From IMG/VR virus record IMGVR_UViG_3300024308_000030, positions 1 through 60,596 of that record: a DNA stretch of 60,596 bases, one strand, 5' to 3'. Made by a program: the position numbers and the translations under genes. The DNA is from a virus. Taxonomy: Duplodnaviria > Caudoviricetes. The number at the start of each line of letters is the position of its first letter. Position 1 is the first letter of the stretch. The notes beneath the pieces were generated by a model. That model searched no databases and had not been told where the DNA came from. It saw only the letters and a program-made list of their open reading frames with translations. Below, one piece after another: positions 1 through 60,596 of the stretch.

Positions 1-98
1 CCCCCTCCCCACAACCGCCGGTCCGATCACATGAACCACCCGTGGACACCCAGGTCCGTGGTAGGGTCACCCCCAACCACTCACCCACGAGGTGCACC

Positions 99-539
99 AT
101 GAACTCGCACGGCGACCCCGAACAGACCCCCAGCGCGAACAACCCGAACCCCGAGCAGGAGCCCCGCAAGGAAGACCTGTTCGATCGTATCGGCCGCGCC
201 TTCCCCCACGAACGCCAGCGCCTGGTGCTCGAAGAACTCCTGATGCTGATCAAGTCCGTGGACGCCATCGCCGACGAGACCGCCACCGAGGCGAGCTCCA
301 TCGTGGCCCGCGGCGGCAAGTCGATCGCCAGCCGCCGGACGGAGCAGGCCAAGGCCGAAGAGGACACCGGTCGCAAGCAGGACGAGGTCAGCGGTTCGGT
401 GCTGGACGGCAGCGCGGACGTCGAGCTGTCGGAGACCGAGCGGACCATGAACCCAGCGCCCACCAGCGACGACGATACCGGCACCGGCACCAGCAAAGGG
501 GCGGCCAAGGGAAAGACCAAGACCGCTAGCAAGGGCTGA
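99..539 (+). CDS. hypothetical acidic/low-complexity protein
   Basis: ORF 42..539; ATG at 99 preceded by GAGGTG; GC3-rich codons. Confidence 0.6.
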   Translation: MNSHGDPEQTPSANNPNPEQEPRKEDLFDRIGRAFPHERQRLVLEELLMLIKSVDAIADETATEASSIVARGGKSIASRRTEQAKAEEDTGRKQDEVSGSVLDGSADVELSETERTMNPAPTSDDDTGTGTSKGAAKGKTKTASKG

Positions 540-637
540 CCACCCTCCCTCTCGCCGAGGCTCTTGCTATCAGCCCATGGATGGGCTACCCTCACGCGGA
601 CTTCGTGTAATTCCCACTGGCCAGTGAGGACACCCAG

Positions 638-877
638 ATGGCACTCGCCAAACTCCGCATCAACGAAACCGACGAGAACCGCGTCCGCAAGCTCAACGCC
701 CTCGTCGACGCGATCAACGCCCTCGGCGTCTCCTCCACCGGCACTATCGACGCGGCCAAGCTCACTGGCACCGTCGCCCCGGCACGCCTGCCCATCGCGA
801 CCGCCTCGACCCTGGGCGCCGTGAAAGACGGCACTGGCATCACCGTGGCCGCCGATGGCACCATGAGCGTACCGTAA
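638..877 (+). CDS. small head/tail fibre-like protein
   Basis: GAGGA RBS; C-terminal 'LPIATASTLGAVKDGTGITVAADGTMSV' resembles phage fibre repeats. Confidence 0.6.
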   Translation: MALAKLRINETDENRVRKLNALVDAINALGVSSTGTIDAAKLTGTVAPARLPIATASTLGAVKDGTGITVAADGTMSVP

Positions 878-898
878 CGCTCATGGGGGCCGTAGAGC

Positions 899-1525
899 AT
901 GACAGCGCCAATCGTTCCGATGACGATCCAGCGGGGCAAGACGCTTCGCTGGGTGTTCTTCTACGCTGAGCAGAAGCTGGTCTACAAGACCATCACTGCG
1001 ATGCCGATCAAGGCGCCGTGCACCCTGACGGTCCCCTCCCATGGCCTCCCCGACGGATGGCCGTTCCGCATCGAGTGCGTCAAGGCACCCGAAGAGCTCA
1101 ACTCCCCCGACCTGGACAGCGAAGAGCCGTACTACTTCGCAACGGTCGTCGACGCCGACACGGTCGAGATCAACACCCTCAACGCCCACTGCCTCAAGCC
1201 GTTCACCGGCGAGGGCGTGCTGGTCTACAACCAGCCGGCTGACCTGACCGGGTACGAGGCCAGGGCCCAGGTCCGCGCCAGCGAGTCGGCCACCAGCGCC
1301 CTGTTTACGTGGAACAGCGATGGCGCCGTCGTACCGCCCCCGGACGAGCTGGCTATCGTCGACGTCGCCCTGTCGCAGATCATCCTGCCGATGGACCCCG
1401 CCACCTCGGCCGACCTGTCGTGGTCGGCGGGGGTCTACGAGACCGAGGCCATAGCGCCCTCTGGGGACGTGTTCCCGGTCAACGCGATCAGTTCGGTCGT
1501 CGTGACCGGGGAAGTGGTCAAGTGA
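899..1525 (+). CDS. putative virion (tail/fibre-associated) protein
   Basis: beta-rich 208 aa with 'ADLTGYEARAQVR' motif of BppU-like virion proteins; structural context. Confidence 0.55.
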   Translation: MTAPIVPMTIQRGKTLRWVFFYAEQKLVYKTITAMPIKAPCTLTVPSHGLPDGWPFRIECVKAPEELNSPDLDSEEPYYFATVVDADTVEINTLNAHCLKPFTGEGVLVYNQPADLTGYEARAQVRASESATSALFTWNSDGAVVPPPDELAIVDVALSQIILPMDPATSADLSWSAGVYETEAIAPSGDVFPVNAISSVVVTGEVVK

Positions 1526-2061
1526 GCTGCGCCACCCTGGTCATCCGCCCGGCCACGGGCCAGCGCACGCTGGTCACCGCCGGCTGCGGTACGTTCATCC
1601 CCCTGCGCACCCCGACCCAGCAGCGCCTGGTGCAGACCGTCCTCAACGGCCGGGCCGTCGTCACCGTGGCGCAGAGCCAGGGACGTACGGGCCCACAAGG
1701 CCCGGTCGGCCCGTCGGGCGGGGCGCTGGTGCTCACCGCCGGTGAGACGGTGAGCGCGCTGAAGATGGTCTACGAGCTGGGCGGCGAGGTGTTCGCGCTG
1801 GACAGCCAGGACGCGGCGAACATCTACCGGTGGGTGGGCGTGGCCGTGACCGCCGGCACCACGGGGAACGACGTCACGGTACAGCGCAGCGGGGAGCTCG
1901 AGGACAACAGCTGGAGCTGGACCGACGGCGAGCGGGTGTACCTGGGCGCCAGTGGCACGCTGACCCAGGTGCCGCCCGTGGTAGGCTACTATCAGCTCGT
2001 AGGCACGGCGGTGTCGCCCAAGCGCGTGCTGCTCAACATCCAAGACCCGATCGAACTGTAG
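1522..2061 (+). CDS. putative virion decoration/fibre protein with short collagen-like GxxGxx stretch
   Basis: GTG start overlapping upstream TGA; 'GRTGPQGPVGPSG'; C-terminal 'VYLGASGTLTQVPP...LVGTA' resembles capsid-cement-type domains. Confidence 0.55.
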   Translation: MSCATLVIRPATGQRTLVTAGCGTFIPLRTPTQQRLVQTVLNGRAVVTVAQSQGRTGPQGPVGPSGGALVLTAGETVSALKMVYELGGEVFALDSQDAANIYRWVGVAVTAGTTGNDVTVQRSGELEDNSWSWTDGERVYLGASGTLTQVPPVVGYYQLVGTAVSPKRVLLNIQDPIEL

Positions 2062-2070
2062 GAGATCATC

Positions 2071-2589
2071 ATGGCCCAGGGCTTCATCGCCGTCGTGAGC
2101 GGCAAACTCAAGGTGCTGTTCGGCATCGCCAGCAGTGCTGGCGCTGGCGACGCGGGCAAGTACATCGTCACCGACGCCGGCGGCAAGCTGGACCCGAGCT
2201 TCCTGCCCAGCGGCATCGGCGCCAACCAGGTGGTGGCGACGGCCAGCGAGGCGTTGACCGCGGGGGACTTCGTGAACCTGTACCTGAACGCCGGTGCGCT
2301 GAACGTGCGCAAGGCCGACAACAGCAATAGCCGCGAGGCCTGGGGCTATGTCGAGGCCGCCGTGTCCAGCAGCGCCAGCGCCACGGTGAAGCGCCTCGGC
2401 ACCACCAACGCTTCGCGCACCGGCCTGACCATCGGCAGCGAGTACTGGCTGGGCACCGCCGGCGGCGTGATCAGCACCCCGCTGGACGCGAACGACACCG
2501 GCAACGCGGGCAAGATGGTCCAGTACCTGGGCATCGCGAAGTCCGCGACTGAGCTGGTCACCGCCGAGTTCCAGCCGGTACTCCTGTAA
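2071..2589 (+). CDS. putative capsid decoration/cement-like protein
   Basis: GGAG RBS; 'ASEALTAGDFVN...VRKAD', 'YWLGTAGG', 'VQYLGIAKSATEL' typical of DUF2190-like virion proteins. Confidence 0.6.
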   Translation: MAQGFIAVVSGKLKVLFGIASSAGAGDAGKYIVTDAGGKLDPSFLPSGIGANQVVATASEALTAGDFVNLYLNAGALNVRKADNSNSREAWGYVEAAVSSSASATVKRLGTTNASRTGLTIGSEYWLGTAGGVISTPLDANDTGNAGKMVQYLGIAKSATELVTAEFQPVLL

Positions 2590-3983
2590 TGCCCGGTCCG
2601 GTTCCGGTCGTCCTCGAGAACGGCAAGCCGAAGGTCTCCAGAGACCTTGGGTCTCTACTGCCGTTGCCGATAAGCACGACGCTGAACTACGCGTGGAAGA
2701 CCGGCACCGGGTGGGTGCAGCTGGGAACGGCCGCAGTCCAGGACGCAACCACCTCGGCGACCGACACTACGTCGGGCAGGCTGTGGCGAACCAACGACCT
2801 GGTCAAGCAGACTTCGACGGTCGATGCTACTACCGGCAGCGTGTTGTTGGTCGGGGGGTTCGGCATCGGCGTCCAGTTGGTCTCCACTGAGACCAACCTC
2901 GACAACTACCGCGCCGGTGGCAAATACATCACCCCGGCGTCGGGTCTAACCAACCTACCGCCAGGGTGGTCGCAAGGTCGCCACATCATCGAGGTAGCTG
3001 GCAGCAACTATTCGTCGCAGTTGGTGTTCGGCGGATCGGCTAGCTTCAGCCGCATAGCCAATCGGGTCTTCGCGCCCACGACGTCCACTTTCACCCCGTG
3101 GTACGACGTGCTGACAAATAACAGCCTCGTGCAGGGCACGGGGATAACCCTCACCTATAACTCTTCCACCGGCCAGGTAACCATCGCTACGTCGGGCGGG
3201 AGCAGTACGGGGATATCGACCAAGGCCAACTTCCAGACAAAAGTACTGAACGGTCTACTGGGGTACATTCCTCAGTTCGCGGACGTCGACATAGGTTGGG
3301 CCTGCGGCATCCTCAACACGAACACGCTGCCGTTGGGGTCGGGCTACTCGTCGAGCAATGCCGCGGACTACGCAGACGCATCTGAGAGCCTGCTGGCTAT
3401 CACGGGGACTGGTGCGTCCGTGAGCGGACGATCGCCGACGGTCCTCTCCACTGGGACCACTACCACGGGCACCGTCAACTGGTCGAACGGCCGCACGCTC
3501 GCCGGGATCATCAATGGTGGCTTGCGCTACAACCAGATGGCGTCGATGACCTACCAGTTCACCGGTAACATCCAGACCATCAGCACGGCTACGGATCGAT
3601 TCGTCTGCGAGATGGGCGTCACCAGCGGCGGCCTGTCCAGCAAGCAGGCGTGGTTCAGCTGTGTCGACAACGTAAACAGCGGACGCTGGCTGTTCAGCTA
3701 CGTCAACAACGCAGGATCGACGGTGACGGTCGACACGGGGATAACCCCCTCGGCTGGCGTCGACGTCGACGCGACCATCACCTGGACGTGGACCGGCAGC
3801 GCATTTACTCTGGTGGCGACGCTCAGCACGTTCACCAGCTCGACGCTGACCAGCCTGGTGGTGAACCTCAGCCTATCGTCGGTAATAGCCTGGAACCCCT
3901 ACATGAGCATCACGAAGTCGGCAGGGACCACGGCACGCGCGTTCAGGTTCCGCCGGCACCTGATGATTGGGACAGTGCAATGA
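2589..3983 (+). CDS. tail fibre / receptor-binding protein
   Basis: Thr/Ser/Gly-rich 464 aa; 'LGTAAVQDATTSATDTTSGR', 'VLLVGGFGIG' fibre motifs. Confidence 0.75.
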   Translation: MPGPVPVVLENGKPKVSRDLGSLLPLPISTTLNYAWKTGTGWVQLGTAAVQDATTSATDTTSGRLWRTNDLVKQTSTVDATTGSVLLVGGFGIGVQLVSTETNLDNYRAGGKYITPASGLTNLPPGWSQGRHIIEVAGSNYSSQLVFGGSASFSRIANRVFAPTTSTFTPWYDVLTNNSLVQGTGITLTYNSSTGQVTIATSGGSSTGISTKANFQTKVLNGLLGYIPQFADVDIGWACGILNTNTLPLGSGYSSSNAADYADASESLLAITGTGASVSGRSPTVLSTGTTTTGTVNWSNGRTLAGIINGGLRYNQMASMTYQFTGNIQTISTATDRFVCEMGVTSGGLSSKQAWFSCVDNVNSGRWLFSYVNNAGSTVTVDTGITPSAGVDVDATITWTWTGSAFTLVATLSTFTSSTLTSLVVNLSLSSVIAWNPYMSITKSAGTTARAFRFRRHLMIGTVQ

Positions 3984-4456
3984 ACATCAACACGCCAGAG
4001 CAGCTGATCCAGCTCGACAACCCGGTCTCGAAGACCAGTAAGCCCGCTTGGGACAAGCAGCTACTGGTCGACGTGGCCATCGGCACGTCGGAAATGGAGA
4101 TCCTCGAGGCCTACGACCTGCAGGCGCACCAGCTGCGCGAGATTCTCGAGGACAGCACGTTCCTCGTGGCGCTGGCCACCCTGAAAAAAGAGCTCGACAA
4201 GGACGGCATGAGCTTCAGGCTGAAGTGCCAGCTGCAGGCCGAGGCCATGCTCGAGGAAAACTGGATGCTCGCCCACGACCGCGAGAACGTGCCGGCCGAG
4301 ACCCGGCGCAAGGCGATTGCTGACACCGTCCGCTGGGCCGGCTTCGACAACCAGGGCGGCGCAAGCGGCCTCGGAGGCGGCGGTGGGTTCACCATCAACG
4401 TCATCACCGGCTCTTCTGGCCGGGCAGGCGTCACGATCGAGGGCGAGAAGGAATGA
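3980..4456 (+). CDS. terS: terminase small subunit (putative)
   Basis: ATG at 3980 overlaps fibre stop; directly upstream of TerL; C-terminal 'GGGFTINVI' tail. Confidence 0.65.
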   Translation: MNINTPEQLIQLDNPVSKTSKPAWDKQLLVDVAIGTSEMEILEAYDLQAHQLREILEDSTFLVALATLKKELDKDGMSFRLKCQLQAEAMLEENWMLAHDRENVPAETRRKAIADTVRWAGFDNQGGASGLGGGGGFTINVITGSSGRAGVTIEGEKE

Positions 4457-5844
4457 GCGTAAGCATTGACTACACGCCGGAGCCTATCGCCGACGCGTTC
4501 CTCCAGAGCGAGAAATTCTACAACTTCATCGTCGGTCCGGTAGGCTCGGCGAAGACCACGGCGATCCTGTTCAAGATCGTCTACCACGCCTCAAAACAGG
4601 CGCCCAGCCCGGTGGACGGTATACGCCGGACCCGGTGGGTTATCGTGCGGAACACCATGCAGCAGCTGAAGGACACCACCCTCAACTCGTTCTTCACCTG
4701 GTTCAAGCACGGCCAGGCCGGCACGTGGAAGGCGTCTACGAACACGTTCGTGTTTCGCTTCGCCGACATCGAGGCTGAGGTGTTGTTTCGTCCGCTCGAC
4801 ACCCCTGACGACGTCAGCCGGGTGTTATCGCTCGAGGTGACCGGCGCGATCCTGGACGAATTCGTCGAGATTCCCAAGGAGATCGTCGAATCGCTGTCTG
4901 GTCGCTGCGGCCGCTACCCGTCGAAGAAAGACGGCGGTGCCACCTGGTGGGGCATGTGGGGGGCGAGCAACCCGGGCAACGAGGACGACTGGTGGTACAC
5001 CTGGCTCTATGACCAGAAGCCGTCGAACATGGGGTTTTTCATCCAGCCGTCGGGGTTTTCGCCCGAGGCCGAGAACATCGAAAACCTGCCGGGCGGCCGC
5101 GGCTACTACACCAACCTGGCCGAAGGCAAGAGCCCGCAATGGGTCAAGCAGTTCATCGAGGTGAAGTGGGGCTACAGCATCCGCGGCAAGCCCATCTACA
5201 CCTCGTTCAACCCAGAGGTCCACGTCGCCAAGCAGCCGCTGCAGTTCAATCCGCATCTCCCTCTGGTGATCGGGTTCGACGCCGGCCTGACGCCGGCGGC
5301 CATCTTCGGCCAGCAAGACCCGCAGGGGCGCGTGCTGATCCTCCGCGAGCTGACCAGTGAGAACATGGGGGCGCGCCGGTTCTGCCGCGAGAAGATCCGA
5401 CCGCTGTTGAATCGCGAGTTCCGCGACGCCGACCTGGTCATTCAGGCGGACCCCGCGTGCGGTCAGCGGGCGCAGACCGACGAGCGCAGCGTCAGGCAGG
5501 TGCTGGAGGAAGAACTCGGCGTCCGCGTGTACCCGGCGCACAGCAACACGCTGACCGACCGCCTCGGCGCCGTCGACAGTCTGCTCACCCGGCTGGTGGA
5601 GGGCCAGGCCGCGTACCTGGTGGACCCGTCGTGCAAGGTGCTGATCCGTGGCTTTACGTCCGGCTACCGCTACCCGGTCAACAACAAGGGGGTCAAAGGT
5701 GACAGCCCGGAGAAAAACGCCTACTCTCACCCGCACGACGCCAACCAGTACCTGTGCATGATGTTCGAGCGCGACGCTATGCGCGAAGCGAAACGGCTCA
5801 AGATGCCAAAAATGCCGACCTACCGCAACAGCTACGTCTACTAG
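4453..5844 (+). CDS. terL: terminase large subunit
   Basis: Walker A-like 'GPVGSAKTT', Walker B 'AILDE', 'ASNP', nuclease 'IGFDAG' and 'SHPHDANQY'. Confidence 0.93.
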   Translation: MSVSIDYTPEPIADAFLQSEKFYNFIVGPVGSAKTTAILFKIVYHASKQAPSPVDGIRRTRWVIVRNTMQQLKDTTLNSFFTWFKHGQAGTWKASTNTFVFRFADIEAEVLFRPLDTPDDVSRVLSLEVTGAILDEFVEIPKEIVESLSGRCGRYPSKKDGGATWWGMWGASNPGNEDDWWYTWLYDQKPSNMGFFIQPSGFSPEAENIENLPGGRGYYTNLAEGKSPQWVKQFIEVKWGYSIRGKPIYTSFNPEVHVAKQPLQFNPHLPLVIGFDAGLTPAAIFGQQDPQGRVLILRELTSENMGARRFCREKIRPLLNREFRDADLVIQADPACGQRAQTDERSVRQVLEEELGVRVYPAHSNTLTDRLGAVDSLLTRLVEGQAAYLVDPSCKVLIRGFTSGYRYPVNNKGVKGDSPEKNAYSHPHDANQYLCMMFERDAMREAKRLKMPKMPTYRNSYVY

Positions 5845-5853
5845 GGATAAGCC

Positions 5854-8007
5854 ATGGCCGACGGCTCTCAAGACCCGGAAATCAAGGTAAGCCCGGATGC
5901 GCTTACAGCGCTCGGTCGTAACCTGCGGTCGAAGTTCACCCAGTACACGCGCGACCGCAGGCTGATCGAAGAGCAGTGGATGAAGAACCTCCGCCAGTAC
6001 CTCGGCCAGTACGACCCCGACCTGATCTCCAGGATGGACCCGCAGCAGAGCAGGGCCTACCCCAAGATCACCCGGGTCAAATGCGTGAGCATGGTTTCTC
6101 GGCTGACGTCGCTGCTGTTCCCCGCCGACGAGAAGAACTGGAGCCTGGAAGCCAGCCCGACCCCGAGCCTGCCGCCCGAAGCGCTGCAGGCAGCGATCGA
6201 CCAATGGATGGCCACCCACAACGGCTTCAACCTGGCCGACTTCGATATGGCCGTGGGCCGCTTTGCGGCGAACGCCGCGGAGAAGATGGAGGCCCAGATC
6301 GATGACCAGCTGGCGGACATCGCCGCCTATGGCCCGTGCGACTACCAGACCCTGGCGCGCCGCGTCGTGCGCTCGGCGGTGATCTACGGGCCGGGCATCA
6401 TGAAAGGCCCGATGACGCTGGCCGACACCCGCTCGGTCCCGGTAACGTTGCCCGACGGCCGCATCACTGTCGGTACGGAGACGACATATCGTCCCTACTT
6501 CGAGTACGTTTCGAACTGGGACTACTACCCCGACCTGGCTGCGAAGACCTTCGCGCAGATGGATGGGCAGTTCCAGCGCCACATATTCTCCCGACACCAG
6601 CTGCGAAAGCTGGCCGAGCGCGCCGACTTCCGCGGCAACGTCATCAACGACTACTTGCGCTCCCACGCGGATGGCAACTACACGCGCCAGACGTACGAGA
6701 CGGAGCTGCAGACCCTTGGCGAACAGACCAACGTCGTCGCCGACACCCGCAAGTTCGAGGTGGTCGAGTACTGGGGGTACGTCTCGGGCTACGAGCTGAG
6801 CCAGGCCGGCGTGAACATCGACGACAGCAAGCTGAACACCGAGCTGAAGGCCACGGTGTGGATGCTCGATGACGTCGTGATCAAGGCGGCCGAAGACCCA
6901 CTGCCGGAAGGCGCCTCGATGTACCACCAGTTCGTCTTCGAAGAAGACGACGTGAACCTCATGGGCACCGGCCTACCGGAAATCATGCGTGACAGCCAGA
7001 TGGCCGTGAGCATGGCGTCTCGCATGCTGATGGACAACGCGTCGGCTGTGTGCGGGCCCAACGTCGAGGTAGACTGGAACCGTCTCAGCCCCGGCCAGGA
7101 CACCACCATCAAGCCGTTCAAGGCGTGGATGGTGGAGCCTGACGCCTCGCAGGGTAATGCGCCAGCTGTGCGCCCGGTTAAATTCGACTCCAACCTCACC
7201 GAGCTGCAGGCCGTGGTCAAGATGTTCCTGGAGTTCGCGGACGCAGAGACGTTCGTCAACCCGATCACCGGTGGCGATATGGACGGTTCCGGTGAGGCGC
7301 TGCGCACGACCGGCAACATGTCCATGGTGCTTGGTAACGCGGCGCTGCCGTTCCGCGACATCGTGCGGAATTTCGACAAGTTCACGGTGAGCGCCATCCA
7401 TTCGCTGGTCGAGTGGAACATGGCGCTGAACCCGCGACGCGACATCGTCGGCGACCTTCGCCCGATCGGCCGTGGAGCGACTACACTGATCGCCAAGGAG
7501 ATCCGTGCGGCTGCGCTGGACAACCTGGCCAACACCTTGCTCGAGGAAGAGAAGGACTACATCGACTTCGGACAGCTGGCCAAACAGCGCCTGCTCTCGC
7601 GCGACCTGCCGCTGAACCAGATCATGGTCAGCGAGGAAGTCGCCAAGCAGCGCCAGGACGACAAGGCAAGCCAGGCTCAGGAAGCGCGCGACCAAGCCCG
7701 TCGGATGTTCGAAGAAGAGCTCAAGAACCTGGCGAGCGACTCGCTGAAGCAAGCGTCCCAGGCCCAGAAAAACGTCGACGCCGCGGACGTGGCTACTTTC
7801 AAAGCCGTCCTCGACGCGTTGGCCCAAGGAGTCAGCCCTCATGCAGTCGCTCGAGCAGCGCAACGAACTACGCCAGCAGCTGGCGGAAATCAAGAACAGC
7901 CACGAGGTCAAGCTGGTGGTGCAGTTCCTCCAGCACCAGATGAACCAGGAGCTGCAGGCATTGCTCAAGGCCTCCGACCCGGCGCAGCTGACGCGTTTAC
8001 AGGGTAA
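5854..8007 (+). CDS. portal protein
   Basis: 717 aa following TerL; 'YYPDLAA', 'FEVVEYWG', 'GLPEIMRDSQ' podovirus portal motifs. Confidence 0.88.
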   Translation: MADGSQDPEIKVSPDALTALGRNLRSKFTQYTRDRRLIEEQWMKNLRQYLGQYDPDLISRMDPQQSRAYPKITRVKCVSMVSRLTSLLFPADEKNWSLEASPTPSLPPEALQAAIDQWMATHNGFNLADFDMAVGRFAANAAEKMEAQIDDQLADIAAYGPCDYQTLARRVVRSAVIYGPGIMKGPMTLADTRSVPVTLPDGRITVGTETTYRPYFEYVSNWDYYPDLAAKTFAQMDGQFQRHIFSRHQLRKLAERADFRGNVINDYLRSHADGNYTRQTYETELQTLGEQTNVVADTRKFEVVEYWGYVSGYELSQAGVNIDDSKLNTELKATVWMLDDVVIKAAEDPLPEGASMYHQFVFEEDDVNLMGTGLPEIMRDSQMAVSMASRMLMDNASAVCGPNVEVDWNRLSPGQDTTIKPFKAWMVEPDASQGNAPAVRPVKFDSNLTELQAVVKMFLEFADAETFVNPITGGDMDGSGEALRTTGNMSMVLGNAALPFRDIVRNFDKFTVSAIHSLVEWNMALNPRRDIVGDLRPIGRGATTLIAKEIRAAALDNLANTLLEEEKDYIDFGQLAKQRLLSRDLPLNQIMVSEEVAKQRQDDKASQAQEARDQARRMFEEELKNLASDSLKQASQAQKNVDAADVATFKAVLDALAQGVSPHAVARAAQRTTPAAGGNQEQPRGQAGGAVPPAPDEPGAAGIAQGLRPGAADAFTG

Positions 8008-8083
8008 GGCGCAGGCCTACAGGGACGCTGTGGACATCCTGCAGCGTCCCATGCCAGAGAAGCCGGGACAACCGGCCGCTTAG
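7841..8083 (+). CDS. small helical head-assembly protein
   Basis: AAGGAG RBS; 'RLQGKAQAY' motif seen in post-portal proteins; overlaps portal 3' end. Confidence 0.65.
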   Translation: MQSLEQRNELRQQLAEIKNSHEVKLVVQFLQHQMNQELQALLKASDPAQLTRLQGKAQAYRDAVDILQRPMPEKPGQPAA

Positions 8084-8090
8084 TAAGTTA

Positions 8091-8119
8091 TTGACAACAT
8101 CACAGCCGCGGAGTAAATA
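8091..8119 (+). promoter_or_regulatory. putative sigma70-like promoter
   Basis: TTGACA (8091-8096), N17, TAAATA; intergenic before scaffold; -10 imperfect. Confidence 0.45.
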
Positions 8120-8125
8120 GCGCTC

Positions 8126-9109
8126 ATGAACAACGAAGCCAATGCCCAACAAGAGTTCGACTCTGCCCTCACCGAGGCGATGAATGAGAGCTCGGCACCT
8201 GATACGCAGGCAAGCGCGCCGGACCCGGCAGAGCCTGCGCAGGCTCCTGTTGCACAAGATCCGGCCCAAGATCCGGCTGCCGCTGCTTCTGCTGAAGGCG
8301 AGCCGGCGAAAGCTGACGAACCTGCTGCGCAGCCGACTCCTGCGGCTGAGGCTCCTGAAGTAGACGCCAAGCCGGAACCTGTTCCGACGCCTGCGCCGAC
8401 CCCGGTGAACCAGCCGGCACCGCTTGACCCGACATTCCTCGCCCAGGCCATTGTCGAAGCGCAGCGCCAGGCTCAGCAGTCGCAGCAACCCGAGCCGATA
8501 CAGAAGGCCGAGCCGAAGCTGGAAGATTTCATCAGCGCCGACGAGAAAGCGGTGCTGGACAAATACGACTCGGAGTGGGGCGAAGTGTCCCAGGCCGAGC
8601 AGATCCGCACCAAGGCCGCGATCGCGCTGGCCTTGGCGCAGTTCAAACTGGAAGTGCAAGGTGAGCTGGCGCCGGTCCGCGCGTACATGCAACGATCGAC
8701 AACTACCGCGCACACCGCAGCGATCCACGCCGCCCACCCGGATATCGAATCGATTACCGGGGACGTGGTCAAGTGGGTCAAAGAGCACCCGAACCAGATG
8801 GTCCGCGACAGCGGGGCTCAGGTGCTCAAACAAGGCAACGCGCAACAGGTCATTGGCCTGGTGTCGTTGTTCAAGGAAGCGACGGGACGGACGGGTGCAG
8901 CGCCAGCCACGCAAGCAGCCTCGCCAGCCGCGCAAGAAGCACCTGCTGCACCTACGCCTGCCGCGCCTGCCGCGCCCGATCCCGCCCGGGAGAAAGCCGC
9001 CGCAGCCACTGCAGCCGTGACCGCAGCTCAACGTGGTGGCATCCCCACCGGGAAGGACCAGACCGACTTCGATCTGGCCTGGAAAGAAGCCATCGCAAGC
9101 GCATCTTGA
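8126..9109 (+). CDS. capsid scaffolding protein (putative)
   Basis: Ala/Pro/Glu-rich protein between portal and capsid; C-terminal 'DFDLAWKEA'. Confidence 0.75.
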   Translation: MNNEANAQQEFDSALTEAMNESSAPDTQASAPDPAEPAQAPVAQDPAQDPAAAASAEGEPAKADEPAAQPTPAAEAPEVDAKPEPVPTPAPTPVNQPAPLDPTFLAQAIVEAQRQAQQSQQPEPIQKAEPKLEDFISADEKAVLDKYDSEWGEVSQAEQIRTKAAIALALAQFKLEVQGELAPVRAYMQRSTTTAHTAAIHAAHPDIESITGDVVKWVKEHPNQMVRDSGAQVLKQGNAQQVIGLVSLFKEATGRTGAAPATQAASPAAQEAPAAPTPAAPAAPDPAREKAAAATAAVTAAQRGGIPTGKDQTDFDLAWKEAIASAS

Positions 9110-9129
9110 CGACACAAAGGAGATAGACC

Positions 9130-10173
9130 ATGTCGTACAGCGGCACTACTTACGGCGACATTACCCCGCGTCAGGCGGCTTACTCGATCGCCAACCTGCT
9201 GAAGCGCGCGCTTCCGCTGCTGACCATCGAGAAGTTCGGCCAGACTTACCCCATTCCGAAGAACAACACCAAGGTCGCCAAGTGGCGCCGTTACTACATC
9301 GACGGCGGCACCGGTGCTTACTCTGGCGAGGCCGGCAATTACAGCATCCCGCTGGCGCTGACCCCGCTGGTCGAGGGCGTGACCCCCGCTGGTCAGCAGA
9401 TGGCGAACAAGGACTACACCGCTACCCTGGTGCAGTACGGCAACTACATCGAGTTCACCGACGTGATCCTCGACCTGCACGAGGACATGCCCGCGCTGCT
9501 GCGCGAGCTGACCGACATGCTCGGCGAGCAGATGGCGGTGACCATCGAGACTCTGCGGTTCAACGTGCTGAAGGCTGGCACCAACGTGTTCTACGCCAAC
9601 GGCAACGCCCGCAACGCCGTCAATACTGTGCTCACCCGCGAGCTGCAGATGCGCATCACCCGCGCGCTGAAGCGCCAGAACGCGATGACCATCACCTCGG
9701 TGGTGAAGTCCTCGGTGGCCTACAACACCCAGCCGATCGAAGCCTCCTTCGTTGCGCTGTGCCACCCGGACGTCGAGAACGACATCCGCAAAATGGACGG
9801 CTTCGTGTCGACCAAGCACTACGCGTCGATCACCCCGATGGAAGGCGAGATCGGCTCGGTGGACGACGTGCGCTACATCCGCTCGACCGTATTCGCATCC
9901 TTCCCGGATGCGGGCGGCGCAGCTGGTGGCACCGTGCTGTCGACCACTGGCTCCTCGGCCGACGTCTACCCGGTGCTGTTCATCGCGCGCGACGCCTATG
10001 GCCTGGTGCCGCTGAAAGGCGACAACGTGGCCAGCGTGATGGTCGTACAGCCGAAGCCGACCAACGTCGACCCGCTGGCTCAGCGCGGCACCGCCGGCTG
10101 GAAAGTGTGGAACGCCACCGTCATCCTGCAGGATGCCTGGCTGATCCGCGCCGAAGTCGCTGCGAGCGTATAA
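9130..10173 (+). CDS. major capsid protein, N4-gp56 family
   Basis: 'YGDITPR...LLKRALPLLTIEKFGQTYPIPKN..K.KWRRY', 'DPLAQRGTAGWK'; strong AGGAG RBS. Confidence 0.92.
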   Translation: MSYSGTTYGDITPRQAAYSIANLLKRALPLLTIEKFGQTYPIPKNNTKVAKWRRYYIDGGTGAYSGEAGNYSIPLALTPLVEGVTPAGQQMANKDYTATLVQYGNYIEFTDVILDLHEDMPALLRELTDMLGEQMAVTIETLRFNVLKAGTNVFYANGNARNAVNTVLTRELQMRITRALKRQNAMTITSVVKSSVAYNTQPIEASFVALCHPDVENDIRKMDGFVSTKHYASITPMEGEIGSVDDVRYIRSTVFASFPDAGGAAGGTVLSTTGSSADVYPVLFIARDAYGLVPLKGDNVASVMVVQPKPTNVDPLAQRGTAGWKVWNATVILQDAWLIRAEVAASV

Positions 10174-10187
10174 CGGCCTGCTGAACG

Positions 10188-10215
10188 AAAGGCCCGCCCT
10201 GGTGGCGGGCCTTTT
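10188..10215 (+). terminator. rho-independent terminator
   Basis: AAA-GGCCCGCC-CTGGT-GGCGGGCC-TTTT just after the capsid gene. Confidence 0.85.
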
Positions 10216-10229
10216 CATAGGGGGCTACA

Positions 10230-10523
10230 GTGAACGACATAGCAATCGAGGCGCCGGGCATGAGCAACTGCGTTCGCATCACCACCGCCGAAAACGGGTA
10301 CGTGCTCGAGTACGAAGACCCCGAAGTCCGCAAGAAAAACCGCGACAACTGCTGCCCATGGGAAGATCCGTGGAAGCAGCGCGTGTACGACACACCGGAA
10401 GCCCTAGCCGCCGATCTGGTGCGCGTGCTTCCGATCATGAAAGAACAGGGAAAAGAAGCCATGGAACCGGCAGAAGAATTCAAAACCGCGTTGTCACAGG
10501 CGTTCAAGGAGACTGACGAATGA
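10230..10523 (+). CDS. hypothetical protein
   Basis: 97-aa ORF coupled to next gene by ATGA overlap. Confidence 0.7.
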   Translation: MNDIAIEAPGMSNCVRITTAENGYVLEYEDPEVRKKNRDNCCPWEDPWKQRVYDTPEALAADLVRVLPIMKEQGKEAMEPAEEFKTALSQAFKETDE

Positions 10524-10948
10524 GCACCGATATCGACCTCAACACCCTCGACGAGACCAAACCCGAGACCGCTGCGCTGCAGCCGGCGAAGAAACCGCGC
10601 GCCAAGAAAGCGGCCAAGCCTGTGCAGGCCAAAACCGCCGAAGCCCTCAAGGTGGCCACTGAGGCGTTCGCCCAGGTGTCCGCCGAAGTGCATACCCCGG
10701 TCGGCGTACCGCAGGAAGAAAAGCGCGTCCGCATCATCCTCGAAGAAAACGACGAGATCCCACCCACCGGTCTCTACGTTGGCGTCAACGGCAAGGGCTA
10801 CCTGATCAAGGCTGGCGAGGAAGTGTCGGTCCCCGAGTCGGTGATCGAAGTCCTGAAAAACGCCATAAAAGACAAGCCGATCATGGAGTCCGGGCGCATT
10901 GTGCGCTACCGTAAGGCCTCCCGTTTCCCCTTCCAGCGCCTGGACTGA
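10520..10948 (+). CDS. conserved phage protein (post-capsid)
   Basis: 'LYVGVNGKGYLIKAGEEVSVPESVIEVL' motif typical after N4-type capsid genes. Confidence 0.75.
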   Translation: MSTDIDLNTLDETKPETAALQPAKKPRAKKAAKPVQAKTAEALKVATEAFAQVSAEVHTPVGVPQEEKRVRIILEENDEIPPTGLYVGVNGKGYLIKAGEEVSVPESVIEVLKNAIKDKPIMESGRIVRYRKASRFPFQRLD

Positions 10949-10965
10949 CCAGCGAGGTATTCGTC

Positions 10966-11682
10966 GTGACGCTCAAGGAACTGCTCGCAGAGCTGCGTAA
11001 CAACATCCTGCGGGACGTCACCTACCGCGTCGGCGCAAGCAGCGACGAATACCTGTGGACCGACGAGACGCTGATCCGCTACATCAACGAGGCCGAACGC
11101 AAGTTCTGCCGCATGACCCAGTGCCTGCGTGACAAGACCACCGCGGCTGTCACACAGGTCACCCTGCAGCCGGACGTAGCCGAGTATGTCATTGACAAGC
11201 GCGTGCTCGACGTTCTTGACGTCCACATCCAGGGGTATCAGCTGCGCCCGTCGCAGAACGACGCACTGAACGGCTATCCCGGCAACGTGGCCACCGGCAG
11301 CGTGAACGTGAAAGCGTCCCGCCGCGGCCGCCCGCTGCTGTTTTCACTCGATGAAGCCGACCGTACCTTGCGGCTGTATCCCATACCCAGCGAGGAGTTC
11401 GCCGGCACGATCGCCTATCTGCGCGTGGCGCGCTTGCCGCTGAACCCGCTGACCAAATCCAACTTGGCCGCCAGTCCAGAGGTCGACGAGGACTACCACC
11501 TCGAGCTCCTCGAATGGGCTGCATGGCGGGCGCTCCGCAACCACGACGTGGACGCAGAGAACATGGCCAAGGCCAGCGCGCACAAGACCAGGTTCTTGCA
11601 GGCGGTAGACGAAATGAACATAGACGCCAAGCGCGCCAAGGCGTCCCCAGTGCAGTTCGGTGTGAACGCGAGGTTTGACTGA
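10966..11682 (+). CDS. head-tail adaptor protein
   Basis: 'WTDETLIRYINEA', 'LRLYPIP', 'YHLELLEWAAWRA' podovirus adaptor motifs. Confidence 0.78.
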   Translation: MTLKELLAELRNNILRDVTYRVGASSDEYLWTDETLIRYINEAERKFCRMTQCLRDKTTAAVTQVTLQPDVAEYVIDKRVLDVLDVHIQGYQLRPSQNDALNGYPGNVATGSVNVKASRRGRPLLFSLDEADRTLRLYPIPSEEFAGTIAYLRVARLPLNPLTKSNLAASPEVDEDYHLELLEWAAWRALRNHDVDAENMAKASAHKTRFLQAVDEMNIDAKRAKASPVQFGVNARFD

Positions 11683-12734
11683 TGGCCGACAACCGCAGAA
11701 CGGTAGGCAACTACTACGGGGTCAACGAAGACATCCCGATGATCCCCGGTGTGGCCGACCCGTACGCCACGGATTATGACGCTCAGCTCGGCTTGGGCCT
11801 CACTGCGGCCATCGAGGACAACCAGGCGGATATCGCCAAGCGCCAGGCTGCGGCAGTCGCAGCGAACAACGCGCGGCGCGCCGCCCAGGCAGCCCCTGGG
11901 GCCCCGACCCCTATCGCCGGACCGACTAACGCGGCTGGACGCCAGAACGCGTTCGATGTGACCAACACCAGCACGGTCGACGCCGCCGGCAACGTTACTA
12001 GCAACCTGGCGCAACCAGTCGGTGCTGGCCTCACCATGGGGTTCGGCGGCGGGAACGAGACTGCCACCCAGTACCTGCAGCGCATGCAGCAGAGCGACCA
12101 GCAAGCCGCACTGAACCGCCAGCGCACTCAGCTTCTGGACCGTTTTACCGCTGCGCAGGACAACCTCAGTGCGGATTCGTCGATCGGCGAGATCGGCGCT
12201 GCGCGCGCGCAGCTGGCCGGACTGACCCCGCTGCTCGGCGCAACCACTGGTGCTACTGCTGACCTGGCGCGCACCGACGTTGGCGCCAGCGCTGACCTGG
12301 CCCGGGCGAACATCGGCGCGGCCGCGGCAATCCAGGAACGCGCCCTGGCCAACGCAGGACAGCTCGCCGCCGTCGACTTGACCGGCCAGTACGGCCTGCA
12401 GGAAGCCAGCACGCGCGGACAGGCTGCTGTAGGTGCGGCCCTGGCCAAGGCGTCGCTCGACGCCAACACTGGCAAGAACCAGAAGGCAGCGCAAGAAGCG
12501 CAGCTGCTGCAGCTGCGTGAGGCCCTCGCGCTGCAAGCGCTCGAGAACGGCGAACCTGAACGCGCGGCGGCGCTGGCTAGCGGTGCTACTCCGGCTACTC
12601 CGAAGCTGATCAACGACAACCTCGGCCTGCCATATGCCAAGCAGATGCCGGACGGTAGTATCGTTGCGCTGAGCCCGACCGAACTGGCGCAGCTCGCAGC
12701 GGCAAGACAACAACTGGCCACCGGGGGCGAGTAA
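11682..12734 (+). CDS. internal virion / ejection protein (putative)
   Basis: Ala/Gln-rich helical 350 aa directly before the giant protein. Confidence 0.6.
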   Translation: MADNRRTVGNYYGVNEDIPMIPGVADPYATDYDAQLGLGLTAAIEDNQADIAKRQAAAVAANNARRAAQAAPGAPTPIAGPTNAAGRQNAFDVTNTSTVDAAGNVTSNLAQPVGAGLTMGFGGGNETATQYLQRMQQSDQQAALNRQRTQLLDRFTAAQDNLSADSSIGEIGAARAQLAGLTPLLGATTGATADLARTDVGASADLARANIGAAAAIQERALANAGQLAAVDLTGQYGLQEASTRGQAAVGAALAKASLDANTGKNQKAAQEAQLLQLREALALQALENGEPERAAALASGATPATPKLINDNLGLPYAKQMPDGSIVALSPTELAQLAAARQQLATGGE

Positions 12735-15700
12735 TGGCGGCGCAGACCAACTACGCGGATATCGTCGCCAGGGCTTATCAGCTCCAGGCTGAACGTCAAG
12801 CGCAGCAGGCAGCCGACGCTGAGACGCAGCAGGCGGAACTGCTGCGCCAGCGCGACGCCACGCGCAGCCGAACATTCGGCGAAGTCGCGCAAGACGTTGG
12901 ACTGCAGCTGACCCAAGGCGTGGTGGGTCTGGGGCAGGCGCTCTATGGGGCTGGGAACCTGGCAACCCTGGGCCTGCTCGACCGTGGCGCAGGGATTTCG
13001 CGAGACTTCGCGGAGACCAACCAGATTCTGCAAGGAGCCAAGTCTGCCCCGACGCAGGCGCGCGCGGCCGAAGCTCAGCGCGCGTTCGATGAGGAAGGCG
13101 TAGCGGCAGGCCTGGGGGCGTACGTCACCAGTCCAGCGCTGCTGCAAGATCTGGTAGTGAGCAACGCACCGTCGCTGATCCCCGGCGTTGCTGTGGCCGG
13201 TCGCGCTGGCCGTGTGGCAGCCGCGGCGACTACTGGCTTGGAACAGGCTGCCGCGTCCAAGCTGATTCGCGAAGCGGCTACTACGGCCGCAGTGCGGACC
13301 GCCGGTGCGCAAACCGCAGGCGCTACCAACGTCGACGCGATCAACGCCATACGCGACGCAGGCGGTGGTGAAGACCTCCAGCAGTTCGGCGGTGTCGGCG
13401 CGGGCTTGCTGGCCGGCCTGGCTACTCCTGCGCTGAGCCGTCTTACTGGCGCCGGCGCGCTGGAAGCGGCAGCAGCCAACGCCCTCAACCCAGCCACACG
13501 CGCTGCGTTCCAGACCGGTGCCGGCGGTGTCGCTCGCGGCGTGGCCGGTGGTTTCCTCCGCGAAGGTACGGAAGAAGCTGCGCAGTCGTCCGTGGAGCAG
13601 CTGGCGCAGAACTTGTTCGCGCCTGGCGTCGACCTTGGCCAAGGCGTCGGTCAGGCCGCGGCCCTCGGTGGTTTGGCTGGCGGCCTGCTCGGCGGCGGCC
13701 TCGGCGCTGTGTCTTCCAGCCCGCGCCAGAGCAGTGGCCTGCGCGACCAGATTGAGTCGACGCTGAACGAGTTCTCTGCCGAACAGGCTGCGCCTGACGC
13801 CCAGGGCGAACTGCGGGGGCTGCGCGGCGTTCTCGGTCGTCGGTTCGTGCAGCCAGTGAGCAACGCGCCGGTGCCTGAGCCTACCGGGCTGAACGCGGCA
13901 ATGCAGCGTGTGCGCGCGGAGCAGGCGTACGTGCAGAACCTGCCGAACATGCTGCCGGAGATCAACAGCGACACCGGCCCGCTACCCTACGACAACCTGG
14001 GCGAAGTGCAGACCGACGTGGGCCTGCCGACCCCCGACGTCGAAGAACTCACCGGCGCCCGCGCGGCGATCGCTCGCGTGCGGGCCCAAGCGATTCCCCA
14101 GATGCAGGTAGAAGAACTGCCTGTTGAAACGGTCGACGCTGCGGCCGCGCCGCGTACCGGCAGCCTGCTTGACGCGATCGCGTCGACTCGCGCTCGCCAA
14201 GGGCAGCTGGGCGGCACCGACCTGCTTGGCGGGCCGCTGGCTGACCAGGGTGCGTTCTTCCGCGCCGCCGAAGAGCCGGGCGCAGCTCCGGTGTTGGCCC
14301 AGGTGCCGGCCGAGGTCCAGCCGCCGCTGCCGTTCGACCGGCCTATCCCGAGCTGGAAGTCGTTCCTGGCGAAAGACCTCGGCTTGAAAGCTGCGAACTT
14401 CCGCGGCGCGGCATGGACCCAGTTCGAGCAAGCGGCGGCAGCCAGCGGCATCCGCCCAACAGACCCTGGTGCTGTCGAGTTCCTGCGCCAGGTAGGTGGT
14501 CAGCTGGGTGCTGACGAAGCTCGCGCCCCGCTCTTTGCAGCAAAATTGGCCGAGCGGTACGCCGCTCAGCCGCCAGTCCCTGCCATGGACGCCAACGGAG
14601 CAGCCGAGCAGCCCGCCCTGGGCGCCGCGCCGGAAGCTGCTCCGAGCCTCGAACAGCAGGTGGTGGACCAGGTCGAATCTTCTGTCGAACAAGTTCCGCG
14701 GGTGACGAACGTTAAGCAGGTGAGATCTGGCTACGCGGATGAAGGCACGTACTACGAAGTCGCTATGGATGACGGTCGCAGCGCCCGTGTTTACCGCCAG
14801 GCAGGCGATGGCGGTGTCCAACTGTCGGGGTGGTACTACGCTCCCGAGGGAGCCGAGCGCGGCGTTTATTTGGGTGAGACCAGAAAAGACGCGCTGGACG
14901 CACTCCCGAGAGCGCTTGGTACTAACTCTGCCGCGCTCGCTCCGGTCGTAGGGGAGATCGACAACGCAGTTTCCCAGCGCGCCGCAGATCTCCAAGACCT
15001 AGTGGACGCCGAAGGCCAGGGCAAGAACAACCTGGTCCCAGCCGCGCGCCGCGTCCTCGCCGACAGCGTCGAGTCGGCCACGACCATCGCGGACCTTGAA
15101 CTGCTGCGCCAGGCCTCGGAAATGGTGCAGAGCATGACTCGGCTCTCGCCGGCGGCGCGCCGCACGATGTTCGAAGACCGCGCCGTGAAGATCGCTTCCG
15201 AGTCGCTCAGCGGCGCGCCGGACACCGACCAGCTGGACGCGGTGTACAACTCGCTGATCCAGACCGAGGCCTTCAAGGCGCTCCCGCAAGCCAAGCAGGA
15301 CGAACTCGTCAACACCTACAGCCAGAGCTACGACCGCTTCGAGCTGGGCAAATTCAGCCGCGCCGAGGCGCCCGTCACGACCCCGCTGAAAACCGAGACG
15401 TTCGCCGAACTGGTCGCCAACGCGTCCCGCCTTGGCACCCCAGTGGTTGCTCACGACAACGTCGCCGCGTTCAAGAACGCTACTGGCCACACGGCGCCGG
15501 CCGACGCCAACGGCGTGTACATCGGCGACCAGCTGCACCTGATCCGCCAGAACATCGGCTCCGCGAAAGAGCTGGCCATGGTGCTGGCGCACGAACGGGG
15601 CCACCAGGGGCTGGCCGGCCTGCTCGGCGACCGTCTGCCGGCGGTGACCAACCGTCTGTGGGCCAACGCCGCACTGCGCAAGCGTATCAAGGGCAAGATG

Positions 15701-18700
15701 GACACCGGCCTCGACCGCTCCACCGCTGCCGAAGAAGTCCTCGCAGATATGCTGGCTGGCGGCGAGCGCCTCACCGGCGACGTCACGTCCAAGCTACGCG
15801 CCGGCGTGGACAACCTGTTCGCCAAGATCTTCGGCTACAGCAAGTACCAGGTGCCGTCGAAGGACGTGGACACCCTGCTGAAAGATACCGTGGCGTACCA
15901 GCGTGCGCGTATCGCCGGTCAGGGCAGCGCCATCGACCCGAACAACCCGCTGACCAACGAAGAGGCGATGGCCGAGCTCGACCGCATGCTGGGTGACCCC
16001 GGGCGCATCGGCGGCCAGCCGCTGTACTCGCGCGCCCTCGACGACATTCAGACGGCGATCGCCGGCGCCAACGGCACGACCTCTCCGCGCACGCTCCAGG
16101 ACGGTGTCAAGGCGGCGTACGACGCGGGTAAGCAGACCGCCAAGGGCATCGGCGAGTCGTTCACCGTGGGCGGCGTGTTCTCGCGCCTGCTGGACGCCGT
16201 GCCGCTCAACCAGATGAACAATCTCTATGGCGACCTGCTGAGTGACGGCGACCGCAAGCCGCTGGCCGATTTCGCTCGGTTCAAACGTGCCAAGGAAGCG
16301 ACGTACAACAAGACCCTGACCGAGGACCGTCCGGTCAAATACGGCAGCGAGCAATTCAACACTGGCCCCATGAGCCTGGCCCAGGAGTGGGACAAGTTCG
16401 CGCGCGACAGGTCCACTGCGAAAAAGGCCGAGGCGCTCAACACGCTGCAGCAGAACGCTACGCTGTACCGGGTGTTCCCCGACCGCAAGTGGTCCGAGCA
16501 GTCCGACCTCAACTACAACGACTTCAGCTTCACCGAAGCCGAGCGCAAGGCCGCGCACGCCAAACTCAGCGAGCTCTACACCTCGCTGGGCAAGACCGGC
16601 CAGGAGCTGTACAAGAAGTCGCAGGGGGTCTACTCGGACCTGTGGAACCGCCGGTTTGAGGCCCTGGCCAATGAGCTGTCGCGGGTCACTGGTGCGCCGC
16701 GCGACTCGGAGCTGTTCAAGCAGCAGTACGGCCGCACCATCGACACCGCGCTCAACAAGATGCGCACCGGTCCGTACTCGCCGTTGCAGCGCTACGGCGA
16801 TTACCTGGTGACCGTGCGCGACAAGCAGGGCAAGATCGCCTGGTTCTCCGGTCACGAGAGCGCAGCGGAAGCCGACGCTGTGGCCGCGCAGCTGCGCAAG
16901 GGCCAGTACGCCAGCACGAGCGATTACAAGGTGAACCGCACGGTGCGCCAGAAGTTCGACTGGAACCTGGACGGCATCAACGACGCGACCATCAAGAAGC
17001 TGGAAGGGTCGGTGGACGCTGCGCTACCCAACGAGTCGCAGGCCCAGCTGCGCAACGAGCTGCGCAAAGGGCTCGTAGAGGCCTACCTGCAGTCGCTCCC
17101 GCAGCAATCGTTCCTGCAGCACGCCAACGTACGCAAAGGCGTCGAGGGTGCCACTGCCGACGCCTTCCGGGCGTTCAACGACTACTCGACCAAGGCGGCC
17201 CGCAACATCGCGGCGCTCCAGTACGACGGCCAAATCAGCAACAAGCTGACCGAGCTGCAGCAGTTCGTCACCGAGAAGGCCCAGACCGAGCCGGACTCGA
17301 ACACCAGCAAGATGCAGCAGGTGGTGAACGCCATCAAGACCCAGCACGCAGCGTCCCTGCGCGCCGAGCAGACGCCCATCGTCGACTGGCTGACCCAGGC
17401 TGGCTTCGTCATGTACATGACCTCGCCCAGCCAGATGTTCATCAACGCCATGCAGACACCCATGGTGGCCATTCCTCGCCTGGTGGGCAAGTACGGCACC
17501 ACTGGCGCCTTGCGCGCGTTCAAGGGCGCCCTGGACACGTTCGTGCGCAGCCGCGGCAATATGCTCGGCGCGCGCTCGACGGTCGCTGAGGGCAGCCTGG
17601 AGCGTCAGGTGCTGGACCAGTTGCAACAGCGCGGCGTCCTCGACTTCACCCAGGCACATGACCTCACGGGTCTGGCGCGCGGCGACAACGCAGCGATGTC
17701 CGGCCACTGGCGCACAGCGATGAACGTCATGTCGCTGGCGATGAACAAGTCCGAAGTGTTCAACCGCCAGGTCACGGCATACGCTGCCGCGCAGCTGGAG
17801 GCGCAGAAGCTCGGCCTGCAGCCAGGTGCCAGGCCTACCCCGGCGCAGCTGGCGCAGATCACCGACGCCGCAGAAGACGCGGTCTACGACACCCAGTTCG
17901 ACTACTCCCAGTCGAATAAGCCGACGATCATGCAGGGGCCGCTGGGCAAGCTGGCGCTGCAGTTCCAGCAGTACCGGTTCAACATGCTGGCCATGATCGC
18001 CAAGGACATTCGCGACAGCTTCACCGGCACCCCCGAAGAGAAGGCCACCGCGCGCCGTACCCTGGCCTGGACCCTGGGCATGCAGGCAGCCTTCGCCGGC
18101 GCCGCCGGCACCGTGCTCTCGCCGATCGCGTTCGCTATCGCAGACGCGTTCCGGGATGACGACGACCTGCTCGACAGCCAGACCGAGTTCGCGCGTTCGG
18201 TCCCGCAATGGTTGTCGCACGGCCTGCTGTCTGGCGCGCTGGACACCAGCCGCCTGAGCGCTGCCACCCTGATTCCGTACTTCGGCGACAAGGAGTACGA
18301 GCCGAAAGACGCCACCGCCAAGGAGGTGTTCCAGTACCACGCCATGCGCAACCTCGGCCCGTGGCTGGGCCTGGGCGCTGCGTGGTCGGATGGTGCTGCG
18401 AAAATGCTCGACGGCGATGTCGCCGGCGCCCTGAAGTCCGCCGCTCCGAAACCCTTCGCCGACGCCCTCAAGGCCTACACTGACGCCGGCGGCGCTAAGG
18501 ACGCGCGGCAGGTCAGCTACTTCGATCCGAATGTCTGGGACACCGTGACGGCGGCAGTTGGTCTGAAGAGCGGCTCGCGCGCCGAGGCGGAAGAGACCCG
18601 CGGCGCGACCTACGAGGCGACCAAGCGCATCAGCACGGTCAAGCAGCGCTACCTGAACCAGCTGGCTATCGGCCAATCGACGGGTGACAGGGAACTGGTG

Positions 18701-18880
18701 CAGGAAGCCATGGCCAAAATCCAGGCGTGGAATGCTTCCGTCCCCGACCAGGCCATCAAGGCACAGGACATTCGCCGGGCAACGGTGCGCCAGGCACGGA
18801 GCCAGTCGAACGCTGACGCGTTCGGTACTCCGCTGTCTCTGCCGCCGAGCCCCTCTGTTCGAGCAGCAGTTGGCATATAA
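12734..18880 (+). CDS. giant internal virion/ejection 'polyvalent' protein with HExxH peptidase-like and PLxRFG-like domains
   Basis: 2048 aa; Gly/Ala-rich N-terminus, 'LAHERGHQG', 'YSPLQRYGDY'. Confidence 0.8.
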   Translation: MAAQTNYADIVARAYQLQAERQAQQAADAETQQAELLRQRDATRSRTFGEVAQDVGLQLTQGVVGLGQALYGAGNLATLGLLDRGAGISRDFAETNQILQGAKSAPTQARAAEAQRAFDEEGVAAGLGAYVTSPALLQDLVVSNAPSLIPGVAVAGRAGRVAAAATTGLEQAAASKLIREAATTAAVRTAGAQTAGATNVDAINAIRDAGGGEDLQQFGGVGAGLLAGLATPALSRLTGAGALEAAAANALNPATRAAFQTGAGGVARGVAGGFLREGTEEAAQSSVEQLAQNLFAPGVDLGQGVGQAAALGGLAGGLLGGGLGAVSSSPRQSSGLRDQIESTLNEFSAEQAAPDAQGELRGLRGVLGRRFVQPVSNAPVPEPTGLNAAMQRVRAEQAYVQNLPNMLPEINSDTGPLPYDNLGEVQTDVGLPTPDVEELTGARAAIARVRAQAIPQMQVEELPVETVDAAAAPRTGSLLDAIASTRARQGQLGGTDLLGGPLADQGAFFRAAEEPGAAPVLAQVPAEVQPPLPFDRPIPSWKSFLAKDLGLKAANFRGAAWTQFEQAAAASGIRPTDPGAVEFLRQVGGQLGADEARAPLFAAKLAERYAAQPPVPAMDANGAAEQPALGAAPEAAPSLEQQVVDQVESSVEQVPRVTNVKQVRSGYADEGTYYEVAMDDGRSARVYRQAGDGGVQLSGWYYAPEGAERGVYLGETRKDALDALPRALGTNSAALAPVVGEIDNAVSQRAADLQDLVDAEGQGKNNLVPAARRVLADSVESATTIADLELLRQASEMVQSMTRLSPAARRTMFEDRAVKIASESLSGAPDTDQLDAVYNSLIQTEAFKALPQAKQDELVNTYSQSYDRFELGKFSRAEAPVTTPLKTETFAELVANASRLGTPVVAHDNVAAFKNATGHTAPADANGVYIGDQLHLIRQNIGSAKELAMVLAHERGHQGLAGLLGDRLPAVTNRLWANAALRKRIKGKMDTGLDRSTAAEEVLADMLAGGERLTGDVTSKLRAGVDNLFAKIFGYSKYQVPSKDVDTLLKDTVAYQRARIAGQGSAIDPNNPLTNEEAMAELDRMLGDPGRIGGQPLYSRALDDIQTAIAGANGTTSPRTLQDGVKAAYDAGKQTAKGIGESFTVGGVFSRLLDAVPLNQMNNLYGDLLSDGDRKPLADFARFKRAKEATYNKTLTEDRPVKYGSEQFNTGPMSLAQEWDKFARDRSTAKKAEALNTLQQNATLYRVFPDRKWSEQSDLNYNDFSFTEAERKAAHAKLSELYTSLGKTGQELYKKSQGVYSDLWNRRFEALANELSRVTGAPRDSELFKQQYGRTIDTALNKMRTGPYSPLQRYGDYLVTVRDKQGKIAWFSGHESAAEADAVAAQLRKGQYASTSDYKVNRTVRQKFDWNLDGINDATIKKLEGSVDAALPNESQAQLRNELRKGLVEAYLQSLPQQSFLQHANVRKGVEGATADAFRAFNDYSTKAARNIAALQYDGQISNKLTELQQFVTEKAQTEPDSNTSKMQQVVNAIKTQHAASLRAEQTPIVDWLTQAGFVMYMTSPSQMFINAMQTPMVAIPRLVGKYGTTGALRAFKGALDTFVRSRGNMLGARSTVAEGSLERQVLDQLQQRGVLDFTQAHDLTGLARGDNAAMSGHWRTAMNVMSLAMNKSEVFNRQVTAYAAAQLEAQKLGLQPGARPTPAQLAQITDAAEDAVYDTQFDYSQSNKPTIMQGPLGKLALQFQQYRFNMLAMIAKDIRDSFTGTPEEKATARRTLAWTLGMQAAFAGAAGTVLSPIAFAIADAFRDDDDLLDSQTEFARSVPQWLSHGLLSGALDTSRLSAATLIPYFGDKEYEPKDATAKEVFQYHAMRNLGPWLGLGAAWSDGAAKMLDGDVAGALKSAAPKPFADALKAYTDAGGAKDARQVSYFDPNVWDTVTAAVGLKSGSRAEAEETRGATYEATKRISTVKQRYLNQLAIGQSTGDRELVQEAMAKIQAWNASVPDQAIKAQDIRRATVRQARSQSNADAFGTPLSLPPSPSVRAAVGI

Positions 18881-18910
18881 TCCAGGCAGCCAACGGGGGG
18901 GAGATAAACG

Positions 18911-19219
18911 ATGGAAGACTTCTTGCGCGAAGTCAGGCAGTGGGCCCAGATGGGCCTCCTGGCAGCATTCGGAGGCGCGGCCAGCTACCTGTACACCATG
19001 GTCACGAAGAACAAGAAGTTCGTGTGGCTGACCTTCAACATCAACCTGTTCCTCGCGTTTTTCGTAGGGCAGTCCCTTGGCGGCTTCATCCCGCCGGACA
19101 CCAAGAACTTCGGCGGGTGGCTCATGATGCTGGGGTTCTGCGCTTACCCAGCGCTGGGCCTGGTCGAAAACAAGGTACTCGCCTACCTGGACAAACGCAT
19201 GGGAGCCCGAGGTGAATAG
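18911..19219 (+). CDS. holin (putative)
   Basis: 102 aa, about 3 hydrophobic segments, basic C-terminus, first gene of lysis cassette. Confidence 0.75.
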   Translation: MEDFLREVRQWAQMGLLAAFGGAASYLYTMVTKNKKFVWLTFNINLFLAFFVGQSLGGFIPPDTKNFGGWLMMLGFCAYPALGLVENKVLAYLDKRMGARGE

Positions 19220-19532
19220 CATGCTCGTCGTGACCGTCCTCACTACGCTGATCCACGCGTTCGTCATCGCCAAGGCCGTGACGTTCTTCAGGGTTAACGG
19301 CCCCTGCCGCGAGAGCGACAAGACCATCGTGGCGATGCTGGGGGCCCTCAGCGCGATGTTCATCCTGGCCCAGGTGCTGGTCACCGTCGACAACTTCGGA
19401 CGCGTGCTCACTACGAGCCTCGCGTCGGCGCTGCTGATGGGGTTCAACTTCTCCAACGCGTTCTTCTACCTGGCCCAGATAAAGGTGCTCACCGACCGTA
19501 GGAGCTACAACGCGTGCCAACGCTATCGCTGA
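19212..19532 (+). CDS. second membrane protein of lysis cassette (holin/antiholin-like)
   Basis: 106 aa with about 3 hydrophobic segments between holin and spanin. Confidence 0.6.
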   Translation: MNSMLVVTVLTTLIHAFVIAKAVTFFRVNGPCRESDKTIVAMLGALSAMFILAQVLVTVDNFGRVLTTSLASALLMGFNFSNAFFYLAQIKVLTDRRSYNACQRYR

Positions 19533-19891
19533 GCCAGTGGATCGCGGTAGGCGCAGTGGTCGCGGCCGCTGCAGGCGGCTGGTACGCGCGCGGTGTCGTG
19601 GCGGACAACGACATGTTGGCCTACAAGCAAGGCCTCTATGACCAGGCAAACGACCAGCGTATCCTGCGCGCCAAGGTGGAAGCTGCGCAGACAGCGGTGA
19701 CCGCCGACAGCACGGAGCGCGTCAACCAGTCTCAGAAGGCCCAGGCCGAGACAGTCCGAGTGGTGACCAAGGAGATCGTCCGGTATGTGCAGAACCCTGA
19801 TCATGGCAAGTGCGTGCTTCCTGCTGATTTCGTGTGGGGGTACAACCGCTCCCTTGGTGTCCCCGGAGTGCCCGAGACCGCAGCTCCCTGA
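19514..19891 (+). CDS. Rz: inner-membrane spanin (Rz-like)
   Basis: N-terminal TM 'WIAVGAVVAAAAGGWY', coiled periplasmic part, 'VVTKEIVRYV...CVLP'. Confidence 0.75.
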   Translation: MPTLSLSQWIAVGAVVAAAAGGWYARGVVADNDMLAYKQGLYDQANDQRILRAKVEAAQTAVTADSTERVNQSQKAQAETVRVVTKEIVRYVQNPDHGKCVLPADFVWGYNRSLGVPGVPETAAP

Positions 19892-20057
19892 CCAGCGGCT
19901 ACTGGAGGCGCCCGAGGACTACGAGCCCATAACCGCGGGCACCGACGTCGACGTCTACCCGACGATCGTCCGCAACAACCTGGTGTGCCGAGTGTCGCGA
20001 GACACCCTGGTAGAGCTGCAGCGATGGACAAAGGAGCAACACGATGCGACTCACTGA
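19803..20057 (+). CDS. Rz1: outer-membrane lipoprotein spanin (Rz1-like)
   Basis: lipobox 'FLLISC', Pro-rich, overlaps Rz 3' end in another frame. Confidence 0.72.
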   Translation: MASACFLLISCGGTTAPLVSPECPRPQLPDQRLLEAPEDYEPITAGTDVDVYPTIVRNNLVCRVSRDTLVELQRWTKEQHDATH

Positions 20058-20655
20058 CGCCCAATTCAAAGCCCTGTTCCCGAAGGCTGACGAGGAGCTG
20101 CTGCCCTTCCTCAACCGGACCATGGTCCGCTACCGCATCGACACCGCCGTGCGCATGGCGGCGTTCCTGGCGCAGGTCGGGCACGAGAGCGCAGGGCTCA
20201 CCCGGTTCGAAGAGAACCTGAACTACAGCGCCGAGGCGCTGAAGCGCGTGTGGCCGGCACGGTTCCAGGGCGTGGACGCCAACGCCTACGCGCGCAAACC
20301 GGAGAAGATCGCCAACTTCGTGTACGCCGACCGGCTGGGTAACGGCGGCGAAGCCACCGGTGACGGCTGGCGTTACCGCGGCCGGGGCCTGATCCAGATC
20401 ACCGGCAAGGCCAATTACGCGTCGATGGGCAAGGCCCTCAGCGCTGATTTCGTGGGGCACCCGGACCTGGTACTGACGCCGGAGTACAGCTGTTTGACGG
20501 CTGGCGAGTACTGGGGTCGCAACGGCCTCAACAACTTCGCCGACGTGGGCGATTTCCGCGGACTCACCAAGCGGATCAACGGCGCCTTGACCGGCGTGGA
20601 CGACAGGCTGCAACGGTGGGAAGCAGCCAAGCGGGTGCTCAATGCAAGAGGGTAA
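20044..20655 (+). CDS. endolysin, glycoside hydrolase family 19
   Basis: 'AAFLAQVGHES', 'EENLNYS', 'YRGRGLIQITG', 'TKRING'. Confidence 0.93.
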   Translation: MRLTDAQFKALFPKADEELLPFLNRTMVRYRIDTAVRMAAFLAQVGHESAGLTRFEENLNYSAEALKRVWPARFQGVDANAYARKPEKIANFVYADRLGNGGEATGDGWRYRGRGLIQITGKANYASMGKALSADFVGHPDLVLTPEYSCLTAGEYWGRNGLNNFADVGDFRGLTKRINGALTGVDDRLQRWEAAKRVLNARG

Positions 20656-21832
20656 GCAGTTCACCGACTTCAGCGGTGGCATGAACAACATCGCCCAGGT
20701 CAACAACCTGCCGGCCAACGCCGTCCGCGAGATCTCCAACATGGACCCGGTCGAGGGCGGCGCCCTGCAGCTGCGCGCTGGGGCGCAGCGCATCCTGCAG
20801 CTGGACAACCTGCGTGGCGGGGTAGAGGTGAACGGCGACTTGATCGTCGTCGGCGACAGGTTGCAGCGCTTCATCCCCTACGCCGGTACGGTGGTGGACC
20901 TGGGGGCGGCACCGGACGGCGAGGTGGCCGGGGCTTCGATGAACGGGGACGCGTTCCTGAACATCGGCGCGACTATGCTGCGCGTCCGCGAGACCACGGT
21001 CGGTCCTTGGTGCCTGCCGGAAATCAACCTGATGGTGGGCGTCGGTGCCGGAGCCCTGCCGGGGGGCGTGTACCGGCTGGCTGTGACAGCGGTGGATCAG
21101 TTCGCAGCGGAAACCGGCTGCGACCCGATGATCGTCCAGGTGGCCGACGGTTCCTCGATAACCGTCTCCTGGGTTGCGCCGCCCGGCGCCGTGAGCTGCA
21201 AAGTATACGCCAGCGCCACCAACGGCGAGACCCTCTACTTCCAGACCACCGCCACTGGCGAGTTCACGTTGAGTACTCCGGCGCAGGACCAGACGGCGCG
21301 GCTGACCACCATGAACCTCCAGGCCCCGCCGAACGCCAACTTGATCGCCTCGCACAAGGGGCGCCTGCTGCTGGCGGCCGGCAACGTGCTGTGGGCTACC
21401 GAGCCGTTCGCCGTCCACCTGGTCAACTTCGCCACCGGCTATCTGGCCTACGAGTCCCCGATCACTGTCGTGATCGGTGTGGAGGGCGGCGTTTACGTGG
21501 CGACCGAGACGCGTACCTGGTTCGTCGCTGACTTCGGAACTACCAAGGTCCAGCAGGCCGTCGTGCTCGAAGTCGGTGCGGTGCCCGGCAGCGGTGTTCT
21601 TCTGCCGGACGGCAGAGCCACCTGGATCACTCGCTACGGCCAAGCGTTCGGCAGCCCCACCGGGGCTCTTGAACTACCGCAGCGCAACAGCTACGCTCCC
21701 GTTATTGCTAGCCATGCAAGCGCGGGTGTGGTAGATCACAACGGCGTGCAGATGGTGGTAACGAACCTCAAGGGCGCCACAAACACCAACTCCCTCGGCG
21801 TCGAGGACTTCTTCGACATGGAGATCGAATAA
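20642..21832 (+). CDS. tail tube/nozzle-like virion protein
   Basis: 'FSGGMNN' N-terminus typical of podovirus nozzle/head-closure proteins; beta-rich. Confidence 0.65.
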   Translation: MQEGKQFTDFSGGMNNIAQVNNLPANAVREISNMDPVEGGALQLRAGAQRILQLDNLRGGVEVNGDLIVVGDRLQRFIPYAGTVVDLGAAPDGEVAGASMNGDAFLNIGATMLRVRETTVGPWCLPEINLMVGVGAGALPGGVYRLAVTAVDQFAAETGCDPMIVQVADGSSITVSWVAPPGAVSCKVYASATNGETLYFQTTATGEFTLSTPAQDQTARLTTMNLQAPPNANLIASHKGRLLLAAGNVLWATEPFAVHLVNFATGYLAYESPITVVIGVEGGVYVATETRTWFVADFGTTKVQQAVVLEVGAVPGSGVLLPDGRATWITRYGQAFGSPTGALELPQRNSYAPVIASHASAGVVDHNGVQMVVTNLKGATNTNSLGVEDFFDMEIE

Positions 21833-22323
21833 TGCTGGCGTACATCTACGAGTTCGAGCTGCTTAAGGGGGACCGGGTCGTAGACCGCTGGGTTGAGCGT
21901 AACCTGATCCCGAGTACCGGTGTCAACTACCTGGCCCAGGCCATGTTCGGCGACACGTCCCCCATCGGCACCTACTACATCGGCCTGTTCCAGAACAACT
22001 ACGTCCCTGTCAACGGGGCCACTTCGGCCGACATCCCCGGCACCATTCAGGAATTCACCGGCTACTCGCAAGCCACTCGCCCACTGTGGAGCCGCGTGTA
22101 CGACGGCGCCGGAGCCTGGGACAACGTGGCCGCCCGGGCCGAATTCTCCGTTACCGCCGATCAGCGGATCTACGGCGGCTTCCTGGTGTCGAGCTCGGCG
22201 AAGAACTCGAGCACCGGCCTCCTGCTCTCGGTGGCGCGGTTCGCCTCGCCGAAAGACATCACCGCGGGGCTCACCCTCCGCGTCCGCGCCGGCATCACGC
22301 TGGTCCCGACTACCCTGGTCTGA
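21832..22323 (+). CDS. virion structural protein
   Basis: 'NLIPSTGVNYL', 'YIGLF', 'IYGGFLVS' tail-associated motifs. Confidence 0.65.
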   Translation: MLAYIYEFELLKGDRVVDRWVERNLIPSTGVNYLAQAMFGDTSPIGTYYIGLFQNNYVPVNGATSADIPGTIQEFTGYSQATRPLWSRVYDGAGAWDNVAARAEFSVTADQRIYGGFLVSSSAKNSSTGLLLSVARFASPKDITAGLTLRVRAGITLVPTTLV

Positions 22324-22331
22324 GGTGAACC

Positions 22332-22724
22332 ATGACGACCACCACCTATCTCAGCGACCAGATCATCGAGACCTACTTCGCTACCCCGACCGGTCTGTAC
22401 ATCGCGCTGCACACTGGCGACCCGGGCACCGCCGGCACCGCCAATGAGCTTGTCATCGGCACCGACGCGAACTACGTGCGCAAGGCCGTGGATTTCGTGA
22501 AGAGCGCTGACGGCCTGATCTACGTGGCCAAGAACAACGCCGACGTGGTGTTCAACGCAGCGGCCAGCGGGGCTTCCTACACCGTCACCCATATCACCGT
22601 GAAGAGCGCTTCCACCGGCGGCAACACCCTGGCCGTGCTGGCTCTTGTCAGTCCGCTACCTACCGTGGCCGGTACGGTTAACTCCTTCGCAACCAACGAC
22701 ATCGTCATCCGAGGTGAATCGTAA
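22332..22724 (+). CDS. virion structural protein (tail-associated)
   Basis: 'LYIALHTGDPGTAGTANE...YVRKAV' phage tail protein motif. Confidence 0.65.
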   Translation: MTTTTYLSDQIIETYFATPTGLYIALHTGDPGTAGTANELVIGTDANYVRKAVDFVKSADGLIYVAKNNADVVFNAAASGASYTVTHITVKSASTGGNTLAVLALVSPLPTVAGTVNSFATNDIVIRGES

Positions 22725-23164
22725 TGGCGCTCAAGTTCAGCACTGCGCTGCGTAACGGCCTGCTTGCCACCGGCGCCCTTCGGACGCTACTCAACGGCGG
22801 CGAGATTCGTATCTGGTCCGGCCCGGTCCCGGCGACCTCGAACGACGCGGTCTCGGTGTCCAACACCCTGCTCGTGACTATCAAGGCGGAAGGCGCTGGT
22901 CTTACCTTCGAGGCCACTGCCAACGACGGCACGATCACCAAGAACCTGGCCGAGATCTGGACCGGGGTGTGCGGTGCCAGCGGCACTGCCACTTTCTACC
23001 GCCACGTGCTTTCCGCCGACGCCAACGACGCAAGCACTTCGGCGGTGCGTATCCAGGGCGAGGTGGCGTTGTCGGGTAAAGACCTCAGCCTCAGCAGCAC
23101 CACGCTCACCGCCGGCGCCGTCCAGAAGATCGACTTCTACTCCATCAGCATGCTGGAGCAGTAA
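22724..23164 (+). CDS. virion structural protein
   Basis: 'FSTALRN.LL...IRIWSG..P', 'SGTATFYR' conserved phage motif. Confidence 0.65.
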   Translation: MALKFSTALRNGLLATGALRTLLNGGEIRIWSGPVPATSNDAVSVSNTLLVTIKAEGAGLTFEATANDGTITKNLAEIWTGVCGASGTATFYRHVLSADANDASTSAVRIQGEVALSGKDLSLSSTTLTAGAVQKIDFYSISMLEQ

Positions 23165-23176
23165 GGGAGCAACCGC

Positions 23177-25105
23177 ATGGCCAACCGGCTGCTGAAGAAG
23201 CCAGCGCTGAAATACACGCCGGCGCAGCCGGGGCAGGCCGGTTCGCCTGCTCGCTGCTGGTGGGAGACGCGCACGGTCCAGACCTTGGACGAGGCGCTGA
23301 ACCAGATCATCTACTACGGCCGGCTCTCCGGCCTGACTCCGCAGAAGGCGCTCGAGGTCTTCGGTGGCATCTACGCTGACTTCCTCGGCGGTCCGTCCTA
23401 CACGTACCAGGTCCAGGTGTGCACGCCTGCAGTGGCGCCGATACCGTCCGTGCCGGCGGTGATCACCTACGACAACCTGCGCGGGTGGAACGCCGGCGGC
23501 CGGTCGATCAACTACCTTAGTGGCAACGGCTACGTCGAGTTCGAAATCTCCCCCCTGGCCACCGGCGCCGTCGTCGGCCTGGCGGGTATCACCGACAGCA
23601 CGCTGCCCAACAACTGCACGCACGCGTTCTACGTCCACTCAGGCGTCACGGAGCTGCTGGAGAACGGCGCCTCGGTGCAGACCATCACCGTCGACCTCAG
23701 CACCCGGCCGCGCCTACGTGTGTCGCGCAGTAGCGGGGTTGTTACTTTCCTAGTCGACGGCGTGGTGGTTCGTACCAGCTCGCTGCCCAGCACCGGACGC
23801 GCGTGGCTCGACGCCGCCCTCTACACCTCCGACGACTACGTCGACAACCCCGTGATCTCCAACCTGCTGGCCGGACGCGCCGTGGGCACGGTGGGCATCA
23901 CCTCCTACATCGACCCCAGGGCTCGCGCCGCCGGCAACGTGGGCATCGGCGGCTTCGCAGTCGGCCGCACTGACGGCCAGGTCCGCACCGCGGCGTCCGG
24001 CAACGTGGGCATCGGCGGGACCGCGCTGGGCTCTGGTCGACACTACGGCGTCGGGACCACCTCGGTCGGCGTGAGCGGCAGCGCTTCGCCTGCTGTGAAC
24101 GGCGTGCAGGGCGTGGCACCGCGGTTCGCCACCCTGGCAGCAGACTACCCGGTAGCCTACGGCAGCGGCTCGTGGGCGGGCTGGGCAGGCCAGGCTGAGG
24201 GCGGCTTCCCCGACGTCCTGAGCGCCGGGGGCGACGGCTACGTTCCGCCGGTGATGCTGGCGTCGAACGTGTTGGTGGGCGCAGTAGGCGGCAGTGACGG
24301 CTTCGCGCCGGGCGTCGCCGGCAAAGGCGCTGACCACCCGTACGGCGAAAGCGCCGGGGTGTGGGGCGGCTACCTGATCGGTCGTGGATACTCGCCGCCG
24401 TTCGCCGACGGCATCATCGACTGGATCGAGCCGGTGTTCATGGTCGACTCCTGGCAGCCCTACGTGGAAGTGGCCGCCGAGTTCTTCTCGTCGATCGACG
24501 TGGGCGATGCGCTGGACGTGGAAGTCGTGCTGCAGGACGGCCTCGACTGGTTCGAAGCGCTACTCGCCTCTGGCACCATGGACTACGTCGGCGACGAGAA
24601 CGCCGAGTTCTTCAGCAGCCTGTACGTCACCAGCCAGAGCAACTACGACAACTTGGCCGGCATGCAGTACGCCACCAACACTCGCACCGCAGCGATCACC
24701 GGCTACAAGGACTTCGACTTCCTGAAGATCATCCAGACCGACGCGGGCACCTACGGGCTGCGCGCCGATGGCGTCTACCGTATCGCCAGCACCAGCGACG
24801 ACCCGATCCAGGCGTACGTGGACTTCGGCGCCAAGCTCTTCGACACCACCAATCCGAAGCACCTGGACGCCATCTACTTCGGGCTGCGCACCGACGGCAC
24901 GGTCCTTGCTGTGGTGCAGGACGTCGACGGCGTCGAGAAGACTTACCGGGTGGTGGCGCGTCAGGACTTCATGCGCACCCTGACCTCTCGTGGCAAGACC
25001 TCCAAGCAGTGGCGCCTGCGCATGGAACTGACCGACGCCACCAAGGCTGACCTCGACAACGTGGAGTTCGTGATCAGCACCGCCTCTCGCCGCTGGACGC
25101 GATGA
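23177..25105 (+). CDS. tail structural protein
   Basis: 642 aa, Gly-rich internal repeats ('GNVGIGG'); late cluster. Confidence 0.6.
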   Translation: MANRLLKKPALKYTPAQPGQAGSPARCWWETRTVQTLDEALNQIIYYGRLSGLTPQKALEVFGGIYADFLGGPSYTYQVQVCTPAVAPIPSVPAVITYDNLRGWNAGGRSINYLSGNGYVEFEISPLATGAVVGLAGITDSTLPNNCTHAFYVHSGVTELLENGASVQTITVDLSTRPRLRVSRSSGVVTFLVDGVVVRTSSLPSTGRAWLDAALYTSDDYVDNPVISNLLAGRAVGTVGITSYIDPRARAAGNVGIGGFAVGRTDGQVRTAASGNVGIGGTALGSGRHYGVGTTSVGVSGSASPAVNGVQGVAPRFATLAADYPVAYGSGSWAGWAGQAEGGFPDVLSAGGDGYVPPVMLASNVLVGAVGGSDGFAPGVAGKGADHPYGESAGVWGGYLIGRGYSPPFADGIIDWIEPVFMVDSWQPYVEVAAEFFSSIDVGDALDVEVVLQDGLDWFEALLASGTMDYVGDENAEFFSSLYVTSQSNYDNLAGMQYATNTRTAAITGYKDFDFLKIIQTDAGTYGLRADGVYRIASTSDDPIQAYVDFGAKLFDTTNPKHLDAIYFGLRTDGTVLAVVQDVDGVEKTYRVVARQDFMRTLTSRGKTSKQWRLRMELTDATKADLDNVEFVISTASRRWTR

Positions 25106-27129
25106 ACAGGGTAGTAGGTCGGTCGCTGACGATGTCCGGGGCGTACCTCGTGGACCGCGCCAAGAAGCTGGCGCGGTCGTTGCTCCGGTTCAAGCAGAAC
25201 TCGCGGACGGAGATCGTCGACGGGTTCATGATCAGGGCTACCGTCGACACCACGCGTTTCGGCCAGACCGCCACCGGCGTAGTGATCGACCCGCCAGGGG
25301 TCGTGCTCGTTCTTGAGGCATCGCTGGACACGCGGGGCGAGCTGGTCAGCGTGGGCGGCCGCGACTTCTTCGACAGCCGCACCGGCCTCACCAACGGCCC
25401 GTTCCTCTATGCACAGCGCAACCCACAGCCGGCGATACCCAAGTTCCTCGCCCTGGTCTTTGACCCGCTCGACCCGTTCGGCCAGTGGCAGCTGTCCAGT
25501 CTCTGGCGAACGCAGCGCATCAGCGTAAACACCGCGGTACGTACCAACTTCCTGCGGATCACCCCCAGCTCGGAGGGCTGGCCGTTCGACGTCTATGACC
25601 AGGTGCCGACGGACGTCAACGCCTTCGTGGCCACCTACCAGTTCGACGGCGCCAGCGCAGCCTCGACCACCCAGGTGCAGCGCACGGTCGGGTACGCTCT
25701 CAACGAGGGCTACATCGACGCGGCGGCGCCAGGCTACAGGTTGTTCTGCAGGACGTCACTGGGCTACATGGCTCAGGAATACCAGGCGATGCCCTGCGCC
25801 AGCGACCGCATCGGCAACGTGACGTTGATGGCGGTGCCCGTGGTCAACCTGGCCAGCACCAGCTCTGCTGTCGAGTGGGGCACGCCAGGTGTGCTGTTCC
25901 TGCTGCTCAACGGTTACGACGCCAACCAGGGGACGATCCCCAGCGAGTTGGTCTGGTCTCGCTTGTGGACGCCGGCAGAACACAGCGTCGACTTCTACCA
26001 CCCCGGGCCCTGGCTGGCCGAGCCGCACCAACCGTTCTCGTCGCCGGAGACAGCACCGCAGGAGAATTGGGACGCGTTCTGGAGCGCTTGGCACGCGGGC
26101 GGGGAAGTGCAGCCGGCCGGCGGCTCTCGCCCGAACTGGACCGACGCCATCAGCTGCTGCGCGCACAACGGCGAGTTCCACGTGAACCTACGCCAGGTGG
26201 CCTACAACGGCGTCTTCGCTGACGAGGGCAGTCCGCTCTACCAGATGGCCGGCGGCGAGGCCAGGATCAAGTTCGTCATCAGCCCGACCGGCGACTTCGC
26301 CATGCAGGAGCTGGGCGACGAGGTGTGGTCCGCGCCCAACAGCGGCGCCGGTGGCACGGTGCACACGCCCTACGAGCGCTGGGTAGAAGGTCGGCTTGAC
26401 GAAGCCGTCGTTACGCTCGCTGTCCCCCTGGCCACGATGCAGGTGGGCGGCCACCTGGTCGAGGTGCGCATGCAGATGGAAGGGACGCGCGACGAGCAGT
26501 TCGTCTTCGGCTACGCGCGCGGGCAGATGCCGGCGACCATGGGCAGTCAGCGCTTGGTGGTGGACGTCACCCCGACCGACGCGCCAGCGTTCAGCCTAGA
26601 TGTCGTGTTCGACACGCTCGGCGCCGGCCTGCAGATGTTCACCTTCCTGCGTACTGGCGACTTCGTCATGGGACCGGCGACCAGTAGCTACAAGATGTGG
26701 CCGTGCCAGCCGATGTTCGTCGAGGTCAGCGACACCGAGCTGGGGTTCATCGCCTACACGGACTGGCAGGACTTCAACACCGAAGGTACGCGCAGCGTGC
26801 GGTTCTGCGTGCTGGACCTGGAGAGCGGCGCCTATGCGGTGCGCAGCACGCTGCCATTCATCCACGAGCTCACGGTGGGCCACGAGTACCAGGTGCACGT
26901 GTCTTGCATGCAGAAGACGGTGCGCACCGCCGACAGCGACCTGGTCGTCGATGGTGTACTATTCCTGTCGTACCGTGGCGCAGACCCCGTGTTCATCAGC
27001 AGAGACAGCGGCGCCACCTGGCAGGAATATTTCGACAGCGAGCGCGCCGCGGCCGGCGCCTACTACCTGGGCAATCCCCTTCAACTCGGCAGGCTGCCTG
27101 GCGCGGCCGTTCTCAGCGAGGCACCGTAG
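25102..27129 (+). CDS. putative tail/receptor-interacting protein
   Basis: 675 aa beta-rich, 'SRDSGATW' Asp-box-like motif; coupled to upstream gene. Confidence 0.55.
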   Translation: MNRVVGRSLTMSGAYLVDRAKKLARSLLRFKQNSRTEIVDGFMIRATVDTTRFGQTATGVVIDPPGVVLVLEASLDTRGELVSVGGRDFFDSRTGLTNGPFLYAQRNPQPAIPKFLALVFDPLDPFGQWQLSSLWRTQRISVNTAVRTNFLRITPSSEGWPFDVYDQVPTDVNAFVATYQFDGASAASTTQVQRTVGYALNEGYIDAAAPGYRLFCRTSLGYMAQEYQAMPCASDRIGNVTLMAVPVVNLASTSSAVEWGTPGVLFLLLNGYDANQGTIPSELVWSRLWTPAEHSVDFYHPGPWLAEPHQPFSSPETAPQENWDAFWSAWHAGGEVQPAGGSRPNWTDAISCCAHNGEFHVNLRQVAYNGVFADEGSPLYQMAGGEARIKFVISPTGDFAMQELGDEVWSAPNSGAGGTVHTPYERWVEGRLDEAVVTLAVPLATMQVGGHLVEVRMQMEGTRDEQFVFGYARGQMPATMGSQRLVVDVTPTDAPAFSLDVVFDTLGAGLQMFTFLRTGDFVMGPATSSYKMWPCQPMFVEVSDTELGFIAYTDWQDFNTEGTRSVRFCVLDLESGAYAVRSTLPFIHELTVGHEYQVHVSCMQKTVRTADSDLVVDGVLFLSYRGADPVFISRDSGATWQEYFDSERAAAGAYYLGNPLQLGRLPGAAVLSEAP

Positions 27130-27131
27130 CC

Positions 27132-28073
27132 ATGGCCACGATCGACGACATCATCTCCGAGCAGCAGGCCACCGTGGAAGACACGCTGCGCACGGCCCGC
27201 GAAGTCACCAGCCGCATCGGCAACAGCGTGGTGCCGGCGCTGCGCGACCCGACCCTGGCCTATACGGTGAACCAGCCCGTGCTGGCGCCGCCTCCGCAGT
27301 TCAGCGATCTGTTCCCGGGCACCGACACGTCCAACGAGCAGATCCAGTGGCTGGACAGCGAGGTCGACAAGCTGATCGAGAAGTACTTCCCCGAGCTGAC
27401 CGCCTGCTTGCGGGACAAGCCCGAAGAGTGGCTGTGCAAGATCATCTCCGGTAGCGACCCGTTCGGTGACAGCCAGGCCGTCATCGACGCCATGTGGCAC
27501 GAGGCGCGCGACCGCGCGTACCGCGCGTCGAACTCCGAGGTCATGACCTTGCACGCCGACTACTCGCAGCGTGGGTTCACCATTCCGCCGGGTGCCCTGA
27601 TCCAGCAGCGGGTCGAAGCCGAGCAGCGCGCCAGCCAGGCCATCGCCGACGTCAACCGCGCGCAGACCATCCGCGTGTTGGAGCTGAAGGTGGAGCTGCT
27701 CAAGTTCGCCGAAGAGCAGGCCATCCGCCTGAAGCTGGGCCTTATGGACGCCATTCGCGCCTTCTACGTGGTCTGGGCCAGCCTGCCGGACAAGGACATC
27801 GAACGTGCCAGAATCCGTTCCCAGGCGCTGGGCAACTTCTACGGCGCGCTGAGCAGCTACTACAACGTGCAGCTCGGCTTCGAGGGCCTGCGCCTGCGGG
27901 CCGCCGAGGGCGGCGCCGACGTGTCGCTGGGCGTGGACCGCAACCGCATCGCAGCGTTCAGCCAGAACCAGGCGGCACCTGCCCTGGCCCAGGCCGTGCG
28001 CGGGTTCACCGACGTGGCATCGTCCGCGTCGAACGCCATCTCCTCCCTCGTCGCCGAAATCACTGCGGGGTAA
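27132..28073 (+). CDS. virion protein (helical)
   Basis: ATG at 27132 (MATIDDII); 'SQRGFTIPPGAL' conserved phage motif. Confidence 0.65.
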   Translation: MATIDDIISEQQATVEDTLRTAREVTSRIGNSVVPALRDPTLAYTVNQPVLAPPPQFSDLFPGTDTSNEQIQWLDSEVDKLIEKYFPELTACLRDKPEEWLCKIISGSDPFGDSQAVIDAMWHEARDRAYRASNSEVMTLHADYSQRGFTIPPGALIQQRVEAEQRASQAIADVNRAQTIRVLELKVELLKFAEEQAIRLKLGLMDAIRAFYVVWASLPDKDIERARIRSQALGNFYGALSSYYNVQLGFEGLRLRAAEGGADVSLGVDRNRIAAFSQNQAAPALAQAVRGFTDVASSASNAISSLVAEITAG

Positions 28074-28079
28074 TCGCCC

Positions 28080-29093
28080 ATGGTCTTCCCCCAGTTCGTC
28101 CTCTATGGTCGCGGCACCAGCGTTGACAGCGACGTCCTGCTGTACCGCTCGACCGGCGCCAGCCTGGTCACGGTGCGCTACGCGGCGACGCACATGTCGC
28201 CGTTGCTGGGCCTGCACGGCACGCTCGACTGGTACGTGGGCGGCGACCAGATCACCACCGACCTGACGGCCACGGCGATGCTGGAGGTCGACACGGTCCC
28301 GCCTGACCAGGGTGACCTGAACACGTTCGGCCTGCCCGGCGACAACGGCGCCGTGTTGATCCTCCCGCTGGAGGACGGCACGTTCTTCATCGCCGCCGGG
28401 ATCTTCGTCTACCGCAGCACGCCGGACGCCACCAGCTACGACACACGGCTGCAGCTGAACAACGTCTCCGCCGGCGGCGCTCACTACCCGGTGGCCATCT
28501 CGCTCCAGGGCACCACGGTACGTGTGCTCTACGCCACGCGGGGTAACTCCACCCAGCACGCGTTCCTGCTTACCCATGACCTCGGCGATCCGCTCACTGG
28601 GACGTTGGACGCCACCACGCTGCCCCAGTACACCGGGTCCGTGACCTGGCCCATCAGTCTGGGCGAGAAGTACAACTGGTTCACCGGCCTGATCCCCAAC
28701 GTGATGGGCGCGTTCGACTACTGCATCTACCGCAACGCGGACCGCAGCGGCGACGGCACCAACTACCTGGGCGTTGGCGTGGCCACCAGTGCGCCGTTCT
28801 CCGAGGGCGGCGCCATGAAGATGTTGTCGTTCGAGGTGGTGCGCGGTAGCGGCAGCACGGCCAACTTCGAGAGCGTCACCGCCGGCGGGACCATGACGGG
28901 CAGCGCGCTCACCGCCCAGAGCTACCTGGCCGTGACCATCGCCACGTCGGCGGATGTCATCGCAGCCGCGCCGGGCATTGACCCGGGCGACTACTTCTTC
29001 GACGAGCTGATCGGTTCGCTGCTGCTGTCGTTCGAGACGCCGACGGTGCCGTTGTTCTGGACTAACCTTCGCGCTGCAGTTGAAGTTGCTTGA
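28080..29093 (+). CDS. virion/tail-associated protein
   Basis: 337 aa ending 'LFWTNLRAAVEV'; last gene of the + arm. Confidence 0.6.
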   Translation: MVFPQFVLYGRGTSVDSDVLLYRSTGASLVTVRYAATHMSPLLGLHGTLDWYVGGDQITTDLTATAMLEVDTVPPDQGDLNTFGLPGDNGAVLILPLEDGTFFIAAGIFVYRSTPDATSYDTRLQLNNVSAGGAHYPVAISLQGTTVRVLYATRGNSTQHAFLLTHDLGDPLTGTLDATTLPQYTGSVTWPISLGEKYNWFTGLIPNVMGAFDYCIYRNADRSGDGTNYLGVGVATSAPFSEGGAMKMLSFEVVRGSGSTANFESVTAGGTMTGSALTAQSYLAVTIATSADVIAAAPGIDPGDYFFDELIGSLLLSFETPTVPLFWTNLRAAVEVA

Positions 29094-29364
29094 TCCGGTG
29101 GCGCACCGAGTCCATTGAGAACGCAGTGATCACCACGTCGTCATCGGCTACCACGAAGACGACGCCGCTTGGCGAGATCATGTAGGACCGCCGGTCGCAC
29201 CCAGGCATCTTGCCTTTGATGCGCCGGCGCGGCGCGTAGTTGCTCTCGTTCAGCAGTCGCAGCAGGCGCTTGCTTGGCCGGAATGCCTGGGCGAACTCCC
29301 GGTAGGGGCTGCGGTCCGGGAACCGCTCGGCCCACCGGACCCACGCGTGGGCGCTCATCTTCAT
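29062..29364 (-). CDS. small basic protein with 'SxHAxxRxxER' motif (DUF4258/RelE-like fold?)
   Basis: ATG overlaps primase stop; MKMSAHAWVRWAERF...VVFVVADDDVVITAF. Confidence 0.6.
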   Translation of the reverse strand: MKMSAHAWVRWAERFPDRSPYREFAQAFRPSKRLLRLLNESNYAPRRRIKGKMPGCDRRSYMISPSGVVFVVADDDVVITAFSMDSVRHRIKQLQLQREG

Positions 29365-32309
29365 GCGGTCTTGTCCTCCACCACGTCCTGCACGGCGCGA
29401 ACCGGAGAGCTGCCGAACATCGGGTGGTTGAGGTCCAGTACCCAGCACGGCACCTGGGCGCTGTGCCACTTGGTGCCCTTGCCCAGCACCACCCGACGGG
29501 AGTCTTCCAGCAGGGCTCCGCTGTCGGTCAGCGACTTCTGCACCATCTTGGCGTCGATCTGCTGGTCGGCGCAGAACTTGCGGAAGTGCGCCCGGTCGAT
29601 CATCACTCGACCGTGCCAGACCTCGACCCTGATCCGCAGCTCGGCGACCGGCTCGATCAACGTCATCGGGACCGCCGTGCCTTTCGGGTCGTCGCGCAGC
29701 GACAGCGTGTTGCGGATGTTCCGGTTCATGTACTCGGCCACGGTGGTGATCGGAGTGCGGCTGCCTTCCTCGACGACGACGCGCATGTTCTGGATGGTCC
29801 GCACGGCGAAGGCCGCCAGGCGGTCGATATCGCAGTTGGTCAAGCCGATGTCGTTGGCCAGCTCGAAGCCGGTGAGGACGCACGCGGGCGCGGCCGACCA
29901 GAACCGCTCGCCGCTGGACACGTTGGCACGCTTGTCGATCTCGCGGCTCCAGTACTTGACCCGGTCCCGGGCCCACGCGTAGCGCTGCAACATGGCCAGG
30001 ACGTACGCCGGCGCGGCCACGCCGTAGTGATCGTTCAGCGCGTCGAAAGTGTCGTCGGCTTCCTCCTTGGTCAGCGTGCCGTCCGGCAGGCCGTACTCGA
30101 ACACGCGCACCGACTCGGCCGACGAGTCCCCCTTCAGGTTGGCCAGCCGGCCGTGCAGTCCGGCGTTGGATGTGGTCAGCATCATGGTCTGCCAGTTGCC
30201 GTGGTTCTCCTGCGACTCGCCGGTCTGCTTCAGGCGCTGGCGCCCCTGCCCTTTGGAGATGGCGTAGCACAGGTCGGACAGCACGTCCGGCTCCAGGTTG
30301 GTGATCTCGTCGTAGATCACCGGCAGGTTGTTCATCACGCCGAGCATGCCGTAGAACGCGCGCTGGGTGTCGTGCTGCAGGTCGATCCACCCCGACTTCT
30401 TGTGGCCCCAGATCGATGCTGCGCACATCGCCGCGCTCGACTTGCCGCAGCCCTTGGAGCCCACGAGGGACACGATCATGCCGTTGTAGTTGGTCATGTG
30501 GAACAGCGGCGCCGCGAAGCCCACGCCGAAGGCGAACTGGAAACCCTCCATGCCCGGGCGCTCGTAGACCGAGACGATCTTCTTCCACTGCTCGACGTCG
30601 CCGCGCGTGCGGTGCTTGTCCCACGACAACGCGTTGGCGATGGAGGCGCTGGGCTTGACGGTCTCGTAGCCGGTGGCCGTGACGACGCGATCGGGCAGCA
30701 CGAACTGCTCGTTGCTGCGCCAGCCCAGCTGGGCGTAGATGGTGGTGGATTTGCTGCGACGCTGCAGCTCGCGGATATAGGCGACCATGTATTGCACCAA
30801 GTCATCGATCATGCCCGGGTCGGGCATCACGCCCACCGACCCCAGGGCGCCGGCCAGCCGGCGTCGGTCGTACATCAGACCGGTCTGCAGCTGGAATTCC
30901 TGTTCCCCATCCTTGGGCAGCCACCGTTTCAGGACCACGCGGTAGCCCTGCTCGCGCTCGTCGAATATCAGGCGCACCGGATAGACGTCGAACTCGTAGA
31001 TCTCGACCTCGCTGACGCCGTCCTCGTTGTCCTCCATGCGCACGATGCGGGCCTTGTTGGTCTCTGGGTTGACCGCGCGCTTGTACGGCGCTGGCGGGTC
31101 GGGCAGGTCGATCTCGACCTCGTTGCCCTCCAGGCTGATCACGGTCTTCGGCGGCGCGACGGCGAGCATCTCCCGCCCGAGCACGATGGGGCTCTTGATC
31201 TTGCCCTGGTGTGGGCAGCCCTGGCAGCCGCCGGGCCGGTGGTTCTCGAACGACGTGCACAGGCTGGGGCCGTAGCCGCCGGCGACGTGCTGGTCGATCT
31301 TGGCATCCGTGGCCACCGCCGAGTAGTCGGGGTGTTTACGGGACAGTAGGTGCACCGCCTCGGCGCCCCGGGCGCAGTGTCGGATCACGCCGACCATCGC
31401 GTACCACGAGGACTGGTCGACCTCACCCTGGTGGCTGGCCTGCCACTTCAGCTGCTGGCACCGCGACACGACTTTCTTGGCGTCGGCTTCGGTGTAGCCC
31501 GAACCGATACCCGAGGTGGCACCTGCGTTGATGTCCACGGCTGCGCCTGCTGCGTCAGGCCGCGTGCCGCCGATGGTGGGCGCTACGGTGGTAGCGGGTT
31601 CGCGCTCGCGACGCTCCTGCGAAGCCGTAGGGGCTTTCAGCTGGGCCGACTCGGCGATCTGGGCGATGCGTTTCAGGAACGCGTTCGTGGTTGTGACCTG
31701 CCCCTCGACCACCACCTTCACTTCGCGCGGCTCGCCGGTCTTCCAGTTGTAGGTGCCCACCGGGCGCAGCACGCTGGCGTAGTCGGCGGTGCGCGACGGG
31801 TCTTGCTTGAGACCCCAGCTCTTGGCGATGGCCTTCAGCAGGTCGGCGTAGTGCTTCCACTTGTCGCAGTCCAGCTCTTCGGTCAGCGGCCAGTAGACGT
31901 GGATGCCGCCGCCGCTGTCCACCAGGTAGGGCTTGGGCAGCTGCATGGCGCGGCAGAAGTCGCGCAGGTGGGCGGCGGCTTCCTTCTTGGTGGCGTAGTT
32001 CTTCGGGTCCGGTTTGACGTCGAGGTCGAACCAGAACGCCTTCAGCTTGGCGATGTTGTCGCCCTTGCGCGCGCCCTTCTCGCGCTTTTCCTTCAGCGAC
32101 CCCAGGGCATAGAACACGTTCTGCGGGTCGTGGTGATCGATCGACAACCCCTCAGCCTGGTCGGCTGCGGACTGCAGGTCGTCGTGGAGAAAATGCTTGT
32201 ACGTGTGAACTGTCTGTTGGGTCTGCTTGTCGATGAAACTGATGGGTATCGCTATCAGGTATGGCCCTTGCGCAGGCCATACCAAGCGGAGGAATTCTGA
32301 AGTTTCCAC
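29361..32309 (-). CDS. primase-helicase (AEP/RepB-like primase + Cys-rich domain + DUF927 helicase)
   Basis: 'FWFDLDVK', 'VDSGGGIHVYW', 'SVLRPVGTYN', Cys cluster 'CQGCPH', Walker A 'GSKGCGKSS', 'IYDEIT'. Confidence 0.88.
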   Translation of the reverse strand: METSEFLRLVWPAQGPYLIAIPISFIDKQTQQTVHTYKHFLHDDLQSAADQAEGLSIDHHDPQNVFYALGSLKEKREKGARKGDNIAKLKAFWFDLDVKPDPKNYATKKEAAAHLRDFCRAMQLPKPYLVDSGGGIHVYWPLTEELDCDKWKHYADLLKAIAKSWGLKQDPSRTADYASVLRPVGTYNWKTGEPREVKVVVEGQVTTTNAFLKRIAQIAESAQLKAPTASQERREREPATTVAPTIGGTRPDAAGAAVDINAGATSGIGSGYTEADAKKVVSRCQQLKWQASHQGEVDQSSWYAMVGVIRHCARGAEAVHLLSRKHPDYSAVATDAKIDQHVAGGYGPSLCTSFENHRPGGCQGCPHQGKIKSPIVLGREMLAVAPPKTVISLEGNEVEIDLPDPPAPYKRAVNPETNKARIVRMEDNEDGVSEVEIYEFDVYPVRLIFDEREQGYRVVLKRWLPKDGEQEFQLQTGLMYDRRRLAGALGSVGVMPDPGMIDDLVQYMVAYIRELQRRSKSTTIYAQLGWRSNEQFVLPDRVVTATGYETVKPSASIANALSWDKHRTRGDVEQWKKIVSVYERPGMEGFQFAFGVGFAAPLFHMTNYNGMIVSLVGSKGCGKSSAAMCAASIWGHKKSGWIDLQHDTQRAFYGMLGVMNNLPVIYDEITNLEPDVLSDLCYAISKGQGRQRLKQTGESQENHGNWQTMMLTTSNAGLHGRLANLKGDSSAESVRVFEYGLPDGTLTKEEADDTFDALNDHYGVAAPAYVLAMLQRYAWARDRVKYWSREIDKRANVSSGERFWSAAPACVLTGFELANDIGLTNCDIDRLAAFAVRTIQNMRVVVEEGSRTPITTVAEYMNRNIRNTLSLRDDPKGTAVPMTLIEPVAELRIRVEVWHGRVMIDRAHFRKFCADQQIDAKMVQKSLTDSGALLEDSRRVVLGKGTKWHSAQVPCWVLDLNHPMFGSSPVRAVQDVVEDKTA

Positions 32310-32338
32310 TGTGATCTCCCGACTGCCGAACTGTCAGC

Positions 32339-32644
32339 TTAGCAGGACGGATTGTTCTGTAGTGCAACTTCCAGTTCGTGCAGCCGGACGGCCGCAGTGA
32401 ACTCCTTCAGGTTCGTGTAGAGATCGACCTTGGCATGAACTTTGTTCAGGCGCTCGATTTTGTCGATGACGGGCCCGGCGATGTGTCGGTAGGCGCCGTG
32501 CTCGTAGTCGCCGGTCATCCACCGGTTCAGGGCGGTCGGCGACACGCGGAGCAGCGACGCGGTGGCGCGGTTGGACAGGCTGACGTTCTTGTGGAACGCC
32601 ACCACCAGGGCGACGAATGCGGCCATTTCTTCTTCGTTGAGCAT
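32339..32644 (-). CDS. HTH DNA-binding protein
   Basis: 'LSNRATASLLRVSPTALNRW' XRE-like HTH. Confidence 0.7.
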   Translation of the reverse strand: MLNEEEMAAFVALVVAFHKNVSLSNRATASLLRVSPTALNRWMTGDYEHGAYRHIAGPVIDKIERLNKVHAKVDLYTNLKEFTAAVRLHELEVALQNNPSC

Positions 32645-32659
32645 GACTATCTCCCAGTC

Positions 32660-32687
32660 AAAGAGCGGCGGGGATTGCCCCCGCCGC
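32660..32687 (-). terminator. putative intrinsic terminator
   Basis: minus strand GCGGCGGGG-GCAAT-CCCCGCCGC-TCTTT after SSB. Confidence 0.6.
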
Positions 32688-32695
32688 GAACACCA

Positions 32696-33751
32696 TCAGT
32701 CCCAGTCGGACCCGAACACGCTGTCCAGGTCGGCGTCGCCACCGGCCACGGCCCCCGTGTCGTGCTCAATGGTAACCGGCTCTGCTTCCTCGGCCGGTTT
32801 CTCCTTGCGGGTGCGGGCCTTCTTCGGAGCCGCTTCCGCTTTCTTCGGCGCCGGATCACCGAAGCCGTCATCGTCGTCCTCTACCGCGGCAGGCTGCGGC
32901 GCAGGTTTCGCCTTGACCTTGGCCGCCGGGGCAGCGGGTTCGTCGAAGCCGTCATCGTCGTCCTCGACCTGCTGCACAGGAATGCGTTCCGGCTCGGGTT
33001 CCTTGACCGGCTTGAGGCCGGCGGCCGGCAGCTTGCCACCCGGCACGCCGGCGGTGTCACGCGCTTCCTGGCTGTCGTAGCGAGCCTGGGCGTGTGCGTA
33101 CTCCTCCTCGGTGAGGTAGTCCAGCGGGCGGAACTTGATCAGCGGGAACGTCTGGTCGGTGTCGAACGAGAACTCCACCACCACGGCGTTGTACGGCACC
33201 GGCGGGTTGACGGAGTTCAGCTGGTTGATCAACGAGCCGAACCCTTTGAGGGACGCAGCCGGGATCTGCAGCTGGTACAGTTTGCCGTCTTCCAGGCGGT
33301 TGCGCGGCGCGACGGCAATGCGCTTGCTGTCGCCGCACTTCTTGCCCTTCTTGCCGGTCTGCGGGTTGATGTAGGAACCCCACTCGTTGTTGGGGCAGCC
33401 GGCGCAGTTGTCGCACTGCTTGTTCTTGGAGTCGGCGCGCGGGGTGATGCCGTCGTCGCTGGAGCAGTCCGGGGCTTCCGGCTCCTGGCCCGGCTTCCAG
33501 GGGTTGGCGTAGAAGGTCTTGGTCACGTGGTCGTTGGCGCGGACGATGACCAGGGCCAGGGCGTTCTTCTCGAAGACCTTGACCTCGTCGCCGCCCTCCA
33601 CCAGGCGCCACTTGGAACCCTTGATGCCCAGCTTGTTGATGGACACGCCACCGCCAGTGCCGGCCGCGGCGCCTGCGTTGATGGCAGCCGCATCGGCGCC
33701 GCGCAGGTGGGCGGGAAGTTGACGTTCAAACAAAGCGATTTCGGTGCTCAT
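32696..33751 (-). CDS. ssDNA-binding/annealing protein (putative)
   Basis: 'PDCSSDDG.TP...C..CP.N.WGS' phage motif; acidic tail ending 'FGSDWD'. Confidence 0.7.
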   Translation of the reverse strand: MSTEIALFERQLPAHLRGADAAAINAGAAAGTGGGVSINKLGIKGSKWRLVEGGDEVKVFEKNALALVIVRANDHVTKTFYANPWKPGQEPEAPDCSSDDGITPRADSKNKQCDNCAGCPNNEWGSYINPQTGKKGKKCGDSKRIAVAPRNRLEDGKLYQLQIPAASLKGFGSLINQLNSVNPPVPYNAVVVEFSFDTDQTFPLIKFRPLDYLTEEEYAHAQARYDSQEARDTAGVPGGKLPAAGLKPVKEPEPERIPVQQVEDDDDGFDEPAAPAAKVKAKPAPQPAAVEDDDDGFGDPAPKKAEAAPKKARTRKEKPAEEAEPVTIEHDTGAVAGGDADLDSVFGSDWD

Positions 33752-33779
33752 GCAGTAGTGCTCCTTTCAGGCACGGGGG

Positions 33780-34187
33780 TTACTTGGCGCTGGGGCGCCG
33801 GATGTTGATGGTGCGCTCGACGCTGGCGTTGACACCAGGCGGCAAGGCCCCGTCGTTGTTGGTCATGTAGTCCTTGAGGACGGTGGTACTGACCCGGAAT
33901 TGCAGCAGCTCCACCTCCCCGGTCTCGCGGATGAATTCCGCCAGGACGCCCTTGTCGGCCACGCTGGCCTTCAGGTTCTGGGTGGTGTAGACGGTGCCGG
34001 TGGACAGCTTCATGCTGGCGCCTTCGCCCATCTCGTTCAGTTGCTGCATCAGGAACGATTCGCCTTTGGCGTACTGCTCCAGCAAGGCTTTGTCTTTCTC
34101 CTCGAACTCGCGCTTCAGTGCTTCGCGCTTGTCGCGGATCTCGACCATCTTGGCAACCACCTTTTCGTTTTTGCTCAGCTCGCTCAT
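33780..34187 (-). CDS. conserved phage replication-module protein
   Basis: coiled N-terminus, 'STGTVY', 'LPPGV' motif; upstream of SSB. Confidence 0.7.
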   Translation of the reverse strand: MSELSKNEKVVAKMVEIRDKREALKREFEEKDKALLEQYAKGESFLMQQLNEMGEGASMKLSTGTVYTTQNLKASVADKGVLAEFIRETGEVELLQFRVSTTVLKDYMTNNDGALPPGVNASVERTINIRRPSAK

Positions 34188-34215
34188 GGGGGAGTCCCTC
34201 GTACTGTGTAGCTAA

Positions 34216-34245
34216 AGTATACTGACAATGGAACTAGTGCGTCAA
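34216..34245 (-). promoter_or_regulatory. putative sigma70 promoter
   Basis: minus strand TTGACG-N18-TATACT upstream of 34187. Confidence 0.6.
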
Positions 34246-35828
34246 GTTGCCAACCCGACTTCTTTTTTGTACAGCGACAGGACGCTGTCCTGCATGTGGG
34301 CCTTGCCCTCCAGGGCCGCGTAGAGTTTCCGCTCCAGGGCGTTGGCGGCGATCATGGCCACGGTCATGTTGTGCTTCTGGCCCGGGCGGTTCATCCGGTT
34401 GTTCGCCTGCTCGAACGTCTCCAGGCTGAAGATCGGCGCGTACCAGATAGTGGTGTCCGCAGCAGTCATGGTCAGGCCGTGCGACGTGGTCTTAGGGTGG
34501 GCCACCAGCACCCGCGGGTTCTCCTGGTTCTGCATCTCGAAGAAGATCCGCTTGCGCTCGGTCGGCGACGTGTCGCCGTCGACGGTCTCGACGGTGTAGC
34601 CCTTCTTGCGCAAGTGCTCGGCGACCATCCTCAGCGCTGCCTTGAAGGGCACGAAGACGAGCACCTTCTTGCTGGCCTCGCCAATCAGCTCTTCGACCAG
34701 CTGCAGCCTGGGCGCTGCGTCGATAGCGTACGACCCACCGGCGCCGTCGTAGATCGTGCCCACGCCAACCTGCAACAGCTTCTGGAGCTTGACGGCGGCA
34801 TTCGCCGCGGTGACGTTGGCGCCGCCCACGGAGGCCACGAGCTCGTCGTGCATCTCCTTGTAGACCCGGTTCTGCTCGGCGCTGAACGCGCAGTCGCGCA
34901 TCTGGAAGGTGACCGGCGGCATGTCCTTCAGGCAGTCTTCCTTCTTGAACCGAATGCCGGGCTGCAGCAGGTTGTACGCCTGCTGGTAGGCGTCCGCCTT
35001 GGGCACCCACTTGTACTGGGTCAGCTGCAGCATGACCTGGCTCTTGAACGTGTTGAAGTACTTCGGCGCCTGGGGGTTGCGCATCAGCCTGGCCAGGGCC
35101 CAGGCATCGGTCGGTGCGTTGGGGCACGGGGTGCCGGTCATCAGCCAGACGTAGTCGGTCGGGCGCATCAGCGAATTGAGCGTGGCGTAGCGGTCGGTCT
35201 TGGCGTTGCGGTATCCCTCGGCGGCCTCGTCGACGATCCACAGGTTGATGTCCTTGCGTGCCTCCAGCTCGCGGTAGATCGACTTCAGCCCGTCGTGGTT
35301 GATCACGTAGAAGTCGACGTCGCTGGCCAGCAGCTTACGCCGGCGCTCCTTGTCGCCGACCAGCACGGCCACGTTGCGGGAGAACAGGAAGTGCTGCCGG
35401 ATCTCGTTGGCCCAGACGGCGTCGGTGGTGGACAGCGGCGTCACGATGATCGCCTTCTTCACCATGCCCCTGGACATCATGTAGTCGGCGGCCCACAGCG
35501 CGCTGAGGGTCTTGCCGGTGCCCATGTCGTTGAGGCAAATGCAGCGCTGGTGCAGCGTGAGGAACTCCGACGTGACGATCTGGTGGTCGAAGGGCTGCGG
35601 CACCTTGTTCTCGTTACGCGGCCAGTGGTAGCTGTAGCGGATCGGGGCCGGGGCGTTGTACCCCAGGTTGCGCAGCACCTTGGCCTCGTCAATGCCCAGC
35701 TTGACCTGCACGTGGGGTTTGTCGTTGAACATCACGACCCGGGCGCGGTCGCCAGGGATGTGGTCGGTGATCCGTTCCGGGTCGCGTACACGGAGAATCA
35801 GGCTCTTCGACTTCTCGTGGTACTGCAT
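34242..35828 (-). CDS. SNF2-family (SF2) helicase
   Basis: 'DMGTGKT', 'IVDEA', 'MTGTP', 'HGLTMTAA', 'QANNRMNRPGQ'. Confidence 0.92.
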   Translation of the reverse strand: MQYHEKSKSLILRVRDPERITDHIPGDRARVVMFNDKPHVQVKLGIDEAKVLRNLGYNAPAPIRYSYHWPRNENKVPQPFDHQIVTSEFLTLHQRCICLNDMGTGKTLSALWAADYMMSRGMVKKAIIVTPLSTTDAVWANEIRQHFLFSRNVAVLVGDKERRRKLLASDVDFYVINHDGLKSIYRELEARKDINLWIVDEAAEGYRNAKTDRYATLNSLMRPTDYVWLMTGTPCPNAPTDAWALARLMRNPQAPKYFNTFKSQVMLQLTQYKWVPKADAYQQAYNLLQPGIRFKKEDCLKDMPPVTFQMRDCAFSAEQNRVYKEMHDELVASVGGANVTAANAAVKLQKLLQVGVGTIYDGAGGSYAIDAAPRLQLVEELIGEASKKVLVFVPFKAALRMVAEHLRKKGYTVETVDGDTSPTERKRIFFEMQNQENPRVLVAHPKTTSHGLTMTAADTTIWYAPIFSLETFEQANNRMNRPGQKHNMTVAMIAANALERKLYAALEGKAHMQDSVLSLYKKEVGLAT

Positions 35829-35898
35829 GCAGTCTCCTGACGACGTGTTACTATTTGAACGGGGGCCTGCTCAGCCCCTCGCACTGTGATTTCCCCGG

Positions 35899-36138
35899 CT
35901 ACGGCCGGGGCTTTTTCTCCAGGCTCATCTTCTGGTCCAGCTTGTGCAGCAGCGTGCCGGCCAACATGGTCGTGATGATCTGCATGAACCGCTCACGCTT
36001 GGCCGCTCCGACGAACGCCGTGTCCATGAACCCCTTGAACGTCATCGAGGCGCGCTCGCCGGTGGGTTCGGAGGCGTGAACCTCGATGCTGCCATCGTCG
36101 AAGTGTTCGGTCCACCAGCGTATCGGCAAGCGCCTCAC
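35899..36138 (-). CDS. hypothetical protein
   Basis: GTG start overlapping VRR-NUC stop. Confidence 0.5.
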   Translation of the reverse strand: MRRLPIRWWTEHFDDGSIEVHASEPTGERASMTFKGFMDTAFVGAAKRERFMQIITTMLAGTLLHKLDQKMSLEKKPRP

Positions 36139-36494
36139 GACCACGCGTGAATCCACTTCGCCTTGGTGCCCTTGGCTGTGCACTTCGCCACGCCCACGCG
36201 TGCTTGGGGTGTTTCGAGCCATCGTTCCAGATCTCCCAGGTTCATTTCGTTGATGACCAGCGTGCTACCGCCGGCCGCGTCTATCTCTGCCAGCCGCACC
36301 CACTGCAGCGCAGTCGGCACGCCGTCGCCTGCCTTGGCTTCGAGGCCCAGGTAGCGGCCGTAGTGGCAGATGGCGAAGTCCGGCGTGCCGTTGGTGGCGT
36401 AGCCGGTCATGACGGGCATCGTGTAGTAGGCCCCGTACTTCTTCAACAGCTTCTTGATCTTGTCCTTGACCTTCGCTTCAGGTGTCGCTGCCAT
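36135..36494 (-). CDS. VRR-NUC domain nuclease
   Basis: 'TPEAKVK', 'GTPDF', 'LEAKA', 'PTALQ...IDAAGG'. Confidence 0.88.
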   Translation of the reverse strand: MAATPEAKVKDKIKKLLKKYGAYYTMPVMTGYATNGTPDFAICHYGRYLGLEAKAGDGVPTALQWVRLAEIDAAGGSTLVINEMNLGDLERWLETPQARVGVAKCTAKGTKAKWIHAWS

Positions 36495-36906
36495 CGATCT
36501 TCTCCCACAGGCTGTCGTCTTCTTCGGCGTTATTGGGGTTGCCCGGGTGCGTGCAGTCCGGACACGGAGCGCAGCCGGTGTGGCAGCTGCAGCCGTTGCT
36601 CTCGTGGCGGTAGTCAAACGCCAGCTTGGCACCTTCATCGGTCAGTCGGTAGCCGTACCGGTACGGCCGTTGCGGCGGCTTGATGTCCCAGCCGCACAGC
36701 TCGCCCAGGGCGAACGCGGCCAGTAGGGATTCGCACGGCTCGCTTCGTCTGCCGCGATATCGAGCGACCCATTTATCCCCTGCGGCTATCAGCCAGTGGT
36801 TGTTCATGCGGGGTACGTGCGGGCGGAAGTAGCTGTGGCCATCGACGTGAGCCGCGTTGCGGAATCCCGCGGCCTCGATCACCTTGACCTGCTCCTCGAA
36901 GTCCAT
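36478..36906 (-). CDS. array-family domain fused to Cys/His-rich tail
   Basis: MDFEEQVKVIEAAGF...CESLLAAFALGEL plus 'CSCHTGCAPCPDCTHP'. Confidence 0.6.
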   Translation of the reverse strand: MDFEEQVKVIEAAGFRNAAHVDGHSYFRPHVPRMNNHWLIAAGDKWVARYRGRRSEPCESLLAAFALGELCGWDIKPPQRPYRYGYRLTDEGAKLAFDYRHESNGCSCHTGCAPCPDCTHPGNPNNAEEDDSLWEKIDGSDT

Positions 36907-36908
36907 GG

Positions 36909-37583
36909 TCAGGCCCTCTTCGGCTTCCAGTGCTCGCAGCGGGTGACCGGGCACCAGCCGCGGCACAGGCCGGACGGCTTGGGCAGGAACACGCCGCGGT
37001 CGTAGGCCGCCTTGAGCATCCGGTACTTGTCCTCGTACACCATCCACAGCGCGTAGAGGTTGTTGCGGAAGTAGCTGATGGGCGCCGTGATCTGGTGGAC
37101 GGCGAGCCACACGTAGCCGCAGCGCACCTCCTTGATCTCCGGGTAGTGCTCCATGATCAGCAACGCGTACAGCAGCAACTGGGTGGTGTCGGTCTTGACC
37201 TTGCCGGTCTTCCAGTCGAACACCTCGGCCACGCCGTCGTCGCGCAGGATCAGCACGTCGATCTTGCTGCGCACCCACACGTCCTTGTCGAAGAACCCCG
37301 TGGGCTTCTTGTCGATGGTCAGGGCGAACTCGCCCTCGATGACCTTGGTGCCAGGGCGGCGCGCCATCCAGGCGGCCTCCTTGGCGAACGGCTTGAGGTT
37401 GGACGGCAGCGGGGTGCCGTCACGCACGAACTCCTCCAGCCCCTTGTGGACCTCGTTCCCCCAGCGGGTGGCGTCGGTCTCCTCGAACTTGACCTCCTTG
37501 GTCACGTACTTCGCTTCGTACTGCACGCCGCACGTCTCGAACGTGCTCATGCTGGTGTGGCTCCACGCGATGACGTCGCTCAC
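36909..37583 (-). CDS. PD-(D/E)xK (Cas4/RecB-like) exonuclease
   Basis: 'WSHTSMSTFETC', 'GNEVH', 'IDVL', 'DWKTGK', 'QLLLYA', C-terminal 'C..WC....C'. Confidence 0.88.
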   Translation of the reverse strand: MSDVIAWSHTSMSTFETCGVQYEAKYVTKEVKFEETDATRWGNEVHKGLEEFVRDGTPLPSNLKPFAKEAAWMARRPGTKVIEGEFALTIDKKPTGFFDKDVWVRSKIDVLILRDDGVAEVFDWKTGKVKTDTTQLLLYALLIMEHYPEIKEVRCGYVWLAVHQITAPISYFRNNLYALWMVYEDKYRMLKAAYDRGVFLPKPSGLCRGWCPVTRCEHWKPKRA

Positions 37584-37750
37584 TCTTGCGCCTCCCGGAC
37601 CAGTCCGAAGTCAGCCCAGAGCGCTTCGCGGCGCTCGCAGTCCAGGCATTCTCGGAACTTGTAGCTGTGGTAGTAGACCCAGGTGTGCTTGCCCGGGCAG
37701 GGAGCGCGGCTCTCGTCGCGCTCCCAGATCGATTTACTGGTGGGCTGCAT
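37580..37750 (-). CDS. 56-aa Zn-ribbon-like protein (not in ORF track)
   Basis: read by hand: MQPTSKSIWERDESRAPCPGKHTWVYYHSYKFRECLDCERREALW...; fills the gap, stop overlaps next start. Confidence 0.55.
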   Translation of the reverse strand: MQPTSKSIWERDESRAPCPGKHTWVYYHSYKFRECLDCERREALWADFGLVREAQE

Positions 37751-37934
37751 GGCGTAGCGCCGTGATCCGCGCCTCGAGCTTCTGGGCCCGGGCCTGGAAT
37801 TTCTGCTTGGTCGCCGGGTCTTTGGTCAGGTCGATCAGCCCTTCGACGGAGAGCAGCAGCGCCTCCAGCTTGCGCGCCATGCGGGCGTTCTCCAGGTCCA
37901 CGGTTTTACTTCGCATCTGCATATCGATCTCCAA
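37734..37934 (-). CDS. small coiled-coil protein
   Basis: 66-aa ORF in operon. Confidence 0.5.
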   Translation of the reverse strand: MEIDMQMRSKTVDLENARMARKLEALLLSVEGLIDLTKDPATKQKFQARAQKLEARITALRHAAHQ

Positions 37935-39984
37935 TGCCCCCGGACGCCTTGACCGGGAGTTCAGGCCACCACTTGGGCGACTGGCTCATGACCTGCAGCA
38001 TGAATTGCTGGCAGTCCTCGGCGTCGTCTTCGTCGACGACAGCCACTACTTCGTCGTGCACGGTCAGCACCACACCGTTGTCGTTGGAACCCCAGCGCTT
38101 CTCGATCTCCAGCATCTGCTCGAAGACCACGATGCGGGCCAGGGCCTGGGTCACGTTTTCGGTGATGGCGCCGCCGTACACTTTCTTCATCCGGCGCTTT
38201 TCCTTGTCGTCGTACACCCAGACAAGGTCGCCGTCTTCCTCGAACTGGTGCTGGCGCAGGTCGTAGTACTCCATCCCCATGCCGTTCGGCAGCACGAGGC
38301 GGTTGTGCTCGATGCGGATCAGCCCCCAGTCGTCGAGGTACTCGTCACGGCCGTTGACCATGTCGAGGATGCTGTCGTTGCAGCGCCGCCAGAACTTCCG
38401 AATCTCGGCGTGTTTCCGGCGGTACACGTCCACTGTAGCCTGGGCTTCGCCTTCGGTCAATTTTACTCCACCCATGATCCGCGCCGCCCGGCGGAACGCC
38501 CCGCCGCCGGACTGGAACTGCAGCTGCAAGTGGCCGACCTTGCCGTGCTGGCGCTCCCGCGGGTGCATTTTCTTGTCGACCGGATAGCCGTAGATGTCCT
38601 CGGCTAAGTCGCAGTACAGGTCCACGCCGCTGCGGATCTTGGCGATGGTGTCCATCTGCCTGGCCAGCAGGTGGCAGACACGCAACTCGATGTTGGCCGA
38701 GTCGGCGACGACGATCTTCTTGCCCTTCGGCGCCACGATGGCGTCGCGCATGCCGGCGACGTGGACCTGGTCGTTCGTGTAGATCGTGCCGTCAGGCAAC
38801 ATAATGCGGTTGTCTTTCTTGTTGTACTTGTGCAACCTGTCGAAGCCCTTCGGCGTAGACAGCAACGTGTTCTTCGGCGTGAGCACCGTCGGTGAGCGCA
38901 CGCCAGTCAGGTTCTGCAAGTTGATCTTGCCGCCGCCGGCGGCCCGGTCGGTGTGGGTCTTGCCGTACAGCAGGGGCACAGCCAGCGGCCCGCGCTCGGC
39001 GATGCCCACGAAGCGCTCGATGCGCGACTCGGCGATGGTCGACTTGACACCCAGGCGCGCAGCGATCAGCGCTTGCAGGTCCGGGTCTTCGTCGTCCTCG
39101 GCCATGTCCTGCATGGCCTCGTCGGTCTTGGCGAAGGCGTAGACCAGCAGCGGGTTGCCCTCGGAGTCCTTGCGCTTGGGGCTGTACTTCATCGGCGGCT
39201 CAATGCAGAACTCCTCCCGCAGGATCTCGGCCATCTTGGCGTCGCTGCGCAGCTCGCGCTGCACCATCTGCATGCGGGTCTCGTGGGGCAGGCCGACGCC
39301 GATGTCCAGCATGTCAGCCACCTTGTCCAGCAAGTAGGCCTTGCGCTTGCCGAGGTCGGAGCGCATGCGCTTGAGCAGGTCGAGGTCCAGCTCCAGGCGA
39401 GGGTCGGCGAACATTCGGGTGAACAGGTGCATGAGCTGCAGCTCAGCGGCGGGGAACTTGTTGCGGAACTTGAAGAACAGGTCGCGGCAGCGGGCCACGT
39501 CGTTCGAGCAGTAGTCGCCATATGCCTTGAGCTGGCCGGGGCTGAAGTCGGCGCGCCGCTTGTTGATGGCGTCGTGCACGGCGGTGCCTTTCTCGGGGAT
39601 GCCGTACATCTTGCAGAGGTTGGCCAGGCTGTTGGAGACCTTCCCGCCGTGCAGGCGCCGGGCCATCTGGAGCGTGCAACCGTAGAACTTCGGGCGGATG
39701 CCGTAGTGGTGAGAGAGGATCAGCGAGTCGAACTCGCTCATGTTGTGGCCAATCAGGTACGCGTTGCTGAAGTCGATGTGGTTCAGCTGCCAGCGGATGT
39801 ACTCATCGTCGCCGGTCATCCACACCGGGTCTTCCATCCCCCGGGCGATGCTGAAGCCGATGGTCTCGAACCGCGTGTCGCGGATGTATTCCTCGTTGGT
39901 CATGTAGGACAGCGAGTACGCGCCCGACGCCTTGTCGGTGTAGTAGGTCTCGAAGTCCAGAAAGGTAGGGACAATGCCCGCCAT
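37906..39984 (-). CDS. DNA polymerase family A with 3'-5' exonuclease
   Basis: ExoI 'LDFETY', 'GHNMSEFD', 'NLQNL', motif A 'ADSANIELR', motif C 'TVHDEVV'. Confidence 0.93.
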   Translation of the reverse strand: MAGIVPTFLDFETYYTDKASGAYSLSYMTNEEYIRDTRFETIGFSIARGMEDPVWMTGDDEYIRWQLNHIDFSNAYLIGHNMSEFDSLILSHHYGIRPKFYGCTLQMARRLHGGKVSNSLANLCKMYGIPEKGTAVHDAINKRRADFSPGQLKAYGDYCSNDVARCRDLFFKFRNKFPAAELQLMHLFTRMFADPRLELDLDLLKRMRSDLGKRKAYLLDKVADMLDIGVGLPHETRMQMVQRELRSDAKMAEILREEFCIEPPMKYSPKRKDSEGNPLLVYAFAKTDEAMQDMAEDDEDPDLQALIAARLGVKSTIAESRIERFVGIAERGPLAVPLLYGKTHTDRAAGGGKINLQNLTGVRSPTVLTPKNTLLSTPKGFDRLHKYNKKDNRIMLPDGTIYTNDQVHVAGMRDAIVAPKGKKIVVADSANIELRVCHLLARQMDTIAKIRSGVDLYCDLAEDIYGYPVDKKMHPRERQHGKVGHLQLQFQSGGGAFRRAARIMGGVKLTEGEAQATVDVYRRKHAEIRKFWRRCNDSILDMVNGRDEYLDDWGLIRIEHNRLVLPNGMGMEYYDLRQHQFEEDGDLVWVYDDKEKRRMKKVYGGAITENVTQALARIVVFEQMLEIEKRWGSNDNGVVLTVHDEVVAVVDEDDAEDCQQFMLQVMSQSPKWWPELPVKASGGIGDRYADAK

Positions 39985-39993
39985 GCTCAGCTC

Positions 39994-40254
39994 CTATCGA
40001 CTGTGTGCGATCCATTGGATGTCGCGGACCTCGTCGTACAGCTCGACGTCCTGACGTATCTCCGCTTCGATGGCGCTGGACAGCTGCGCCATCATGCACG
40101 GGTGCTTGGGCGAGACGGTCAGCTTCCGCTTGCCGCCGTCGCCCAGCGTGTAGAACACCTCAACCGTCCACCGGTGAGGCCGGCCGCGATGCAGCTGCCC
40201 CTTGATGATCCGGTACGTGGGCCAGCCGTAGTGGTAGCGAACCGTCACGCTCAT
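39994..40254 (-). CDS. hypothetical protein
   Basis: 86-aa ORF, GGAG RBS. Confidence 0.55.
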   Translation of the reverse strand: MSVTVRYHYGWPTYRIIKGQLHRGRPHRWTVEVFYTLGDGGKRKLTVSPKHPCMMAQLSSAIEAEIRQDVELYDEVRDIQWIAHSR

Positions 40255-40795
40255 TGCTCAGGCTCCTGAACAGCACGGCCTGGCCGCGCAGGGTGTTGAC
40301 CCGGACCGTCACCGGCTCCAGGTGTTTGGGGTTACAGCAGGATCTGTTCCTGCACGTGTGGTCTAGCACCAGGGCGCGGTCGTACTCGCCGACCAGCCGC
40401 ACGTAGGTCGCGATGTGGGCCATATGGCGTTTGCCCTGATGCCACACCCGGCCGTAGCCGTTGCGGTTGATCTCGCCGCACCAGACCCAGCAGCCTTTGC
40501 GGTTGACCTCAATGCGCTCCTGCCAGTTGGGCGGCAGGGCGAGCAGCAGGTTGAACTTGCACTTGCCCCTGGCCTCACGGTGAGGGTAGGGGTAGCCGTC
40601 GCAGTAGCAGGTGCTGCCCCGCCAAGGCCTCTGGTTGGCCCAGGGATCGCGGAGCCCGGGCGACCCGCAGCTAGGGCACGGGGTGGAGTCGGGCTCGCCC
40701 TGGAACCGCTTGCGGCAGCTGCTCTTGCGGCACCGGCAGTGGACATCACGGCGTAATTTCGAGCGGGACGAGCGCTTCTTCTGGGATGTGGCCAT
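40160..40795 (-). CDS. Zn-finger + HNH endonuclease
   Basis: 'CW.W.G..N.NGYG...AH...Y...VG...LDHTCRNRSCCNPKHL..VT..VN' with Cys-rich N-terminus. Confidence 0.8.
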   Translation of the reverse strand: MATSQKKRSSRSKLRRDVHCRCRKSSCRKRFQGEPDSTPCPSCGSPGLRDPWANQRPWRGSTCYCDGYPYPHREARGKCKFNLLLALPPNWQERIEVNRKGCWVWCGEINRNGYGRVWHQGKRHMAHIATYVRLVGEYDRALVLDHTCRNRSCCNPKHLEPVTVRVNTLRGQAVLFRSLSNERDGSLPLRLAHVPDHQGAAASRPASPVDG

Positions 40796-41006
40796 CGTGG
40801 CATGCCTGCGCTATCAGGTTGAGGATGGCCATGGCCCCGCCGTAGCTGGGCTGGTGGCTGCCTCGGTCGTAGTTGCGATTGCGCACCCGGTTGGCCACGA
40901 AGCGGCTGATCTCGGCGGTGTCCGCGATCTGCTGGTCCGTGTACCCGGCCTCGTACAGCACCTGGTAGTAGGGCGCCCAATCCTCAACGCGTTCTGGGAA
41001 AGTCAT
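40746..41006 (-). CDS. HTH transcriptional regulator (Cro-like)
   Basis: 'GYTDQQIADTAEISRFVANRVR...PSY'. Confidence 0.7.
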   Translation of the reverse strand: MTFPERVEDWAPYYQVLYEAGYTDQQIADTAEISRFVANRVRNRNYDRGSHQPSYGGAMAILNLIAQACHDGHIPEEALVPLEITP

Positions 41007-41019
41007 CTCGGTTCCTCTA

Positions 41020-41054
41020 GGGGTCGGTGTGGGTTTAGTTTACACACCGACCCC
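41020..41054. promoter_or_regulatory. 12-bp inverted repeat overlapping putative promoter
   Basis: GGGGTCGGTGTG-N11-CACACCGACCCC; minus strand TTGTAA-N17-TAAACT. Confidence 0.55.
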
Positions 41055-41059
41055 GGCTG

Positions 41060-41755
41060 TTACAAACCGAGGCGCTTCTTACGGGCGGCCATCAAGGCGG
41101 CCAGCCCTTCGTCGTTCGCGCTTTCGGCCGCGTGGTAGGACACCGTGGCGTTGTAGGCGTCGAGTTCGTCCTTGGTGAAGAACGGCTCCAACGCTTCGGC
41201 CTGCGCCGCGCGGTAGCGGTTGATGGCCGCCAGGTGCAGCGCCTGGTTGGTCGCGTCGTCGATGGCGTTGTGGGCGGTGCCGCCGTACTCGCATTGGACG
41301 TGGGCGAACTCCTGGCGCAGGGTGCGGAAGCAGCGCTCGGAGCGGTAGTCCACGGGGTTCTTCATGCCGACCGCCGCGTAGGCCGAGTCCAGCCAGGTGA
41401 AGTCCTTGCGCGAGCTGGCCCACACTTCGAGGGTGTCCGGGTGCATCGGCAGCTCCTCGTCCTCGTCGGGCGACAGCCAGTTGCTGAAGGCGACCAGGGC
41501 CAGGTTCAGCGGGTAGCGCTCCAGCTCACGGTCGAACAGCTCGGCGCGGGCGGCCTCGCTCTGTTTCAGCCACCACAGGATAGTGCCGGGGTCGACCACC
41601 AGGCCGGCGGCCATGGCGCTTTCCAGCTCGATGCGAGCGTAGAAGGTGTCCTCGATGATGCCCAGCGTGGGGCTGAACTGCACAGCACCCAGGGCCACCA
41701 CAGCGGCGCGGTCGTTGAGACCCATGGTCTCGAAGTCAAGCATGACGTGTTTCAT
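41060..41755 (-). CDS. DEDD 3'-5' exonuclease (Rv2179c/ExoVIII-N-like)
   Basis: 'HVMLDFETMG', 'TILWWLKQS', 'RCFRTL', 'HNAIDDATNQA'. Confidence 0.85.
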   Translation of the reverse strand: MKHVMLDFETMGLNDRAAVVALGAVQFSPTLGIIEDTFYARIELESAMAAGLVVDPGTILWWLKQSEAARAELFDRELERYPLNLALVAFSNWLSPDEDEELPMHPDTLEVWASSRKDFTWLDSAYAAVGMKNPVDYRSERCFRTLRQEFAHVQCEYGGTAHNAIDDATNQALHLAAINRYRAAQAEALEPFFTKDELDAYNATVSYHAAESANDEGLAALMAARKKRLGL

Positions 41756-41931
41756 CTGTATCTCCGTCGGGGGAATGCAGCGAGCCCGAGACGTCGGGCT
41801 CGCCATAGAACGTGTTTCAGCGAAGCCGGGGTCACCCACAATCCCTGGCAGATGTGCTCGATCTCATAGCCGTGCGCCAGTAGCTCCATCGCCAGGGCGA
41901 TTTCCTCGGGGCCAAGCAGGCGCGCGGGCAT
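41752..41931 (-). CDS. small HTH-like protein
   Basis: MPARLLGPEEIALAMELLAHGYEIEHICQGLWVT...; overlaps neighbours on both sides. Confidence 0.6.
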   Translation of the reverse strand: MPARLLGPEEIALAMELLAHGYEIEHICQGLWVTPASLKHVLWRARRLGLAAFPRRRYR

Positions 41932-42485
41932 CAGTGCAGCGTTCCGGTGGGGGTCGGCGGCTCGGCCACGGCAGGGTCGGTGACCCACGCAGGGATGAGC
42001 CCTACGGAGACGGCGTGCTCGCTGAGCTGGCGCACGCCAGCGGCGAACAGCTGCCCCTGCTGCACCTCGGTGATGTCGACTCCGTGGGCCCTGGCCGTGG
42101 CGATACCCAGGGCGATGATCATCGCCATGTGCATGTTCAGCAGGTGCTCGTGCGGCGTGTTGGCGATGATCTCCGGGTTGCCATCCGCGTTGATCACCGT
42201 GGCCGTGTAAGGGCGCCCCGCGTTGACCGCCGTGATGAGCGCCGCGTTGACCGCCTGCGCCGTATCCGGCACGGTCACCGGCTCTACGACCAGCTCCAGG
42301 TAATACTCGGGGCTGCGGTGCATATCGACGGCCTGCATGTAGGTGCGCAGCAGCGCCTCGGCGAAGGGCCCCTCGGCGCAGACGTGGTTGCTGTAGTGCT
42401 CGCGGACACGGACCGGACCGTCGCCCAGCTTGGCGGCCAGCTCGCGGTAGCACTGGCCAGTGGTCGGGAATTTGTGGCTAGACAT
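41931..42485 (-). CDS. hypothetical protein
   Basis: 184-aa ORF in coupled operon. Confidence 0.65.
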   Translation of the reverse strand: MSSHKFPTTGQCYRELAAKLGDGPVRVREHYSNHVCAEGPFAEALLRTYMQAVDMHRSPEYYLELVVEPVTVPDTAQAVNAALITAVNAGRPYTATVINADGNPEIIANTPHEHLLNMHMAMIIALGIATARAHGVDITEVQQGQLFAAGVRQLSEHAVSVGLIPAWVTDPAVAEPPTPTGTLH

Positions 42486-42789
42486 GGATGTTTCCCCAGT
42501 AGTTGCTGCCTACGTACACCTTGATCACGCCCCGCAGCGCTGCCGCATTGGCGGCAGCAGTCATCTCGCCGAACGTTACCTCGGGTCCACTGCACAGGAT
42601 CTCGCCTTCGTGTATGACGACACGCGTCTTGAGCTCCTGGCTCCACCCCCGGTTGGGGGCGAAGTTCATCCAGCGCATGAACTGGTTCATGCGTGTCTCG
42701 CTGCGGCGCACGCGCTCGACGATCTCCTGAATCGGATCGCCGCCGTACTTGCCGTCTTCGTAGCCGTGAGGCCGTTTGTCTTCAGACAT
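42478..42789 (-). CDS. hypothetical protein
   Basis: MSEDKRPHG...; GGAG RBS. Confidence 0.6.
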   Translation of the reverse strand: MSEDKRPHGYEDGKYGGDPIQEIVERVRRSETRMNQFMRWMNFAPNRGWSQELKTRVVIHEGEILCSGPEVTFGEMTAAANAAALRGVIKVYVGSNYWGNIHV

Positions 42790-43060
42790 GGATAGCTCCC
42801 AGCGCCAGTGCGGCGCACAGTGTTTCGAACGAATCGTAGGCGGCATAGAAGCACACGTAGTTCTGCCGCGATCTTGGTATTGTCGTAACGGGCGAACGAA
42901 CAACCCACGTGCCGTTGAACGAGCCTACGTAGATGACCCTGCCGAATCGCGAAGGGCCGCCTGTCAGCCAATACGCTCCTGCGAACCGTGACGTCGCTGT
43001 ATTCATCCCGAGACTACGTAGAACTTGTAGCTGCTGGGGAGTAAAGAAGTCGCCGTTCAT
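42782..43060 (-). CDS. small array-family protein
   Basis: 'QVLRSLGM'...'YDSFETLCAALALG'. Confidence 0.65.
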   Translation of the reverse strand: MNGDFFTPQQLQVLRSLGMNTATSRFAGAYWLTGGPSRFGRVIYVGSFNGTWVVRSPVTTIPRSRQNYVCFYAAYDSFETLCAALALGAIHV

Positions 43061-43353
43061 TTCGTCAGCTCCAGGTAAGCGACCATCGCTTCGAACGTGT
43101 CGAACGCGGCGACGATGCAGAAGTTGCGGGTGTCGTGCCCGCCGTTGCGTTCTTGCTCCGTCATCGACGGGCGCAGTACCCAGTGGTCTTTGTACATCGT
43201 CCCGTACAACTCTCGGTCACAGCACATGGCGCCGAACCAGGAAGCATTCATGTCCGTCACGTCGTCTGCACCGCACCAGAGGCAAACGTAGGCGTACCCC
43301 AAGGTCTTCAGCCTGGTCTTGTACGCCGCCGGTATACTCACGTGGACGCTCAT
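43057..43353 (-). CDS. small array-family protein
   Basis: 'RLKTLGY'...'FDTFEAMVAYLEL'. Confidence 0.65.
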   Translation of the reverse strand: MSVHVSIPAAYKTRLKTLGYAYVCLWCGADDVTDMNASWFGAMCCDRELYGTMYKDHWVLRPSMTEQERNGGHDTRNFCIVAAFDTFEAMVAYLELTK

Positions 43354-44210
43354 GCGAGCGCCCCGGTGAAGAAGGCCAGCACGTCCTTGTGCATGGCGCA
43401 GGCCTCGTTGAATGCCGCCTTGCGGGCGTGCGGGTCGGTACGCAGGCGGTCAGGCTCGTGCTGGCACAGGTGCTGCGACAGGCGCTTGGCGATCACGTCC
43501 AGCTGAGGGTCGGCGGTGAGGTTCAGCGACGGCAGCACTTCGGCCAGGTCGCGGGCGTTCTCTACCAGGCTGTCGCGGAACACGGTCTCGGGCTTCGCCA
43601 GGCGATCGATGAACGCCTCCAGCACCTTGGCCACCCGCTGGTAGGCATCGCCCACGGCGCTGGTCAGCGTGGCCGTGGTGGTGCGCTCGATCTCTGCCTG
43701 GACCCGGGCCAGCTCGTCCTCGCCGATCTCGACGCGGAAGTCGCCGGCGCACGGCAGCGGCAACACGTTCAGGCGGAAGTCGAACTTGCCGGCCAGCACG
43801 TCGGCGGTCGGGTAGTCGTCCTCGTTGAACAGGGTGCCCAGCAAGCGCTTGGCTTCCTGGCGGTGCAGCGGATAATCACCCAGCAGCTGGGCGACGGCGT
43901 TGTCGAACTCGGTCTTGAACTCGCCGATGCGCTGCATGTAGTCGAAGTAGCCCATGCTCGACAGGGCGCGCGGGCCGGCGTCGGACCAGGGCAGAGTGCA
44001 GCGGTAGTGGTAGTCGCGGGCCGAGCGCACCACCTTCTGCACGGTCTCCAGCGCGGAGCCGTCGATCAGCGACTTGTAGTAGGTGCCCTGGTTCTGCGCC
44101 AGCTGGTGGTTCGCAGCGACCTCGGACGTGGCCTTGCGGTCGATCTTGCGAGCAGTCCACTGCGACACGCGCAGGTCAACGAGCATGGCTTTGGTGGCAA
44201 TGTGGGTCAT
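43350..44210 (-). CDS. DUF3150-like protein
   Basis: 'LVDLRVSQWTARKID', 'TLPWSD.G.R', 'FNEDDYP', 'FRDSLVEN' motifs of proteins accompanying phage AAA/VWA modules. Confidence 0.7.
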   Translation of the reverse strand: MTHIATKAMLVDLRVSQWTARKIDRKATSEVAANHQLAQNQGTYYKSLIDGSALETVQKVVRSARDYHYRCTLPWSDAGPRALSSMGYFDYMQRIGEFKTEFDNAVAQLLGDYPLHRQEAKRLLGTLFNEDDYPTADVLAGKFDFRLNVLPLPCAGDFRVEIGEDELARVQAEIERTTTATLTSAVGDAYQRVAKVLEAFIDRLAKPETVFRDSLVENARDLAEVLPSLNLTADPQLDVIAKRLSQHLCQHEPDRLRTDPHARKAAFNEACAMHKDVLAFFTGALA

Positions 44211-44230
44211 GGTGTTTCTCCGGTCAGGGT

Positions 44231-44497
44231 TTAGTTCATCGTCAGTGCGGCGTACATCACCGCGGCTTGCAACTGGTCTGGTTCAAACACTAGCAAGGGC
44301 GGTCCTACAGGACCAAATTTTTTCGACTTGTGCACGTGCCACTGGCCGGTGCCAGCGGCGTTCGGCATCACGACGGCGGTCTCCGACGCGTAGCCGCAGA
44401 ACTGAGTCTCGCCGTCGTAGCGGGTGATCGTGTACCACCCTTCGGGCAGCCACTCGGGTCGGTCTTCGGTCATTTCCACCACCACGAACTCATTCAT
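44231..44497 (-). CDS. small array-family protein
   Basis: 'WLPEGW'...'QLQAAVMYAALT'. Confidence 0.6.
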   Translation of the reverse strand: MNEFVVVEMTEDRPEWLPEGWYTITRYDGETQFCGYASETAVVMPNAAGTGQWHVHKSKKFGPVGPPLLVFEPDQLQAAVMYAALTMN

Positions 44498-44792
44498 AGG
44501 CCGGGTTGTATCCGTCCTGCTGGGTCAACATGAAGGCGACGGCGGCCGCAGCCGGCGATGGGAACCCACCGAGGATCGTCTTGGCCTTCTCCCTCGGCGA
44601 GCTGATAGTCGTGATCGCCCACAGCCCGTCGTCGAAATCGTCCCGCCAGATCCGCAGTGCCCGGCGCACCACCCGCCCATCGGGGTAGCGGAAGTCCACC
44701 ACCCGGCGCCACGACGGTACGCCCTGGCGGTCGGAGCTGTGCAGCTGCCACTCCTCGGGCATCACCCAGAGGCTTTCCTGGTGGCTGTTCAC
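44490..44792 (-). CDS. small array-family protein
   Basis: 'MPEEW'...'FPSPAAAAVAFMLT'. Confidence 0.62.
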   Translation of the reverse strand: MNSHQESLWVMPEEWQLHSSDRQGVPSWRRVVDFRYPDGRVVRRALRIWRDDFDDGLWAITTISSPREKAKTILGGFPSPAAAAVAFMLTQQDGYNPAYE

Positions 44793-45223
44793 GGCTTGAA
44801 CCAGCTCGGCGGGAAAGCCTCCAGATCGGCCGCGCAGTATTTGCGCATGTCGTATTCGTACTTCCTCATGGCTGCCTGGTACTCAGCCATGGACTGCCCC
44901 GGCTTGACGTTGCGCAAGGCGTCGTGGGCCATTCGCGCCAGGGACAAATCTGGCGTGTTGGCTTTTGCCGGCGCCAGCTCAGGGTTCAGCTCGACCGCCA
45001 CCACTGCTGCCACCGGTGTCGGGTAGAACGTCATCGACCCTTCGAAGTGCCACTTGATCGCGCCGCTCACGGGCTTGGCTCGCAGCTTCGGCTGGCCTTC
45101 CTTCTGGAATGCAGCGCCTTCCACCAGATCGTAGCCGTGCTCGTACAGCTGGCGGACCCAGGCCCAGGCTTCGTCTTCGCTGGGCGCCCACATGTCGATC
45201 AGAAGTTTCATTTTCGCCTTCAT
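44789..45223 (-). CDS. array-family protein with C-terminal extension
   Basis: 'APSEDEAWAWVRQLYEHGY'...'YPTPVAAVVAVEL'. Confidence 0.68.
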   Translation of the reverse strand: MKAKMKLLIDMWAPSEDEAWAWVRQLYEHGYDLVEGAAFQKEGQPKLRAKPVSGAIKWHFEGSMTFYPTPVAAVVAVELNPELAPAKANTPDLSLARMAHDALRNVKPGQSMAEYQAAMRKYEYDMRKYCAADLEAFPPSWFKP

Positions 45224-45226
45224 GGT

Positions 45227-45643
45227 CTACCACCCTCGGGGTTCGGTGAACTCAGTGTCGTCGGCTTTAGCCTCGATCCGTTCTGTGTAACTGCGTATCG
45301 GCACCTTAGCCTTCGGCACCTTAGCCTTTGGGGGCACCGGCGGAATTTCGTCGGTTTCGACGAACAAATCCAGGGCAACTACGGCTGCGACCGGAGACGG
45401 GTAGGTCACTTTCTCGTCGTTCATGAGCGGCCTGCCGTTCCTGCACACAATCCAGCGGACTGCGCCGGCGACCAAGCAAGGCAGCATGTACTGGCCGTGT
45501 TGGTTGACGAACCCGGGGATCGTGTTCTCATCCCCCGGGCTCGTCAGAATCCAGCCACGCTCGTGCATGGTGCGGAGCCAGGCCCAGCCTTCGTCTACTG
45601 TCGGCGCGGCGTGGTTAACTAGTCTAGTTATCGGATCTTTCAT
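45227..45643 (-). CDS. array-family protein with C-terminal extension
   Basis: 'APTVDEGWAWLRTMHERGW'...'YPSPVAAVVALDL'; close paralog of the adjacent gene. Confidence 0.68.
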   Translation of the reverse strand: MKDPITRLVNHAAPTVDEGWAWLRTMHERGWILTSPGDENTIPGFVNQHGQYMLPCLVAGAVRWIVCRNGRPLMNDEKVTYPSPVAAVVALDLFVETDEIPPVPPKAKVPKAKVPIRSYTERIEAKADDTEFTEPRGW

Positions 45644-45902
45644 CGCTCGCTACTCTGAAAAGGCCAGGGAAAATCAGGATCAGCTGGGCGTACGCGGCCT
45701 CCGCGTCGGGGAGCAGCGTGATGTCCACGTCGCCGACGATAATGCGCAGCTCGTCGCCCGTGGTCGTCGTGTGCAGCTGGATACGCCCGTCCGGTATTGG
45801 GTACGCGAGGTTCACCTCCAGCCGCGGCAGCCGGTCGTACATGATCTCGGCCGCGCTGGTGTTGGTGAAGCCCGTGTACGCCAGCATCCAGTTCTCAATC
45901 AT
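45624..45902 (-). CDS. small array-family protein
   Basis: 'MLAYTGF'...'LPDAEAAYAQLIL'. Confidence 0.6.
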   Translation of the reverse strand: MIENWMLAYTGFTNTSAAEIMYDRLPRLEVNLAYPIPDGRIQLHTTTTGDELRIIVGDVDITLLPDAEAAYAQLILIFPGLFRVASDERSDN

Positions 45903-46210
45903 TTCGGATCTCCCATCAGCTGCATCACGGCGTGGACCATCATCGGGTCAGGGTAGGGGCCAACGTCCCATGTGTCCCAGTCACGGTCGTCGTGGTAGCT
46001 GAACCCCCTGATGTGGTTCAGAGCTGGGCGCCAGGGGCGCCAGCGCCCACCCCACATACCCTGGTGCTTGCCCTGCAGGATCGGCACGATGAAGCGGCCG
46101 CGGTGCTCACGGACAGGCATAGCGAACCGCTCGCGGGTGCCGTTATTCCGCCAGTCGTAGCCGAGCTTGCGCATGGCAACGCGCTGCTCCTTGGTGCTAG
46201 TCCAGATCAT
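45899..46210 (-). CDS. small array-family protein
   Basis: 'AMRKLGY'...'YPDPMMVHAVMQLMG'. Confidence 0.65.
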   Translation of the reverse strand: MIWTSTKEQRVAMRKLGYDWRNNGTRERFAMPVREHRGRFIVPILQGKHQGMWGGRWRPWRPALNHIRGFSYHDDRDWDTWDVGPYPDPMMVHAVMQLMGDPK

Positions 46211-46478
46211 CTTTCGTCAACTCCCATGCGAACAGGGCTGCCTGCGGCGACTCGTGCCATTCGCCCAGCATCCCGAGCTTCCACAAGTCATTCGAGCAAT
46301 GCAGGTTCACCGCATAATCGGGATGACCGAACCGTCGGTTGAGCCTGATATCGGTCACCCCTCTGTACGCGGTACTTATGTCGGCCCAGCCTTCAGCTGC
46401 TACCCAGTCGAGGTTTCGTTGCTTGCGTGTCTTCCACTGCAACGGCGTCAGCTGGCCCTTCGCCCACTTGGTCTTCAC
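46197..46478 (-). CDS. small array-family protein
   Basis: 'WVAAEGW'...'HESPQAALFAWEL'. Confidence 0.65.
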   Translation of the reverse strand: MKTKWAKGQLTPLQWKTRKQRNLDWVAAEGWADISTAYRGVTDIRLNRRFGHPDYAVNLHCSNDLWKLGMLGEWHESPQAALFAWELTKDDLD

Positions 46479-46702
46479 TGCGCACCCCCCAGCAGTGCGT
46501 AGGCTGCTGCGGCCTGGACCGTCTCGAACCGCACTGTCTCCCTTGATCCCTTAGTCCATGCCACCCAGCCTGGGCGCAGATCGAACTCTTTCTCGATGGC
46601 GGCGGGGAAATGGTCGTCGTAACGCTGTTCACCATGCGTCCAATAAAAAACGTCCGGGTTGTTCACCCACCCGTTCTCGATCAGCCACTGCTCGTCGTTC
46701 AT
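46475..46702 (-). CDS. small array-family protein
   Basis: 'WLIENGW'...'FETVQAAAAYALLG'. Confidence 0.68.
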   Translation of the reverse strand: MNDEQWLIENGWVNNPDVFYWTHGEQRYDDHFPAAIEKEFDLRPGWVAWTKGSRETVRFETVQAAAAYALLGGAQ

Positions 46703-46932
46703 TCCGGCGGTCCTAGTAGAGCCCAGGCCACAGCGGCCTGGACAGAAGGGAAAATCTTCCCGTGCTCAGACCCGGCGGGAAACCCCTGCCACACCAGACT
46801 ACTGGCGTTCTGGCGAACCGCAGCGGGTTGGGGCTGGCTGACCCCTGTGCCTGGCGCAAACCACCACTCGCACATCGGCGTCCAGCCGTTGGCACGCAGC
46901 CATTCTTTGTCAGCGTTCGTCGAACTGGACAT
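46699..46932 (-). CDS. small array-family protein
   Basis: 'WLRANGW'...'FPSVQAAVAWALLG'. Confidence 0.68.
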   Translation of the reverse strand: MSSSTNADKEWLRANGWTPMCEWWFAPGTGVSQPQPAAVRQNASSLVWQGFPAGSEHGKIFPSVQAAVAWALLGPPE

Positions 46933-48049
46933 TGATCGTGGTCCCCCACGGCGACTTGACGTCGGTGGTGCTGAGCCACAACACGTTCGGGCGCTCGTCC
47001 CCGAACGGCGTGTAGCCGTCGGTCAGCACGATCGTCAGCTGGGCGTCCGGGGCGTTCTTCTCGACCCAGTCCAGGCCAACGGTCATGTCGGTCCCACCAC
47101 CGCCCACGCGCTTGGCGCTGGTGCGGACAGCTTCCGGGTCGGGGCGCTCGAAGTAGTCCACGTGGTTCACGTCGGCGTCGACGTAGATCACGATCAGCTC
47201 GCTCGGGCACACGTCGTTGACCGCGCCGCACACCTCGCCGAAGAACTGCCGCAGCTCCTTGGCGCCGATCGAACCCGAGGTGTCGATCTGGAACACCAGC
47301 TTGCGCATGGCGCCGTCGCTGTACAGCCCGGGCAGGTAGGTGCCCTGCGCCACGAAGCGGCGGTTCGGCCTGGCGAACGTGTAGTCGGAGCGTGCCTTCT
47401 CGGTGAGATAGACCTTGAGCTGTTCCTGCCAGGCGACCACCGGGTTCATCACCTCGTCGATCAGCTCGCGGATGCCGGCCGGCAGTTTGCCCATGGCCTT
47501 GGCCACCTGCGCCGCCTTGGCGATAGTCGCCTTGGCTTTTGCCTGGGCCGCCGGACCCTGGTCCGGGGCGTCCATGAGGTCGTCGTCCAGCGGGTTGCCG
47601 TTACCGTGGTCCGCACCTCCGCCACCCGGCGGGTCGGGCGGCAGCTGGGCATAGACCTGCTCGCTGGTCATGCCGGCGTAGGCCTGGCTGTGCAGCACGC
47701 CAGCGGGCAACGAACCTTTCTCCTTGAAGATGATGTCGTTGATCACGTAGTCGGCGGCATGATTCCAGCGCTGCGGGCTGCGGCCCTGGCGGCGCCACGG
47801 ATGCATCAGGGCGATGTGCATGCACTCGTGCTTGAGCACGCCCACGGCTTCGGCCAGCGGGAGCTTGTTGAAGTTGACCGGGTTGACGTACAGATTCGCC
47901 CCGTCGGTGGCCGCTTGCCACAGCTTGCGTCCGTCCGGGAGTTCCTGGGTCTCGATCACCTTCAGGCTGAACATGATCGTCGCGTAGAACGGGTGATTGA
48001 TCACCAGCTGCGTCTTGGCCTTTTCGAAAATCGAGTGCTTCTTAATCAC
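46910..48049 (-). CDS. HExxH metallopeptidase-like + VWA domain protein (DUF2201-like)
   Basis: 'AATDG', 'HECMH', 'WNHAADYVIN', MIDAS 'IDTSGS', 'GGGGTD', 'LTDGY'. Confidence 0.88.
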   Translation of the reverse strand: MIKKHSIFEKAKTQLVINHPFYATIMFSLKVIETQELPDGRKLWQAATDGANLYVNPVNFNKLPLAEAVGVLKHECMHIALMHPWRRQGRSPQRWNHAADYVINDIIFKEKGSLPAGVLHSQAYAGMTSEQVYAQLPPDPPGGGGADHGNGNPLDDDLMDAPDQGPAAQAKAKATIAKAAQVAKAMGKLPAGIRELIDEVMNPVVAWQEQLKVYLTEKARSDYTFARPNRRFVAQGTYLPGLYSDGAMRKLVFQIDTSGSIGAKELRQFFGEVCGAVNDVCPSELIVIYVDADVNHVDYFERPDPEAVRTSAKRVGGGGTDMTVGLDWVEKNAPDAQLTIVLTDGYTPFGDERPNVLWLSTTDVKSPWGTTINVQFDER

Positions 48050-48278
48050 GGCTCTTCACCTCTGCGATCAGTTGGGTAAGCTGGCGCGCGGCGGCGCGCA
48101 GCTCCCGGATTTGTTGCAGCTCCTCGCGGAGCGTGACCAGCACGCGCTTCCTCGCACGAGCCAGTTCCTCTTGGATGCATGCCAGCGCGAAGCGCCCGTC
48201 GAGCTTGGCGTCGTCGCTCAGTCCCTCGGCCTGCAGTCTACGGCTGGCCTTGGCCAGTTCGCGCTTCCACTGGGTCAC
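48042..48278 (-). CDS. small coiled-coil protein
   Basis: 78-aa helical ORF between VWA and AAA genes. Confidence 0.5.
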   Translation of the reverse strand: MTQWKRELAKASRRLQAEGLSDDAKLDGRFALACIQEELARARKRVLVTLREELQQIRELRAAARQLTQLIAEVKSRD

Positions 48279-48576
48279 GTTGCACCTTCCTCGGGTCTCG
48301 CTTGACGTCCTCCGGCGTCAGCAGGAACGCTGCTGATGCCGCTTCGGCCGAGGCGAAGACCACGTTGTAGACCGTCCTCGGGTATCGATGCCCGGTCGTG
48401 AGGTCTGCGATCAGGGCTCGCATCCGCCAGCCATTGGGTTTCCTAGCCGGGGCTATCACCCAGCGCGTCGAACCGATGGGGTTCTTGTGGCTGTAGCGCC
48501 AGTAGGCGAATGACTCGCCGCCCGGCGACAGCAGCGGTTTCCAGCCCTGGTTGACCAGGGCTTGGATCGGCTCCAC
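48238..48576 (-). CDS. array-family protein
   Basis: 'ALVNQGW'...'FASAEAASAAFLLT'. Confidence 0.62.
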   Translation of the reverse strand: MEPIQALVNQGWKPLLSPGGESFAYWRYSHKNPIGSTRWVIAPARKPNGWRMRALIADLTTGHRYPRTVYNVVFASAEAASAAFLLTPEDVKRDPRKVQRDPVEARTGQGQP

Positions 48577-48577
48577 C

Positions 48578-49687
48578 TCACACCCCAGAGATCAGGCTGG
48601 CGTTGCTGATGGCCCACTTGTTGAAGGTGCTGGTCTGAGACAGGGTGCTGTCGCGACGCAGCGAGTCCTGGATGCTGAGCACGGCCATCTCCGGGCGCCC
48701 TGCCTTGGCGAAACGCTCCAGGTAGTTGAACACGCTCTCCTGGTTCTCGTGGGTGGTGCGAGCACCCAGGGCGACAGCCACGGCGTACTGAGTCGCGCTG
48801 TCGTCCGGCAACGGGGCGCTGTGCGGGTTGAGCAGGATCGCCTCGATGCTCGGCATTTGCAGCCAGACGTCGCGGAAGGCGATGTACTCAGCCGCCGGGC
48901 CCTTACCCACAGATCCCATGGCCAGGTTGTACATGCGGTCAGCCGGCAGCTTGGCCTTCTCGTAGCGGTCCACCATCACCCAGCTGCGCTCGGTGGCGAA
49001 TGCGTCGCCCTCCAGCTTCTTGGTGACGTGGTCGTCGAACGTGTTGAGCAGGTCCGGGCGCATCGCCATGAACGCCAGCAGGCAGGTCTCGATGTTGCCT
49101 TGGGACAGGCCCCAGCTACGCCAGCAGTCGAGGTCCGACTCGACGTCGATGTGGGTGGCACGGTTGGCCAGCGGCGTCGGCATCTTGAACACCACGCCGC
49201 CGTCGGTCATGCGGTTACCGGTCATGACGATGCTCCAGCCCGGCTTCATGCGCTTGCTACCGATGCGACGGTCGTGCGTCAGCTGGTAGGCCGCGGCCTG
49301 CACGGACATGGGCGCCGAGACGATCTCCTCCAGGGCGAGGATGCCGTAGTCCGGCACGTCCTCGCGGCCGATGAAGGGGAACCAGTCGGGCACCAGGCGA
49401 TCCTGGGTGCCGTGCACGCTCGCCACCGGCAGGCCGCCGATGTCCACCGGGTCGCACTGCGACAGGCGCACGTCGATGAAGCCGAAGCCGTCCTTCATGC
49501 CGAAGCCTTCGGCCGGCTGATCGCCGTACTCGATCACGCCCGCCTTGAGGCCCAGGTCTTCGGCGCGCTGCGCCGAGGCTTGGAGGATGGCAGCGGACTT
49601 GCCGATGCCGGGAGCTCCGCGCACCATGAGCACGGTGCTGGCGATGTTGGCGTCACGGATGTGGGCGATCAGGTCATTTACGTTCAT
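48578..49687 (-). CDS. MoxR-like AAA+ ATPase
   Basis: Walker A 'GAPGIGKS', 'DVRLSQ..PVDI.GLP', Walker B 'LALEE', 'TGNR', 'PLANR'. Confidence 0.88.
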   Translation of the reverse strand: MNVNDLIAHIRDANIASTVLMVRGAPGIGKSAAILQASAQRAEDLGLKAGVIEYGDQPAEGFGMKDGFGFIDVRLSQCDPVDIGGLPVASVHGTQDRLVPDWFPFIGREDVPDYGILALEEIVSAPMSVQAAAYQLTHDRRIGSKRMKPGWSIVMTGNRMTDGGVVFKMPTPLANRATHIDVESDLDCWRSWGLSQGNIETCLLAFMAMRPDLLNTFDDHVTKKLEGDAFATERSWVMVDRYEKAKLPADRMYNLAMGSVGKGPAAEYIAFRDVWLQMPSIEAILLNPHSAPLPDDSATQYAVAVALGARTTHENQESVFNYLERFAKAGRPEMAVLSIQDSLRRDSTLSQTSTFNKWAISNASLISGV

Positions 49688-49760
49688 GGTGTATCTCCGT
49701 TCGGGTTAACTAGGGGTAGTTACTGCGGGTTGGTGGAGCTAAATCTCAAACTGTAGGCAT

Positions 49761-49788
49761 AGTTTACACTAGCCAGGGTAAGGGTCAA
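49761..49788 (-). promoter_or_regulatory. putative sigma70 promoter for AAA/VWA operon
   Basis: minus strand TTGACC-N16-TAAACT; palindrome at 49706-49722 lies just downstream. Confidence 0.65.
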
Positions 49789-49793
49789 GTTTT

Positions 49794-50057
49794 CTAGGAT
49801 GCGTTGCTGCTTAGTGCCACGAAAGCGATGACCGCCTCGGGCGATTCGAACGTACCCTTGAGGACAAAGCCGGTGACTGCGTGCGCGTCCCACTGTAGAA
49901 GACGGACGGTGGTCCAGTACAGGCTGTACGTACCGCGACCTGCGTAGCGCCGAACCTCCCAGGTGCCGCCCTTAACGTGCTTGCGGTAGTAGCGCGGGGC
50001 GTCGTTTTTCTTGTGCCACCCTGTGGCGCGGAACAGGTTGGGTTTTTGCTCAGCCAT
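49794..50057 (-). CDS. small array-family protein
   Basis: 'LFRATGW'...'GTFESPEAVIAFVAL'. Confidence 0.7.
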   Translation of the reverse strand: MAEQKPNLFRATGWHKKNDAPRYYRKHVKGGTWEVRRYAGRGTYSLYWTTVRLLQWDAHAVTGFVLKGTFESPEAVIAFVALSSNAS

Positions 50058-50271
50058 TTCGGCCTCCTTGTGTCAGTGCCACGTAGGCGATGACCGCCTC
50101 GGGCGATTCGAAAGTTCCACAAAAGCGTGTGAGGCCGCCGTCCAGAGCGATCAGCTTCCACCCGTTTTCGACGAGGATAGTCAGCCAGTAGCCACGGGGC
50201 CGTCCACGCAGCGTGTAGGACTGCCCCGTGGCGCAGGACCAGCCAGCCTCCAGGAACAGCGCGCTAGCCAT
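50050..50271 (-). CDS. small array-family protein
   Basis: 'LFLEAGW'...'GTFESPEAVIAYVAL'. Confidence 0.7.
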   Translation of the reverse strand: MASALFLEAGWSCATGQSYTLRGRPRGYWLTILVENGWKLIALDGGLTRFCGTFESPEAVIAYVALTQGGRNG

Positions 50272-50527
50272 GCAGGTCGCTCCTCATCTGGAAGTAGACG
50301 CAGAGCGCGGCCGCGGTTGGATACACGCCGAGCGACATGGTCTCCACCCGCCTGGCGCTGCCTGTGTTACGGCAGGTGACCTCGTTGAGATACCACTGGT
50401 CGTCGATACCGCGCGCCGCCGAGTAGGTGGTACTCACTGTGGCTCCTTTCCGCATCCACACCCAGTCCTCTCCGTTCCAGTGGCTCTTCTTCCAGCCGAA
50501 CGACAGGAACGGCTCTTCGTCGGTCAT
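50264..50527 (-). CDS. small array-family protein
   Basis: 'MTDEEPFLSFGW'...'YPTAAALCVYFQM'. Confidence 0.68.
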   Translation of the reverse strand: MTDEEPFLSFGWKKSHWNGEDWVWMRKGATVSTTYSAARGIDDQWYLNEVTCRNTGSARRVETMSLGVYPTAAALCVYFQMRSDLHG

Positions 50528-50769
50528 GACTGCCACCCCTTGATCTCCGCGGCAATGAACGCCGCCAGCGCGGTTTCGCCGTAGGCGACCTCGCTCCAGC
50601 CGCCGTTGACTTTCACCGCCCATGCCATCCACAGAGTCTCGTGCCTGACGCTGGGTTGGTCTCTCCCATGCGGCATCGGCGCCATCACACAGCGCCCACG
50701 AAGGCCCGTCCAGTCGCCGTCCGCGTCAACCATGAACCCCGCCTCAATGAGCAGCCGCGAGTCGTCCAT
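50524..50769 (-). CDS. small array-family protein (DGDW subgroup)
   Basis: 'LLIEAGFMVDADGDW'...'GETALAAFIAAEIKG'. Confidence 0.7.
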   Translation of the reverse strand: MDDSRLLIEAGFMVDADGDWTGLRGRCVMAPMPHGRDQPSVRHETLWMAWAVKVNGGWSEVAYGETALAAFIAAEIKGWQS

Positions 50770-51235
50770 CGCGCACCTCCCTCATCACCCGACGGGACTC
50801 CTTGTCGCACCACGCGTTGCACCACTGGCGAGGCTCCCACACGCCGGCATGGGCCTTGACGTGGTTGACCTTGAGCCAGAACTGGTGCTCGGCCTGGGCC
50901 CGCTGCAGCTTCGACAGCAGAGTGGCGATCTCCGGCCTGGCCGTGAGGCGGTTGGCCGCGCCCTCCAGCACCTGCTTGACCGCCAGGCAGTCGGTGACCA
51001 GCACCAGCCGGCGCGACGGCCCCTGGCGCAGCTCCGGGCCTATCACCGGGTGCCGGTACAGGCGGTCGAACGCATGCAGCGCGGCCAGCAGCTCGGCGCC
51101 GCCCGAGCAGGCGGCGTCAATGGCGAAGCCCTCTTTGTAGAACGTGCTCCCAGTCCTGGCCCAGAACGCAGCGCCGCCGGCGCGCGTGTGGGTACAGAAA
51201 CTGGCGTCCGTGAACAGGGTTATGTTTTCGATCAT
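50744..51235 (-). CDS. RNase H-like protein
   Basis: 'LFTDAS', 'GAELLA', 'VTDC..V', 'HVKAH', 'N..CD' RNase HI catalytic pattern. Confidence 0.82.
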   Translation of the reverse strand: MIENITLFTDASFCTHTRAGGAAFWARTGSTFYKEGFAIDAACSGGAELLAALHAFDRLYRHPVIGPELRQGPSRRLVLVTDCLAVKQVLEGAANRLTARPEIATLLSKLQRAQAEHQFWLKVNHVKAHAGVWEPRQWCNAWCDKESRRVMREVRDGRLAAAH

Positions 51236-51468
51236 CGCGAATCTCCAGTCAGTAGTGCGCGGGCCACGAGCACCAGTGGATGCTCGCCGGGTTTACTTCG
51301 CATCGACTGCCCTTCCATGGGCCAGAAGTCCCATTCGACACCGTCGAAGTTACATTTCTCGTCGTACAGCATTCCTGCTGGTGACGACCAAAAGTAGCCT
51401 CCGCGCCAGTTGTACGGCATGTCCTCCTTTTCCCACCCCGCTGCACGCAGGTCGTCTTCAACGCTCAT
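51232..51468 (-). CDS. small array-family protein
   Basis: 'DLRAAGW'...'PGEHPLVLVARALLTG'. Confidence 0.7.
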   Translation of the reverse strand: MSVEDDLRAAGWEKEDMPYNWRGGYFWSSPAGMLYDEKCNFDGVEWDFWPMEGQSMRSKPGEHPLVLVARALLTGDSR

Positions 51469-51722
51469 AGCGTGTCTCCAAGCAGTAGCAACGCCGCGGT
51501 GTACGCTGCGAGCGGCGACACGCCATCCGCTATGCGCTCCTGGTAATACTGGACCTGCCACAGGGTTGGGTGGCGTTCCACGCGACCCGAGCGTAGCCAC
51601 GGTACGTTACTGGGTCGGATCAAGAATACGTGGATGCCGTCTACGCGGCTGTTAGACACCCAGTCGCCCTCGACATCGCGCTCGAATCCGATACGCTTTA
51701 GCTCTCTTTCCTCACTGTTCAT
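51465..51722 (-). CDS. small array-family protein (DGDW subgroup)
   Basis: 'ELKRIGFERDVEGDW'...'GVSPLAAYTAALLLLG'. Confidence 0.72.
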   Translation of the reverse strand: MNSEERELKRIGFERDVEGDWVSNSRVDGIHVFLIRPSNVPWLRSGRVERHPTLWQVQYYQERIADGVSPLAAYTAALLLLGDTL

Positions 51723-51960
51723 GTATCACCCCGAAAAGTATCGCCGCTCCATACGCCGCGAGCGGCGTGGCAGCTTTGGCTATGTTGCGGCCGTTGTACC
51801 TTACGGTCCAGAAAACTGGGTCGCGGTTATGGCTGTCGTGCCGCGCAGTCGGACGGAGCAGAAAGACCCGGGGACTACGCGCGCCGAAGCACCAGTCGCC
51901 GTCGTGGTCGAGGAACAAGCCGAGGCGTTTGAGCTCGGCGATCTCGTCTTCAATTCCCAT
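51712..51960 (-). CDS. small array-family protein (DGDW subgroup)
   Basis: 'ELKRLGLFLDHDGDW'...'ATPLAAYGAAILFG'. Confidence 0.72.
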   Translation of the reverse strand: MGIEDEIAELKRLGLFLDHDGDWCFGARSPRVFLLRPTARHDSHNRDPVFWTVRYNGRNIAKAATPLAAYGAAILFGVIHEQ

Positions 51961-52201
51961 CGGCCACCTCCGGCAGCAAGGACTGGCCTGCGTACGCAGC
52001 CAGTGGCGTGGGCGCAAAGAAAGACCCGCGCTTGCGGTTGGTGCACTGCCACTGCGAACCGCGCACCAGGCCGTAATGAAGATTCGGACTGAACAACCAG
52101 GTGCGGGTGCCCCGGTTAATCCAGTCACCGTCCTGATCCTCGACGAACCCCAGCGCGGCGAGCTGCTCGCGCTCTTCGGCGGTAATCAGTTGGCTATCCA
52201 T
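51950..52201 (-). CDS. small array-family protein (DGDW subgroup)
   Basis: 'ITAEEREQLAALGFVEDQDGDW'...'APTPLAAYAG'. Confidence 0.72.
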   Translation of the reverse strand: MDSQLITAEEREQLAALGFVEDQDGDWINRGTRTWLFSPNLHYGLVRGSQWQCTNRKRGSFFAPTPLAAYAGQSLLPEVADGN

Positions 52202-52430
52202 CGAGCGATCCTCCCCGCAGCATCCACAAAGCTAATGCGGCCAGTGGCCTATCGGCGCCGACCAAAGCCTCACCGAATCTACCGGCTTCCCATCTGGGTG
52301 GCTTCTCCCACTCGCGGGGGCGGAACAGACAGACGGATCGCACGAGACCATTGCTCCAATCCCCGTCCAGGCCCTCGACAAACCCCAGTTCGAGGAGCTT
52401 CTGGCGCTCCTCGGTGGTGATTTTGCGCAT
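52194..52430 (-). CDS. small array-family protein (DGDW subgroup)
   Basis: 'ITTEERQKLLELGFVEGLDGDW'...'DRPLAALALWMLRG'. Confidence 0.72.
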   Translation of the reverse strand: MRKITTEERQKLLELGFVEGLDGDWSNGLVRSVCLFRPREWEKPPRWEAGRFGEALVGADRPLAALALWMLRGGSLDG

Positions 52431-52443
52431 GATTTAACTACTC

Positions 52444-52665
52444 CTAGTTAATGGACAGCTGCCACGCGGCGAAGACCGCCAGCGGGTGCTGCCCGGGCTC
52501 GCCGCTACGTCCTGGGCTTTGGCCGAAACGGCCTGTACTCCATGTCTTCCCGGTTCGCACGACATAGAACTCGCTCTGCCTGAAATAGGCTATGCCCTCC
52601 ATCGCATCGACGTATTTCACCGGCTCCCAGCCGCAGTCCAACAGGTCCAGCTCTTCTTGGGTCAT
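52444..52665 (-). CDS. small array-family protein
   Basis: 'LLDCGW'...'PGQHPLAVFAAWQL'. Confidence 0.7.
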   Translation of the reverse strand: MTQEELDLLDCGWEPVKYVDAMEGIAYFRQSEFYVVRTGKTWSTGRFGQSPGRSGEPGQHPLAVFAAWQLSIN

Positions 52666-52922
52666 GGCTGATACCCCGCCAGTTGCCAGCGCACGTAGAG
52701 CGCGACCGGCGATTCATCTGGCGCTCCAGTGGCCAGTCGCCCGCTGCCCTGCAGCCACAACTCCCAGCCCCCGTGGCCGTTGAACTTCGGCGGGTAGAGG
52801 CATAGCAAATATGGATGCGTTTCGATGTGTTTCTCCCATCGCCGCTCGCTTATGTCCCGGTAATGCATGCCGTCGAGGTAGAACCCGTACGCCCTGAGCG
52901 CATTGAAATCGTCGTCAGTCAT
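52662..52922 (-). CDS. small array-family protein
   Basis: 'ALRAYGF'...'GRLATGAPDESPVALYVRWQLAG'. Confidence 0.72.
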   Translation of the reverse strand: MTDDDFNALRAYGFYLDGMHYRDISERRWEKHIETHPYLLCLYPPKFNGHGGWELWLQGSGRLATGAPDESPVALYVRWQLAGYQP

Positions 52923-53170
52923 GTCGCGTCTCCAGTCAGCAGCCAGCGCGCGTAGAGCGCCACAGGGCTCTCGCCTGGTGCACCGCGCGCCACCAGCCTG
53001 CCTTGGCGCCATACATCCCAGCCGGGATGGTCATTGTCTTCCGGCGCGTAGATCGACGTTCGGTGTCCGCATACGTTGTGGCGTCTGTAAGCCCTGCGTA
53101 CCTCGTGGTCCGCAACGGGCGTGAAGCCGTAGGCGGCCAGCGCCTCGCCGAACTCTTTCCACTCGCTCAT
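52919..53170 (-). CDS. small array-family protein
   Basis: 'ALAAYGF'...'GRLVARGAPGESPVALYARWLLTG'. Confidence 0.72.
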   Translation of the reverse strand: MSEWKEFGEALAAYGFTPVADHEVRRAYRRHNVCGHRTSIYAPEDNDHPGWDVWRQGRLVARGAPGESPVALYARWLLTGDAT

Positions 53171-53424
53171 AGGAACCCCCGCAGCTTCAACGACGCTAGC
53201 ATCGCGTCGAGCGTTTCGTAGTACTCGTCGAAGTTGTGCCTGTCGATGTCTCGCGTCGGCCAGTAGATGTTCCACATGCGTCTCTTTTCTCCGGTACGGG
53301 CGCGATCTGCGACGGACACACCCGGCGGGTACAGCCACGCGCTGGCCCAGCCGATGTCCTTGGTGTACTTTCCGTTACGCCAGTGATAGAACCCCGCCGC
53401 GTTCAGCTTTTCTTCGTCGGTCAT
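53167..53424 (-). CDS. small array-family protein
   Basis: 'MTDEEKLNAAGF'...'YETLDAMLASLKLRG'. Confidence 0.7.
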   Translation of the reverse strand: MTDEEKLNAAGFYHWRNGKYTKDIGWASAWLYPPGVSVADRARTGEKRRMWNIYWPTRDIDRHNFDEYYETLDAMLASLKLRGFL

Positions 53425-53702
53425 AGCAAACCCTCCAGGGCCAGGCATGCCAGGATCGCGGGCAGCGGACGGTAGTCCGGCTCGTCGTAGCTCGCGGGAA
53501 ACTGGCCGCGTGCGGGCATCGTCACGAGAAATCCGCTGGCGAGTGGGTCGTTTGTCTTCTGTATGATCAACCTGGCTATCCCTTCGCCGCCGTGGCTACG
53601 CTGGACGTAGCGGTAGGTAGTTTCGCCGAGCCAGGTCTCGCGCTTAAATCCGTACTGAGCCAGGATGTCACGCTCGGCCTGGCTCATCAGTTCTACTTTC
53701 AC
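53421..53702 (-). CDS. small array-family protein
   Basis: 'ERDILAQYGF'...'YRPLPAILACLALEG'. Confidence 0.68.
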   Translation of the reverse strand: MKVELMSQAERDILAQYGFKRETWLGETTYRYVQRSHGGEGIARLIIQKTNDPLASGFLVTMPARGQFPASYDEPDYRPLPAILACLALEGLL

Positions 53703-53914
53703 ATCCAGCCCTCCAGTTTCGCTGCGACGATCAGAGCCACGGGGTCGCCTTCGCCGAACACGTCCCACACCAAATCATCGGTGTAAAGGTTCCACCCGCT
53801 CAGGCCATTTCTATCCAGCCAGTGGGTCGGCTTGCCGTTGACGCGGCGCACGAACCCGTTTGAGGTCATGGGCTTGCACTCGAAAAACCCAAACTCGGCC
53901 AGCTTCTCGTTCAT
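53699..53914 (-). CDS. small array-family protein
   Basis: 'KLAEFGF'...'RRVNGKP'...'GDPVALIVAAKLEG'. Confidence 0.72.
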   Translation of the reverse strand: MNEKLAEFGFFECKPMTSNGFVRRVNGKPTHWLDRNGLSGWNLYTDDLVWDVFGEGDPVALIVAAKLEGWM

Positions 53915-54159
53915 AGATCACCCACCAATACGGCTGCAGTTATGAGGCTCACCGGGTCATCGCCGTGCTTGAAATAGACCGGGTTCTTGCTGACGTACAG
54001 CGACCAGTACCGGCGCTCTTGCTGCCCTTCGTACTCTGGCAAGAACGGCGGGTACACGGCCGCCACGGGGTGGCCGTTCACGCGCTTGCACATGCAGTCG
54101 GCTTCCTTGTAGAACCCGTGGGCGGCCAGGGCCGCCAGCTGTTCGTCGGTCAGGTTCAC
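53911..54159 (-). CDS. small array-family protein
   Basis: 'LTDEQLAALAAHGF'...'KRVNGHP'...'GDDPVSLITAAVLVG'. Confidence 0.72.
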   Translation of the reverse strand: MNLTDEQLAALAAHGFYKEADCMCKRVNGHPVAAVYPPFLPEYEGQQERRYWSLYVSKNPVYFKHGDDPVSLITAAVLVGDL

Positions 54160-54377
54160 AAATCACCTCGCATTGTCGCCGCTGCGACGAGTGCTATGGG
54201 GTCGGGGCCTTCGTAGAACGGCCCGAGGCCCGCAAGACTCCACACCCTGGCCGCTCGGAGGTAGACCAGCGTCGCTTTCAGCGTACCGTCAGGCCGTCGA
54301 GCGGCCCAGATGGTCCCACCGTGGAGCCTGAACCCGTAGGCGGCGAGCGCTTCTTTCTCTTCGTCGGTCAGTCCCAT
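54156..54377 (-). CDS. small array-family protein
   Basis: 'LTDEEKEALAAYGF'...'GPDPIALVAAATMRG'. Confidence 0.72.
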   Translation of the reverse strand: MGLTDEEKEALAAYGFRLHGGTIWAARRPDGTLKATLVYLRAARVWSLAGLGPFYEGPDPIALVAAATMRGDL

Positions 54378-54598
54378 ACCACACCCTCCAGAATCGCCCT
54401 GGTTACCAGCACCACGGGGCATGGCCCCGTATACGGCTGGACATCACCGGTGACCATCCATAGGCGCTGGCTGGTCAGGTACTGGACGATCGCGATCACC
54501 TTGTCCAGGTCGTTGCGCTTGACCCAATAGCTCGACAGCTTGTCACGCACGAACCCGTGGGCGGCCAGGGCGTCCTGCTGTTCCTGCGTCAGGTCCAT
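54368..54598 (-). CDS. small array-family protein
   Basis: 'LTQEQQDALAAHGF'...'GPCPVVLVTRAILEG'. Confidence 0.72.
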   Translation of the reverse strand: MDLTQEQQDALAAHGFVRDKLSSYWVKRNDLDKVIAIVQYLTSQRLWMVTGDVQPYTGPCPVVLVTRAILEGVVWD

Positions 54599-54848
54599 CG
54601 GTTACCTCCTTCTTGACCAGGGTTGCGATCATGGTGAGCACGCGCAGGTTGTCGCGCAGGTCCGGGGACAGCGGCGTCAGCTCCACGCGGCAGGTCGTGT
54701 CCCCGCCGTTGGTGTCGCTGACCCAGCGCGCGTTGGCGCCCTCGCCTGGCGAGTACCTGAACCCGTGCGCAACCAGCCAACGGGCCCGCTCATCGTGGTC
54801 GGTGAACACGATCATGAACGTGTTCTTGGTGTGCGGCGTCACCTTCAT
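54543..54848 (-). CDS. hypothetical protein, possibly a divergent array member
   Basis: MKVTPHT...'RWLVAHGF'; ATGA overlap. Confidence 0.55.
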   Translation of the reverse strand: MKVTPHTKNTFMIVFTDHDERARWLVAHGFRYSPGEGANARWVSDTNGGDTTCRVELTPLSPDLRDNLRVLTMIATLVKKEVTDGPDAGTAGRPGRPRVRA

Positions 54849-55768
54849 GGCTTGGGCTCCTTGCTCGGTACGAACAGCGGGTCGGCGCCGATGAAGACTT
54901 CGTCCGGGCAGTTCGGCCACTCCTTGCGGATGGCCTCGAACTCGCCGTCGTTCCACATGCCGAGGAACGTGATGCCTTCGCCTTCTTCCTGCTCGACCCA
55001 CAACGCGAAAGCGATGGCCGCTGTCGAGGCGCTGTGGTCTTCCTGCTCAGTCACCGGCGCCGTGTACAGCGCGTTGTTCTGCCCTTCCCGGCGGTGCTGC
55101 GCCGGCGTGACGCCGACGCTGGAGCCACGACCGTTGCGGATTTGGTCGAGGACGTGGTTGTCGCAGTAGGCGACAGCCTGCTGCTGTTCGGACGCAGGCG
55201 GGGCGGGGGCGGCGGCGAGCAATGCGGCGTAGGCGTCCTCATGCGTGCCCGGTGTCGCCCAAAGTGCACGGATCATTTCGCTGGTTGCCTCTTCCGGCGC
55301 CAGTCGCCACCCCTCCGGCACCCCAGCAGCAGGCGGTGCGGAGAGCGCGGCGCGGCCCTCGATGGCAGCGATGAATACGTCACTTGGCTTGCCCGGAAGC
55401 TTGCGTGCCTGTTGAGGGTCAATACCGAGGTAGTCGCACAGGACAACGAAAGTTTCCAAGAGCATGGCGCGCTCTGCGCTGATGCTGGCTGTCATACGCT
55501 CGTGCTGGGCGACGGTCATCAGCCCCTGCTCTTCGATGCCGTCTAACACTGGGGTGCGGAAATCAAGGTGCCATCCTGGGTTGTTCTGCGGCGGGTCAAT
55601 AACACGCCACCGAAGCGCCACCACCTCCGGCTTCTCCTCCTGCACCTGCGCGGCGGGAGGGGTGCATGCAGAATCAAGATGGCGCCAGGTGCTTTCGCAC
55701 TCGGGGCATTCCTCCCCGTCCGGGCCTACCCATGCGTGGTCATCGCAGAATGTCATTTTATCGGTCAT
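54845..55768 (-). CDS. mosaic Ea/ead-like early protein
   Basis: 'EKPEVVA', 'LMTVAQHER', 'VPEGWRLAPEEATSEM', 'YAALLAAAPAP' motifs typical of Pseudomonas phage early mosaics. Confidence 0.65.
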   Translation of the reverse strand: MTDKMTFCDDHAWVGPDGEECPECESTWRHLDSACTPPAAQVQEEKPEVVALRWRVIDPPQNNPGWHLDFRTPVLDGIEEQGLMTVAQHERMTASISAERAMLLETFVVLCDYLGIDPQQARKLPGKPSDVFIAAIEGRAALSAPPAAGVPEGWRLAPEEATSEMIRALWATPGTHEDAYAALLAAAPAPPASEQQQAVAYCDNHVLDQIRNGRGSSVGVTPAQHRREGQNNALYTAPVTEQEDHSASTAAIAFALWVEQEEGEGITFLGMWNDGEFEAIRKEWPNCPDEVFIGADPLFVPSKEPKP

Positions 55769-55938
55769 TTCGATTCTCCAGGCGTGCACTGGACAGTGAC
55801 CACGCCATTTTCGGTGGTGATGGTTGGGCGGGCCATGGCCAGGGCTTCGTCACGCTGGTTGGCTACGATGTTGATCGCGACGAAAAGTATCCAAAACCCG
55901 ATGGCGTAGAACCATGCAAAGAAACGGTAGTAGCTCAT
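55765..55938 (-). CDS. small membrane protein
   Basis: one TM segment 'FFAWFYAIGFWILFVAINIV'. Confidence 0.55.
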   Translation of the reverse strand: MSYYRFFAWFYAIGFWILFVAINIVANQRDEALAMARPTITTENGVVTVQCTPGESK

Positions 55939-56135
55939 GGCTGGTCTCCCGGCCACTTGCAGCCATCGGGCGGGAAGGCGCCCAGCGCCTCCGCGATCTC
56001 GAACAGGCGCTTGTCGTGGGGCCCGGCCACGCGGACGCGGTCGGGGCTATAGGCCGGCACCAGGGTAACGCTCTCGTGCTCGGCGACGGCCTGAGCGACG
56101 AACTCGGGCACTTTGGTCATTTGGATGTAGAACAT
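55935..56135 (-). CDS. hypothetical protein
   Basis: 66 aa, AGGAG RBS. Confidence 0.6.
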   Translation of the reverse strand: MFYIQMTKVPEFVAQAVAEHESVTLVPAYSPDRVRVAGPHDKRLFEIAEALGAFPPDGCKWPGDQP

Positions 56136-56353
56136 GGTTCATCTCCTAAAATCCACTCAGTTGTGTAGGCTCTGCAGCCCACCGAAGCCAGCGTCTGCCG
56201 CCGCAAACGTTGGTCGGAAAAAACGAACGAGCTGATGATCACGCTGTGCTCGAACACCACGAAGCCAACGCCGTAGAGCATCGCGCCGTCTTCCACGATC
56301 TTGGCGATGGTGCACGTCTCGCGACCGCCAGGTATGCCTTCGAAGTCGAACAT
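56117..56353 (-). CDS. hypothetical protein
   Basis: 78 aa, AGGAGG RBS. Confidence 0.5.
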   Translation of the reverse strand: MFDFEGIPGGRETCTIAKIVEDGAMLYGVGFVVFEHSVIISSFVFSDQRLRRQTLASVGCRAYTTEWILGDEPCSTSK

Positions 56354-56354
56354 G

Positions 56355-56516
56355 TCAGGCCTCCTGGCGCAGGCAACGGTCGAATACCACGACGGCGAAG
56401 GTCTTGGCCTTCAGCGCCAGTTTGCGGCTGAAGGGGTCCGGCGCGTCGCGCCACTCCTCCCAGAGCCGATACGTCATGCCCTCCAGGCTGCGGGCGAGCT
56501 GTAGACGGCGGTCCAT
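56355..56516 (-). CDS. hypothetical protein
   Basis: MDRRLQLARSL...; GAGGAGG upstream. Confidence 0.55.
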   Translation of the reverse strand: MDRRLQLARSLEGMTYRLWEEWRDAPDPFSRKLALKAKTFAVVVFDRCLRQEA

Positions 56517-56518
56517 GG

Positions 56519-56716
56519 CTAGTCCTCCTCGACCTGGCAGGTCAGCAGCACGACGGCGTCCGGCGCCTTGAAGGTCAGCTCGGCCTGGCCCTGGGCGCGC
56601 TTGTACTCGCACTCAGCCACGGCATCGTCGCCGACCCAGCGGCCAGCGAGCCACACTTGGCAGTCGTCCTTGGCGTCGCTGGCGCAGAGGTACATCACGA
56701 GGGTTGCAGTGATCAT
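56519..56716 (-). CDS. small Cys-containing protein (possibly exported)
   Basis: hydrophobic start 'TLVMYLC', 4 Cys. Confidence 0.55.
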   Translation of the reverse strand: MITATLVMYLCASDAKDDCQVWLAGRWVGDDAVAECEYKRAQGQAELTFKAPDAVVLLTCQVEED

Positions 56717-56925
56717 TTGTCGTTCTCCCAGTTCTTGAGCAGTTTTTCCAGCAGTTCGAGGCTGACGTACGGGTCGCCGTCTTTGCGCGCCGAGCTCAGC
56801 AACGCCTTGATCATGGCTTTCGCGCCTCGGTCCACGGCTTTGAGGTACATCACGCGGATCATGATCGACAACGGCACCGCGTAGGTGACAGCCACGACGA
56901 TGATAGCGACTGCGAAATCAGACAT
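56713..56925 (-). CDS. small membrane protein
   Basis: MSDFAVAIIVVAVTYAVPLSIMI TM segment. Confidence 0.55.
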   Translation of the reverse strand: MSDFAVAIIVVAVTYAVPLSIMIRVMYLKAVDRGAKAMIKALLSSARKDGDPYVSLELLEKLLKNWENDK

Positions 56926-57280
56926 TTCCCAGCTCCCGGGCGAACTCGTCTGCCAGCCAGTCCACCAGGCGCCAGCGCGCCAGGCCATAGGGCGTGCGCA
57001 TGGACCACAAGGCTTCCTTGTCACTCGCCAGGTCGTACTGGTCCATTGCGGTGACGGCTTTGTTGGTGGAGACCGGGTAGGCCCGGTCCCCGCTGAACTC
57101 CGGCCACTGGACGAAGTACTGGCGCAGCTTCAGCGTCATGACGTGGACAGACACATCAGTCGCCCGGGCCAGGTAACAGCAGATACCTTCGTTAGGGCAG
57201 ACCGGCACCGCGCCCTCGTACTGGAGCGCTCGCAGCGCCGCAAGCAGCCGCTGCATGGTGAAAGCGTCGATAGGATGCAT
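56918..57280 (-). CDS. conserved phage protein
   Basis: 'GICCYL', 'WPEFSGD.AYPV', 'YG..R..L..WL'; RBS lies inside a palindrome. Confidence 0.7.
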   Translation of the reverse strand: MHPIDAFTMQRLLAALRALQYEGAVPVCPNEGICCYLARATDVSVHVMTLKLRQYFVQWPEFSGDRAYPVSTNKAVTAMDQYDLASDKEALWSMRTPYGLARWRLVDWLADEFARELGNV

Positions 57281-57293
57281 GGCTTAACTACTC

Positions 57294-57551
57294 CTAGTTA
57301 GCGCCTTGGCGGCAGTACGAACAGTGTGTGCCGGGCGCGATGTGATGGATCGAAGCCGGGTGCACGCCGCTGTGGTTCAAGTATTCTTCGGCGCTCCCGG
57401 GTAGCCCTTTTACCGGCCCCGCCCAGTGGAAACGGAACACGTGCCATCGGCCTTTTTTCGTCGTCCACTGGACACATCGGCCGGCTAGTGCGTCGAAAGT
57501 TGTTCGCGCTGCTGCGACACCTCTTACGGTGGCTTGGATTATCTGGCTCAT
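57294..57551 (-). CDS. hypothetical protein
   Basis: 85-aa ORF; stop lies inside a palindrome. Confidence 0.5.
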   Translation of the reverse strand: MSQIIQATVRGVAAARTTFDALAGRCVQWTTKKGRWHVFRFHWAGPVKGLPGSAEEYLNHSGVHPASIHHIAPGTHCSYCRQGAN

Positions 57552-57553
57552 GG

Positions 57554-57649
57554 CTAAATGGCCAGGGCCAGAACGACGAAAAACGCCAGCAGGAAAGCGC
57601 CGGCGCTGGTCACCTCGCGGTACATGCCACGGGTCTCGAATTGTTTCAT
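57554..57649 (-). CDS. 31-aa membrane micro-protein (not in ORF track)
   Basis: GGAG-atccacc-ATG; MKQFETRGMYREVTSAGAFLLAFFVVLALAI. Confidence 0.5.
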   Translation of the reverse strand: MKQFETRGMYREVTSAGAFLLAFFVVLALAI

Positions 57650-57717
57650 GGTGGATCTCCGGTCAGTCCGGGCGACATTGCCCGCCGAAGCCCTGGCGCG
57701 CCAGGGCTTGAGCTGGA

Positions 57718-58002
57718 TCAGTCTGCGACGCGGTCTGGGATGTCAGGGAACACGCTGCCGAAGTGCCAGCAGCGGTAGCTGGTGCCGTCCGTGATGCGCT
57801 CCATGATCCGCCCTACGTCGTCGGCCTCAAGGCGTCGGGAGGCGTTGCGGTATCCGCCGAAGTGCTCGATGAAACGCCCCACGTCGGCCTCCTCGACCAC
57901 GTAGGCTGTCCGGGTGGTGGTCGTGTCACGCCCCCACGCGTTCGCCGCCGTGTGCTTGCGCGGCTCGCCGTATTTACGCATCGCTGTCATCCTCGTCGCC
58001 AT
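57718..58002 (-). CDS. hypothetical protein
   Basis: ORF with internal repeat 'EADVGR'/'ADDVGR'; start uncertain. Confidence 0.55.
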   Translation of the reverse strand: MATRMTAMRKYGEPRKHTAANAWGRDTTTTRTAYVVEEADVGRFIEHFGGYRNASRRLEADDVGRIMERITDGTSYRCWHFGSVFPDIPDRVAD

Positions 58003-58252
58003 AGGCGATCACGTTGTAGATCGGCATGCGGGCGGCTATCCATGCGTGGACTGCCTCCCGGTCTCCCAGCAGTTGCGCCGGCCAGCGCACTGACTGCGCG
58101 GGCTCACTGTACGCGGTTCGCACGATGGCGGTGCGGTCGCTCGGATGTGGCTGGTAGTCCTGACCGGTGGCGCGGGCCAGCTGGCCACGCAACGACTGTT
58201 CGGCACGCATGCCAGCGGTTACGGTCTGGTCCTTCAGGGGCGCTCGCATCAT
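57974..58252 (-). CDS. hypothetical protein
   Basis: 92 aa, GGAG RBS, coupled to neighbour. Confidence 0.55.
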   Translation of the reverse strand: MMRAPLKDQTVTAGMRAEQSLRGQLARATGQDYQPHPSDRTAIVRTAYSEPAQSVRWPAQLLGDREAVHAWIAARMPIYNVIAYGDEDDSDA

Positions 58253-58506
58253 TCCGGGTCTCCTTGGCTTGGCAGCTCATCGTACGTGTAGCCGGCGTCG
58301 CACCAGTTGAGGATCTCGACGTCACCGGCGGCGCAGCCCACGGCCTCAAGGCTGGCGGTCGTCATGCCCCAGCTGGTGGCGCACTCGTCCATCCCCTTGG
58401 TCATGGCGGCGCCCGGGCCCGAGGCGGTCACGCTGGTTACGAACATCGTCCCATCAGCGGGGTTGCCCGTCTCACGGATGAAGACGGTATAGGTCTTGTC
58501 GGTCAT
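58249..58506 (-). CDS. hypothetical protein
   Basis: MTDKTYTVFIRE...'AGDVEILNW'. Confidence 0.6.
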   Translation of the reverse strand: MTDKTYTVFIRETGNPADGTMFVTSVTASGPGAAMTKGMDECATSWGMTTASLEAVGCAAGDVEILNWCDAGYTYDELPSQGDPE

Positions 58507-58508
58507 GT

Positions 58509-58727
58509 TCACTGGGCCTCTTGGTAGTTGCCGACGTTCTCGGCGCGGCTGAAGGTGGGGCCACGGCGCAGGCGGAAGCCCACGAACCCGTGCTTGTGCG
58601 CCCACGTGTTGCCATGCAGATACTGAACGGTGCGGCTGTAGCGGCCGTCCACGATGAGCACGGAGCGGTCGCCAGTGGCTTCGACCGGGCCCGTCTTGGT
58701 CATGCGGTAGAACTGTAGGTAGTACAC
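58509..58727 (-). CDS. hypothetical protein
   Basis: GTG after GGAG; 'EATGDRSVLIVDGR' phage motif. Confidence 0.6.
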   Translation of the reverse strand: MYYLQFYRMTKTGPVEATGDRSVLIVDGRYSRTVQYLHGNTWAHKHGFVGFRLRRGPTFSRAENVGNYQEAQ

Positions 58728-58740
58728 GGTGCGGTCTCCG

Positions 58741-58917
58741 CTAACTAGCGTAGTTAAGGCTGAGAGCAAGGACGGTGGCGGTGGCCGCCGCCCACACTAG
58801 CCAGCCGACGATGGAGCGGATGCGGTTGATTCCATGGTAGCCGGTGGCGGCGACCACGCCGAGGATGGCCACCAGAATAAGCGCGCTCACGACGGCGTAA
58901 AGCCAGATTGGGTGCAT
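58741..58917 (-). CDS. 58-aa two-TM membrane protein (not in ORF track)
   Basis: read by hand: MHPIWLYAVVSALILVAILGVVAATG...IVGWLVWAAATATVLALSLNYAS; GGAG RBS. Confidence 0.6.
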   Translation of the reverse strand: MHPIWLYAVVSALILVAILGVVAATGYHGINRIRSIVGWLVWAAATATVLALSLNYAS

Positions 58918-59006
58918 TAGGGTTACTCCGTTAACTAGTGGTAGTTAAGCAAGGCGCACTAAGGCCGCTTGTAGCAGGGTTCACTAGACGCACTTGTCTA
59001 ACTAAT

Positions 59007-59034
59007 ATCATACGCTTCTAGGGGTTAGGGTCAA
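59007..59034 (-). promoter_or_regulatory. putative early sigma70 promoter
   Basis: minus strand TTGACC-N16-TATGAT; shares CTTGACCCT(A/T)ACCC with the promoter at 49788. Confidence 0.7.
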
Positions 59035-59054
59035 GAAAACCCGACCGCGGGCGC

Positions 59055-59345
59055 CATTTTTAGTAAGAAATGGGCTTTACTACTAGGCGTTTTACTAGCC
59101 CAAGTCATTGATTTCATTGGGAATAGTAAAATAGTAAGCGATTTCGCATAAGAGAAAACCGTATGACTCGGATTTTTCGGTTGATACGGGAAGTGGTTTG
59201 GGCGCGACCCTTCTTGTATCGCTTTCGCCCGCGCGCGTGTAGGCTTATGTGTAAATTTCTTTACTATTTTACTATTCCTATGTAAATCAATCACTTAGAG
59301 TAGTATTTTCTTTTTTAATTTTTTACTATTTTACTAAAACTATAG
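59055..59345. other. AT-rich putative replication origin with TTTACTA repeats and inverted IHF-like sites
   Basis: multiple TTTACTA/TAGTAA units; ~37-bp imperfect inverted repeat; WATCAANNNNTTR matches at 59101-59113(-) and 59285-59297(+). Confidence 0.6.
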
Positions 59346-59499
59346 ATATTCGTGGTCGTCTCGTGGCTACTTCTAGCCCTGGCCGCCTGTGGGAATCAGG
59401 CTGGACGCCTAGTGCCACGCGGCTTGCAGCCGTTTTTACCCTCTAATCGGGCTTTAGCTTAACTACAACTAGTTAACCTTTCGCTACATCTGAAACAAC

Positions 59500-59524
59500 A
59501 AAACCCGGCGCAAGGCCGGGTTTT
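59500..59524. terminator. bidirectional intrinsic terminator
   Basis: AAAACCCGGC-GCAAG-GCCGGGTTTT downstream of 59543..60109. Confidence 0.85.
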
Positions 59525-59542
59525 GGGTACATCGGGCTCAGA

Positions 59543-60109
59543 TCATTCGGCGTCGTCCGCCAACAGCTCCGTGGCCACGTCGTCCAGCAGGTCGGCTATC
59601 TCGGAAATCAACTCCAGCGCCGTGGCCTTGCCTGCCGCTTGGGCACGCACACGTTCCAGCGCAGCACGCAGGTCGGCCAGTGCTGCCGGGTCGCCTTCGA
59701 CCGGCGGAGCCTTGGGAGTCTGCGGCGCGCGTTCACGCCCCTTGATCAAGCCCTTGGCCTTGGCGTTCTCCCGTGCCGACTTCGCGAAGGTCTGGACGCT
59801 GCCGCCGCCGGCACCGGCCAGGGCTTCTTCGGGGAGGGTCATGATGGTCTTCGCCTCGGAACCGCGCATCTTCGCAGTCAGCTCGGCGCAGCCGGCGTCG
59901 AGGAAGGCGTCACGGACACGTTCCACGACGGTTTCGACGTCGAAGCCAGAGCGGCGCGCTTCGAGCACCAGCTCCAGCAGCAGGCGGGACGCGTTGGTAT
60001 GCTCGACTGCAGCCTTCGACAGGGCTTCGCCCCATGCAGTGATTGAGCGGGACGCTACGGCAGCGTCGGCCTTCAGGGACGAGTTCTTACGTACGGATTG
60101 CTTAGCCAT
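59543..60109 (-). CDS. hypothetical helical protein (first gene of - arm)
   Basis: 188 aa; GGAGATACACC-ATG leader identical to that of the AAA gene. Confidence 0.75.
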   Translation of the reverse strand: MAKQSVRKNSSLKADAAVASRSITAWGEALSKAAVEHTNASRLLLELVLEARRSGFDVETVVERVRDAFLDAGCAELTAKMRGSEAKTIMTLPEEALAGAGGGSVQTFAKSARENAKAKGLIKGRERAPQTPKAPPVEGDPAALADLRAALERVRAQAAGKATALELISEIADLLDDVATELLADDAE

Positions 60110-60569
60110 GGTGTATCTCCAGTCAGGTTGTGGGTCAGACGCGGCCGTAGCCCAGCGTGAACACGGTTGCGAGGATGAGTGCTAGCCAGACGTATTCCAT
60201 GTGTGGTGCTCCGGTCGGTGGCTCGGCGTAGTTGCTTTGCCTGAACAAATAGTAGCACAAGCCGCACTTGCTTAACTAGTTGTAGTTAAGCTGAATCAAT
60301 CTCCAGCGCCGTGTGTTCCGAACAAAGAATTCTTTTCCCGGCCGGACACCCACGCGGGGGGAGGCGGGGGAGGGGCGGTATGTCTTACCCGTGTCTCTCA
60401 CACCACAGGGTCAAAAATGGCCCCGTATACTTTGTATACAGGTGTACTAGGAGAACTCGTCGCAAAAATTCCAGGGTCAAAATTTTGAGCCCCGGCTTGA
60501 CACAACATCCCCATTGCGCAAAGATGACATTGCCACGCAGGCACCGGCAAGGCAGCCAGGGCACGGACG

Positions 60570-60596
60570 CCCCCTCCCCCCTCCCCCCTCCCCCCT
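60570..60596 (+). repeat. (CCCCCCT)n tandem tract continuing into positions 1-10
   Basis: window ends ...ccccct cccccct cccccct cccccct and begins ccccctcccc. Confidence 0.85.

Follow-up and report, generated by a model that had tools for sequence, protein, structure and literature searches.

Jumbo phages encode a MoxR ATPase together with a metallopeptidase-fused vWA partner, and the two are predicted to form a chaperone pair (Iyer et al. 2021, PMC7824862). In the part of that paper that concerns them, these phage systems have two components and a proposed role in virion assembly. Bacterial MoxR-vWA systems have a fast-evolving third component encoded alongside (Kaur et al. 2020, PMC7159879). 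In the sections on vWA-MoxR ternary conflict systems, this third component is a VMAP or iSTAND, and small multi-copy co-effectors occur as tandem DUF397 copies; the VMAPs treated there are large, multidomain proteins (VMAP-C core with some 7 strands and 6-7 helices), present once per system in cellular genomes and equipped with effector domains (PMC7159879).

IMGVR_UViG_3300024308_000030 is the complete record (60,596 bp; CheckV 99%) of an uncultured phage, and the window, the whole stretch of DNA that was analysed, is that full length. Its ATPase of PHROG 1297 and DUF2201_N/DUF2201 partner resemble the phage MoxR-vWA pair (PHROG 1297 and 1314) as far as the published account describes it, and the way an ATPase gene and a vWA gene stand next to a third component that evolves fast recalls the bacterial systems. 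However, the pair here lies on the replication arm, and around it are at least 25 paralogs of another small protein, a third component with no counterpart in the two N4-like pair loci checked. Unlike the VMAPs, this third component is a viral 75-aa domain in at least 25 copies, with no effector domain. The features of the locus are as follows, from the upstream end, with the comparisons that place each member in brackets.

54543-54848, minus strand: g01, 101 aa, possible member by its N-helix motif only; shares 56 nt with g02 (6.4 bits; E 3e-3; hhalign P 0.034)
54368-54598, minus strand: g02, family member, 76 aa (phmmer, cluster-out profile, converged profile at E 7e-11)
54156-54377, minus strand: g03, family member, 73 aa (phmmer, cluster-out and converged profiles)
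53911-54159, minus strand: g04, family member, 82 aa (phmmer, cluster-out and converged profiles)
53699-53914, minus strand: g05, family member, 71 aa (cluster-out profile, hhalign, converged profile)
53421-53687, minus strand: g06, possible member, 88 aa (4.5 bits; hhalign P 0.026, N helix only)
53167-53424, minus strand: g07, family member, 85 aa (cluster-out and converged profiles, E 2e-6)
52919-53170, minus strand: g08, family member, 83 aa (phmmer, cluster-out and converged profiles)
52662-52922, minus strand: g09, family member, 86 aa (phmmer, cluster-out and converged profiles)
52444-52665, minus strand: g10, family member, 73 aa (phmmer, converged profile)
52435-52450: palindrome TAACTA-N4-TAGTTA between g10 and g11; holds the SD of g11
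52194-52430, minus strand: g11, family member, DGDW group, 78 aa (phmmer, converged profile)
51950-52201, minus strand: g12, family member, DGDW group, 83 aa (member modelled with AlphaFold)
51712-51960, minus strand: g13, family member, DGDW group, 82 aa (phmmer, converged profile)
51465-51722, minus strand: g14, family member, DGDW group, 85 aa (phmmer, converged profile)
51232-51468, minus strand: g15, family member, 78 aa (phmmer, cluster-out and converged profiles)
50744-51235, minus strand: RNase H, within the array (PF00075 at 1.7e-8)
50524-50769, minus strand: g16, family member, DGDW group, 81 aa (phmmer, converged profile)
50264-50527, minus strand: g17, family member, 87 aa (hhalign P 1e-5, converged profile)
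50050-50271, minus strand: g18, family member, 73 aa (phmmer, converged profile)
49794-50057, minus strand: g19, family member, 87 aa (phmmer, converged profile)
49707-49722: second copy of the palindrome TAACTA-N4-TAGTTA, in the gap of 106 nt that precedes the ATPase gene
48578-49687, minus strand: AAA+ ATPase, 369 aa, Walker A GAPGIGKS in the translation (PHROG 1297, E 3e-79)
48238-48576, minus strand: g20, 112 aa, family member immediately downstream of the ATPase gene; partner in the complex model (cluster-out and converged profiles)
48042-48278, minus strand: coiled-coil ORF of 78 aa, outside the family, flanked by g20 and the VWA gene (hhalign negative control, P 0.86)
46910-48049, minus strand: metallopeptidase-VWA protein, 379 aa, HExxH (HECMH) in the translation (DUF2201_N 6e-44, DUF2201 1e-20)
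46699-46932, minus strand: g21, family member, 77 aa (phmmer, cluster-out and converged profiles)
46475-46702, minus strand: g22, family member, 75 aa (phmmer, cluster-out and converged profiles)
46197-46478, minus strand: g23, family member, 93 aa (cluster-out and converged profiles)
45899-46210, minus strand: g24, possible member, 103 aa (7.0 bits; E 2e-3)
45624-45902, minus strand: g25, doubtful member, 92 aa (0 bits, rank 293; hhalign P 0.056); both end motifs can be seen by eye and the invariant Trp is absent
45616-45630: the same palindrome with an N3 spacer, at the g25/g26 junction
45227-45643, minus strand: g26, family domain with C-terminal tail, 138 aa (phmmer, converged profile)
44789-45223, minus strand: g27, family domain with C-terminal tail, 144 aa (phmmer, converged profile)
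44490-44792, minus strand: g28, family member, about 90-100 aa (cluster-out and converged profiles)
44231-44497, minus strand: g29, family member, 80-88 aa (cluster-out and converged profiles)
43350-44210, minus strand: DUF3150-like protein, 286 aa, kept in 3/3 complete relatives at 48-52% identity
43057-43353, minus strand: g30, possible member, 98 aa (phmmer pair with g31; end helices only in AlphaFold)
42782-43060, minus strand: g31, possible member, 92 aa (phmmer pair with g30; 2.3 bits; hhalign)
36478-36909, minus strand: 26th member, a family domain of about 75 aa fused to a Cys-rich tail, not part of the array (cluster-out and converged profiles)

The original prediction of about 30 small, mostly coupled minus-strand ORFs filling about an eighth of the genome was borne out. 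The rebuilt gene chain at 42782-54848 holds 31 ORFs of 71-144 aa, which by arithmetic from the coordinates occupy about 8.4 kb (14%), or about 6.6 kb (11%) for the 25 sure members. Five non-family genes, for RNase H, the ATPase, the coiled-coil protein, the metallopeptidase-VWA protein and the 286-aa protein, break up the array, which belongs to the replication-side arm, where it precedes the replication genes, and is apart from the structural genes. An overlap with the upstream gene is present in 27 of the 31 ORFs (15 of the 4-nt ATGA/GTGA type) and an SD-like word precedes 27; these counts are not fully independent of the choice of starts, because we picked the starts partly by SD and family N-terminus. 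GC3 is of the coding type (0.62-0.87), with GC3 > GC1 > GC2 in 31/31. The array recurs with 0 to 4 letter differences in contigs of four runs of one study, three of which may be the source of this DNA and so do not count as independent assembly support.

The frequency of the end motifs was part of the refuting test set beforehand. The N-terminal motif LxxxG[FWY] occurs in 22/31 array ORFs versus 30/808 background six-frame ORFs (shuffled sequences, mean 2.3/31), the strict C-terminal helix motif in 15/31 versus 13/808, and both in order in 10/31 versus 0/808; every motif example quoted earlier was found in the array translations. Pairwise phmmer joined 20 of the 31 ORFs into seven clusters of neighbouring genes. 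With the cluster-out profile, made each time with the cluster under test left out, most members outranked all 840 six-frame ORFs but one, and that one proved to be a further family member, the 26th, which lies 6 kb outside the array with a PD-(D/E)XK nuclease gene on one side and a VRR-NUC-like one on the other. A conservative iterated profile converged on 25 of the 31 ORFs and this extra member, with no match at E<1e-3 among reversed or shuffled ORFs. For g01, g06, g24, g25, g30 and g31, hhalign P was 0.026-0.076, versus 0.08-0.86 in 13 negative controls. On profile evidence, 25 of the 31 ORFs are provable paralogs, and these six are possible or doubtful members only.

Adjacent genes are more alike than in permuted gene orders (0/10,000 permutations), as tandem duplication predicts, and the last 44 nt (C-terminal) of g18 are 91% identical to those of g19. 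Together with the phmmer clusters, the permutation result supports an origin by serial tandem duplication. Judged by sequence comparison, a single undescribed family of small proteins has expanded in tandem, specifically in this lineage, to give the array. Multigene families and "gene accordions" are known from large DNA viruses, the poxviruses and giant viruses, whose genomes are far larger. They and the array have in common that genes were duplicated in tandem and then diverged, and that copy number varies among relatives, but the copies here are old (maximum identity between paralogs 45%), unlike recent accordion amplifications. Our literature search found no case of a phage small-paralog expansion of this size.

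The claim of a single scaffold, conserved in its end helices and hypervariable and rich in indels in its core, agrees with the g12 model and with the family alignment. The family fold, as modelled by AlphaFold for g12, is a helix, a four-stranded sheet and a helix (pLDDT 87.9, pTM 0.77; g12 also has its own model in the Atlas, pTM 0.66). In the AlphaFold model of g30, one of the six possible or doubtful members (pLDDT 63.5), end helices alone are defined and the core is not. The mean BLOSUM score is 1.06 in the N helix and 1.00 in the C helix versus 0.29 in the core, where most insertion columns fall, and the anchors L14, G18, F/W19, W51, P66, A68 and L75 lie in or beside the end helices and strand 3. 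Structure searches, including Foldseek, returned no significant neighbour of this fold.

The rarity claimed for the family also held. Among 1.84 billion representatives, the profile had 19 matches, 17 of them to proteins of this record itself, one to a foreign protein of 88 aa and one due to a repeat artefact; in the databases searched, no relative was found outside a small phage clade. As far as the databases show, the family is confined to this clade, whose uncultured phages measure about 58-65 kb. Counting by profile, which had been suggested as a check, gave 2-5 sure copies in each of three complete relatives (G001, G003, G004) versus 26 here.

All three relatives keep the ATPase, VWA and 286-aa genes (41-52% identity), and in them, as in this record, family members sit directly beside or between these genes. 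The ATPase is about 30% identical to ATPases of N4-like phages and has homologues in 789 phage records; since no Pfam AAA model scored above cut-off, "MoxR-like" rests on the labels that some of these homologues carry in other records. In the partner, HExxH sits in DUF2201_N and the VWA domain is DUF2201. The 286-aa protein has no Pfam match, and its Atlas hit (score 0.98, TM 0.95) is a cluster with DUF3150 on 29% of members. The ATPase is flanked by family members in 4/4 genomes that have the family, whereas Pseudomonas phage Rollin, which among cultured phages is the nearest relative (47.5% identity in DNA polymerase), has no family member, no ATPase and no VWA gene anywhere in its record; this co-occurrence rests on one phylogenetic contrast, one clade versus Rollin. 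The 11-kb loci around the ATPase-VWA pair of the N4-like phages pVa5 and IME11 gave 0 family matches (2/2 loci).

We tentatively read the array as a lineage-specific library of adaptors or clients for the ATPase/VWA machine. A three-chain model of ATPase, VWA protein and g20, the positionally conserved member and the one that the model covers among the 25, scored 0.61 versus 0.01 for the best of 3 controls. The mark used is reached by 58/80 solved complexes and 2/110 mismatched pairs, rates that apply roughly here, with our own alignments and three chains. In the model, g20 uses residues 6, 9-10 and 72-90, that is, its N- and C-terminal helices, to contact residues 336-369 of the ATPase and residues 17 and 186-188 of the VWA protein; runs agree in at least 64% of contacts, with partner pLDDT of at least 69. 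This supports a predicted binding of g20 to the ATPase and VWA protein, short of showing it. Thus, of the original idea of binders or adaptors on one scaffold, the scaffold stands, and the adaptor part gains model-based support from the predicted placement of the g20 helices on the ATPase. Real paralogy, tandem origin and conserved ends around a variable core also count for the adaptor reading, as do the linkage of family and module in 4/4 genomes, with the family, the ATPase and the VWA gene all absent from Rollin, and, by analogy, the phage pairs and bacterial third components. On the other hand, the helices may be conserved merely to hold the fold together, and the ATPase-VWA pair exists without the family in both N4-like loci. 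When the VWA protein was replaced and g20 and the ATPase were kept, the score fell to 0.01, so the modelled contact depends on context, which counts against this reading. So does distance: about 15 of the 25 sure members (g02 to g16 without g06) lie upstream of RNase H, at a distance of over 1.5 kb from the ATPase gene with one palindrome in between, and another lies 6 kb outside the array.

Several of these observations would also fit if each paralog were a stand-alone binder that inhibits or modulates another host protein, in takeover or counter-defence, with the ATPase/VWA adjacency reflecting shared early-operon housekeeping; we hold this to be a lesser, somewhat doubtful possibility. The paralogs are small, soluble, mostly mildly acidic (median pI 5.9; 16/31 below pI 6) and rich in Trp (4.2% versus 1.4% in eight large genes). 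They diverge fast, vary in copy number among related phages, lack relatives beyond the clade, lie upstream of replication genes and are missing from both N4-like loci. However, no member resembles a catalogued family (0/31 credible matches in Pfam, PHROGs, NCBIfam and PADLOC, the last a library of defence rather than anti-defence genes, with two chance-level matches), so the stand-alone reading rests on the general habit of phage accessory genes only. It also leaves unexplained the ATPase flanking in 4/4 genomes and a complex model that passes its controls.

That model would suit a client as well as an adaptor, and the HExxH domain of the VWA partner could act on one: the paralogs may be substrates that are unfolded, cleaved or loaded into a larger assembly, for instance the virion, which would accord with the roles in virion assembly and peptidolytic processing that Iyer et al. 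propose in their account of such pairs (PMC7824862). We consider this unlikely, as the genes lie on the replication arm rather than among structural genes and a set of 25 different substrates, each with a hypervariable core, makes little sense as structural parts. Still less likely is that the array is the decaying trace of a past amplification, with little or no distinct function per copy. Low identity, barely alignable cores and six ORFs too diverged for homology to be demonstrated would fit decay, but all 31 frames are open with coding-type GC3, 27 remain translationally coupled with SD-like words, and fold anchors are kept across 25 copies; moreover, dead weight of 11-14% should vanish fast from a 60-kb capsid-limited genome.

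The helix-sheet-helix order, shared with NinX/DUF2591 and phage ABA-sandwich proteins, and an N-terminal helix ending in G-aromatic recall these families and HicA-like ones, and NinX/DUF2591, ABA-sandwich and array proteins are all small phage proteins of unknown function. Yet membership in such a known alpha/beta family (NinX/DUF2591, ABA-sandwich or a HicA-like dsRBD-fold), which the original prediction had named in part, deserves very little credence: Foldseek rows to phage HicA-labelled proteins are weak and non-significant (E 1.3-1.6), 0/31 members match PF10765, PF18066 or any HicA model at E<=1, PF10765 and PF18066 have no match in the whole record at E<=10, and the 44-sequence family profile gives P22 NinX an hhalign probability of 0.2%, so that the NinX and ABA-sandwich identities are not supported by sequence or profile similarity.

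Under the adaptor reading, the ancestral state would have been a module of three genes (N4-type AAA+ ATPase, metallopeptidase-VWA and DUF3150-like) with a few family copies at its flanks. In every copy the conserved helices at both ends would form a common handle, docking on the C-terminal helices of the ATPase when the VWA protein is present, and the surface of each would be set apart by its hypervariable core hairpins and loops. Expressed together with the genes of the replication side, the array could supply interchangeable third subunits, whether adaptors or clients, and through them one ATP-driven remodelling or proteolytic machine would be aimed at many different host or phage proteins. 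Diverged copies of a single undescribed small protein, at least 25 of them, take up more than a tenth of this phage's genome.

The minus-strand region at 42782-54848 contains 31 small ORFs of 71-144 aa, which we refer to as g01-g31, together with five other genes. The codon-position base composition is of the coding type in 31/31 of the small ORFs, and the original prediction of an array of coupled small genes holds: 27/31 overlap the preceding gene (15 of those by four bases) and 27/31 have an SD-like word upstream, both counts partly reflecting start codons that were chosen by us. The end motifs quoted in that prediction are present in the translations far above chance: LxxxG[FWY] is found in 22/31 array ORFs versus 30/808 other six-frame ORFs, the strict C-terminal helix motif in 15/31 versus 13/808, and both motifs in order in 10/31 versus 0/808. 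In most array genes, the SD of the downstream gene sits within the codons for the C-terminal L-x-G(-D) of the upstream protein (e.g., 54377-54392, 53424-53439, and 52922-52937); thus, conservation of the C-terminal L-x-G may be partly translational rather than a protein constraint. Further features of the region are listed here:

54543-54598, minus strand: long overlap of g01 and g02 (56 nt), which could be a late stop or a mis-set start
48238-48278, minus strand: long overlap of g20 and a 78-aa ORF (41 nt), which could likewise be a late stop or a mis-set start
50744-51235, minus strand: RNase H gene (PF00075, 1.7e-8), located mid-array and overlapping both neighbors
45616, 49707, 52435, 57285, 58742, 58932, 59460, and 60273: palindrome TAACTA-N3/4-TAGTTA (8 seen versus 0 expected in the window)

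Three of the palindromes are inside the array, at block boundaries: between g25 and g26 (45616), between g19 and the ATPase gene (49707), and between g10 and g11 (52435), where the palindrome includes the SD of g11. The palindromes may serve as operators or promoters, or may form RNA hairpins.

Pairwise phmmer comparisons assigned 20/31 array ORFs to seven clusters, each consisting of neighboring genes. When profiles were built with one cluster left out, most left-out members outranked all 840 six-frame ORFs but one, and this sole exception is a further member of the family outside the array:

36478-36909, minus strand: family domain extended by some 65 aa of Cys-rich tail; the gene lies at a distance of 6 kb from the array, with a PD-(D/E)XK nuclease gene on one side and a VRR-NUC-like nuclease gene on the other

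A look-alike of this protein with a similar tail is encoded at 53514-53990 in G003, one of three complete genomes of related uncultured phages (the others being G001 and G004). A conservative iterated profile, run on 3,437 ORFs from the window and these three genomes, converged on 25/31 array ORFs and the outside member; reversed and shuffled versions of these ORFs gave 0 matches at E<1e-3. The other six ORFs (g01, g06, g24, g25, g30, and g31) had cluster-left-out scores of 0-7 bits, and their hhalign P values (0.026-0.076) were barely better than those of 13 unrelated small ORFs (0.08-0.86); therefore, we count them as possible rather than as members. The AlphaFold model of g30 made with the family alignment (pLDDT 63.5) has two defined end helices and nothing else. 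On profile evidence, the family comprises 25 sure and 6 possible copies in the array and 1 extra copy elsewhere in the window. Thus, the predicted set of about 30 paralogs stands as a shared family for 25/31 ORFs, whereas the remaining six show no demonstrable homology.

The AlphaFold model of g12, the member chosen for modeling, was built on a 26-sequence alignment (pLDDT 87.9, pTM 0.77) and consists of a helix (8-16), four strands, and a second helix (66-74); the alignment-free ESM Atlas model of the same protein has a pTM of 0.66. The conserved positions are L14, G18, F/W19, W27, P39, W51 (invariant), P66, A68, A69, L75, and G77. The mean BLOSUM score is about 1.0 in the two end helices versus 0.29 in the core, with insertion hot spots after positions 21, 26, 33, and 42, which together with the g12 model bears out the expectation of one scaffold with conserved end helices and a variable core. 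The proteins are soluble, and most are mildly acidic (median pI 5.9); their Trp content is three times the level seen in large genes. Foldseek searches with the g12 model against PDB or BFVD returned 0 matches at E<=0.001; in the ESM Atlas, the best feature score (0.79) and the best TM (0.55) were both to viral clusters and are taken as leads only.

Credible matches in Pfam, PHROGs, NCBIfam, and PADLOC were found for 0/31 array ORFs; NCBIfam gave no matches at all, and two PADLOC matches near E 0.01 were taken as chance, as were two rows at chance level in a search of PDB sequences with the family profile A2. It had been proposed that the C-terminal helix resembles NinX/DUF2591 or phage ABA-sandwich domains, and at the sequence level this is rejected. 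The NinX/DUF2591 model (PF10765; cut-off 22.6 bits) matched 0/31 ORFs at E<=1 and nothing in the six frames of the window at E<=10, a search whose control in E. coli gave a match, and hhalign of A4, the alignment of 44 family sequences, to P22 NinX gave a probability of 0.2% (P 0.27). The phage ABA-sandwich model (PF18066; cut-off 27 bits) likewise matched 0/31 at E<=1 and nothing in the window at E<=10. No HicA toxin family of Pfam was among the matches of the 31 ORFs at E<=1. Searched with a family profile, 1.84 billion representative proteins yielded 19 matches, of which 17 were the window's own, one was a repeat artefact, and one was a foreign protein of 88 aa (P0016) that was seen once, on a 5.2-kb ENA contig, with no occurrence in viral_contigs or metagenome_contigs. 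The 44-sequence profile found eight more unnamed proteins on contigs of up to about 65 kb. As judged by these searches, the family is new. As a small, confidently foldable domain that lacks a database entry, it lends itself to structural studies and to work on how binders evolve.

The genome that carries the array is rated 99% complete, with a G+C content of about 64% and no tRNA genes found in its 60,596 bp. Structural genes, including that for the capsid protein (Phage_capsid_4), are on the plus strand of the left half; the minus strand of the right half encodes replication proteins (a primase-polymerase/DUF927 helicase, an SNF2 helicase, a PD-(D/E)XK nuclease, a family A DNA polymerase, an HNH endonuclease, and an Rv2179c-like exonuclease). 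The array is located upstream of the replication genes, on the same strand. The sequence is present in four DNA runs from one study, which we take as a sign of reproducible assembly only; no RNA run is among the sequencing runs listed for it. The closest cultured phage is Pseudomonas phage Rollin (DNA polymerase identity of 47.5%). The polymerases of six uncultured IMG/VR contigs are 49-55% identical to that of the window, and 3/6 of these contigs (G001, G003, and G004) are complete genomes with terminal repeats.

Among 50,697 phage records, megablast found no match to the array. With the conservative profile, sure family copies number five in G004, four in G003, and two in G001, plus eight borderline ones; a looser, unconverged iteration gave six, nine, and two, respectively. 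At least three copies are present in the partial relative L007, and none in Rollin. The Rollin record (OR577172.1) has only 49 annotated features, and because the stretch from about 51.8 to 61.3 kb carries none of them, the early region of this phage is in effect without annotation. One borderline match in G003 (59428-59859, minus strand; E 4e-3) has an N-terminal part that looks hydrophobic, as if membrane-anchored. No homologue of the mid-array RNase H was found by tblastn (E<=1e-5) in G001, G003, G004, or positions 30000-61282 of Rollin.

Embedded in the array are genes for an AAA+ ATPase (48578-49687), a metallopeptidase-VWA protein (46910-48049, minus strand), and a 286-aa DUF3150-like protein (43350-44210, minus strand). 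The ATPase matches PHROG 1297 ("ATPase"; 2.7e-79) and contains a Walker A motif; no Pfam AAA model scored above cut-off, even at E<=10, and no PDB sequence matched. It has homologues in 789 phage records and is about 30% identical to ATPases labeled MoxR-like in other phage records, so the MoxR label rests on the records of homologues. The metallopeptidase-VWA protein has an N-terminal DUF2201_N domain (5.9e-44) followed by DUF2201 (1e-20), and HECMH is readable in the translation. Its PHROG 1314 label, "HNH endonuclease," looks wrong because the protein is a DUF2201_N metallopeptidase with a DUF2201 VWA domain. The 286-aa protein had 0 Pfam matches even at E<=10; in the ESM Atlas it scored 0.98, with a TM of 0.95, to viral clusters whose members carry DUF3150 in 29% of cases. 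In G001, G003, and G004, all three genes have counterparts of 41-52% identity; in these genomes and the window (4/4), family members are directly beside or between the module genes. Rollin has neither the ATPase gene, nor the VWA gene, nor the family.

Pairs of MoxR and peptidase-vWA proteins are known from jumbo phages, where, in the part of the source available, their function is proposed only and is placed in virion assembly (PMC7824862). As in the phage pair described there by Iyer et al. 2021, the vWA domain in the window is fused to an N-terminal metallopeptidase domain. The bacterial vWA-MoxR ternary systems (PMC7159879) offer a precedent for a fast-evolving third partner; their third components are large and single-copy, and the VMAP-C core is described as having 6-7 helices and about 7 strands. 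On the one hand, as in the ternary systems of Kaur et al. 2020, the window family, as a candidate third component, is encoded beside, and conserved with, the ATPase and VWA genes. On the other hand, unlike the VMAP-C/iSTAND components in that description, the family domain comprises just two helices and four strands in about 75 aa and has 0 Pfam matches. At the level of search summaries, the literature contained no phage case of at least 25 tandem paralogs and no adaptor library for an ATPase-VWA pair, and work on DUF2201 and on ABA sandwich/DUF2591/NinX contained nothing on such a paralog array. The arrangement of paralogs around the pair is new on the MoxR-vWA theme.

A three-chain model of the ATPase, the VWA protein, and g20, the member directly downstream of the ATPase, with an alignment for each chain, scored 0.61 versus 0.01 for the best of three controls. 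The mark used for this score is reached by 58/80 solved complexes and 2/110 mismatched pairs, a calibration that holds only roughly here because we used our own alignments and three chains. Agreement in contacts between runs is 64% or more, and the partner has a pLDDT of at least 69. The predicted contacts join the g20 end helices (residues 6, 9-10, and 72-90) to the C-terminal helices of the ATPase (336-369) and to a few VWA residues, which agrees with a design of a shared handle plus a variable face. Even so, the model, which covers g20 as the one paralog tried, supports binding but does not show it, because the control with the VWA protein replaced and the ATPase kept also scored 0.01 and because the pair occurs without the family in N4-like phages (2/2 loci).

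Given these results, we tentatively prefer a reading in which the paralogs are a repertoire on one scaffold that would serve the embedded ATPase/VWA machine, either as its adaptors or as its clients. That they act as stand-alone host-binding effectors seems to us rather unlikely. Less likely still, in our view, is that the array is an encoded library of substrate receptors for the phage AAA+/metallopeptidase-VWA machine, directed at two dozen different host targets. In such a library, interchangeable 75-residue adaptors with a common docking handle and differing loops would direct a single ATP-driven remodeller or protease to host proteins, defense proteins among them; tandem duplication would give rise to the arrays, and unrelated small families would play this part at the same enzyme pair in other phages.

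Adjacent genes in the array have a higher mean identity (0.296) than in any of 10,000 gene-order permutations, and identity declines with gene distance (Spearman -0.19, P 3e-5), a pattern that serial tandem duplication would give. The copies are old; the closest pair is 45% identical. At the DNA level, the shared ends are close in g18/g19 alone (44 nt at 91%) and 66-86% identical in others; thus, near-identical end modules are true of this pair only and not a general feature. The tree of 44 members is saturated, with 29/41 inner branches open, and was not used for orthology. The window copies group together in it (4 label changes versus 14.2 in shuffles), which fits expansion within the lineage of the window without proving it.

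With 11% of its length occupied by at least 25 old paralogs, this 60-kb genome of a tailed phage is a limit case for duplication under capsid-limited size, and the share of the genome in paralogs argues for selection on diversity. The receptor library, if true, would represent the viral equivalent of the logic of F-box proteins or ClpXP adaptors. If small, fast-evolving neighbors of the pair are exchangeable third subunits, the function of the pair would become testable through adaptor pull-down and targets, and long tracts of phage "dark matter" would acquire a role.

Follow-up and report, generated by a model that had tools for sequence, protein, structure and literature searches.

In the cellular pairs of a MoxR-type ATPase and a VWA protein, as in Midasin/Rea1, a ring ATPase pulls on a target that is held by a MIDAS. 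Among phages, the closest described counterpart is the pair gp24 (ATPase) and gp25 (vWFA protein) of N4, which belongs to the middle transcripts and to the core genes of unknown function (PMC4193335). An AAA/zincin-VWA pair is among only 14 genes that form the core set in N4-like phages. On plasmids, a third family, DUF3150, is added. In pRK1-1 of Cupriavidus basilensis, a conjugative plasmid from the Burkholderiales, all three families lie on one strand in the order AAA-DUF3150-VWA, and the VWA protein matches DUF2201_N (E 9.1e-51) and DUF2201 (E 5.5e-22). The only relative of this trio with a measured phenotype is the 'hde' (host defence evasion) region of IncC/SXT-R391, a CobS/CobT-like version that combines an AAA_5-class ATPase, DUF3150 and a VWA protein with other genes interposed. 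In the IncC plasmid pAR060302, one strand carries an ATPase with AAA_5 and CbbQ_C, a 302-aa gene, ssb, bet, exo, DUF3150 (305 bits) and a CobT-type VWA gene. Deletion of vcrx089-090 lowered the transfer into a restricting host 25-fold (PMC7498323) and raised EcoBI/EcoKI restriction 424- to 906-fold (PMC11602122). In the TnSeq of IncC, vcrx089-093 were flagged, but not the DUF3150 and VWA genes (PMC7498323).

The locus described here lies in a 60,596-nt stretch of DNA from a virus of the Caudoviricetes (IMG/VR record IMGVR_UViG_3300024308_000030), which was analysed at full length and is called the window. It comprises the same three families on the minus strand. They lie in the replication/early arm, and the structural genes, which are on the plus strand, are over 14 kb away. 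Such a trio is already a known kind of module; in this phage, its genes are separated by members of an unusual family, 30 small related genes in all.

The AAA+ ATPase gene of the N4 gp24 type (48578..49687, minus strand, 369 aa) was confirmed as the ORF named in the preliminary description, with a match to PHROG 1297 'ATPase' at E 2.7e-79. Against Pfam, the protein reached no family at E<=0.01 (top match AAA_16, E 0.018), and its own sequence stayed below the cut-offs of AAA_5 and AAA_3. Since the AAA_5 cut-off of 22 bits is passed by the homologues from PEV2 (24.9 bits) and Pag-Yong1 (23.6 bits), the membership of the window protein in AAA_5 is given by transitivity only. Compared to the PDB, the profile of the family matched Midasin (E 1.3e-33), NorQ (5.7e-6) and CbbQ (8.5e-6). 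Walker A residues G24 and K30 as well as N158, R176 and R234 are invariant among 25 sequences, and we take N158 and the arginines to hold the sensor-1 and finger roles. Walker B reads LALEE, a conservative change from the consensus FLDE. Homologues are also found in the jumbo phages Bacillus phage G and CBB. To judge by these profile matches, the gene product is an AAA+ ATPase of the midasin/MoxR class.

The second gene encodes a zincin-VWA protein of the N4 gp25 type (46910..48049, minus strand, 379 aa). Residues 8-242 match PF13203 DUF2201_N with 151.1 bits (cut-off 23.2, E 5.9e-44) and residues 251-374 match PF09967 DUF2201 with 74.5 bits (cut-off 26.4, E 1e-20). In an alignment of 26 sequences, conservation reaches 90% or more for H74, E75 and H78 of the HExxH motif, and neither H83 nor any residue of the complete MIDAS (D256, S258, S260, T320 and D344) varies. 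The HExxH-VWA protein announced for this ORF is therefore present with both motifs intact. Since the catalytic and metal-site motifs are all retained, the ATPase and the peptidase-VWA are predicted to be live enzymes.

For the third gene (43350..44210, minus strand, 286 aa), no direct match was obtained in Pfam, PHROG or NCBIfam, and PF11348 was absent even at E<=10. Fold searches gave nothing over background, and a single-sequence locus search returned no locus. The assignment comes from its relatives: at least 11 among the 120 homologues listed (36-43% identity) carry PF11348, UniRef names one homologue of 54% identity DUF3150, and the closest phage homologue bears the same annotation. The alignment of the family matched the IncC DUF3150 weakly in hhalign (E 1.6e-4, probability 51%, 177 columns). 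By homology, the gene product is a diverged DUF3150 protein, and the label 'DUF3150-like' given to it before is supported via the homologues with PF11348.

The three genes also travel together elsewhere. A DUF3150 relative was encoded in 589 of 599 pattern matches on viral contigs. Viral loci were then chosen with homology to DUF3150 as the sole criterion. Of the best 80, 65 encoded AAA, VWA and DUF3150 all on the same strand, and the remaining 15 were cut by contig ends. Three gene orders occurred among the 65 complete loci, AAA-DUF3150-VWA (35), AAA-VWA-DUF3150 (21) and DUF3150-AAA-VWA (9), with a span of 2857-7205 bp (median 3518). The 6338 bp of the window lie within this range, with three loci wider. 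In 15 of the 35 AAA-DUF3150-VWA loci, both junctions measured 150 bp or less. The DUF3150 type was further found in 62 plasmid records, 29 of them conjugative, and the cyanophage Pag-Yong1 has the same trio. Both the pairing of AAA with VWA and the grouping of the DUF3150-like gene with them were thus rightly proposed beforehand. Judged from gene content and order, the three genes are this phage's copy of a module inherited as a unit by phages and conjugative plasmids. Combined with DUF3150, the pair is widespread: it recurs on viral contigs, in hundreds of cases, and on conjugative plasmids, some of which belong to families spreading drug resistance.

Compared to N4, the window pair belongs to the same two families by profile (PHROG 1297 and 1314), and in both phages it lies outside the late structural genes, namely in the early arm here and among the middle transcripts in N4. 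The ATPases of Pseudomonas N4-like phages show 29-30% identity over 94% of the window ATPase (tblastn). The N4-like phage PEV2, with its gp24-like annotation, has the same pair order with a small gene between. In contrast, no DUF3150 gene was seen beside the PEV2 pair, whereas the window adds DUF3150 and ten interleaved small paralogues; as a whole, the window phage is not N4-like. No phage matched the region in a megablast search, and single-sequence searches of the PDB gave nothing either. The pRK1-1 proteins are 32% (DUF3150) and about 31% (ATPase) identical to those of the window, but the plasmid genes are directly adjacent, only 107 and 7 bp apart, and small paralogues are absent. The IncC ATPase has a CbbQ_C domain, for which the window ATPase shows no match, and the two ATPases have no pairwise similarity (BLASTP E 5.8). 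The IncC VWA protein is of the CobT type without a peptidase, while that of the window is fused to a zincin. A search of the window with the IncC 302-aa protein gave no counterpart of vcrx090 (best E 1.2). With NorQ/NorD, CbbQ/CbbO, RavA/ViaA and Midasin/Rea1, the window shares the AAA class profile and the intact MIDAS, and it differs from the cellular pairs by the fused zincin, the additional DUF3150 partner and the location of the module on mobile elements.

In the window, the AAA gene appears to head a transcription unit of the replication/early arm, with an early-type promoter and a leader. The 106-bp AT-rich gap upstream of the gene (47% GC) contains a sigma-70-like promoter on the minus strand (49761..49788; TTGACC, 16 nt, TAAACT). 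The 9/12 match of this promoter, reported before at 49788, is not above chance when taken alone (2 such sites versus 2.1 expected). However, the promoter core TTGACCCT recurs in five copies, all on the minus strand of the early arm between 49.7 and 60.5 kb, compared to 1.17 expected and a frequency of 2 in 100 shuffles reaching five copies, and promoter-like sequences occupy the same position in the relatives G001, G002 and G003. The leader carries a 17-bp palindrome, TAACTACCCCTAGTTAA (49706..49722, minus strand), 19 nt before the start codon. Six such sites occur in the window versus 0.01 expected, and the relatives have a different palindrome at the same place of the leader. The leader hairpins form, but their fold z-scores of -1.85 to +0.02 are not significant.

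The small genes make up 13% of the genome and are spread across the whole early arm, all on the minus strand. One member (48238..48576, 112 aa, family profile E 7.6e-11) lies between the AAA and VWA genes, as had been described. Nine consecutive members occupy 44231..46932 (46699-46932, 46475-46702, 46197-46478, 45899-46210, 45624-45902, 45227-45643, 44789-45223, 44490-44792 and 44231-44497; E 1.1e-13 to 1.1e-4), and two more are located downstream of DUF3150 (42782..43353; 43057-43353 and 42782-43060). Ten members are therefore wholly inside 43350-49687, and the twelve interleaved members counted earlier are reached only with the two just downstream of DUF3150. Upstream of AAA, 17 members and the RNase H gene (50744-51235) fill 49794..54598. 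The small genes encode a genuine protein family, for which an alpha/beta fold of about 75 aa is confidently predicted and in which a fixed scaffold supports highly variable loops (mean column identity 14%). No match was found in Pfam, PHROG or PADLOC, and the fold searches gave nothing above background (Foldseek, E 2.2 at best in PDB and 0.18 in BFVD; VIA wide, Z 5.3 at best with rmsd 3.5 and 73 aligned; Atlas, top score 0.80). In the tree, all five well-supported pairs are adjacent genes, including the sister pairs 46475/46699 and 44789/45227. The window copies cluster together, with 5 label changes versus 14.1 in shuffles and none of 500 shuffles as low. A derivation as truncated DUF3150 copies was rejected (hhalign probability 0.1%).

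Taken jointly, it appears fairly probable that the trio is an early protein-remodelling or protease machine and that the array is a separate, lineage-specific expansion. In such a machine, the ATPase ring would supply an ATP-driven pulling force, the MIDAS of the VWA domain would grip an acidic residue on the target protein, the fused zincin would cut the gripped target and DUF3150 would act as a third subunit, either as scaffold or as specificity factor. The target would probably be a host protein encountered soon after DNA entry, so that the role could be establishment, host takeover or counter-defence. This early role is suggested by the analogy with the anti-restriction genes vcrx089-090 of IncC, which stand beside a DUF3150/VWA pair; for counter-defence, it is only an analogy. 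The small family would have grown by tandem duplication to the 30 copies found here, which settled between many early genes, those of the trio included. Its products would most likely act on their own as early host-binding proteins, shaped by diversifying evolution, and not as obligatory parts of the machine. Even if unlinked to the trio, the array is a rare, massive paralogue expansion in a 60-kb phage.

The preliminary description had instead suggested that the small proteins could be swappable adaptors, docking on the trio through a conserved C-terminal helix and, as substrate receptors would, bringing different host targets to it. We consider this rather unlikely, despite several observations in its favour from the six complete genomes of the clade (the window and G001 to G005, with 30, 4, 5, 6, 1 and 1 family members, respectively). 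A member lies upstream of AAA in all six, at 106-406 bp in five genomes and at 1.8 kb in G004. In the window, G001 and G003, the AAA and VWA genes also have members between them, and in G001 all four are interleaved with the trio. There is weak reciprocal positional orthology across a rearrangement of the trio (AAA-DUF3150-VWA against AAA-VWA-DUF3150): G004 and G005 have a single member each, and these two are mutual best matches (E 1e-8), the next-best matches of the G004 member are the two window members adjoining AAA, and these in turn match the G004 member better than any other protein from outside the window (E 5e-4 and 2e-3). The placement test is weak, however, since the probability that a random early-arm gene lies equally close is 0.15-0.29 per genome (P) and the genomes share ancestry, and the AAA-adjoining member of the window sits upstream of the AAA promoter. 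Furthermore, the array reaches far beyond the trio. Twenty of the 30 window members are outside the trio span. Upstream of AAA there are 17, RNase H has members on its flanks, and a single one is found at 36.5 kb.

Beyond the clade, the proposed co-occurrence of the array profile with the trio was seldom observed. Only 5 of the 65 complete trios, or 7 of the 80 best loci, have a member within 10 kb, and since the family is too diverged for global tracing, the absence near most trios could partly reflect a failure of detection. The plasmid trios have no intervening small genes. On the other hand, unrelated sets of small paralogues lie inside trios at other loci. Other small paralogue pairs occur within 4 kb in 16 of 69 trio loci (a raw count without baseline), and one trio (L048) encloses four small paralogues in a row. 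Trios may be linked to small variable genes more generally.

The fixed scaffold with its very variable loops would suit an adaptor, but the conserved positions of the C-terminal helix form one buried-type Ala/Leu stripe with variable positions between, like a helix that packs against its own core, and docking via this helix is not supported. A helix common to the window family and to the small paralogues of L048 and L032 was rejected as well, since the helix-only profile did not retrieve those arrays; at >=6 bits, it found the known members, five new ORFs of the close clade and one wrong-strand match. A complex prediction with the VWA and AAA alignments as chains and the small-family alignment as their partner scored 0.01, 0.54 and 0.34 in its runs, compared to 0.00 and 0.00 in the controls with the partner replaced and 0.47 with the VWA chain replaced; these scores speak neither for nor against binding. 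Altogether, a link between array and trio is possible but unproven. If it exists, the array names candidate partners or substrates for the machine. The clade offers a handle on the trio in any case, as the ATPase gene keeps one orphan family with a confident fold as its neighbour. A more specific form, in which the small proteins are a library of interchangeable receptors for the ATP-driven zincin-VWA/DUF3150 machine and the founder was kept beside the ATPase gene throughout the clade, is unlikely. If true, the virus would have its own equivalent of targeted proteolysis by adaptors, able to remove many different host proteins, defence proteins included, early in infection.

A role in virion assembly is quite improbable for the trio. 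In Iyer et al. 2021 (PMC7824862), the MoxR ATPase and metallopeptidase-vWA cochaperone of the group 2.2 jumbo phages are proposed to serve virion assembly with peptidolytic processing, hence as assembly chaperone and maturation protease, and the window ATPase has homologues in the jumbo phages mentioned above. However, the same trio occurs on conjugative plasmids, which build no virions, the window trio is remote from the structural genes and on the opposite strand, and the PEV2 copies are noted in the record as early-transcribed. That the trio serves the phage for defence or superinfection exclusion, as a system of the vWA-MoxR type, is very improbable indeed. Although such systems are reportedly NTP-dependent conflict systems and the trio rides mobile elements, none of its three proteins has a match among the PADLOC models, the AAA/VWA pair belongs to the core gene set of lytic N4-like phages and the one tested relative (IncC) aids the invader and not the host.

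Outside the clade, few relatives of the small family were found. The profile found 22 matches among 1.84 billion representatives, comprising 19 of the window's own proteins, two repetitive sequences and one true outsider, P0139, whose genomic surroundings could not be located among viral or metagenome contigs. A word-indexed search with a wider alignment gave five matches, all on the contig of G002 or in the window, and a search anchored on the DNA polymerase gave only six loci, four of them on contigs already known. A helical ORF of 78 aa (48042..48278, minus strand, GC3 0.78), which overlaps both of its neighbours, is not a member and showed no match to the family profile, Pfam, PHROG or PADLOC. 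The remote member (36478..36906, minus strand, 142 aa, E 4.1e-12) has a Cys-rich C-terminal extension. Beyond the window, it is matched best by G003 53197-53640, a gene that likewise lies away from the trio.

The IMG/VR virus record comprises 60,596 bases with a completeness rated 99% and a G+C content of about 64%. From 1 to 29 kb, genes for terminase, a portal-type adaptor, the major head protein and a 2048-aa virion protein lie on the plus strand; from 29 to 60 kb, the minus strand carries primase/helicase, helicase, exonucleases, DNA polymerase, HNH endonuclease, RNase H and many small genes. All features of the trio of AAA ATPase, zincin-VWA and DUF3150-like genes and of the array of small paralogues are located on the minus strand within this replication/early arm. 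In the 2048-aa virion protein (12734-18880), residues 1-350 matched a "virion RNA polymerase" PHROG (E 3.4e-16) and the C-terminal part a "DarB-like antirestriction" PHROG (E 2.5e-64). The right end of the record opens, in minus-strand reading, with four tandem AGGGGGG units (60570-60596), which may represent a terminal feature of the genome.

The open reading frames of the ATPase (48578-49687), the zincin-VWA protein (46910-48049) and the DUF3150-like protein (43350-44210) were found exactly as given in the preliminary description, and the three labels assigned there hold, for two of the three with support by transitivity only. The ATPase (369 aa) matched PHROG 1297 with an E of 2.7e-79, and no Pfam family was matched directly. 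By tblastn it matched 789 phage records, many from N4-like phages and none reaching 60% identity; the homologue of phage PEV2 carries the annotation N4 gp24-like. The homologues of PEV2 and of cyanophage Pag-Yong1 just passed the AAA_5 cut-off, and a profile of 25 family members matched the AAA modules of Midasin (E 1.3e-33) as well as NorQ and CbbQ. Walker A, one Asn and three Arg are invariant in the family, while Walker B reads LALEE in the window compared to the consensus FLDE.

The zincin-VWA protein (379 aa) showed matches to DUF2201_N (E 5.9e-44) and DUF2201 (E 1e-20), is the counterpart of N4 gp25, and belongs to a family in which the HExxH motif is kept across 26 sequences, as is a complete MIDAS site. 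It also matched PHROG 1314 (E 1.2e-89), which is labeled "HNH endonuclease". Based on the Pfam domains and motifs, this label is wrong for the family. For the DUF3150-like protein (286 aa) no direct match was obtained in the family-database searches. Among its 120 homologues listed, of 512 in all, 11 carry PF11348, and one homologue with 54% identity is named DUF3150. The predicted model (pLDDT 86.5) comprises long helical hairpins on a small sheet, for which no solved relative was found in a fold search.

An alignment of DUF3150 relatives gave 599 pattern matches in viral contigs, 589 of them encoding a relative, and the best 80 were retrieved, each with as much as 10 kb of flanking DNA per side. 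Both the ATPase and the zincin-VWA genes were present at 65 of these 80 loci, every time on the strand of the DUF3150 gene, and each of the 15 loci lacking a partner had, on one side or both, under 4 kb of DNA. The order was ATPase-DUF3150-VWA at 35 of the complete trios, ATPase-VWA-DUF3150 at 21 and DUF3150-ATPase-VWA at nine. The trios spanned 2857-7205 bp (median 3518), so that the window with 6338 bp is large, though not the largest. Both junctions were 150 bp or shorter at 15 of the 35 loci with the first order, and the three genes are directly adjacent on the Cupriavidus plasmid pRK1-1. Altogether, the 65 loci and pRK1-1 bear out the earlier proposal that the AAA, VWA and DUF3150-like genes belong together as one module. 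Plasmid records with the DUF3150 type numbered 62, and 29 of these plasmids are conjugative. In Pag-Yong1 the order is ATPase, a small ORF, DUF3150, three small ORFs and VWA. Two genes downstream of VWA in this Planktothrix phage, the record annotates an anti-CRISPR AcrVA2 (10048-11088 of the fetched locus), which matched no Pfam family at E <= 0.1.

Within the literature searched, one paper mentions DUF3150 and four mention DUF2201. N4 gp24 ("unknown") and gp25 ("vWFA domain") are given as two of the 14 core genes of N4-like phages and as middle transcripts (Chan et al. 2014, PMC4193335), and for jumbo phages, virion assembly was proposed as the role of a MoxR ATPase that has a metallopeptidase-vWA partner (Iyer et al. 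2021, PMC7824862). On IncC plasmids, vcrx089 (AAA_5 and CbbQ_C) together with vcrx090 was shown to shield the entering plasmid against type I restriction (Roy et al. 2020, PMC7498323), and deletion of vcrx089-090 reportedly raised EcoBI/EcoKI restriction 424- to 906-fold (PMC11602122). For Pseudomonas phages, a 2026 preprint (10.64898/2026.02.22.706922) lists "vcrx089" among the anti-defence genes, by annotation only. The IncC plasmid pAR060302 has, all on the same strand, genes for the ATPase and a 302-aa protein, followed by ssb, bet and exo and by genes for DUF3150 (305 bits) and VWA proteins. However, the IncC ATPase contains CbbQ_C and has no pairwise similarity to that of the window, the IncC VWA protein is of the CobT type without peptidase in contrast to the zincin-VWA protein, the two DUF3150 proteins match weakly, and none of the IncC proteins used as queries matched anything in the window. 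Furthermore, the published phenotype maps to vcrx089-090 and not to the DUF3150 or VWA genes. Judged from these differences, the IncC system is an architectural analogue with a measured role rather than an orthologue. The trio itself is a known and catalogued module of mobile elements.

The small proteins around the trio gave significant pairs by BLASTP, and 28 aligned candidates showed a common pattern of an acidic N-terminal helix, G(W/F), a central Trp and a C-terminal P..A...A..L.G helix. Iteration of a profile over every ORF in the window and in the fetched loci identified 30 members in the window, 29 of them between 42,782 and 54,598; all 48 profile matches in the window and loci sit on the coding strand. 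The members (71-144 aa) account for 8095 bases or 13.4% of the genome. Within the block, 29 of 33 gene junctions overlap or lie within 3 nt, and the only non-members are DUF3150, VWA, a 78-aa helical ORF, the ATPase and RNase H. Members are indeed interleaved with the trio as claimed before, although their number is ten and not 12. The remaining member (36478-36906), detected by the family profile, has a Cys-rich C-terminal extension (CSCHTGCAPCPDC); its best outside match was found in the relative G003, likewise away from the trio.

No Pfam, PHROG or PADLOC match was obtained for the small family, and a derivation from DUF3150 was ruled out by comparison of the two families. Among 1.84 billion representatives, the family profile retrieved 22 proteins, of which 19 were the window's own and one was a true outsider. 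The confident model of the member at 46475-46702, built with the paralogues as sole alignment, showed a helix, five strands and a helix (pLDDT 87.4, pTM 0.77), with nothing above background in PDB, BFVD or Atlas. The embedding of the trio in a 30-copy orphan family is a new variant of the module.

The 106-bp gap upstream of the ATPase gene, where a promoter had been proposed, is AT-rich (47% GC), and its promoter-like site did not exceed chance in a generic scan. An extended -35-like core, TTGACCCT, often preceded by A/T runs, nevertheless recurs five times, on the minus strand only, between 49.7 and 60.5 kb (49781-49788, 55415-55422, 59027-59034, 60407-60414 and 60473-60480), compared to 1.17 expected; five occurrences were reached in 2 of 100 shuffles. 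The five sites are probably a set of early promoters. In the relatives G001, G002 and G003, promoter-like sequences were found at the corresponding place upstream of the ATPase gene. In addition, six copies of a 17-bp palindrome, TAACTACNNCTAGTTAA, were found compared to 0.01 expected (49706-49722, 52434-52451, 57284-57301, 58931-58948, 59459-59476 and 60272-60289), mostly in leaders, where they precede start codons of the minus strand by a few to about 20 nt. For the ATPase gene this distance is 19 nt, and the relatives have different palindromes at that place. The palindrome may serve the early genes as an operator or as a leader hairpin; the fold energies of the leader palindromes were not significant. 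On this evidence, the ATPase gene heads a unit of its own that probably extends across VWA and DUF3150 but does not include the member immediately upstream.

The preliminary description considered the small proteins as adaptors that could dock via their conserved C-terminal helix on the AAA/VWA-peptidase machine. Against such a link, a member was found at only 5 of the 65 complete trios and 7 of the 80 loci; the plasmid trios have none, and in the window 20 of the 30 members fall beyond the span of the trio. Moreover, the conserved residues of the helix (Pro cap, Ala, Ala/Leu, Ala/Val, Leu) line up as a single stripe and those in between vary, which would fit a helix packed on the sheet. When five complete relatives were scanned whole, they contained 4, 5, 6, 1 and 1 members. 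In favor of a link, a member is located upstream of the ATPase gene in all five (131-406 bp in four, 1.8 kb in G004), and the four members of G001 are all interspersed among the trio genes. G004 and G005 have one member each, and these two match each other best (E 1e-8). Next in rank for the G004 member come the two window members adjacent to the ATPase gene, for which it is in turn the best match outside the window. However, a crude placement test with a random early-arm gene gave P values of 0.15-0.29 per genome, and the genomes are related. The role as adaptors is a minority possibility.

The family tree is mostly unresolved, and all five supported pairs are adjacent genes. The window copies cluster, with 5 changes compared to 14.1 in shuffles, and none of 500 shuffles was as low. 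The array is concluded to represent a tandem expansion specific to this lineage and spread across the early arm, of which a founding member may long have been a neighbor of the ATPase gene. Other pairs of small paralogues were found within 4 kb at 16 of 69 trio loci, some of them inside the trio, as a raw count. In the distant relative G005, the DUF3150 gene is separated from the VWA gene by a row of four paralogous ORFs of 63-72 aa (11046-11849 of locus L048), which belong to a different family from that of the window (family profile E > 300). A pair of small paralogues occupies the same position at locus L032, and two or three tandem paralogues are located directly upstream of the ATPase gene at loci L041 (135-1401) and L082 (7851-8893).
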